This document shows positions 1-32,000 of a stretch of 32,000 nucleotides of DNA, in pieces (the first letter of the stretch is position 1; the number at the start of each line of letters is the position of its first letter). The DNA comes from Candidatus Saccharimonadota bacterium. Its GTDB lineage: Archaea > Micrarchaeota > Micrarchaeia > Micrarchaeales > Micrarchaeaceae. The position numbers were made by a program, and so were the translations under genes. The stretch spans positions 1,020,001-1,052,000 of the forward strand of contig OY970071.1 in the NCBI GenBank assembly GCA_963705375.1, read 5' to 3'. The notes below the pieces were generated by a model. The model was given only the letters and a program-made list of their open reading frames with translations. It was not told the origin of the DNA and ran no database searches.

Positions 1-1
1 C

Positions 2-325
2 ATTGATGATTACCATATAATGAAAAGGGCATTCCCGAAAACATGGCGGTTTGCATCGAAAAAAGCCTGGACTGACTTGGACAAAGGCGTGCTGGACCTC
101 AATGCTGTTGATTATGCAAAAAGCCTTCGGAGCAAGAATGTGCTTCTGGTGCACGGTATGAAGGACAAATCGGTGAACTTCAAAAGATCTGCACAACTAT
201 ATGTGATGATAAAAGGCGGCAAAGGCAAGAAGCGGCTCATTCTGCTTCAGAAAGAGGGGCACTTCGGTCTGCGCGCATTGCGAAAGCCCAAAGTTTTTAA
301 CGAGGTAATCAGGTTCTTGAAATAA
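2..325 (+). CDS. alpha/beta-hydrolase fold protein, C-terminal fragment (5' end lies outside the window)
   Basis: The frame stays open to the left edge, with no stop upstream of the listed ATG at 20. LLVHGMKDKSV ... KEGHFGL matches the usual acid-loop and catalytic-His region at the C-terminus of alpha/beta hydrolases. Confidence 0.55.
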   Translation: MDDYHIMKRAFPKTWRFASKKAWTDLDKGVLDLNAVDYAKSLRSKNVLLVHGMKDKSVNFKRSAQLYVMIKGGKGKKRLILLQKEGHFGLRALRKPKVFNEVIRFLK

Positions 326-338
326 TCGGGCGGATCAT

Positions 339-1058
339 GTGAAAAAACAAGAAGCAATCTTTCTCTGCGCCGTATTCTTTGTTATTGGTTTCGCGTTGGT
401 TTTTTCTTCCATAGGCCTTCTACTACAGACAGTACTTTCCAACGAAACGTTTAATACGATGAATATTATCCGCGACGTAGGTGGCGTGATGATGATCGGG
501 TTCGGATTATTGATGATTGCTTCGACAAAGTATGTCATACCTATTTTTTCTACAGAGCACAGAATCCGTCTGAAACGGTTCGATAACAGTTATTTGACAT
601 CACTCATCTTCGGTATCGCGTTTGCATTGGGCTGGACGCCGTGCGTCGGCCCTATATTGGGTTCCATATACACTTTTGCCGCGACATCGCCTGGAATCGG
701 ATTCCTTCTATTATTGACCTACTCGTTCGGGTTGGGCATACCTTTCCTAATAGTTGGTGCATTCGTATCTAGATTTTCTGAATTCTTTTCTAAGATGAAA
801 AGGTTTATGAAATATTTCAGCATAGTCAGTGGCCTCTTTCTTATTGTAGTTGGCGCGATGGTCGTCACAGGGTATATAGGTGTGCTATCCATATTCCTTC
901 TGGGGCTAAACGGTGCAGTATCATCACCAAATGAACTTAACTTCTTATTGGCCTTGGTTGCAGGTATATTAACATTTCTTTCACCATGCATATTGCCACT
1001 TGTGCCTGCGTACTTTGCGTACATGGTTGGAACAACCGCCGAGAAGGTTAGAAAATGA
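339..1058 (+). CDS. ccdA: CcdA/DsbD-family thiol-disulfide electron-transfer membrane protein (six helices, non-canonical motif order)
   Basis: GTG start. Both family Cys motifs are present: GWTPCVGPILGSIY and LSPCILPLVPAYFAY. About six hydrophobic helices. 4-nt ATGA overlap with the downstream redoxin gene. Confidence 0.8.
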   Translation: MKKQEAIFLCAVFFVIGFALVFSSIGLLLQTVLSNETFNTMNIIRDVGGVMMIGFGLLMIASTKYVIPIFSTEHRIRLKRFDNSYLTSLIFGIAFALGWTPCVGPILGSIYTFAATSPGIGFLLLLTYSFGLGIPFLIVGAFVSRFSEFFSKMKRFMKYFSIVSGLFLIVVGAMVVTGYIGVLSIFLLGLNGAVSSPNELNFLLALVAGILTFLSPCILPLVPAYFAYMVGTTAEKVRK

Positions 1059-2149
1059 ACGTGAAACTGAACATATATGCATTGATACTGCTGATTTCAG
1101 TTGCTTTGACGATAGCGGTAGTGCTTTCAGTAACTATCTTCAACAAGAACCTTCCAGGAGGTTCTCCGTCTAACCTGAGTAACCATGGGAAGGCACCAGA
1201 CATACAAGGCATATCTGCGTGGGTGAACACTCCTCAACCGCTCAATTTTACCTCGTTAAAAGGCAAAATAGTGTTGGTCGATTTCTGGACTTATTCATGC
1301 GTAAACTGCGTACGTGCCATATCGCACGTAGAAGCGTGGTACAATACCTATGGCAAGTACGGTTTCGTAGTGATAGGCGTACACACGCCGGAATTTCCAT
1401 TCGAACATAATATTACAAATGTCGAAGAAGCAATACAGCAGCTGAACATAACATATCCCGTCGCAATAGACAATAACTACACTACGTGGAACGCGTACGG
1501 CAATAAGTACTGGCCTGCCGACTATTTGGTGGACCAAAATGGGAACGTAAGGTTCATCCAACTGGGTGAGGGTAATTATGCCCAGACGGAAGATGCGATA
1601 AGGTCCCTGCTTCTCAGCTTAGGACACACTACACAACTAAACCTTACAAACGACTCTACCGGTGTGAATTTCGCATCGATAGGATCTCCTGAGATGTATC
1701 TTGGCTATGCAGAAATTCAGGGTCACGGAAGTAATATCAGCAGCGAAGACAGTATAGTGCCCAACAATGTAGTCACCTACACAATATCCAGCGTGTTAGG
1801 CCTGTCACAGCACAATGTGATTCATCTGTATGGAAGTTGGTATGACGCGCCAGACAGCATTATTGCCGTCAACAATTCAAAGCTATTTCTTACATATGAC
1901 GCAAAGAAGGCGTACATAGTCGCAAGCGGAAATCAGAGTGTTATTGCTGTAAAGCTCGACGGCGAGAACGTATCCCAACAATATTTGGGCAGTGATGTGT
2001 ACATACAATTGCTGAACGGATCAACCACTGCCACAATCAGTACGCCAAGACTTTACAACATAATATCCTCGCCGTCGTATGGTGCTTGGCACACTTTGGA
2101 GATTGACGCAAGCAAAGGATTCCGGCTGTACTCTTTTACTTTTGGGTGA
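1055..2149 (+). CDS. membrane-anchored thioredoxin-like (TlpA/redoxin) protein with C-terminal beta-sandwich, resembling the DipZ C-terminal region
   Basis: N-terminal TM anchor. The stretch VDFWTYSCVNCVRAI...GVHTPEFPFE...YPVAIDNNYTTWNAYGNKYWPADYLVD...GEGNY carries a CxxC redoxin core. The C-terminal end ...GFRLYSFTFG resembles the jelly-roll tail of mycobacterial DipZ. Confidence 0.85.
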   Translation: MNVKLNIYALILLISVALTIAVVLSVTIFNKNLPGGSPSNLSNHGKAPDIQGISAWVNTPQPLNFTSLKGKIVLVDFWTYSCVNCVRAISHVEAWYNTYGKYGFVVIGVHTPEFPFEHNITNVEEAIQQLNITYPVAIDNNYTTWNAYGNKYWPADYLVDQNGNVRFIQLGEGNYAQTEDAIRSLLLSLGHTTQLNLTNDSTGVNFASIGSPEMYLGYAEIQGHGSNISSEDSIVPNNVVTYTISSVLGLSQHNVIHLYGSWYDAPDSIIAVNNSKLFLTYDAKKAYIVASGNQSVIAVKLDGENVSQQYLGSDVYIQLLNGSTTATISTPRLYNIISSPSYGAWHTLEIDASKGFRLYSFTFG

Positions 2150-2161
2150 AGCGCACAAACC

Positions 2162-2908
2162 TTATTTGTTTGCTGGACGTTTTGGCGTTTCGGCATACAT
2201 GAATATCTCATACTTGTCGTTGTACATCATACAGTAGCCGCTTTCGAGAATCGCCATACACGTATCTGCAAACTTCGCAAGTTCCTGCTGACCATCAAAA
2301 ACAAGGTGTGCCGCAGCTGCGAGCAGGCACTCCGTCTTCAACGAAGCTATGGCAACTACATCGAATGCGATATCTCTGATTTTTGGCGACTTGGTGTCAT
2401 ATCCCATACTTCCAAGTGCATCAAGTGCCGTTTGAAACGCTACGTTCGCCGTCTCAGTCATAGCCGTTTCAAGCAGGTCTGAAGGGTAATTGTCATTCAG
2501 CAGGCTACGCATTATTTTTCTTCCGCTGCGCAGCGTATCTGAGACGTCATCGAAGCTTGTACGTTCGTGCCCAATCGCAAATGATTCTTTTTTGAAAGTA
2601 CGAAGCTCGTGATATGCCTCGCTGCGTGCATCATCTAATTTATTATTGTACTCGCTGGATATTATTCTTCCTTCTAATTCACCATGCGGCTGTGTGCCTT
2701 TATGCTGAAAAAGTGTCGTTTTACTTATCTTTTTGATGAACTCTTTTACCTTCGGTGGGAGATCCTCAACCTTATATCTGCTTGGTTCAGTATCTCGTGT
2801 TCTCTCACGTTGCGGATGATGTAGTGAATCAACGAACTTAATCGTTTTCTCTAAGACGGGTGGAATGTCTGATATAGTCCCTTCATTACTCTTGGTCGTA
2901 TTTGGCAT
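2162..2908 (-). CDS. hypothetical soluble protein (no recognisable motif)
   Basis: Clean 248-aa ORF with ATG start, and an AT-rich TATA-like tract just upstream (2909-2960). Helical-looking composition. No family recognised. Confidence 0.55.
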   Translation of the reverse strand: MPNTTKSNEGTISDIPPVLEKTIKFVDSLHHPQRERTRDTEPSRYKVEDLPPKVKEFIKKISKTTLFQHKGTQPHGELEGRIISSEYNNKLDDARSEAYHELRTFKKESFAIGHERTSFDDVSDTLRSGRKIMRSLLNDNYPSDLLETAMTETANVAFQTALDALGSMGYDTKSPKIRDIAFDVVAIASLKTECLLAAAAHLVFDGQQELAKFADTCMAILESGYCMMYNDKYEIFMYAETPKRPANK

Positions 2909-3045
2909 TTTACCGCCTCTTCTATTCTATTTTGTTTATTTGATATATATACATTCTTGTTCTGCTTTCAAGCGTTGCCCTATTCCATTCCTATCTTGCT
3001 ATTGCACGTTCTTCTTCATTTTCCTATGTGCTTGCCTTATGAACT

Positions 3046-3513
3046 TCATATGGCTTTTGCCTTGAATATTACGCTTTCGATTGCCTTTTCTACGAACCTC
3101 TTATCTGCAAAGAGGTTTGTGTACTCCCTCTGGCCTTTTATGTCCGAAAGACAAGCCCATCTATGTGCCGTGTGCTCAAAATTTCTTCTTATACTGCCGG
3201 TATAGGTGCCAAAAACATAAAGCACATCGTAGTACTTTATCTTCCTGATGGCGTCCACTTTCAAGACTCTATTATATTTTGCAACTAACCTAATGTCTTT
3301 TTCCTCCAGGCCAGTTTCCTCCCACACTTCTCTATACGCCGTTTCATCATATGTTTCGTTCGTTTTCTTCTTACCTCCAACGAAAGTCCATACTCCTGGG
3401 TGTCTCATGAACGGAAGTGCAACTCTTTTCAAGACAAGTATTTTCTCCATCTTGATTATTATTGCAGTTATTCCTGTTTTCTTCAGCAGTTTATAGCTTG
3501 AATAGTAGGACAT
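3046..3513 (-). CDS. Nudix hydrolase
   Basis: Complete Nudix box GX5EX7REUXEEXGU, seen as GKKKTNETYDETAYREVWEETGL. Confidence 0.85.
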   Translation of the reverse strand: MSYYSSYKLLKKTGITAIIIKMEKILVLKRVALPFMRHPGVWTFVGGKKKTNETYDETAYREVWEETGLEEKDIRLVAKYNRVLKVDAIRKIKYYDVLYVFGTYTGSIRRNFEHTAHRWACLSDIKGQREYTNLFADKRFVEKAIESVIFKAKAI

Positions 3514-3622
3514 TAAATCGTACTAAACTTTCATCTCTTCTATGAAAGACCGTCTCTCCCTAGTGCAACGCGTTACAAGTGTAGCACTTCAGAGCCAAAT
3601 TATGCATTCTGTATGTGTCATT

Positions 3623-4339
3623 CTATTTTCCTTTCTTTCTAGGTGCTGTAGGTCTAGAAAGTGATTGATAGATCAAAACGACCAGTATGGTGGAAGTAAG
3701 GCTAAAGAATGCTGAGAATAGGGTCGATAAAGGAGAAACTTTCAATAGCACCGTGACGATGCCGATCACGCCTGTTATTACCGCTATCAATATGTACAGC
3801 ACAAAGAAGGCCGCCAATATGCCCCAGAAGTTGCCCTTCGTCTTTTTCCAGCTGCTTTTTAGCGATTCGACAACGTCTTTCTCTCCGACCACCGATTCTA
3901 CACCAGCAACGCAAAACTTGAAAGCAAGGAATATGCCTGGTATCAATAGCAATATACAACCAATACCGACCGCAATTCCGGCTGCCAGTATTGTAAGAAA
4001 ATATGTTGGATATCTTGCAATAGCTTTTTTGGCTATCTTGACTGGATCTGCATTTTTAGAACTAACGCTGAGCATTATCGAGGCGGTTATAAAGGCTCCA
4101 ATCAAGACAAGAACTAACATGATTATTCCGGCAGAGCCTACAAAAACCAGCAATTCAGAGATAAAAGCACTGAGTGATACTGGATTGTTCGTAAAACTTG
4201 CTGCTAAGGTCTTCATTTGCGCCACAACCAAGAATGACCCTCCGGCACTTATGACTGCACCGACAATCGCGAATAAAAGGGCGTTTCTGTTATTGAAGAG
4301 CGTACTTATGCTGTTTCCAACAATGTCGAATACCTCCAT
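3623..4339 (-). CDS. polytopic membrane protein of unknown function
   Basis: About 6 hydrophobic helices with a lysine-rich C-terminus. The overlapping + strand ORF (3687-4418) has a junk-like composition. Confidence 0.65.
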   Translation of the reverse strand: MEVFDIVGNSISTLFNNRNALLFAIVGAVISAGGSFLVVAQMKTLAASFTNNPVSLSAFISELLVFVGSAGIIMLVLVLIGAFITASIMLSVSSKNADPVKIAKKAIARYPTYFLTILAAGIAVGIGCILLLIPGIFLAFKFCVAGVESVVGEKDVVESLKSSWKKTKGNFWGILAAFFVLYILIAVITGVIGIVTVLLKVSPLSTLFSAFFSLTSTILVVLIYQSLSRPTAPRKKGK

Positions 4340-4492
4340 GCAAACACTCGAATCGACTCATGCATGGAGAGGAATTTATATGTTTATTGTTTGCTGTAGA
4401 ATGTGCTATGGGTGTTAGGGCTGTGTTTGGTGGCCTATCATGTGGGCAATATTTCCTGTCACAACTGCATCAGTAGTTGCTTCTACTATCTC

Positions 4493-6091
4493 TTAGGTTA
4501 TGGGGGCGAGTACGACATGGTACAAGTTAGCTAGCGTATGCACATTGCTGATCACCGCCTGGGAGAAATTGGTGGGTTGCGGCGATAAGACAAGCGTCCA
4601 GTTGCTACTGCATCCGCTGAATGGATTCTGAAATTGGGTAGGAACAAGCGCATATGAGCCTGCTATTGCCGCGCTGCAGTTTGTCAAACCGTCATAGTCG
4701 AAATAGAATCTGGTAAGGTTGTTGAAATTCATGTATACTGCGACATCACCAAAGCCACTATCCGTATATATCCTGGTTGTGTTTGGTACTGCCTGCAGAT
4801 ATTTTGCTGCTTGAAGTTGAGGGTACTGTGCTGCCAGGGCTACGTCATGCGCAAATAATGTGATCTGCAAAGATGTGACCGTAATAAAAAGAATTACGAG
4901 GGCACAAAAAATCATTTTGGTGCCTATCCACTCTTTCTTTGCAGTACGCACTACCGTAATCAACGCTGCTGAAATGATTATAACAAGCGGAGGTGCGACT
5001 AGCGTAAGGTATCTGTCTAGCCTATGCGAGAGCACGTAGGTGAAAGGATTTAGCCCTATAGATTGTGGTCCGAATTCTAAGTATAATATCCCGATAACGA
5101 ACCAGGCTAGCGGAAAGTAGGCGTTCCTGTCTTTCCTGATTGCCAAATACAGCGCAGAGAACACTAAAGCGTAAAAGAAAAATCCTGAGAGAGCCCAGCT
5201 ATTAGCGTAAAAGCCAGATATTCCAATCAAATTCGTCGGATTGCCATTTAAAATTACTTGATATATGGCTCCTGTGATATCATATGGAAACATTATACTA
5301 GGGTAGAAAGAGAGTGCTGTATCTAACGGTAGGGGAATGAGATCGGGCCTTTGTGTCTGGCCATAATACTGCAAATTCTTAGAGAAAGTAATGAACGGAT
5401 ATCCCACATTAACGTAATTAAACAAGAATAGTGCGAGCATTGCAGATACGAGCCCGTAGATGAAGAAAAGGCTCGTTCTGTCCACTGACAGTTTTTTCCT
5501 GACCAACTCTGCCAATGCAAAGGTGCCCAATATTATCCAAAACTCTAGGCCTTGGGGTGTGGTGAGTGGCAGGGCAACAAATGTTGCCCCTGCTGCAAAA
5601 AACCAAAGCCGGGATTTTTCTTTCATCGCTTTTATGAATGCAAAAGCTTCAAGGCATACAAAGAACATCATGGGTATGCTGTCGCTCATTGTGGTGGAAT
5701 ACACTGCCGCAAGAGGAAAAATTGAGAGAAGGAATGCGGCAAGCAGGCCGACGCGATCATCGTAAATTTCCCTGCCGATCAAGAATACAAGTATTACAGA
5801 CAGCACAAATGAAACTATATCCCATGCAGCGCTAGTAATAGCTCCTGCACCGAACAGTTTATAAAAAAAACCTATCGGTATTATCTGCAATGTTCTTAGG
5901 GAGAGTATGTCTCCTGGGGATTGTGTGAAACTGCCTGCCGAGACCTGGTGCGCATAGAATGCATATGCGATGTCGTCGCCCATGTGGCTGGGGCCTATCG
6001 CGCAGGATATTGAGTATGTGACTGTATAAAGGACTATTAGCAGCAAAATTGCATAGACTGCGTGTTTTTTATGTGATTTCTTAAGATTCAC
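4493..6091 (-). CDS. GT-C fold membrane glycosyltransferase (ArnT/PMT, GT39/GT83-like)
   Basis: GTG start. More than 10 TM helices in the N-terminal two thirds. Acidic DD motif in the first loop (HMGDDIAYAFYA). Soluble C-terminal domain with N-x-S/T sites. No WWDYG motif, so it is not AglB/STT3. Confidence 0.6.
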   Translation of the reverse strand: MNLKKSHKKHAVYAILLLIVLYTVTYSISCAIGPSHMGDDIAYAFYAHQVSAGSFTQSPGDILSLRTLQIIPIGFFYKLFGAGAITSAAWDIVSFVLSVILVFLIGREIYDDRVGLLAAFLLSIFPLAAVYSTTMSDSIPMMFFVCLEAFAFIKAMKEKSRLWFFAAGATFVALPLTTPQGLEFWIILGTFALAELVRKKLSVDRTSLFFIYGLVSAMLALFLFNYVNVGYPFITFSKNLQYYGQTQRPDLIPLPLDTALSFYPSIMFPYDITGAIYQVILNGNPTNLIGISGFYANSWALSGFFFYALVFSALYLAIRKDRNAYFPLAWFVIGILYLEFGPQSIGLNPFTYVLSHRLDRYLTLVAPPLVIIISAALITVVRTAKKEWIGTKMIFCALVILFITVTSLQITLFAHDVALAAQYPQLQAAKYLQAVPNTTRIYTDSGFGDVAVYMNFNNLTRFYFDYDGLTNCSAAIAGSYALVPTQFQNPFSGCSSNWTLVLSPQPTNFSQAVISNVHTLANLYHVVLAPIT

Positions 6092-6139
6092 ATAATCATC
6101 TGACGGTCTTCTGATGCTTATTTACGGTTAAGCGGCTAG

Positions 6140-6156
6140 GCCTTAGCCGAGCCGAG
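6140..6156. repeat. third, short copy of the tRNA-His 3'-end-like repeat (gccttagccgagccgag)
   Basis: 17 nt match 8465-8481 with 1 mismatch. The first 9 nt (gccttagcc) also match the tRNA-His 3' acceptor strand at 10315-10323. Confidence 0.5.
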
Positions 6157-6455
6157 TTAAATCCTTCCGGTTTCTGCTCATTGTCGCTGCACTCCCGTCG
6201 ACATTTCTTGGTTATACTCATAGCAAAGCAGCATTAAATAATTATGCTTGATGTGTTCTATGCAACATACGTGATCATACAGAATACAGATGTTTGTAAG
6301 AAAATTCTGAGTACTGCCCAAAGAACTACACCAGAAACTACACCTGACTGGTGTGTGGTTTTGCCGAGTGTAGTGATAATTAAATAAACTGGTGTATTTT
6401 GAGTTAGAATAACTCGAAGAAACGCATAAATACCAATAACGAGTTACCTGTACGA

Positions 6456-8381
6456 ATGACCAGAGAGCATAAGCCTCCACTTACTGAGAAGGTTCACGAA
6501 TCTGGGCCTAAGCGGGTTCCAGTAGATGAGATCTTTAAAGCCGAAGCCTGCGCATTGGGATATTCGCAGAAAAAACTGGCGAAAGTAAAGAAAGATTATG
6601 CAGATTATGTTTCGGAACTTATGGATTCGATATCTGTTTGGCTTGGTTTCAAAGAAGTTGCTAAGCTCGATTCTGCAGATCGGCAAAGGCTTGCGAAGGT
6701 GGTTAGGAATGCTGATGAAAGTGCGCTGTTCAAGTATATCACTAGTTTGTCCCAAAGTTACGTCAAGTCCCCGTATGAACGTGCCAGCCTGCTGATCACT
6801 GCAGTCGAAGAAGACAAATTCTACTGCTATAGTGCAACAGTCCTGCTCGCTGATGCTCTTATACAGCTTGGAAAGCCTGTCACAATCATTGCTGCCCCTG
6901 GGCACATCCTTCTGAGCGGCAAGAAGTGGGTGCTTGAGATCATAAATGAAGAAGAGCGCGATATCTTAGATGTCCGTTCAAGAGAGGAGATTGAACGACG
7001 TTATTCAAAGCAAGAGCGGTGGGAGGGTGGAATGGAAATTTTGCTCTCAGTAGCATACATGGGGTGTGGAAGCAAACTTAGAGAACGGGGAAAATTTCCA
7101 GAAGCACTCGTTGCGTATGACACAGCGATAAGACTGAATCCGAAAGATACAGACGCATGGAACAACAAAGGCTTCACACTTGGCAAGCTGGGAAATACGA
7201 ATGCTGAACTCGCGGCTTATGACAGGGCAACAGAACTGAACCCGCGAGATACGATACCATTGTATAACAAAGGAATTACGCTCAATGGGATGGGCCGAAA
7301 TGAAGAAGCACTCGCAGCCTTTACTAAAGTAATAATATCAAATCCAGAAGATGCAGATGCATGGTACAACGCAGGAAAAGTATTCGGCAAGATGGAAAAG
7401 TTTAAGGAAGCTATTTCGGCCTATGAAACTGCTACAAAACTAAACCCAAAAAATGCATATATATGGAGCGACAAAGGGATCGTGCTCCTCAAGATGAGAA
7501 AGCCTAAGGAAGCGCTCGCGGCCTGTAACGCTGCTATAAAACTAAACCCAGAAAACGCAGGGGCATGGAACAACAAAGGTCGCGTATTCAATTATATGGG
7601 AAAGATAAAGGAGGCGCTCACGGCCTGTGACACTGCAATAGAACTGGACCCGAAGCTTGCGGGTGCATGGTACAGCAAAGGAATGGCACTCTACAAGATG
7701 GGAAAGATGAAGGACGCGATCTTGGCCTTTGACGCTATGACAAGACTGAATCCCAAAGATGTTGATATGTGGCTTTACAAAAGTAGCGTATTTCAAGATA
7801 TTGGAAAGATAAAGGAAGCGCTAGCCGCCTGTAACACTGCTATAAAACTAAACCCGGAAAACGCTGCTGCATGGAACAACAAAGGAAACGCGCTAGAAAA
7901 GATGGGAAAGATGAAGGACGCATTCGTGGCCTATGATAGAGCGATAGAACTGGACCTGGAAGACGAGTATGCCTGGTGCAACAGAGGAATCCTGCTCTAT
8001 GATGTAGGAATGTTGAAGGAAGCGCTCATAGCATGTGATACCGCGATAAGGCTAAAGCCGAACTATACGGAGGCATGGAACGTCAAAGGGAACATATTAA
8101 CTGATATGGGGAAGTTGGAGAAAGCACTCTCGGTCTTTGTTAAGGTAATATGTCTGAACCCCGGGTACGCGAAAGCATGGAACAACAAAGGAAACGTGCT
8201 CCGCAAGATGGGGAAGATGAAGGAGGCTCTCGCAGCCTACGACGCTGCAATACGGTTGGATCCAGAAAATGCTAGAACATGGAGCAACAGAGGCTACCTG
8301 CTCCGCAAGATGGGGAAGACATTTGAGGCTGAAAAGTGCTTTAAGAGAATGAATAAACTCAGAAAATCCTTTCAGAAATAG
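6456..8381 (+). CDS. TPR-repeat protein with an N-terminal transglutaminase-like (Transglut_core2/SirB1-like) domain
   Basis: 13 back-to-back 34-aa TPR units with no indels from aa 200 to the C-terminus (AWNNKG...LGK..EAL.AYD.AI.LNP). The N-terminal YCYSATVLLADALIQLGKPVTIIAAPGHILL resembles the Cys...PGHF core of transglutaminase-like/TPR proteins. Confidence 0.85.
   Translation: MTREHKPPLTEKVHESGPKRVPVDEIFKAEACALGYSQKKLAKVKKDYADYVSELMDSISVWLGFKEVAKLDSADRQRLAKVVRNADESALFKYITSLSQSYVKSPYERASLLITAVEEDKFYCYSATVLLADALIQLGKPVTIIAAPGHILLSGKKWVLEIINEEERDILDVRSREEIERRYSKQERWEGGMEILLSVAYMGCGSKLRERGKFPEALVAYDTAIRLNPKDTDAWNNKGFTLGKLGNTNAELAAYDRATELNPRDTIPLYNKGITLNGMGRNEEALAAFTKVIISNPEDADAWYNAGKVFGKMEKFKEAISAYETATKLNPKNAYIWSDKGIVLLKMRKPKEALAACNAAIKLNPENAGAWNNKGRVFNYMGKIKEALTACDTAIELDPKLAGAWYSKGMALYKMGKMKDAILAFDAMTRLNPKDVDMWLYKSSVFQDIGKIKEALAACNTAIKLNPENAAAWNNKGNALEKMGKMKDAFVAYDRAIELDLEDEYAWCNRGILLYDVGMLKEALIACDTAIRLKPNYTEAWNVKGNILTDMGKLEKALSVFVKVICLNPGYAKAWNNKGNVLRKMGKMKEALAAYDAAIRLDPENARTWSNRGYLLRKMGKTFEAEKCFKRMNKLRKSFQK
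7053..8378 (+). repeat. coding tandem array, 13 x 102 nt (TPR units)
   Basis: Strict 34-codon periodicity. Some units are near-identical at DNA level, e.g. gctataaaactaaaccc(a/g)gaaaacgc...gcatggaacaacaaagg at about 7534-7580 and about 7840-7886. Confidence 0.85.
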
Positions 8382-8421
8382 GAAATAAATGAGTTTGACA
8401 CACGAAGGCAAAATGCCATAT

Positions 8422-8476
8422 AAGTCTTTTCTTTCGACGACAAGGTCTGGTAAATCAAAAATGAGCCTTAGCTGAG
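8422..8476. repeat. direct repeat copy A (tRNA-His trailer plus 3'-end-like sequence)
   Basis: Aligns to 10272-10326 at a constant offset of 1850 bp. 36-bp perfect core at 8428-8463, with 5 mismatches towards the edges. Confidence 0.9.
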
Positions 8477-8656
8477 CCGAGCACTTTTGTGTCATGTCCT
8501 GACCGATATGTGTCGATATACAATTCGTACATCTCGTTAACCTTGAAATAATCGGAATATAACAATGCAGGTCTACTCTTTTCTTACCAGGATATAGAAC
8601 CTTAATAAAGTATGCGAGTGCATAGAAAATGGATTTTGTTAGCTCGGGTAACTGTG

Positions 8657-9496
8657 ATGATAGAAGTAAAAGAGATAGTGAAGCGCTACAGTGACGGAAC
8701 GCTCGCGCTTAAGGGCGTCACTTTCTCGCTAAATAAGAAGATAACCTCGATAATAGGAAGAAACGGTGCAGGCAAGACTACTTTGCTCAGGATATTATCT
8801 ACGCAGCTCATGCCAACATCAGGCACTGCCACGATAAATGGGTATGATGTGATAAAGGATGCAGGAAGCATAAGGCGCATGATTGTAAGCATACCTCAAG
8901 AGTCAAAACCGATTGATTATCTCACCGCGATGGACAACGTCAGGCTGTACCTGTCTGCAAGGGGCATGGGCATGCGAGAAGCGAAAAAGGCCACGGAAAA
9001 TGCGTTCAAGAGGGTCGGCCTTTGGAAAGCAAGAGGAAAACGCGCAGACGAGCTTTCTGGAGGAATGAAGCGAAAGATATTCGTGGCGATGGCAGTGGCA
9101 TCAAAGGCAGATATCGTGTTTCTTGACGAGCCGACCACAGGACTTGATCCGCTATCAAGGATGGAGGTGTGGTCTGCGATAAAGGCCGTAAAAGGCCAGG
9201 TCATACTAACCACGCACTACATGGAAGAGGCACAGGCCCTTTCGGACCATGTGATCATGATCAATAAAGGCAAGCTGCTGTCCCAAGGATCAGTAAAGGA
9301 ACTGTTGAAACCTTTCGAAGGACTGGTTCGTATTGAAAGTGCCAGGAAGACAAACAAATCCTACCAGATAGGCAAAACTTACATCTCATACATCAGGAAG
9401 CGCCAGGCAGAGTCGTTAGTCATGGAGGATGATATAGTAAAGCCCATAACGCTGGACGACCTGTTCATAAAGAAGGGTGTTGAGCTTGAATATTAG
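8657..9496 (+). CDS. ABC transporter ATP-binding protein
   Basis: Walker A GRNGAGKTT, signature LSGGMKRK, Walker B IVFLDEPTTGLD, H-loop TTHYM. I prefer the ATG at 8657 (MIEVKEIVKRY) over the track start at 8612 because a TATA-like ccttaataaag sits at about 8599-8609. Confidence 0.9.
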   Translation: MIEVKEIVKRYSDGTLALKGVTFSLNKKITSIIGRNGAGKTTLLRILSTQLMPTSGTATINGYDVIKDAGSIRRMIVSIPQESKPIDYLTAMDNVRLYLSARGMGMREAKKATENAFKRVGLWKARGKRADELSGGMKRKIFVAMAVASKADIVFLDEPTTGLDPLSRMEVWSAIKAVKGQVILTTHYMEEAQALSDHVIMINKGKLLSQGSVKELLKPFEGLVRIESARKTNKSYQIGKTYISYIRKRQAESLVMEDDIVKPITLDDLFIKKGVELEY

Positions 9497-10208
9497 ATAC
9501 ATATTATGGCATGGCTGGTTCGCGGGGCCGCTCCGTATGAGGACATCCTATATTTGGATTATCGCCCAACTGTGCCTGCCGCTTTCCCTTCTTTTCATCG
9601 TTGGCGTGCTGTCGCAGGGCAGACTGCTGCCTTATGCCCTTGCAAGCGGAGTCATAGCCATATTTGCCACTACCAGTATTGGAGGTGCTGGAGAAATTAC
9701 CTCTCTCAGATTGAACAACATGCATCAGGATCTCATAATCGCTACGAAGACCGGGCCGACGGACTACATGCTTGGTGAGATGCTTGCCAACTTGGGCTGG
9801 TCTTTCCCCACTGTGCTGTTGTACCTAATATTGGATATGTGGTATCACTTGCTGAACCCATACAACCTGGCAATGACAGTTTTGGTGTGCATGCTTGTTC
9901 TGGTTTCGACAATGTCCATGACCTTTTGTCTTTTCAGTTTTGTAAGGCATACAAGGAAGATCAGCGCTCTGTCCACAATCCTTTCTACGCTAATGATGTC
10001 CCTCCCGCCCGTCTTCTATCCCAGCACCTATATACCAAAGTACCTTCTGTTCGCCTTGGCGTTCCTACCGTCTACCCCTGCAGCTGTGCTAGAACAAGGG
10101 CTATTCAAGCTCACACCGATGGCATGGTATATGTTCGCAATACTGATTGCAGATACCTTTGTGTATGTTCTTATCGGACGGTATGTGACAAGGTGGAGGG
10201 AGAACTGA
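9477..10208 (+). CDS. ABC-2 type transporter permease
   Basis: GTG start overlapping the ATPase stop by 20 nt. Six hydrophobic helices. Position and size are typical of ABC-2 permeases. Confidence 0.7.
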   Translation: MLSLNIRYILWHGWFAGPLRMRTSYIWIIAQLCLPLSLLFIVGVLSQGRLLPYALASGVIAIFATTSIGGAGEITSLRLNNMHQDLIIATKTGPTDYMLGEMLANLGWSFPTVLLYLILDMWYHLLNPYNLAMTVLVCMLVLVSTMSMTFCLFSFVRHTRKISALSTILSTLMMSLPPVFYPSTYIPKYLLFALAFLPSTPAAVLEQGLFKLTPMAWYMFAILIADTFVYVLIGRYVTRWREN

Positions 10209-10271
10209 CCTAAGTAAGGTACAAAACCATTACAACTTTTTCTTCAGAGAGGACAAAAGAATGCTCGAGGC

Positions 10272-10326
10272 AAGTTCTTTCTTTCGACGACAAGGTCTGG
10301 TAAATCAAAAATGGGCCTTAGCCGGG
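10272..10326. repeat. direct repeat copy B (trailer and last ~13 nt of tRNA-His)
   Basis: See copy A. Positions 10314-10326 are the 3' acceptor strand and discriminator of tRNA-His. Confidence 0.9.
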
Positions 10327-10386
10327 AATCGGACCCGGTCTGAAGGATCCACAGTCCTCCGTGCTAGCCGGTACACCACTAAGGCC
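10314..10386 (-). tRNA. tRNA-His: tRNA-His (anticodon GTG) with encoded G-1
   Basis: Hand-folded cloverleaf from the reverse complement: G-1, acceptor GCCTTAG/CTAAGGC with C73 pairing to G-1, D stem GTGT/GCAC, anticodon stem GAGGA/TCCTT, loop CTGTGGA, T stem CCGGG/CCCGG. No CCA encoded. T-run trailer. Confidence 0.9.
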
Positions 10387-10413
10387 ATGCTCATATATCT
10401 CTCCACGCAACTT

Positions 10414-10734
10414 TTAAGCATTAAGCCTCACCACTGCATACGCGTGCGGAAGGGTCACTGTGTCTATTGCGATGGTATCGTTCGCAACCTTCATCTCAAT
10501 TCCGTCTGCTCTGGCGCTAAGATAGAGGGTGCTTAGCCATGCACCGTAATCGCTGACGTTGACTGGCTTAGTTGCATACGCCATCTCTTCAAATGACTTG
10601 ACGTTCTGTGTATTGACGTACGATGCGAACTGGTTCGAAAACAGGTTAAGGATGCATGCCTGATACAACATGCTCGACGTCAGCAGCACGGACAATACGC
10701 CTGCAGATCCGACAAGCATGCCGTAAAAACCCAT
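10414..10734 (-). CDS. small secreted or membrane-anchored protein, last gene of the pilus operon (possible minor pilin)
   Basis: Starts directly adjacent to the stop of the upstream gene. Hydrophobic N-terminus MGFYGMLVGSAGVLSVLL. No clear K/R-A/G-Q site. Confidence 0.5.
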   Translation of the reverse strand: MGFYGMLVGSAGVLSVLLTSSMLYQACILNLFSNQFASYVNTQNVKSFEEMAYATKPVNVSDYGAWLSTLYLSARADGIEMKVANDTIAIDTVTLPHAYAVVRLNA

Positions 10735-11124
10735 TCAATCACACGCATAAAGACACAGCACACTGTACGTGCCGTTTACCGATACTGGATAGCACCGTTC
10801 TTGATACATCGAACAGTATCGCTCCGAGCCTCTCTCGGCTGTTTTTCCTTCCTGTGACAGCCGCACATACTTCAGAGCGAATGCGCTGCGCAGACCTTCT
10901 GCAATCTCGAGCTCGCATTGCGTTTCAGCAGAAACAAAGCAAGCCTTCACGCTATCGTTATGATACAGCATGTTTCCAAAGTCGTAGAGCGCATTGCCGA
11001 TGTCGAAGTCATAGCTTCGCTGCGTGGCTGGCGATGCATACAGTATGTTTGCGGAGAGGCTTGCTATCGCTGACAATATGACCAATGAGAGCAGAACCTC
11101 AAGCATGGCGGCCTGTGCCTTCAT
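10735..11124 (-). CDS. pilin-like protein with class III signal peptide
   Basis: N-terminus MKAQAAMLEVLLSLVILSAIA: short basic leader, Q at +1, Glu near +5/+6, then a hydrophobic helix. 4-nt spacer to the upstream gene. Confidence 0.7.
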   Translation of the reverse strand: MKAQAAMLEVLLSLVILSAIASLSANILYASPATQRSYDFDIGNALYDFGNMLYHNDSVKACFVSAETQCELEIAEGLRSAFALKYVRLSQEGKTAERGSERYCSMYQERCYPVSVNGTYSVLCLYACD

Positions 11125-11128
11125 GTGA

Positions 11129-12433
11129 TCACGTTACATTTACTGTAGACCCTTGCACTGAGATTAGCTGGTGTGCGGCACCGCTATGGTTGAGAATCGC
11201 ATCTATGCTGTAATAGAGGACGGACAATGGCTTGCACGAATAGCGCAATCCAGAACCTTGTACTACAAGGTTGCAGTTGTCATCGCTGGTAGTGTGACCT
11301 GATGTGATGAATCTCAACGCTGTGGAGTTGAGTGCATTCACCGCCTCATTTGCAGCATCAACGTTGCCGTTAGTGTTGTTGTAGTAGTTCATTACCGAAA
11401 CAAGGTTGTTCAAGGCTTGCTGGTATGCGTTGTAATTGCTCATGTTCGTCTGCCATCTGCCCTTTGTAGTGTTCACCACAACGTAATTCTCATAATCTTG
11501 TGGACCTGTCCCGCTCACGCTTTCTACGCTGGCTGTGCCACAGCTAGTCCCTCCGGCGCCGACCACTGTGGATATCTTGTTTGTGTTGCCGATTTCAGAG
11601 CTAAGCGTCTCACTCCTATTCCAGAGCGAGAGCGTGATATTGTATTCATATGATTGTGATGCCTGCACCTGCCTTACTGATGTGTTCGTAGGAAACAGCT
11701 CTACACAATAAGTCAATGCAGGGCTGTAGTAATTCCAATAGCAGTAGTTGTTATGCACAAACAAGTACCAGTTCGCACCGCCGCACTGGTCCTTGATCGG
11801 GAGCTGGTGCCCGTATATGTCTATGAAGCTGCAGTGGCTCCAAATACTGACAGTGTATATTGGTGATGCGTTCGAAATACCGTACAATACGGACTCGTTG
11901 CGCCTGTTTATGCTTGCCGAAAATGAGTATCCTGACTGCGTTGTTTGGTTCTGCCCCTGCAGGACTGCGAAGCTTTCGGCGGTCAAATTCCTAATGAAAG
12001 TGCCGTTGGCGTATTCTATCCCGACACTCACATTCAATGGGCCTTGCTCTGTCGGGACCACCGAAAATGGCAGTATCTCCGTGCCAGAAACGCTGATGTT
12101 GCTGTACGTGCTAGGCGTGATGCCGTATTGTTGTGAACCGATCGCTTTCAGATTCAGAAGTGCGCTGGCCCTTTGCAATGCGACAACGATCTGCAAGGCA
12201 TTGCTCTTGTTTACATACGATACATTCGGCATGCTGGCATAGAGGAATATCGTGCTGTTTGCTTCAGACGGTACGTCCGCAGGCACATTCACATCTGCGC
12301 TCCTGTTAATGACGCTGGCGTATGCGCTGCGCTGCTGTCGGAGAAGGCCGGAATATGCGCTGATCGCAAACACGCCGAATGACGCAACAGCGCTTAGCAG
12401 TATTACAAACTCAAGAGTAGTTTGCAATTTCAT
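11129..12433 (-). CDS. large pilin-like surface glycoprotein (class III signal peptide plus ~400-aa sequon-rich domain)
   Basis: MKLQTTLEFVILLSAVASFGVF at the internal ATG 12433 (track start is 12451). About 20 N-x-S/T sequons by hand count. Cys-containing extracellular domain. Confidence 0.7.
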   Translation of the reverse strand: MKLQTTLEFVILLSAVASFGVFAISAYSGLLRQQRSAYASVINRSADVNVPADVPSEANSTIFLYASMPNVSYVNKSNALQIVVALQRASALLNLKAIGSQQYGITPSTYSNISVSGTEILPFSVVPTEQGPLNVSVGIEYANGTFIRNLTAESFAVLQGQNQTTQSGYSFSASINRRNESVLYGISNASPIYTVSIWSHCSFIDIYGHQLPIKDQCGGANWYLFVHNNYCYWNYYSPALTYCVELFPTNTSVRQVQASQSYEYNITLSLWNRSETLSSEIGNTNKISTVVGAGGTSCGTASVESVSGTGPQDYENYVVVNTTKGRWQTNMSNYNAYQQALNNLVSVMNYYNNTNGNVDAANEAVNALNSTALRFITSGHTTSDDNCNLVVQGSGLRYSCKPLSVLYYSIDAILNHSGAAHQLISVQGSTVNVT

Positions 12434-12764
12434 GTCGATACACCTTTGCATAATATACGGTGCCTCCTATCACAAGCATCCTTGACGCTAATACGTCGCC
12501 TGCGTCCACAGCGCTTGCATTCGAACTTAACGTGTATGCGTCGCCGAACAGGGTGCGCATTGTTTCCTGTGCGTGGTCTGGTGTGGGATTTGACGAACCA
12601 AAGGCGGCATCGACTTCTTGCAGCCTGGAGTTTGCCGCAAACGATGACGCATACGCCTTCGCTGCGCTCACGTTGCCGTACTGGCTGCATAACAGCTGCA
12701 GCACCAAAACAGGCAGCGCTAGCGAGAATGCCAATATGCCTGCCAATGTGTCCAATTCGATCAT
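12411..12764 (-). CDS. small pilus-operon protein with hydrophobic N-terminus (possible pseudopilin)
   Basis: ATGA overlap with the upstream gene. N-terminus MIELDTLAGILAFSLALPVLVL. Chosen over three other overlapping ORFs because of this coupling and its composition. Confidence 0.5.
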   Translation of the reverse strand: MIELDTLAGILAFSLALPVLVLQLLCSQYGNVSAAKAYASSFAANSRLQEVDAAFGSSNPTPDHAQETMRTLFGDAYTLSSNASAVDAGDVLASRMLVIGGTVYYAKVYRHEIANYS

Positions 12765-12964
12765 CTATGTGCCTCGACAACGTTCACATATGCATTTTCT
12801 TGAGCGCCAGGCAGTGCGCTTGAGTTGACGTATGCATTCCTGATAATAACGCTGGAACCTTGGTAGTATCTGTGCACGCCCGCAAACAGGAGCAAGACGA
12901 ACAGCACAAATGACACTGCCAAAGCGAGACTTGTGAAGCTTTCCGCCAGCAGCTGTGCCTTCAT
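12761..12964 (-). CDS. small pilin-like protein with class III signal peptide
   Basis: MKAQLLAESFTSLALAVSFVLFVLLLF (Q+1, E+5). 1-nt TAATG overlap with the upstream gene. Confidence 0.65.
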   Translation of the reverse strand: MKAQLLAESFTSLALAVSFVLFVLLLFAGVHRYYQGSSVIIRNAYVNSSALPGAQENAYVNVVEAHR

Positions 12965-13344
12965 TAGCCCGCACCCTCCAATGCATATGTTCCGTTTGAA
13001 AGCCTGGTGAGTTTCAGGTGTTCAATGCCTCCCGGCGCGCTGCATGCAGACGTGCCTATAGTCAGATTGCCATCGATGCGCAACGTTTCGAAGGTTACTC
13101 TCATCACATCGCCGTGAAACGTGCCATTGCATATGCTCGAAGGCATAACCGCGTAGAAATCGCTGCTCTCATAAGCCATATTCGCGTTTATCAGCGCAGC
13201 AAGCTCTTCCACATATGTCCTGTTTGTGCTTGAAACCTGGATTCTTTGCACGTATAGGAATGATGCTATCGCCGACACGGTCGAGGCAGCGGCTAGTGCC
13301 GTATAGAGCATGAACTCTAGTGAAAGCTGCGCCCTCACAGACAC
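12964..13344 (-). CDS. pilin-like protein with class III signal peptide
   Basis: GTG start. MSVRAQLSLEFMLYTALAAAS (R-A-Q, E at +5, F at +6). Confidence 0.7.
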   Translation of the reverse strand: MSVRAQLSLEFMLYTALAAASTVSAIASFLYVQRIQVSSTNRTYVEELAALINANMAYESSDFYAVMPSSICNGTFHGDVMRVTFETLRIDGNLTIGTSACSAPGGIEHLKLTRLSNGTYALEGAG

Positions 13345-13360
13345 GCCTGTTTTGTGGCAA

Positions 13361-13561
13361 TCACCGTGTGCTGCTCGAAAGATTGCTCAGTTCTTTCGAG
13401 AGCTGCATCACCACGCTCTGGTTCGTTCCATTGGCGAACGCGTGCATGGCCGTGCCCTTGAGCTGCATCACCATGGCCAGGGCTATGACAATGACGATGC
13501 TCACGGCAGAGAGCATCATTATGTACTCCAAAGAACCCTGTCCGCGCATCGACCTTGCCAT
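13361..13561 (-). CDS. Flp-like mini-pilin (66 aa), candidate major filament subunit
   Basis: MARSMRGQGSLEYIMMLSAVSIVIVIALAMV fits the Flp motif G/XXXXEY followed by a hydrophobic helix. It is the 3' 66 codons of the 207-aa track ORF 13361-13984, whose 5' part overlaps the real gene 13612-14382. An alternative ATG lies at 13603. Confidence 0.7.
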   Translation of the reverse strand: MARSMRGQGSLEYIMMLSAVSIVIVIALAMVMQLKGTAMHAFANGTNQSVVMQLSKELSNLSSSTR

Positions 13562-13611
13562 TGCGGCTAGTGCTACGATCTCATTTTTGTACAGTATTTG
13601 CATTTCATCAC

Positions 13612-14382
13612 CTATAACATTCCAATCGATAATGCTGACGCAATCTTGAATACGAATATTGCGACGGCGCACGAGAGCGCAGACTTCTGTGCCCTTACAG
13701 TGGCGCTTTCCCTCATGTCGTATTTGAAATTGAGCATGTTTGAGTATGAAATGAAGAAGGCAAACACGGCAGTAAGTGCTTGTGCGCTTGGACTGCCTGA
13801 ACTCTGCATGATTGCAGTGAATTTCAGTATGTTGAGGCTTATCCCTGCAAATATCGGGAAGAAGAGGATGGCGCCTATCCGAGTCACGGAGAGCAGGCTC
13901 CCTAAGGTTCGTGTGTTCTTGAGTTCGTTGCCGTTTCTCTGCGCAATGTGTTTTCTGAGCTCCAAAAACTGCATGCGCAAGCATGCGCCATTGTCTAGTC
14001 TGCTTGTCACTGCAGAAACTATGCCCTTCATAGCATAGCTGTTATAACCGAGTAGCACGGAAAATGCCTGTCTTGCGTTTGAAGAGAGTCTGTACGTGCG
14101 TATTGCACGCTGCATATCCTTGCAGAATGCGAACCTATCGTTTAGTGACTTTTCCAGCAGTCCAAGTGTGCTTGCAGAGTCCGAGTAGTTCTCAAGCACG
14201 CTGTCGATGAACTGGACTGCATCTCTATCCACAGCGTTTGCACCAGCACGGCGCACCTTCGAAGCCGCTATGGAACACAACGTGCATGCCACAAGCAGCA
14301 CCGCTGCAACAGCTATATTGCCTGCAAGCGCTAGGGCTACGCAGAATATAGCAGCGATGCAGCATATTGTCTCATATTTCAT
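13612..14382 (-). CDS. type IV filament platform protein, TadC/EpdK-like (single T2SSF-like domain)
   Basis: N-terminal hydrophobic helices, a helical cytoplasmic domain of about 120 aa, then 3 C-terminal TM helices. Sits directly downstream of its paralogue and the ATPase. Architecture-based call only. Confidence 0.6.
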   Translation of the reverse strand: MKYETICCIAAIFCVALALAGNIAVAAVLLVACTLCSIAASKVRRAGANAVDRDAVQFIDSVLENYSDSASTLGLLEKSLNDRFAFCKDMQRAIRTYRLSSNARQAFSVLLGYNSYAMKGIVSAVTSRLDNGACLRMQFLELRKHIAQRNGNELKNTRTLGSLLSVTRIGAILFFPIFAGISLNILKFTAIMQSSGSPSAQALTAVFAFFISYSNMLNFKYDMRESATVRAQKSALSCAVAIFVFKIASALSIGML

Positions 14383-15094
14383 ACAGACCAGCCGTGTGTG
14401 CCCTTACAAGCGCAAAAATGTTCGGTATGATGATCAGCATCACAACGCAGAATATCGAGAGCAGCATGTGCGAATAGCATATCATAGAGTAGCCTGTAAA
14501 TGTGAACACAGCAAACGAGGGCAGCACTGTGCCAACTGCCATGCTAATGGTTAGATATCTCTGCAATCTTCCAGCATTCCTCGCATCTTCCATTTTGATT
14601 ATGCCAGTGAGCCTATCGTACGCATTCTTTACTGCGAGGACCGGATCGCGTCCGTTGGCATATTCTCTACCAACATCTCTCAGCGGTGCGCAAGCCGCGT
14701 AGGACCCCGCACATGTAGTCTTGATTGCATCATCCAATTGCGCGCCAAGAAGCAACCTTTTCCTGATGCCGGACAACAGGCGGTGCGCCATGGTGCACGT
14801 GCTTACATCCATCACTTCGAGCGCATCATTCATGCCTGCTATGAATGATTTTCCTGCGTACCTGGCGCTCGAATAAATCTGCTGTAGGCCAAACATTACG
14901 GCATCACGCTCCTCAGAGTATTCTGCTTTCTTGTAGAGCTCGAATTCAGAGATCGATACTGCTAACATCATCGGAATTCCTGTGAGAATGCCCAGCTCCA
15001 CGCCATAGGTTCCGACGAACGTACCGATTATTAAAAGTGCAAACGTTATTGCTGCTGCGTTAAATAGTACCATGAACACAAGCCCTTTCTTCAT
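14372..15094 (-). CDS. type IV filament platform protein, TadB/EpdJ-like (single T2SSF-like domain)
   Basis: Same TM / helical domain / TM architecture as 13612-14382. ATGA overlap with the ATPase gene. Confidence 0.6.
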   Translation of the reverse strand: MKKGLVFMVLFNAAAITFALLIIGTFVGTYGVELGILTGIPMMLAVSISEFELYKKAEYSEERDAVMFGLQQIYSSARYAGKSFIAGMNDALEVMDVSTCTMAHRLLSGIRKRLLLGAQLDDAIKTTCAGSYAACAPLRDVGREYANGRDPVLAVKNAYDRLTGIIKMEDARNAGRLQRYLTISMAVGTVLPSFAVFTFTGYSMICYSHMLLSIFCVVMLIIIPNIFALVRAHTAGLYEI

Positions 15095-16620
15095 TTTGGC
15101 ACTCCGTAGTTTGCTATTTGCTCACTGAGGTCTGCTTCGCCGCACTCCATCAGTTCTTTTAGGAAAGCCGCGCGTGACCTTAGCTCCTTTATCACAACAT
15201 GTGTCCTAAGTCCGTGCATCTTTGCGTATTCACCGACAACTTTTGATCCGTAGAGCGCATCGTTCGATATCGTACCATCCTTTGCAATGTATGACACTCT
15301 GCACTCTTTGGGATCTGGGCCATCTATGCCTATTTCGTTCCTGCTAAGCCATCTGAATTCTGCTATGCTCTCCAATTTCCTCGATTGCATGCCCTTTTGC
15401 CTCATGAAGGCCGCAACATCGAGCATTGCTATTAGGTTCTGCTCAACACTCATGGGCTTTGCCTGCAGCCTACTCACTATGGCGTTGCCGTTGTCGCTGC
15501 TGTGCATCGTGGTCATGAACGGTATTCCGAAGTTCGAGCCGGAAAGGACCTCGCCAGCCTCATTGCCGCGTATTTCCCCGATAATAAGGCGGTCCGGCCG
15601 CAAGTGCAGCGCGTTTATAACCTGCTCCTTGAGCGATGCCCTGCCTCTTATGCTGGATCCTTGCAGCGAGACCATGTTTGTGAAGTTGCTGTACTGCCTG
15701 AGCTCGTTTATGTCCTCCTCGATCGTGATCACACGTGAGTACTGTGGTACAAACGCATTGAGTGCCAGCAGAAAAGAGGTCTTGCCGGCTGCAGGTGCGC
15801 CAGCTATGACGATATTTAAGTTGCTCTCTATCGCAAGCCACAGATACGCGAGCTCTTCCGGAGATGCGGTACCAAGCGTCAATATGCGCATTATGTCCAT
15901 ACGCTTGCCGCCGTTGAGCCTTATCGTCGCAAGCGCCCCATTCACCGAATACGGTTTTAGCTGTGCATGGATCCTTGAGCCATCGTTGAACTGGGCGTCT
16001 ATTATCGGCGTGCTTGAGTTGATCTCCCTCTCTGTTGACGCAAGCATCTTATTGAGCATGTACCTGAAGTCCCTTTCGCTGTTGAAGCGCATGTTTGTGG
16101 TGCAGTAGCCATAGGTGGCGTGGTATATGCCTATCGGTGCTGTCGGCGCATTTATCACAATCTCCTCTATGTTCTGCTGGTCCTCCATCAGCATGCTTAT
16201 CGGGCCGAAGCCTACGGTATCGTGCGCTATCATTTGCGCGAGCAGTTCCTTGCTTTCATTTGTGCAGTACTTGCCGAGCATGCCCGTAACAGTCTGCTGT
16301 GCCTTGCATATGCTCTCCTTGGAATATTGGATCTCTGGTCCTTTTGAAAGGGCGTCTATTGTCTCACTCTTAACTCTACAGGCTACATCCATGTCTCTGC
16401 TGTCTAGGTTTAGTGCGAGCAGCGCGTACACGCGCCGCTGCCCCGTGTCTCCTATTGCCATGTTTCCGTTCGACCAGATAACTTTCTCAGGGTAATCCTG
16501 GACAACGGAGAAGCACAAAGATGTAGGCTCATGCTCATCTGCTGTGCTTTGAGGGGTGCTTCTGCCAATCAGGCTTATAAGTCTCATAGGAAATTTAACG
16601 TAATCCTTTATACCTGACAT
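15091..16620 (-). CDS. type II/IV secretion-family (TadA/FlaI/PilB-like) assembly ATPase
   Basis: Walker A GAPAAGKTS, Asp-box region ITIEEDINEL, Walker B region PDRLIIGEIRGNEA, His box TTMHS. Variable N-terminal domain. Confidence 0.9.
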   Translation of the reverse strand: MSGIKDYVKFPMRLISLIGRSTPQSTADEHEPTSLCFSVVQDYPEKVIWSNGNMAIGDTGQRRVYALLALNLDSRDMDVACRVKSETIDALSKGPEIQYSKESICKAQQTVTGMLGKYCTNESKELLAQMIAHDTVGFGPISMLMEDQQNIEEIVINAPTAPIGIYHATYGYCTTNMRFNSERDFRYMLNKMLASTEREINSSTPIIDAQFNDGSRIHAQLKPYSVNGALATIRLNGGKRMDIMRILTLGTASPEELAYLWLAIESNLNIVIAGAPAAGKTSFLLALNAFVPQYSRVITIEEDINELRQYSNFTNMVSLQGSSIRGRASLKEQVINALHLRPDRLIIGEIRGNEAGEVLSGSNFGIPFMTTMHSSDNGNAIVSRLQAKPMSVEQNLIAMLDVAAFMRQKGMQSRKLESIAEFRWLSRNEIGIDGPDPKECRVSYIAKDGTISNDALYGSKVVGEYAKMHGLRTHVVIKELRSRAAFLKELMECGEADLSEQIANYGVPK

Positions 16621-16739
16621 GTATTATATTTACTCAAGTATAAATATATATACTTTTGTACAAACTATTTAATCCATAGGAAAGTAATTTACTGGGCTTC
16701 ATGCATAGGCTTTTAAACTTTCATCTATAAGTATAAAAC
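16621..16739. promoter_or_regulatory. AT-rich divergent promoter region (pilus operon to the left, wHTH gene to the right)
   Basis: TATA-like tatatatatttata (minus-strand sense) about 25-40 nt upstream of the ATPase ATG. cttttaaac about 25-30 nt upstream of the ATG at 16740. Confidence 0.5.
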
Positions 16740-17066
16740 ATGGCAAAACGTGCCAACGAAAAGGACGAGGTCTGGGCGCTGAGGAAGATACTCACAAAGC
16801 CCAACTTTGCGGTAATGAGCCTGCTGCTTCAGAAGTCCCCAAGGTCAACGAGGGAACTCTACGCTATGCTCGAGAAGCGCTTTACTCGGAAGACGCTGAT
16901 ATTGACTTTGAGGGAGCTTTCGCTAAACCTAAACGTGCTGCAGCCGACGCACATACGGACTGAGAAGGGATTCGGCCTCGGCTACAGGTTAAACCCAAGG
17001 ATCAAAGACATAGTCAAGTCCGTGCAGAAGTTTTCCAAGACCATAGAGAACGTGCGCGACGTCTGA
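16740..17066 (+). CDS. small winged-helix DNA-binding protein (putative transcriptional regulator)
   Basis: 108 aa. The pattern ...SPRSTRELYAMLEKRFTRKTLILTLRELSLNLNVLQP...GFGLGYRLNP looks like HTH plus wing. Divergent from the pilus operon. Fold-level guess only. Confidence 0.5.
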   Translation: MAKRANEKDEVWALRKILTKPNFAVMSLLLQKSPRSTRELYAMLEKRFTRKTLILTLRELSLNLNVLQPTHIRTEKGFGLGYRLNPRIKDIVKSVQKFSKTIENVRDV

Positions 17067-17183
17067 TGCTATGGCAGAAAAGAAAATAACTACTCCAGAC
17101 GCGATGCCTTCTGCGAAGCCAGTCAACGGGTCAACTTCCATAGGAAACAAAGAATTACTAGAATTTGCAGCCCTGTTGCATAG

Positions 17184-17219
17184 AGACGAGAAACAAACGG
17201 ATTTGTTCGTCTGTTTTCC
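17184..17219 (+). terminator. stem-loop plus T-tract in the convergent spacer (putative terminator)
   Basis: AGACG(aga)AACAAA-cgga-TTTGTTCGTCT followed by GTTTTCC, lying between the wHTH gene and the ligase stop. Confidence 0.3.
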
Positions 17220-17260
17220 AATCAGAGAACGGCATCTTGAGGAAGACTGAGCTATGTCTA

Positions 17261-19036
17261 TCACTGGTCCTCTATTCCGACGCGCTTCTGCTGCCTGAAC
17301 ATCTCTATTACTTCCTGCGTGGTTGTCGCGTCTTCAACACTCTTGTCTTTACGTATGGCTTCTTCGCCTATTATCCTGGGGAATCTCAGGGCATAGCCCG
17401 TCTCTGTGCCATCAGGCTGTCTCTCCCTGCCGCACGTGTGCGTTGGCGACCTAGTTATCTCGTCCGCTTGCACCGTTATGACGTACTTCGGATAGGTCCA
17501 GAAATCTGGCTCGACGATTGCATCGACGCGTGCAGGCTTCGACCTCTCCTTTATCTTGTCAAGCGCTTCCTTAAGCTGGCTCATCTGCGCCTCTGTGAAG
17601 CCAGTCCCTATCCTTGATATCGTCTCGAAAACGTCCCTTTTCTCGTTGTAAACTGCGCAAAGAAGGCCTCCAAACTCGAATTCTGCCCTGCTGCCCCTGC
17701 CGAGATAGTAACCGACAATGACCAGGTCTAGCGTGTCTGACAGCTCTCCCTTGTAGCTGCGCTTCATCTTTATCCATGAGAATTTCCTTGCCCCTGCTAT
17801 GTATGGTGAATCAAGGTCCTTGGCGATTATGCCCTCAAGACCCTGCTCCACCGCCTTGCTGAAAAAGTTCTCAAGCTCCTTTGCCGATGAAGCCACTATC
17901 CTTGTGGTCGGCCTTATTATGGTGCTGCCTTTCAATAGCTTTTCAAGCTCGTCCCTGCGCTTCTCGTAAGGCTCGTTGGTGTAGTCCTTGCCGTTGACGT
18001 ACATGAGGTCAAATGCAAACAAATGGAGAGGCATCTCCTCCGCTTTCTCGGTGATCCCGTGTTTCCTCTTGCGCTGTATGGTCTCCTGGAACGGCCTGAA
18101 TTCTCCTGTTGCTTCGTTGAACGCTATCGCCTCTCCCTCAAATATTGCAGTGTCTGCGCGAACCTCTTTCTTGACCGCTTCGACTATGTCTGGGAACATC
18201 GCGGTGGTGTCCTCCAGCCTTCTCGAGAAGAGCTTTACTGAATTGAGGCTCTTGTGGACCTGTACCCTGAACCCGTCGTATTTCTGCTCCACGGCCGCTC
18301 TGCCGCGCATGCGCTCCAGGATCTCCTCTGCGGTCGGCAGGCGCTCAGCGAGCGCGGGCCTTATCGGCTTGAAAACCGTAACGTGGAACTGCTCTATCGC
18401 TTTCTTGCCATTCGTGAGCAGTTCGCTGGCAACGACTCCAAGGTCACTGCAAAGGTTGTACGCTCTTTCAAGCTCTGCCTTGAAATCGCGCGTGCCTGTA
18501 GCAGTCGCTGAGAGTGCCTCCAGCATCGTTGCGTCGCCAACCCCGAGGCGCAGTTCTCCAAGCGGATAGCGAACAAGATATTTCGCCTCTATGGGTGTTG
18601 CTGCGGCTAGCGTGCTCGCCAACATCCTTATCTTGGAATCCTTACTACCCTCTCCGCTCGTGCCCGCTATCTTGCGCATCGTGGCATACACGTCAGAAAC
18701 GCTCTGCTTTGCGTGCTCCATGCCTTTCAGCTTGCTCTTCTGCTTGAGCGTTTGAGCTGCAGTGCCAAGGTCACCGCTTTTCTTGTACACGTCTTCTACC
18801 TGCTCCTTAGTGTAGCCTGTTGCTATGGCTATCGCATCCTGCGCCATCTTTTCGGCCACTCCGAATTCTACGCCTTCGAACGGCGGAGCCAGCGCACCCT
18901 GCGTTATGTACACGATCTGAGCGATCTCGCTATGGCCTGCCTTGCCGAAGAGCTCGGTGAGTATCTCTATCATCTTGAGCCTTGACGATACCTCTGCAAG
19001 CCTTTCGTAGTATCCAACAAGCTCGCTGAAGATCAC
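17261..19036 (-). CDS. lig: ATP-dependent DNA ligase
   Basis: Adenylation motif I EQKYDGFRVQVH. Archaeal/eukaryotic three-domain length (591 aa). Conserved EGIIAK and KFSWIKMK-type motifs. Confidence 0.95.
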   Translation of the reverse strand: MIFSELVGYYERLAEVSSRLKMIEILTELFGKAGHSEIAQIVYITQGALAPPFEGVEFGVAEKMAQDAIAIATGYTKEQVEDVYKKSGDLGTAAQTLKQKSKLKGMEHAKQSVSDVYATMRKIAGTSGEGSKDSKIRMLASTLAAATPIEAKYLVRYPLGELRLGVGDATMLEALSATATGTRDFKAELERAYNLCSDLGVVASELLTNGKKAIEQFHVTVFKPIRPALAERLPTAEEILERMRGRAAVEQKYDGFRVQVHKSLNSVKLFSRRLEDTTAMFPDIVEAVKKEVRADTAIFEGEAIAFNEATGEFRPFQETIQRKRKHGITEKAEEMPLHLFAFDLMYVNGKDYTNEPYEKRRDELEKLLKGSTIIRPTTRIVASSAKELENFFSKAVEQGLEGIIAKDLDSPYIAGARKFSWIKMKRSYKGELSDTLDLVIVGYYLGRGSRAEFEFGGLLCAVYNEKRDVFETISRIGTGFTEAQMSQLKEALDKIKERSKPARVDAIVEPDFWTYPKYVITVQADEITRSPTHTCGRERQPDGTETGYALRFPRIIGEEAIRKDKSVEDATTTQEVIEMFRQQKRVGIEDQ

Positions 19037-19057
19037 TATTCCACCTTTAGTGAAACG

Positions 19058-22000
19058 CTAATGGCATGTGGTGCTCGAGCTGCTTATCCAAGCGCAGCCG
19101 GAATTGCCCGAGCAGGCGTTGTTGCCGTTGTCTATGTCGCTGCTCAGGGTGCTCTGCGACGAATACGTGCAGACCAGGCCTTTACCGGTCAGCAGCACGT
19201 TGTCCTTGAATGTAGATGCCGTAGTGTTGGAAAGCAACATGCCAGTCCCTGTGCTGCTCCCTGCTGTGTTGTTGTTTATCGTTATCCCTATAGAATTGGC
19301 AATCTGGTATGCCGTAGATGCAAGCGCAACGATGTTGTTAAGCAATGAGCTGTCCCTGCTGGATGCGATGCTTATGCCTTTGTACTGTGTTGTGATGTTG
19401 TTTGATTGTATGTATGAGCTGTAAGCGTTTGTCATTGCTATCGCTGCATATGTGGCGTTGCTGTCAGCTATCCTGTTGTTCCGGACCGTTAGACTCGATC
19501 CGTCTGCCACTATCGGTCTCGTGAAGCCCTTTAGCGTGCAGTTCTGAATGTTTCCGCCGTTAGAATCCTTGAAGTCAGCGAAAGTGCCTCCTTTTGTTGC
19601 TATGATTGTGTGGCCGTTGCAGTTTATTGTCGTGCCATTGGCGTACACATTGAAGCACGTTTCACCGAAATCGTACCGTCCGTCTCTTTGGAGTGTGTAT
19701 GTATTTGGCTGCAGCACTGCCTGGCACGAAACCTGCGTGACTCCTGCCATCAATGCGGCAAGCCACTGGCACCCCATCTTCTTGTTGCCGTAGTTTATGC
19801 CTCCTAGTTCGTCATTTATGCCGCTGTTGCCGTTGCACAGGTAGTCCGTGTAACCGCTTAGTCGCATCGTGTTGTTCATGACTGTGTTGTTGTGTGAACT
19901 GCCTGCGAATTCGATGCCTATGTAGTTGGTCGCACCGGTGTTGTTTGTTATCCTATTTGTCTGCGAGTTGTTGATCAGTATCCCGACGTTTTTGCCGACT
20001 CCGTAGGATACGTTATTGCTTATGATGCTGCTCATCGAAACGTGCGAGAGTTTTATCGATGCGTTCGATGCGATCGCGACAATGTTATCCTCTATTGCGC
20101 TTCTGCTGACATTGCTCATGCTTACGCCATAGTTCGAGCTGTTCACGAGGTTTCCATACACGCCTACGTATGATGAGTTTGATATGTTGATGCCGCTAGT
20201 TGCGCCCTGTATGTTACAGTTCCCTATTATGATGTTGCTCCTGCCGTTGACGTATATGACCGGGCCCGGCGCGCTGTTGGCTTGGGATATTGAATGTCCT
20301 GCGCAGTTTAACGTGACGTTGTTGGCGTTCACCGTTATGCACATCGGTGCAGGATTGATTATGTTCGCAGTCAACGAATAGTTGCCTGGTCTGCTCAATG
20401 TCGAGCAGCCGCTGATGGGATAGTATGTTAAAGAGGATGAAACGTGCTGGTTGCAGCTTGCCCACTTGGTGTTCGTCAACCCGCACGTTGCCTGCTGCAT
20501 CAAGTTGTAGCTCGCGTTAACCGAATCGGGAGTTGCGTAGACGTCTATGGCCGAGTTGTTGAACGCGGTTCCCTTGCTGAATAGGTTGCCGATCGACTGG
20601 CTCAAAAATATTCCGTACTGGTTCTTGGAGCTATTGAATCCCAAAAAGCTGTCCGCGCTTGCGCCATACAGGTATATGCCGTACCTGTTGCTGCTGCTCC
20701 TTATGTTGCTCGCTGCAGATGACGTTACATTGTACAGGTATATGCCAAACGTGTCATTCATGAAGGTCATGTTTTTTACATGCGCTTCCGTGGCATCCAT
20801 CAGCTGCACGCCATAATTCAACTTGGTTACGCTGCAGTTCGCTATCGTTACATTGCTTCTGCCGCTGTCTAGTATGCCAACGGTGCCATTGCTTATCTGG
20901 AAACCTTTGCAATCGAATGTGGCGTTGTTCGTATTTACTGCGATGCAAGGCATGTTGGATTTTATGAACGCGGGGTTGAGCGTGTTCGTGAACGTTGATA
21001 TGTCTATACTCGAAGCAAGCTGGTAGCTGCCTGGCGAGGTTATTGCGCCGCAGCTGTTTATTCTGCTGCCAAGGTGCTCATCTGAGAGGTTCGCAGGCTT
21101 GTTTATGCCGCCGCATGTGACAAACGAGCAGCCAGTGCTGTTGTAGCAGTAATTTCCGTGCGCATAGCTGCTTCTCGGGAAGCTGCTCAAGATGTTGCAG
21201 TAGAATGATGCAGGATTGTAGTTCAGCGTGTTGTTTACGTACCTGTTGCCCGTTGAATTTATGTGTATCCCGTAGAATCTGTTGTCTTCTATGCTGTTGT
21301 TGTAAACCCTGTTGTTGCTTGATCCGTTTGTAATGTAGAGTGCGCCATATGTGCTGGAAGTCCTGGTCATGATGTTGTTGAGTATGCTGCTATCCTGCGT
21401 GTTGTTAAGGTACGTATCTGAAAGGTAATTCGACGAGATGTTGCTATCGTGTATCGAGAGGTCCCTAGAGGCACGCGCATACACGCCATATGAGAAATAA
21501 GACACGGTGCATCCCGACACTGAGACGTTGGTCTGCGAGTTGATCTCGATTCCGTAAGTGAATGGCGGCACCCCCGAGTACGGTCCAGAGCCCAGTATGC
21601 TGTGCTGGTTGCACACCAATGCCACGTTGCTGACCGTGATATTTATGCACGCGCCGCTGGATATTGCTGTTTTTATATTTCCTGAGAGGTAGTAGCTTCC
21701 TGGGTTGGTGATCGCTCCGCAGGCCTTTATCGAACCTACCTTTATGGCTTGCATCGTCGTGCTTGCCGTTGTTGTGCCCTGCGGCTTATGCATGACCATG
21801 AATGCTCCTTCTATGGCAACTATTGCGATCGCTATGGCGATGATGATGGTGCGTATCGATATGGTCGGTAATTGCAGTGCGGGCTTTTGCTGCCCTGACG
21901 GCTTCTGGGGCCCAGCCTGTTTCTGTGCTTGCGGCGGTGTCTGTGTCGGTGCCTGTGCAGGGGCCTGTGGCGGAGCCTGCGGCGTCCCTGTGCCTGCCGG

Positions 22001-22063
22001 AGTGCCCTGGCCTACTGTTGGCTGTTGGGTGTTATAAATAAAAGGAATGTATGTCTGATACAT
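19058..22063 (-). CDS. giant surface protein: P/Q-rich N-terminal tail, one TM helix, four tandem right-handed beta-helix (NosD/PbH1-like) modules
   Basis: Each module opens with C-x-(A/T)-(I/L)-x-x-P-(G/N)-x-Y-x-L, found at track aa 137, 360, 575 and 802. PbH1-type repeats are present, e.g. NNSIEDNRFYGIHINSTGNRYVNNTL. Dozens of N-x-S/T sites. Start moved to ATG 22063 (MYQTYIPF...) because the track start at 22129 overlaps tRNA-Thr. Confidence 0.8.
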   Translation of the reverse strand: MYQTYIPFIYNTQQPTVGQGTPAGTGTPQAPPQAPAQAPTQTPPQAQKQAGPQKPSGQQKPALQLPTISIRTIIIAIAIAIVAIEGAFMVMHKPQGTTTASTTMQAIKVGSIKACGAITNPGSYYLSGNIKTAISSGACINITVSNVALVCNQHSILGSGPYSGVPPFTYGIEINSQTNVSVSGCTVSYFSYGVYARASRDLSIHDSNISSNYLSDTYLNNTQDSSILNNIMTRTSSTYGALYITNGSSNNRVYNNSIEDNRFYGIHINSTGNRYVNNTLNYNPASFYCNILSSFPRSSYAHGNYCYNSTGCSFVTCGGINKPANLSDEHLGSRINSCGAITSPGSYQLASSIDISTFTNTLNPAFIKSNMPCIAVNTNNATFDCKGFQISNGTVGILDSGRSNVTIANCSVTKLNYGVQLMDATEAHVKNMTFMNDTFGIYLYNVTSSAASNIRSSSNRYGIYLYGASADSFLGFNSSKNQYGIFLSQSIGNLFSKGTAFNNSAIDVYATPDSVNASYNLMQQATCGLTNTKWASCNQHVSSSLTYYPISGCSTLSRPGNYSLTANIINPAPMCITVNANNVTLNCAGHSISQANSAPGPVIYVNGRSNIIIGNCNIQGATSGINISNSSYVGVYGNLVNSSNYGVSMSNVSRSAIEDNIVAIASNASIKLSHVSMSSIISNNVSYGVGKNVGILINNSQTNRITNNTGATNYIGIEFAGSSHNNTVMNNTMRLSGYTDYLCNGNSGINDELGGINYGNKKMGCQWLAALMAGVTQVSCQAVLQPNTYTLQRDGRYDFGETCFNVYANGTTINCNGHTIIATKGGTFADFKDSNGGNIQNCTLKGFTRPIVADGSSLTVRNNRIADSNATYAAIAMTNAYSSYIQSNNITTQYKGISIASSRDSSLLNNIVALASTAYQIANSIGITINNNTAGSSTGTGMLLSNTTASTFKDNVLLTGKGLVCTYSSQSTLSSDIDNGNNACSGNSGCAWISSSSTTCH

Positions 22064-22111
22064 AACAAGCACTAATTTAAAACTGTTGAATGCTAATCTA
22101 TTTAATTGCGT
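22064..22111. promoter_or_regulatory. 48-bp spacer with back-to-back TATA-like boxes (beta-helix gene / tRNA-Thr)
   Basis: The spacer reads taatttaaaact ... tctatttaattgcg, i.e. TTTAAA- and ATTTAAT-type boxes on both strands. Confidence 0.4.
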
Positions 22112-22185
22112 GCCTCGGTAGCTCAGCATGGTGGAGCGACCGTCTCGTAAGCGGTAGGTCGGGGGTTCAAATCCCTCCCGAGGCT
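22112..22185 (+). tRNA. tRNA-Thr: tRNA-Thr (anticodon CGT)
   Basis: Hand-folded: acceptor GCCTCGG/CCGAGGC, D stem GCTC/GAGC, anticodon stem ACCGT/GCGGT, loop CTCGTAA, T arm GGGGG-TTCAAAT-CCCTC. 74 nt, no CCA encoded. Confidence 0.9.
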
Positions 22186-22266
22186 TTTAGGTAAGGCTGC
22201 CGATTTCGTCGAGGCTTGGAGCAAACTTCTATTGGTGCCCTTCATCGCTCCATTGCACAAACGACC

Positions 22267-23859
22267 TCATGGGATGCATGAAACTGGGCCGGTCCATGTA
22301 AGCGTCACGCTGCCGCCGCTGCCTCCGCTACCGTCGTTAGGTCCTCCTGCACCTCCGGTGCCAGTTCCTCCCTCATTAGAACCTCCGCTGTTGCCTGGCG
22401 CTCCTCCGTTGCCTCCGAAGCCACCTCCGCCACCGCCTGAGATACTGCCGCCGCTACCAGAAGACCCACCAGCAGAGTTATGGCCGCCTCTGCCCCCGCT
22501 TCCGTTATCGCCCGTGCCGTCACCGCCTGTGTAGAGAGTTCCATAAGTGTCGGAACCACCAGACCCGCCAAAAGATGCATAATAGCCATTACCGCCATTA
22601 CCACCTGGGGTATTTGCAATTACTTGTCCATTTATCAGTATGGCAGAACTTCCACCACCTCCGCCACCGCCACCCATACCATGAGTGCCGCCACCGCCTC
22701 CCTGATATCCGCTGCCGCCTCCACCTCCGCCGCCACAGGCACCATAACAGCTGTACATCCATCCACCTCCCCCTCCTCCTCCGCCAGCATAGATTGCAAT
22801 TACATTAGTAGGTTGTATGGTAAAGCTGCCACTACGTGCGACTCCGTTACTACCTGGAGAGCCATCACCAGCTTCAGAATTCCAATATGACCCTCCTGCG
22901 CCACCTCCTCCGCCGCCATACATCGTATAGCTGATCGTTGCCGTGATTGGCGAAGTGTATAACGCATTACTTGTGATTTCAAGCTCGCATGGGAAAGCGG
23001 TTACGGAGTTGAAGTGCGCAACCATATTAACCGTATTCGATGGCATTGTGAACGTGCACGAATCTGAATGGCCTGGGCACACGTCTCCTGTCCAACCGCT
23101 GAATGCATAGCCGTCGTCCGGTATCGCATTCACGGTGATCGTGTTTCCTGCAGTGTAGCTTCCACCACAGGCGTATGGATCGCAAACAGTGCACGAATCT
23201 GGAATGCATAACACTGAGCCGTCAGAGCCTGCGGTCGCGGATAAAGAGTATGCAGAGGGCGGTATGGTCGTAGTTGCTACGGTCGTAGTCCCTATTGTGG
23301 TGGTTCCTACAGTCGTAGTCCCTACTGTGGTGGTTGCTACTGTCGTAGTTCCGCCATGTGTAGCTGCTCCGTTCATAAGCACTTTAGTGTTCACCGTGCC
23401 CACTTGCGAGACCAGGCCGCTCTGTGTTCCTTGACTGTATCTCATCCAGAGTGTTCCCGAGAACGGAGTGCCTAGAGCGTTTGAAGACAGAGGACAGTTG
23501 AAAGCGACGCTTGCAATCTGTGAAGGTGGAAGGGAGATGCTGTTCGTTAGTGTCGACCAAGCGGAAGGTTCTCCAGCGGTGCTGGAGCATCCAAAGTCTG
23601 TGACTGTCAGAGTGCTGCTGCTGGCTGTCTGACCTATCGAAGTCAGCAGAAGGCCATTACCCTCTAGTATGGGGTTGCTGCAGAGATATCCTATCTGGCT
23701 TACACAAGAGTTGGTACTGCCGCTTCCTGGAGCTGAGAACACGCCAAGTGCAAACAGCGAGGCCAGCACGACGGCGATTATCAGAATGGCCCACCCATAT
23801 GTCATGAGGTACTCCATCGCGGACTGGGCCTTCACAAGTTTAAGAATACGTTTCTCCAC
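22267..23859 (-). CDS. pilin-signal fusion protein: class III signal peptide and pilin-like head, Thr-rich linker, InlB B-repeat-like domain, ~200-aa glycine-rich domain
   Basis: GTG start. MEKRILKLVKAQSAMEYLMTYGWAILIIAVVL (Q+1, E+5, Y+6). Six TTTV(A/G) units. GGSYTAGNTITVNAIPDDGYAFSGWTGD. Gly-rich blocks of the type YTMYGGGGGGAGG ... IAIYAGGGGGGGG ... SSAILINGQVIANTPGGNGG ... VTLTW. Confidence 0.8.
   Translation of the reverse strand: MEKRILKLVKAQSAMEYLMTYGWAILIIAVVLASLFALGVFSAPGSGSTNSCVSQIGYLCSNPILEGNGLLLTSIGQTASSSTLTVTDFGCSSTAGEPSAWSTLTNSISLPPSQIASVAFNCPLSSNALGTPFSGTLWMRYSQGTQSGLVSQVGTVNTKVLMNGAATHGGTTTVATTTVGTTTVGTTTIGTTTVATTTIPPSAYSLSATAGSDGSVLCIPDSCTVCDPYACGGSYTAGNTITVNAIPDDGYAFSGWTGDVCPGHSDSCTFTMPSNTVNMVAHFNSVTAFPCELEITSNALYTSPITATISYTMYGGGGGGAGGSYWNSEAGDGSPGSNGVARSGSFTIQPTNVIAIYAGGGGGGGGWMYSCYGACGGGGGGGSGYQGGGGGTHGMGGGGGGGGSSAILINGQVIANTPGGNGGNGYYASFGGSGGSDTYGTLYTGGDGTGDNGSGGRGGHNSAGGSSGSGGSISGGGGGGFGGNGGAPGNSGGSNEGGTGTGGAGGPNDGSGGSGGSVTLTWTGPVSCIP
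23263..23349 (-). repeat. coding 15-nt tandem repeat (six TTTV(A/G)-type units, Thr-rich linker)
   Basis: aa 171-199 of the fusion protein read TTTVATTTVGTTTVGTTTIGTTTVATTTI, mirrored by ggtcgtagt/gtggtggtt periodicity in the DNA. Confidence 0.8.
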
Positions 23860-24130
23860 ACAAAACTCCCGCTCTTTTTATGAGCAATGTATGCATCGCC
23901 AACAAACAATAAAAAGCTGAGCCTTCTGCCGTGTATGTAAAACCTCTGTGCAATACGGCGCCCCGATACATGATGTTACTATGCTTCTACAATTACCTTA
24001 CTGAGGGTCCTATCTGTGCCTTCTTCCTTTCCTACATCAGACCACTTAAGCAGCGTGCCTTTCTCTATGTGCTTCCATCTTGAAAACTATCTTGGTGCTG
24101 TTGCAAGAATTTGCAGAATCTAAAAAGACG

Positions 24131-24790
24131 CTATTTAATGAAAGGAATCAACCGTGGCGTCCGCTTCATATATTTGAGATATTTTCTCCCGAACTTCTTG
24201 ATCAACATCTTTTCCTCACCGTCTATCTGCCTGTATACTGTTGCGACCATGAAAATGACTGGCAGGAGTATGAGCCAGTTTGCTGCCTCTAGTGCGGAAG
24301 CCAACAACAAAGTGAACGCACCGCAATAGATCGGGTTCCGTGTGTACCGATAAGGGCCAGTAGTCACGAGTTCCTGCTTTCTTTTTCGCATGAACTGCGT
24401 AGGTTCCAGAGCGTGCACCCAGTTTTTGCCGAGTGCCTTGTAGCTCCAGACGCCGAATAGGAGCCCTGCTGCGGCTGTTGTGGCCATAATTAGTCTGAAC
24501 CACGGTGGTAGCCGTATCGAAAGAAATGCAATCCAACTAGGATGGAAGATGTATGACAACCAACCTGCATACCAGAACGGTGCGAGCAGGAGCATTGGCC
24601 AAACAGCAGTTATTGATGGATGCGTGCGTTGCGCGCTTAGAATTGCGCGTGTAAAGATATGCGCACCTTTTTTGTGCTGCGCATTCGAATCTTTGGGCGG
24701 CATGCTAGCTATTCTAACCCATACGATGCTTCCAAAAAAGATCAGGTATTCGACACCAAAAATGGCCCTGAAGATCAGTTCGTTCACCAT
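24131..24790 (-). CDS. isoprenylcysteine carboxyl methyltransferase (ICMT/PEMT) family membrane methyltransferase
   Basis: LVTTGPYRYTRNPIYCGAF...EEKMLIKKFGRKYLKYMKRTPRLIP matches the conserved C-terminal core of the family. About 5 TM helices. Confidence 0.8.
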   Translation of the reverse strand: MVNELIFRAIFGVEYLIFFGSIVWVRIASMPPKDSNAQHKKGAHIFTRAILSAQRTHPSITAVWPMLLLAPFWYAGWLSYIFHPSWIAFLSIRLPPWFRLIMATTAAAGLLFGVWSYKALGKNWVHALEPTQFMRKRKQELVTTGPYRYTRNPIYCGAFTLLLASALEAANWLILLPVIFMVATVYRQIDGEEKMLIKKFGRKYLKYMKRTPRLIPFIK

Positions 24791-24802
24791 ATGCGTCGCT
24801 CT

Positions 24803-26008
24803 TCAGAAAACATTATACTTTCCATCAAGTATCCCTTTTGATATTTCGTCGATTCTGCCGACGGTATCTGTGATAGTATCCTCTACTTCTGATTTGATAT
24901 TATTGATGCTCGTTCCCTTAGCAAGCGTAACGTTTGCTGCTGAGCTATGGGGCATGTCTATTCTTTCGCCGATATACGAGACCATTGTCACCGTGCAGCC
25001 CTTCAACCCTTCCATTTCCGCTATCCGACTCGAAGCTTCGTTTGCCAATATGTTGTACAGCTTTCCTGTGTGGTTGATCGGGTTCTTTCCTGCACATGAT
25101 TCCATTGACATTCTCCTGAAAGGTGTTATCAGGCCGTTCACTCGGTTGCCGCGGCCAGGCTGGCCATCGTCTCCAGATTCGCAGCTCAACCCTGATTTGG
25201 TAAGGTATATCTCGCCGCGTTTTATGGCGTCGCCAGTGTTGACGGACACATTCGCAGCGTCTCCCGTGATCTTTCTTGAAAACTTCTCAATATCGGAAAC
25301 GACAGTGGCCTTTAGCTCTGCGTACTCATCTATGCTGCTGACAAGCTGCGCCACAAACGCCACTGCGACGTTGAGCTCTATGGTGCCATTGTTCCTTGAG
25401 CACATGACCTTGATATCTTCTCCCGTTGAGGGCATTCTCTTCTTGTACTCTTTGCTGTTCAGGAAGCGTTCGATCTCAAGTGCGAGCCTCTCTGCCTTTG
25501 TCATAGGTGCGAAGCCCACCCCTATCGACGTGTCGTTCGCCAACGGTGCCTCGTTGCCTCTTGAGAAAAGCTTTGTGAGGTCTTCGGAACCTCCAAATAT
25601 CCTGGTCGATATTCTTGTTTCGTTCTCGATGTCCAAGAATCGCGTATTCTCCTTCAGGTAGTCCTTTGCGGCTTTGATCACTATTTGGTCGACAGGTATC
25701 TTCTTCCCTCCAAAAGCCCTTGTAGCCCTTCCTACGATTATAATCTCTATAGGTTTGGTTATCTTTCCATTGCCCGGTTTTACACGTGCCGCGCCTCCGA
25801 CTAATATGCCCTTGTCCACATTGTGATGCAATATTGTGCCGAAGCGTTCAAGGTAGTATTTTGAGAGCTCTATAGACGATCTCTCACATATTCCGTCCAT
25901 GATGCTGTCTGGATGACCTATTCCTTTCCTTTCCACATACTCTACGGGCTGGTCTTCAATAGGGAGTTCCTTCGATTCGTAGACCTTTACTATCGATGCG
26001 TCGCTCAT
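24803..26008 (-). CDS. mat: archaeal-type S-adenosylmethionine synthetase
   Basis: VERKGIGHPDSIMDGICE near the N-terminus and a length of about 400 aa. ATG at 26008 (MSDASIVKVYE...) is preferred over the upstream GTG at 26086, by comparison with the N-terminal spacing in known archaeal MATs. Confidence 0.92.
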   Translation of the reverse strand: MSDASIVKVYESKELPIEDQPVEYVERKGIGHPDSIMDGICERSSIELSKYYLERFGTILHHNVDKGILVGGAARVKPGNGKITKPIEIIIVGRATRAFGGKKIPVDQIVIKAAKDYLKENTRFLDIENETRISTRIFGGSEDLTKLFSRGNEAPLANDTSIGVGFAPMTKAERLALEIERFLNSKEYKKRMPSTGEDIKVMCSRNNGTIELNVAVAFVAQLVSSIDEYAELKATVVSDIEKFSRKITGDAANVSVNTGDAIKRGEIYLTKSGLSCESGDDGQPGRGNRVNGLITPFRRMSMESCAGKNPINHTGKLYNILANEASSRIAEMEGLKGCTVTMVSYIGERIDMPHSSAANVTLAKGTSINNIKSEVEDTITDTVGRIDEISKGILDGKYNVF

Positions 26009-26141
26009 CAATACCAATGATGAAGCTGCATTGCACGTATTTAGCGTTTGTGGCACTGGCCTGAAACATGATGACTGGTCCGCCACAAATCTTACAGGCT
26101 CCGCGCATAGGTATTAAACCATTGGCTCCGATTCTATTTTT

Positions 26142-26651
26142 GTGGCTGGCGATAGAATCACCGAGGTTAAGCCGAGGATGGGATTTTTGTGGTCCATCTT
26201 CCTTATCATATGGATAGTCATAGGCCTGATACTCCTTGCGGTACTGGTTCTCGGAACCCTGGCCATGATAGCCCTTCTGCCAAAAATATCAGGTGCACTA
26301 AGCACAGTTAGTGCCCTGTCAAGTCTTGGTTCGGGCACAGGCGGCGTCACCGGAAACAACAACTATGGTGGATCCAGTTTGAATGGCTCTGGCAGTGGAA
26401 ATCAATCTGCGAGCAATGCACAGAGTTATCTGGCGAGCCTTGCGCTCCAGATGCAGTCTGATGTCAACCAAGGAAACTGGAGTGCGGCTGGTAACGAGAT
26501 GAACACGATACAAACTGTGCTATTGCAGATACCTCCGTCAAAGCTACCTTCAGGTCTAATGCAGGCGATCACTAAGCTTAATCAGTCGATAGCTGACAGG
26601 AACGCAACAGCATTCAATAACATCTTTAATCAGCTGAGCACGAGCTCATGA
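26142..26651 (+). CDS. small membrane-anchored protein, unknown function
   Basis: One or two N-terminal TM helices, a G/S/N-rich linker and a helical C-terminal domain. Start uncertain (GTG 26142 or ATG 26178). Confidence 0.5.
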   Translation: MAGDRITEVKPRMGFLWSIFLIIWIVIGLILLAVLVLGTLAMIALLPKISGALSTVSALSSLGSGTGGVTGNNNYGGSSLNGSGSGNQSASNAQSYLASLALQMQSDVNQGNWSAAGNEMNTIQTVLLQIPPSKLPSGLMQAITKLNQSIADRNATAFNNIFNQLSTSS

Positions 26652-26706
26652 GTCAAGACCTGTCGTTTTAAAGTTTTTTCTGAGATAAGACTTATCGGCG
26701 ACGAGC

Positions 26707-28524
26707 TTGGCTTCAGACGACTCACAAGAACCTGGCACTCCAGAACAAGGTGCGCCTCAGGAACAGGCAGCTCCGCAAGAACAAGGCTCTCCTGTCGAGC
26801 AAGGTGCGCCAGAGCAGGCGCCCGAACCTGAAATGCAACCGGAACAAAAGCCAGTAGCTGCATCAGAAAGCGAGGCTGAGGCAGGTGCTCAAGGAGAAGC
26901 AGGGGCAGAACCGAAGCCGAGTGTCAAACCCAGAAAGCGTCGCGTATCTACGAAAACACCTGAAATCGTAAGTGCTGAGAAGGTCCAATTCCTGCCAAAA
27001 TCCCAAAGCACTCTCACAGAAGCGGAGAATCCGATAGCGTCTGAATCTGCTGCAGGCTCTGCTGAAAATGTTGCCGTGAGCGAATCCGAGCACAATGAGA
27101 TGCCTCCTGAATCCGCTACTGTTCTGCCAACTGAACCCCTTATTGAGCAGCCACAGGCGCAGAACGGGCCATCTGGTCAGGGGCATGTGCAAGGATCGGC
27201 TGTGCCCAAAACAGCAGCAGAAACAGGCGCGCAGACTTCTGATATAAAAGAAGCCGAGCCAAAGCGGAAGGTCCAGTCCAGGGTCAAGCGCGTATCTAAA
27301 AGGAAACCGAAGAAACTCGGACGTCCAACAAAAATTCAATCCATGCTTCAATCTAAGGCAGAGACCACAGAAAAAATAGCTGCTGCAGAGACCAAACCCG
27401 TGCCTGGTGCTGTTGAAGTGTCACGTTCTGCCGAAAGCGTGCCTACGTCCGAATTTACATCAGAAGTGCCTTCTGTGTCTGCTGCAAAGCCAGAGGTCGG
27501 CAAGGTTCCGGAAACTCAGACCGCCGCGGAAATAGCACTAATGCCCGAAGAGCACCATTACACTGCCGTAGTGCATGAACCTGAACACGTCGAAGCTGCT
27601 TACAAGTCGACCGAAACGGAATTCAAATCCGCTTCAGGAGGCAAATCAGGAGCGACTGTCCTTGTGCAGTCTGCCCATGAAACTGGCGAATCCCATAAAA
27701 CGACAAAAGAACCTGAACCTGGTGCAGGATTGGGTGCTCTGAAAGGAGTATTCGTACTTCTTGCTATAATCGTCTTGGCTGCGCTGTCGCTATTGTACGC
27801 ACAGAATCACAATCTGTTAGCGAACGTGATGTATGCAAATGTCCTTGCTATTCACAACGCAAAAACCACCTTAACAACCGTGCCGGCCAATGCATCAAAT
27901 GCGATAGTTCAGACGGGCAACATCACTGCGAACAGCATTGTGGTGCATGCAAACAACGTTTCGTACTATGGGAACAACACTATAAAGATATCCGGAAATG
28001 TCTCTCCAGTGCCGACAGCTTCTGGTTATGCTGTTGTTGTCTCTGTCACGAACCCAAACGGTTTGTTGGTCGAGGGGGTTGAGCTGCCGCTCTCTGCATC
28101 GGGTCGGTTCGAGACGAGCTTCATTGGCGGAGGTACCGGTTCATGGATCAACGGCACCTACACAATAACCTCTATCTGCTGTGGGCAGAACACCAATTCG
28201 ACTTTCAAGTGGACTACAGCGAAACCGCAGCCAGTGATAGGTCCAATCATCCTTACGCTATGCTCCGTATACGCAAAGGCGCGCAACGGAATGTTCATGC
28301 TGTGCATACTGCTGATGGTGTTCGGCGCCACAATGTACTCTCTGGCTCAAGTGATGCCTGCCTCGCACAAAAAATCGACTGAGAGTTATGGCCTTAGCAT
28401 GATAGTGGGCTCAATCATAGGGATGACGCTGGCGCTGCTAGCACCATATATACTCAAGGCTATTGTTGGCAATTCATTGCCTGTGGCTTCGTGCGCATCC
28501 GGCTTGCTGGCTGTTCTTGTATGA
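26707..28524 (+). CDS. membrane protein with ~340-aa acidic P/E/Q/A-rich tail, TM helix, sequon-rich Ig-like ectodomain and C-terminal multi-helix hydrophobic module
   Basis: The ORF opens after a stop at 26686-26688. The first possible start is TTG 26707, and the first ATG is 26830. Low-complexity PEQGAPQEQAAPQEQGSPVEQGAPEQAPEPE. TM helix GLGALKGVFVLLAIIVLAALSLLYA. Three or four hydrophobic helices at the C-terminus. Confidence 0.65.
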   Translation: MASDDSQEPGTPEQGAPQEQAAPQEQGSPVEQGAPEQAPEPEMQPEQKPVAASESEAEAGAQGEAGAEPKPSVKPRKRRVSTKTPEIVSAEKVQFLPKSQSTLTEAENPIASESAAGSAENVAVSESEHNEMPPESATVLPTEPLIEQPQAQNGPSGQGHVQGSAVPKTAAETGAQTSDIKEAEPKRKVQSRVKRVSKRKPKKLGRPTKIQSMLQSKAETTEKIAAAETKPVPGAVEVSRSAESVPTSEFTSEVPSVSAAKPEVGKVPETQTAAEIALMPEEHHYTAVVHEPEHVEAAYKSTETEFKSASGGKSGATVLVQSAHETGESHKTTKEPEPGAGLGALKGVFVLLAIIVLAALSLLYAQNHNLLANVMYANVLAIHNAKTTLTTVPANASNAIVQTGNITANSIVVHANNVSYYGNNTIKISGNVSPVPTASGYAVVVSVTNPNGLLVEGVELPLSASGRFETSFIGGGTGSWINGTYTITSICCGQNTNSTFKWTTAKPQPVIGPIILTLCSVYAKARNGMFMLCILLMVFGATMYSLAQVMPASHKKSTESYGLSMIVGSIIGMTLALLAPYILKAIVGNSLPVASCASGLLAVLV

Positions 28525-28601
28525 GTGTGCACGCATCTGCAGCATCGTAAACCACCACGCCCATCAAAAGGCATTTAACTCTCCTAGGTTAGAGTGGTAT
28601 T

Positions 28602-28895
28602 GTGATTAGCGTAAAGTCTGTTGTTAAGGCTTTGGAAGGCTGCATCGATCCTGAACTTGGCGCAAGCATAGTGGATATAGGGCTAGTGTATGGCATACGC
28701 ATCATAGGTGGCAATAACGTCAAGGTGACTCTGACAATGACCTCTCCGATGTGTCCGCTTGCTGGTGCCATACTTTCAAACGCGAAGCAGAGGCTAGAGT
28801 CCTTAAAAGGCGTTGGTAAGGTGGAGCTGGAGCTCGTATGGGGTCCTGTATGGACTCCTGAGATGATGAGTGGCGATCTCAGGTACCGTGACTAA
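28602..28895 (+). CDS. DUF59/MIP18-family (SufT/PaaD-like) Fe-S cluster assembly protein
   Basis: VVKALEGCIDPELGASIVDIGLVYGI...VKVTLTMTSPMCPLAG is the characteristic DUF59 pattern. GTG start. Confidence 0.8.
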   Translation: MISVKSVVKALEGCIDPELGASIVDIGLVYGIRIIGGNNVKVTLTMTSPMCPLAGAILSNAKQRLESLKGVGKVELELVWGPVWTPEMMSGDLRYRD

Positions 28896-29458
28896 TCGTA
28901 TTGCATGCTTTCGTCTGTTCTCTTGTATTCTATGAACTCGCTCTCCGTGAACCACAGAGGCACTTCCCGTGCCGCATCTTTCTTGTCTCCTGAAACATGG
29001 ATTACGTTCTTTACTGCGCGCTTCTTGTTGTCTGCGAGGTCGTAAGAATCCGAGCAGTATCTTCCTCTCAATGATGATGGGTCTGCATCTGTCGGGCTCG
29101 TTGCTCCGGTGATTTTCTTCACGTTCGCTACGGCTTCGTTGCCCTCTATGACCATGGCCACGACAGGCTTGCCTACCAGATAATCGAACAGGTAACCTCT
29201 GATGCGCTGACCTATCTGCAGTTCCGTCTCCTTCATCTCAATTCCGCGCTTCTTGTATGAGTTTATGGTCTTGATTCCGATGCTTTTCAAGTACTCTTCA
29301 TCTGCGACATAGTGCTTGTCTATAATGCTTCTGTCAGGCTTCAACATCTTCATTGCCACCACTTTCATGCCCGCGTCCTCAAATGCTGCTATGGTATTGC
29401 CTATCAGTGCCCTGTACACTCCGTCCGGCTTAACTAACACTAGCGTGCGCTCAATCAT
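28892..29458 (-). CDS. ndk: nucleoside diphosphate kinase (long form with insertions)
   Basis: ERTLVLVKPDGV, KPVVAMVIEGNEAV, TGATSPTDADPSSLRGRY and NVIHVSGD (catalytic His). 188 aa against the usual ~150. TATA-like tttttattatatt about 30 nt upstream. Confidence 0.85.
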   Translation of the reverse strand: MIERTLVLVKPDGVYRALIGNTIAAFEDAGMKVVAMKMLKPDRSIIDKHYVADEEYLKSIGIKTINSYKKRGIEMKETELQIGQRIRGYLFDYLVGKPVVAMVIEGNEAVANVKKITGATSPTDADPSSLRGRYCSDSYDLADNKKRAVKNVIHVSGDKKDAAREVPLWFTESEFIEYKRTDESMQYD

Positions 29459-29524
29459 CTAATCACAAACAGTATTCACAGCAATATAATAAAAAGCTGT
29501 GCAATACCTGCACTCGTCATGTCG

Positions 29525-30430
29525 TTACTCACAACGCAATGGAAGCGCCCAGAAGCTTCCGTCTTCGTTCTTTATAAACAACCTTCCATCAGCGTCCTTT
29601 ACAACCATTCCCAGCGCCACCTCTACCAAAGTCGGCGGAAATATGCGCCAGTCGCCAACTTCCTTTAATCTGCTCTGATTATTTTTTGCTATAATCTTGG
29701 CGAGTTCTGGATCTTCTTTCAGATCGTTTAGGGAATTTCCTTCTAGATCCACGGTGACGGGTGCTGATATTCCCAGCACGGCCCCACCATCTACTTCGTG
29801 TGTGACCAGATGCGTGCTCGCCCTTATCTCTGTTTGGCCGTCTATGATTGCATCTAAGACTGCACGGTTTCCAATGTACTTTCTCCTCTCGGTTTCTTCA
29901 TCTATTATGGAAAGGTCGGCGGGGTGGACATTGATTATCCTGTTCTCATACGCACTAAGAAGAGGGTTAGTGACTATTATCTCGTAACCTCCAAAGGCCA
30001 AGAAGTCTATTTCTGGTGATATGCTCTTCAGCTCTTGCAGCACTCCTTCAAAGTAAGGTTCGCGTTCGCTAAAATCCTTTGGGTTCTTTATAAAATGCGA
30101 TTTAAACTCTTTGAAATCGGAATATATCACGTTGTTGGGGATTTGAAATTCTTCTGTAATGTTCCAGGTGTTATTGCCTTCATCGCAGTTGTCTGTGACT
30201 ATGACTGAGATATTATACGGTGTCCCTCCTTTACTTTCCAGTTCTTTCTGGGTTCTCATCAGCTCCCTGACATTGCTTCCGCTTCCTGACATGCATGCGG
30301 CAACCTGCATAGGCGTTTCCTTTGGTTCGTATAGCTTAACAATAGGTTCCTTTGGTTCGTACTGCTTACTTTCGCTAGGCATGCTTCTCCATGAGTCAAC
30401 TGCAATATTTATAAGTTCACGTGCATGCAT
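29525..30430 (-). CDS. formyltransferase-family protein (PurN/GAR transformylase-like) with extensions
   Basis: MSGSGSNVRELM (PurN-type N-terminal loop), INVHPADLS (HxSLLP-type motif) and STHLVTHEVDGGAVLG. Start ambiguous: ATG 30430, or ATG 30310 (MQVAACMSGSGSN). Confidence 0.7.
   Translation of the reverse strand: MHARELINIAVDSWRSMPSESKQYEPKEPIVKLYEPKETPMQVAACMSGSGSNVRELMRTQKELESKGGTPYNISVIVTDNCDEGNNTWNITEEFQIPNNVIYSDFKEFKSHFIKNPKDFSEREPYFEGVLQELKSISPEIDFLAFGGYEIIVTNPLLSAYENRIINVHPADLSIIDEETERRKYIGNRAVLDAIIDGQTEIRASTHLVTHEVDGGAVLGISAPVTVDLEGNSLNDLKEDPELAKIIAKNNQSRLKEVGDWRIFPPTLVEVALGMVVKDADGRLFIKNEDGSFWALPLRCE
30317..30376. repeat. tandem 30-bp direct repeat in the 5' region or upstream region of the formyltransferase gene
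   Basis: ttcctttggttcgta occurs perfectly at 30317-30331 and 30347-30361. The rest of each unit is partly conserved. If translated it encodes YEPKEP / YEPKET. Confidence 0.8.
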
Positions 30431-30463
30431 TATATTCGTCTATTTGTTCCAGAGGCGTTTCTC

Positions 30464-32000
30464 ATGATCAGGCAACCAATCATAGCCGTGCTCGGACATG
30501 TCGACCATGGCAAGACCACGTTACTTGACCGGATCCGGAGCACCGCCATAGCTACGAAGGAAGTTGGTGGCATGACCCAGCACATAGGTGCCAGCGAGGT
30601 TCCAATTGACGCTATAAACAAGATATCCGGGCCTCTTCTGAAGGCCATGAACGTCGCCATAACTATTCCCGGCCTGCTTTTCATAGACACGCCAGGACAC
30701 GAGGCGTTCACGAACCTGCGAAGGCGCGGAGGGAACATCTCAGATATAGCGATACTTGTTGTAGACATCTCGAAGGGATTTGAGCCGCAGACGATAGAGG
30801 CCATAGAGATACTCAAGGAGTACAAGACTCCGTTTGTCGTTGCCGTGAACAAGGTCGACCTGGTGACTGGATGGCACGACACGAAATCGAAGAGCTTCTT
30901 GGAGGCGTTGAGCAAGCAGAACTCCTACGTTGCAGACGAGATTGAGAAAAGATTGTACGTGCTGATCGGGAGCCTGAGCGAGCACGGCCTGAACGCGGAG
31001 CGCTTCGACAGGATAAAAGACTTTAAGACCGAGCTGGCCCTGGTTCCGGTGAGTGCCAAGACTGGAGAGGGTATCGCGGAGCTTCTGATGCTCATCACAG
31101 GGCTTTCCCAGAAGTATCTGGAAGAGAAACTGAAAATAGAGATAAAAGGCCCAGGCAAGGGCAGCATACTGGAGAAGAACGAGATAAAGGGTCTCGGCAC
31201 TACGATAGACATAATATTGTACGACGGGTCGCTGCACGTCAACGACACGATAGCGTTTGCGACTTTTTCAGGCGTCGGGACATCAAAGATAAGGGCCCTG
31301 CTTAAGCCGAAGCCGCTGCACCAGATGGGTGCTGGCTCTGGCAAGTTCTCGAACGTTGATTCTGTTAGTGCTGCAAGCGGAATAAAGATAAGCGGGGAAG
31401 GGCTTGATGACGCTATGCCAGGGTCCCCTATTATAGAGGTGACTGCGGAGAGCGACTATGCCAATGAGATAAAGGCTGAGATATCTGAAGTTTTCAAGAC
31501 TGATGATGTGGGCGTGGTGCTCAAGACCGATTCCATAGGTAGCATGGAAGCCATCTCGATGCTTCTTGGAAATGCAGGGTACAAGATAAGCAAGAAAGGC
31601 ATAGGCAACATAACAAAGCGCGACATCATAGACGCGTTCTCGATGAACGCAAAGGATCCTGCATGCGCCGCTGTGCTGGCGTTCAATGCCGGCATGGATT
31701 CCGATGTGCTCGAGGCATCGCAGACGAGCGGAGTGAAAGTTATCGAGAGCAACATAATATACAAGATTCTTGACGACTACAAAGCGTTCGTTGACGCGCA
31801 CAAGAAGACCACAACAGAGAAGATCGAGAGTACGCTGGTGTTCCCTGCAGCGATAGAGATCATGCCAGGCACGGTGTTCAGGATGTCGCACCCTGCCGTA
31901 TTCGGAGTGCGTGTCCTTACCGGCAGGATAAAACAAGGATACAAGCTGATAAACGAACTAGGCACTTTCGTCGGCAAGATAAAGGAGATGCAGAACGAGA
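30464..32000 (+). CDS. infB: translation initiation factor aIF5B (IF-2 family GTPase), 3' end outside the window
   Basis: My own translation from ATG 30464 gives MIRQPIIAVLGHVDHGKTTLLDRIR...GGMTQHIGASEV...FIDTPGHEAFTNLRRRG...AVNKVDL...VSAKTGEGI. It is open to the window end, and it is not listed in the ORF track because no stop is reached. Confidence 0.95.
   Translation, partial: MIRQPIIAVLGHVDHGKTTLLDRIRSTAIATKEVGGMTQHIGASEVPIDAINKISGPLLKAMNVAITIPGLLFIDTPGHEAFTNLRRRGGNISDIAILVVDISKGFEPQTIEAIEILKEYKTPFVVAVNKVDLVTGWHDTKSKSFLEALSKQNSYVADEIEKRLYVLIGSLSEHGLNAERFDRIKDFKTELALVPVSAKTGEGIAELLMLITGLSQKYLEEKLKIEIKGPGKGSILEKNEIKGLGTTIDIILYDGSLHVNDTIAFATFSGVGTSKIRALLKPKPLHQMGAGSGKFSNVDSVSAASGIKISGEGLDDAMPGSPIIEVTAESDYANEIKAEISEVFKTDDVGVVLKTDSIGSMEAISMLLGNAGYKISKKGIGNITKRDIIDAFSMNAKDPACAAVLAFNAGMDSDVLEASQTSGVKVIESNIIYKILDDYKAFVDAHKKTTTEKIESTLVFPAAIEIMPGTVFRMSHPAVFGVRVLTGRIKQGYKLINELGTFVGKIKEMQNE

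Follow-up and report, generated by a model that had tools for sequence, protein, structure and literature searches.

A modular pilin-like protein, most likely from Micrarchaeota, whose cargo includes a divergent ALK/LTK-type glycine-rich domain: a candidate filament-displayed adhesin

The coding sequence at 22267..23859 of the window (the whole stretch of 32,000 nucleotides that was analysed; this and all other features given below lie on the minus strand) specifies, in the ORF list, a modular pilin-like protein of 530 aa plus stop, with a GTG start. Our preferred reading, to which we give a probability of roughly 60%, is that it is a modular archaeal type IV pilin, in all likelihood from a Micrarchaeota (DPANN) genome, whose cargo is held out from the filament as a binding surface. 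As a pilus subunit with what appears to be a folded, ALK-related glycine-rich domain attached, it is a candidate pilus-displayed adhesin; both filament display and an adhesin role are plausible. The order of parts given in the original prediction, which was made from the DNA letters alone (pilin-type N-terminus, head, Thr-rich linker, B-repeat, glycine-rich domain), was confirmed.

The N-terminus and head of an archaeal pilin

The N-terminus reads MEKRILKLVKA|QSAMEYLMTYGWAILIIAVVL, with Gln at +1, Glu at +5 and Tyr at +6 relative to the predicted cleavage site. The putative leader MEKRILKLVKA (aa 1-11, 23827..23859) would be removed by a prepilin peptidase after Ala11. Together with the QSAMEY that follows it has the features of a class III signal: a short basic leader ending in [KR][GA], Gln+1 and Glu+5, and, directly after the cleavage site, a hydrophobic helix of ~26 aa where ~20-30 residues are expected. 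This helix belongs to the mature N-terminus QSAMEYLMTYGWAILIIAVVLASLFA (aa 12-37, 23749..23826) and is modelled by AlphaFold over aa 14-37. In type IV pilins, the hydrophobic N-terminal alpha-helix makes up the filament core. An in-frame GTG at 23835 is an alternative start that would give the leader MKA; among homologues the leaders range from 2 to 70 aa, and most end in [KR][AL] ahead of QSAMEY. The sequence QSAMEYLMTYGW is kept in 102 of the 104 homologues, irrespective of cargo. The operon pilins of the window had been described as sharing the Q+1/E+5/Y+6 signature, which holds for three of the four pilin-like ORFs (MARSMRG|QGSLEY, MSVRA|QLSLEF and MKL|QTTLEF) but not for the fourth, MKA|QAAMLEV, which has Glu at +6; the remaining N-terminal sequence of the operon pilins differs from that of our protein. 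Searches with Pfam PF04021 (Class_IIIsignal) and NCBIfam gave no match at E<=10, either to aa 1-46 or to the whole protein.

The missing Class_IIIsignal score would be expected if the N-terminus were an ordinary Sec signal peptide or signal anchor with a superficial likeness to pilins, and a possible signal-peptidase-I-like site (VFS|A) can be read after the hydrophobic stretch. However, little conservation is seen among Sec signal peptides, and QSAMEYLMTYGWAILII is almost unchanged across 102/104 homologues that carry unrelated C-termini. Moreover, the K-A|Q...E+5 pattern matches the operon pilins of the window, and the model, a helix followed by a beta-sandwich, fits an archaeal type IV pilin structure. 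We consider an ordinary Sec signal very improbable.

The beta-sandwich forms the pilin head (aa 49-165, 23365..23715), is modelled with a pLDDT of ~90 and contains two invariant cysteines, Cys52 and Cys60. Foldseek matched the AlphaFold model to 8fk7_A, an archaeal type IV pilin from Pyrobaculum, with a probability of 1.0 and a TM(target) of 0.47, a moderate match. In the pilus of Pyrobaculum calidifontis (PDB 8FK7) an N-terminal helix likewise leads into a beta-sandwich head, but there is no detectable sequence similarity between the two proteins, and ours has a 330-aa extension past the pilin. Homologues of the head came from 81 related loci, which contained 46 stand-alone pilins of 149-190 aa, nearly all of them from Micrarchaeota MAGs. 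All 46 align to aa 12-160 of the target and stop where its linker starts. Since the N-terminal 160 aa thus correspond to a stand-alone Micrarchaeota pilin, we read the protein as a pilin module onto which cargo has been grafted, the extra domains being PF18998 and the glycine-rich domain (GRD), in agreement with the definition of a modular pilin. The 46 stand-alone proteins are likely filament subunits. The beta-sandwich measures ~115 aa where a pilin-like head of about 120 aa had been proposed.

Thr-rich linker and B-repeat

The head is followed by a flexible, disordered linker of ~35 aa (aa 166-200, 23260..23364; pLDDT <50) that is 54% Thr and contains six TTTV(A/G) units, which read TTTVA TTTVG TTTVG TTTIG TTTVA TTTI over aa 171-199. 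At the DNA level, Tandem Repeats Finder reports a 15/30-bp tandem repeat at 23267-23352, which bears out the six-unit linker proposed earlier. Its length differs between homologues, and it is probably O-glycosylated.

The next domain (aa 204-285, 23005..23250) is a divergent InlB B-repeat, PF18998, with a Pfam E-value of 4.3e-14 and a score of 52.7 bits against a gathering cut-off of 23.6; the same match is found in seven of seven family members. AlphaFold models it as beta strands with a pLDDT of ~80. The resemblance to the InlB B-repeat that had been noted by eye is thus upheld by PF18998, while the List_Bact_rpt model suggested for checking it (TIGR02543) scores 18.1 bits, under its cut-off of 20.95. 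Searches of NCBIfam, PHROGs and Pfam at E<=10 with the whole protein, the N-terminal 153 aa and the C-terminal 247 aa returned the B-repeat only.

The glycine-rich domain is conserved and largely folded in the model

The C-terminal domain (aa 289-530) has 242 residues, of which 39% are Gly. The polyglycine-rich domain proposed at this position is real, but it is longer than the ~200 aa estimated (~240 aa) and is not mostly Gly. Its core (aa 289-437, 22549..22995; 36% Gly) is modelled with a pLDDT of 75-94, the beta strands ISYTMY, SFTIQPTNVIAIYA and SSAILINGQVIAN being interleaved with poly-Gly runs; the domain has six such runs of 5-8 residues each. In the distal part (aa 438-516, 22312..22548; 51% Gly) there are GGxGG-type repeats that can be aligned across the family and that presumably form further polyglycine-II helices; aa 438-505, one third of the domain, have a pLDDT <50 and are not confidently modelled by AlphaFold. 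The closing strand and C-terminal tail SVTLTWTGPVSCIP (aa 517-530, 22270..22311) complete the protein, with the strand at aa 517-524 again modelled confidently. Within the tail, Cys528 is conserved and is predicted to form a disulfide with Cys291. Archaeal members of the family share the conserved closing motif GGSVTLxW..C, which has the counterpart GGSVTLxY..C in bacterial proteins that join a prepilin N-terminus to a GRD.

A glycine-rich region of this kind could be a low-complexity disordered tail or an artefact of assembly. The low pLDDT at aa 438-505 would fit such an explanation, as would single-sequence phmmer searches of the PDB, which returned artificial GGGGS linkers only, a compositional match that we discarded. 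It is contradicted by the conservation of the region: six further complete proteins, independently assembled, can be aligned with the target from end to end at 45-58% identity and keep the non-Gly strands, and an intact reading frame with the strand/poly-G pattern is found in at least 20 independently assembled proteins. The Gly codons are mixed (GGC 36, GGA 29, GGT 25, GGG 5), and Tandem Repeats Finder reports four short repeats in the Gly region and no long DNA repeat. With the high pLDDT of the core and the strong profile homology to PF12810 domains described below, this leaves the disordered-tail or artefact explanation virtually no chance; the proviso of the original prediction that the Gly-rich part might be an assembly artefact is answered by the six independent homologues and the mixed codons.

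Relationship to the glycine-rich domain of ALK and LTK

Profile comparison and the predicted structure both indicate that the Gly region folds as a domain and is divergently related to the ALK/LTK GRD (PF12810 type). A search of 1.84e9 proteins with a profile of the family retrieved 294 cluster representatives, among them the bona fide PF12810 proteins P0128 and P0139 (Pfam E=5e-85 and 1e-35); the per-domain E-values of the profile on PF12810 proteins were 7e-6 to 1e-6 at Z=1.8e9. When an alignment of 20 sequences was compared with one of 24 by hhalign, the match to prokaryotic PF12810-type domains had a probability of 98.0% (E=2.8e-13, 108 columns); with shallow alignments (7 sequences against 14 or against 2) the probability was 14-22%. 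Other searches missed the relationship: PF12810 and PF21722 gave no direct match to the target or its six closest relatives in Pfam, even at E<=10, and single-sequence phmmer with the C-terminal domain against PF12810 proteins was not significant at library scale, so that the profile alone succeeds.

Searches against the PDB pointed to the same domain. The family profile reached ALK chains at E ~0.06 over a low-bias stretch, and the top 12 Foldseek matches of the AlphaFold model were all ALK/LTK GRDs (probability 0.90-1.00), the next match having E>1. Among the matches listed, the ALK/LTK GRD structures (TG supradomain; PDB 7NX1, 7NX3, 7LIR, 7N00) are the sole significant fold matches. The likeness lies in beta-sandwich strands and poly-Gly runs that alternate in the same order: 'YSISGYGAAGG... 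GIFNLEKDDMLYILVG... GGGGGGGGATYVF' in ALK and ISYTMYGGGGGG... GSFTIQPTNVIAIYAGGGG... GGGGGGGGSSAILI in the target. The matches are nevertheless modest (best E 4e-3, TM-scores 0.26-0.29, rmsd 6-8 A, identity 13-24%), and aa 438-505 in the target's distal third are unmodelled. The carrier also differs, being a metazoan receptor kinase in ALK/LTK and a prokaryotic surface or pilin protein here, and a ligand of the ALKAL type is not expected.

The domain had originally been said to recall those of phage fibres and bacterial surface proteins. Of this, kinship with the phage fibre type exemplified by S16 gp38 (PDB 6F45) found no support: 6F45 is not among the 50 Foldseek PDB matches listed, and PHROGs gave nothing relevant. 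The likeness to gp38 is functional only, a Gly-rich receptor-binding domain at a fibre tip with no sequence link found, and the identity that emerged instead is that of an ALK/LTK GRD relative.

One pilin module, many cargos

The exact protein has no entry in public assemblies. Of the 104 homologues, 24 have the same Gly domain as the target, and in 49 the same pilin head is joined to a Gly-rich C-terminus of one kind or another. Many paralogues occur per genome, with differing cargo, and the same pilin module is found with Kelch, LamG, PF21722 or PF12810 cargo. This swapping of cargo on one module suggests that filaments can display a range of binding modules, each exchangeable for another.

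The glycine-rich domain has a similar association in bacteria. Among the best 150 GRD representatives, 30 have a pilin-type N-terminus (20 archaeal; 10 bacterial, with PF07963), a bacterial example being MBC7421126.1 of Bdellovibrio sp., annotated 'type II secretion system protein'. These bacterial proteins, which also include a family of 300-360 aa with the start 'AFSLAELMIVMLVLTIILAATMP...', share with the target the same glycine-rich domain family on a type IV filament N-terminus, but theirs is the N-methylation motif PF07963 and the target's is of archaeal type. The short family further differs in having no B-repeat and the domain elements in a different order. That archaea as well as bacteria have fused this unusual ALK/LTK-type fold to subunits of type IV filaments argues that the pairing is functional and not fortuitous. 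Giant proteins of up to 5538 aa, fibre-like in appearance, carry multiple copies of the same Gly domain.

In the searchable literature on Micrarchaeota pilins, DPANN class III signal peptides and PF12810/PF21722, the architecture was not described. The original remark that it is not a described architecture thus stands as far as that literature goes, although the databases show a recurrent family and the modular design is established in bacteria (PMC8179133).

Comparison with modular pilins and proposed function

The bacterial modular type IV pilins include Streptococcus sanguinis PilB with a vWA module and PilC with a lectin module, and they serve as adhesins (Raynaud et al. 2021, PMC8179133). 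Our protein shares with them a small pilin module, a linker and a bulky module presented by the filament, and likewise the placing of varied cargo on one carrier; LamG (PF13385) is also found on the Micrarchaeota pilin head. It differs in having no match to the bacterial N-methylation motif (IPR012902/PF07963) that defined the modular-pilin survey, and in being an archaeal pilin, with a Q+1/E+5 class III signal and a beta-sandwich head. Nor is B-repeat plus ALK/LTK-like glycine-rich cargo among the cargo domains that the available text names for bacterial modular pilins (PMC8179133). The modular-pilin design is known in bacteria, and we found none described for archaea in the literature searched; the present protein would extend the bacterial principle to them.

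We propose that a FlaK/PibD-type prepilin peptidase cuts off the 11-aa leader and that the hydrophobic helix and head then dock into a type IV filament like those of an ordinary subunit. Because the cargo is large, the protein would most likely occupy a low-abundance or tip position. The probably glycosylated linker would keep the B-repeat and the rigid glycine-rich domain off the filament, and these two could serve for binding, with the envelope of the episymbiont's host cell as one conceivable partner. Life in attachment to a host cell is characteristic of Micrarchaeota and other DPANN archaea; pilins with swappable glycine-rich, Kelch and LamG cargo are concrete candidate adhesins for this attachment. 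The ALK/LTK ligand-binding domain, structurally studied in animal receptors only to judge from the PDB matches, is at the same time placed in a prokaryotic surface-display context.

The domain might instead be structural or self-associating, serving in filament bundling, in a matrix or biofilm or in passage of the S-layer, and not bind a host. Polyglycine-II lattices are flat, rigid and structural in several unrelated proteins (PMC13243192), the giant multi-copy proteins carry the same domain, and the gene immediately downstream of the target specifies a beta-helix surface protein of 1023 aa, a linkage that is absent at the syntenic locus L001. On the other hand, ALK and LTK, the sole functionally studied relatives, bind ligand through the domain, and the modular pilins studied to date bind via their cargo (PMC8179133). 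A purely structural role seems to us unlikely. For the preferred binding role, a bolder extension is possible: Micrarchaeota and, independently, Bdellovibrio-like bacteria may present ALK/LTK-type polyglycine-II lattice domains as exchangeable tip adhesins on type IV filaments for contact with host or prey, and the metazoan ALK/LTK ligand-binding domain may descend from such a prokaryotic module. This we put forward tentatively, as a conjecture that is less likely than not to be right.

Genomic context

Candidate assembly machinery lies in the same window at 10735..16620, as judged from Pfam matches and motifs. It comprises a secretion ATPase (15091-16620; T2SSE E=7e-19), two platform-like membrane proteins (14372-15094 and 13612-14382), a 66-aa head-less pilin (13361-13561) whose Class_IIIsignal score of 22.3 bits is just below the cut-off of 23.7, and pilin-like ORFs at 12964-13344, 11129-12433 and 10735-11124. 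The ATPase and the two platform-like genes are 5.6 kb from the target gene. When a conserved linkage to a pilus ATPase was sought in the 81 related loci, only two had an ATPase within 10 kb. The family genes being mostly dispersed, the proximity seen in the window may be due to chance.

The dispersal of the family, rarely beside pilus ATPases, and the many paralogues per genome with their differing cargo would also suit a surface protein that has a class III signal and is processed by prepilin peptidase, yet builds no long pilus by polymerisation. Its helix would anchor such a protein in the membrane or within a pseudopilus of short length, with B-repeat and glycine-rich domain at the cell surface. 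The sugar-binding proteins of the Sulfolobus 'bindosome', which likewise use a prepilin-type N-terminus to put a functional domain on or near type IV filament machinery, have been proposed to be anchored in this way. In them, however, signal and helix are joined directly to a substrate-binding fold, whereas the target keeps a whole pilin head and has other cargo. The retention of a complete head, beyond signal peptide and helix, argues against a mere anchor; so does the identity of that head with the module of the 46 likely filament subunits, and the N-terminal helix is conserved far beyond the need of a simple membrane anchor. We regard the surface-anchor explanation as rather unlikely and retain the modular pilin as our reading.

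No gene for a prepilin peptidase (Peptidase_A24) was found among the ORFs of the window; in Mia14, a Micrarchaeota relative, two type IV pilus systems occur together with a single FlaK-like peptidase (PMC5498576). Finally, one homologue of the target adjoins a T2SSE ATPase.

A single ORF carries a class III-type signal, a Thr-rich linker and a B-repeat

One ORF of 530 aa encodes the target (22267..23859, minus strand, in the ORF list of the window); it starts with GTG, and the N-terminus of its product reads MEKRILKLVKA/QSAMEYLMTYGWAILIIAVVLASLFALGVF (slashes mark the predicted leader boundary). It had been proposed that the Q+1/E+5/Y+6 signature of this N-terminus is common to the pilins of the operon in the same window. 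A six-frame scan for the pattern [KR]-x-Q-x3-E followed by a hydrophobic stretch matched the target site and two pilin-like ORFs of the operon, MARSMRG/QGSLEY at 13561 and MKL/QTTLEF at 12433, and a third operon ORF with a similar signature, MSVRA/QLSLEF, was spotted by eye. Since the pattern is seen in the target and in three operon ORFs, the proposal is correct. There are two candidate starts on the minus strand: GTG 23859, with GGGAG 6 nt upstream and the leader MEKRILKLVKA, and an in-frame GTG 23835, with the shorter leader MKA as in many homologues; the class III-type signal is retained with either. TATA-like A/T-rich stretches lie upstream, at ~23874–23882 and ~23905–23912.

The part encoding the pilin head is followed by the linker TTTVA-TTTVG-TTTVG-TTTIG-TTTVA-TTTI, whose DNA is a 15/30-bp tandem repeat (23267–23352, Tandem Repeats Finder). 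The segment after it, previously described as InlB B-repeat-like, is confirmed as such by Pfam (PF18998, divergent InlB B-repeat, aa 204–285, E=4.3e-14). In the C-terminal 242 aa, Gly makes up 39%, and short hydrophobic strands stand between six runs of 5–8 consecutive Gly. The original prediction raised the possibility that this Gly-rich part is a low-complexity assembly artefact. We reject this: the same five-part architecture occurs in six other proteins from independent metagenome assemblies, which align over the full length at 45–58% identity and conserve the non-Gly strands, the Gly codons of the target are mixed, and its Gly region holds four short repeats in total (Tandem Repeats Finder). 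A Pro-rich ORF at 22232–22534 (+) is the antisense reading of these Gly codons.

The N-terminal 160 residues are a complete pilin module

With one genome scanned per species, more than 516 related stretches came up, and among the best 80 nearly all belong to Candidatus Micrarchaeota MAGs, many of which contain several (at least seven in YP2.bin58). The closest homologue sits on a contig with partial synteny to the window: both have an AdoMet synthetase (74% identity) and then a PEMT-family methyltransferase. Further archaeal genes of the window include those for an ATP-dependent DNA ligase and for this AdoMet synthetase, which is of the archaeal type (PF01941). A Micrarchaeota genome is the most probable source of the window. 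Among the entries looked at, family members that have a name are called "hypothetical protein".

The motif QSAMEYLMTYGWAILII, or a slight variant, is present in 102 of 104 homologues irrespective of what comes after it. The 81 related loci contain 107 complete ORFs that carry it, and 46 of these are just 149–190 aa long, counted from Gln+1. All 46 align end to end with target aa 12–160, at E as low as 5e-30, and these stand-alone pilins end at the point where the linker of the target begins. We conclude that residues 1–160 make up a whole pilin module. Extreme conservation of the N-terminus across unrelated C-termini is expected of a filament-core helix and is unlike the expectation for a Sec signal peptide. 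An AlphaFold model of the target (42-row alignment, mean pLDDT 72.8) has a helix at aa 14–37 and a beta-sandwich head at aa 51–162 (pLDDT ~90). Foldseek matched it to the archaeal type IV pilin of Pyrobaculum calidifontis (8fk7_A, probability 1.0, TM(target) 0.47), and also to generic helix-plus-Ig proteins such as TRAP subunits. Counting against membership, the 27-position Pfam Class_IIIsignal model gives the target no score, although it gives the 66-aa operon pilin 22.3 bits.

The glycine-rich domain is a divergent relative of the ALK/LTK domain

A local profile built from target aa 288–530 and run on the 104 homologues found the same Gly domain in 24 of them, full length and C-terminal every time. 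A 20-sequence profile of the domain, A3, was run on 1.84 billion cluster representatives and matched 294 proteins at E<=1e-3, of which 75 reached E<=1e-10 and 21 reached E<=1e-30. In two giant "MADL..." proteins that we checked, the A3-matched regions are hit by the Pfam ALK/LTK glycine-rich domain (PF12810, ALK_LTK_GRD) at E=4.7e-85 (P0128) and E=1.3e-35 (P0139). Per-domain E-values at library scale are 7e-6 for P0139 and 1e-6 for P0179, over almost the whole A3 profile, and the strands of A3 align with those of the match as tisytlyGGGGG / VAVKLWGGGGGG, GsfsisagstltvyvGgGG / TTVAFNVTAGDFIRVEVGQGG and GGGGssailvng / GGGGSTRIYING. Comparison of the family alignment with 24 PF12810-type domains by hhalign gave 98.0% probability and E=2.8e-13 over 108 columns, and the profile, run on PDB sequences, reached ALK chains at E ~0.06, in a low-bias stretch and in the same register.

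A separate AlphaFold model of aa 286–530 (pTM 0.76) has a core at aa 289–437 with pLDDT 75–96, a stretch at aa 438–505 with pLDDT <50, and a confident closing strand. Its best 12 Foldseek matches in the PDB are all ALK/LTK GRD/TG structures (among them 7NX3, 7LIR, 7NX1, 7NX4, 7MZY, 7NWZ, 9G5I and 7NX0), with probabilities of 0.90–1.00, E of 4e-3 to 0.1 and low TM-scores of 0.26–0.29; the 13th match has E>1. We read the Gly-rich part as a folded domain akin to the ALK/LTK GRD. As the Pfam PF12810 and PF21722 models both fail to score the target, the TM-scores are low and the distal third has no confident model, we regard it as related to the PF12810 domain but divergent, outside Pfam-defined membership. 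The original prediction likened the Gly-rich part with its short strands to the glycine-rich domains of phage fibres and bacterial surface proteins; the polyglycine domain of the phage S16 gp38 type (reviewed in PMC13243192) is absent from the listed Foldseek matches.

All aligned members of A3 have one Cys near the first strand and one near the last (Cys291 and Cys528 in the target), at positions slightly shifted in two subgroups, and a subset has a CxxxC loop (Cys371/Cys375 in the target). Judging from these conserved positions, Cys291 and Cys528 may form a disulfide clasp.

Different cargoes recur on pilin N-termini

The same Micrarchaeota pilin head also carries PF21722 (Gly_rich_2) in 18 homologues, PF12810 in two (P0050 and P0053), and in others Kelch repeats, LamG/PF13385 or further B-repeats; a Gly-rich C-terminus is found in 49 of the 104 homologues. 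How often pilin or class III N-termini accompany such domains, a question raised at the outset, can be answered for the top 150 representatives with a query-type Gly domain: 30 do so, 20 of them archaeal class-III-like and 10 bacterial prepilin. Pfam confirmed N_methyl (PF07963) for three of the bacterial proteins. One of the bacterial proteins is MBC7421126.1, a "type II secretion system protein" from a Bdellovibrio sp. MAG, whose Gly domain matches profile positions 8–267 at E=4.5e-21. Because both archaeal and bacterial prepilin N-termini were found, fusions of the Gly domain with type IV filament subunits exist in Archaea and Bacteria alike.

A bacterial family of 300–360 aa (P0163, P0166, P0176, P0177, P0178, P0187, P0196 and P0200) starts with AFSLAELMIVMLVLTIILAATMP..., ends with ...GGSVTLIYTTTASSCPF and has the N-methylation motif AFSLAELMIVMLVLTIILAATMPILSKRAK. 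Unlike in the target, the Gly domain is joined directly to the prepilin helix and the SSAIL strand lies ahead of the VYVGGGG strand, an order that suggests a permuted version of the domain. Eight giant proteins of 1241–2714 aa (P0128, P0130, P0132, P0139, P0167, P0168, P0175 and P0179) start with MADL... or a close variant (MPNL, MPT), and on each the Gly-domain profile matches two to seven separate stretches.

For bacteria the module-on-pilin design is established: a survey based on IPR012902 counts >1,200 proteins and 264 architectures (PMC8179133). In the literature searched, whose coverage was incomplete, we found no description of archaeal pilins with a full head and grafted domains, nor of a pilin of any kind carrying an ALK/LTK-like glycine-rich domain. 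To that extent the architecture can still be called undescribed, although the same Gly domain recurs among the homologues and the design principle is known from bacteria.

A proposed role in adhesion

Building on the demonstrated domain architecture, identity of each module and recurrence of modules, we propose that the leader would be cut off at KA/Q and that helix and head would be built into a type IV filament in the way of the stand-alone paralogues, most likely rarely or at the tip in view of the 330-aa cargo. The Thr-rich linker, disordered in the AlphaFold model, would act as a spacer and is probably O-glycosylated, and the B-repeat and the rigid glycine-rich domain would present a distal binding surface. 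The main rival is a bindosome-like surface protein that does not polymerise. In archaea, class III signal peptides also occur on cargo other than pilins, namely substrate-binding proteins. Since the cargo of bacterial modular pilins mediates adhesion (PMC8179133) and Micrarchaeota are episymbiotic (PMC5498576), our best guess, by analogy, is that the target is an adhesin.

The pilus locus and other neighbours

The pilus locus at 10735–16620 (-) is of the Epd/system-1 kind. It comprises a T2SSE ATPase (15091–16620, Pfam), two platform-like membrane proteins of ~240–256 aa without a Pfam match (14372–15094 and 13612–14382), the head-less Flp-like 66-aa pilin (13361–13561) and three more pilin-like ORFs, one of 434 aa (11129–12433), all on the minus strand. 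According to a recent preprint (10.64898/2026.04.22.720090), system 1 is found in DPANN members too, and its platform genes number two and its major pilin is head-less. A search of the window for a prepilin peptidase gave none. Mia14, a cultivated Micrarchaeota relative, encodes one FlaK-like peptidase alongside two type IV pilus systems, and its LamG-like proteins are expanded, with some of them close to pilus loci (PMC5498576).

The ATPase is 5.6 kb away from the target, and genes for a DNA ligase and for a NosD/beta-helix protein of 1023 aa lie between the two. The homologue P0002 adjoins a T2SSE ATPase, but ATPase linkage is no family trait, because just 2 of 81 related loci have one within 10 kb. 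In a Micrarchaeota MAG (FK5.bin94, locus L074, 2719–10531), four QSAMEYLMTYGW pilin-family genes (171–280 aa) are clustered no more than 4 kb away from a homologue of the pilus ATPase. None of the other related loci found has a cluster of this sort, and the locus is a good candidate for encoding the machinery cognate to this pilin family.

The gene for the 1023-aa protein (19058–22129, minus strand) is immediately downstream of the target, after a 137-bp gap, and is not conserved beside the closest homologue (L001). From sequence, its product is likely a surface protein: the N-terminal region is rich in Pro and Gln, and there are five stretches of NosD/right-handed beta-helix (E=4e-38) as well as a single transmembrane segment. 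A PMT_2-family glycosyltransferase (4493–6091, minus strand), which could be relevant to surface glycosylation, adjoins a protein of 641 aa that consists almost wholly of TPR repeats (6456–8381, plus strand; 12 TPR_1 stretches). Two adjacent plus-strand ORFs, at 26142–26651 (169 aa) and 26707–28524 (605 aa), match no Pfam family at E<=0.01.
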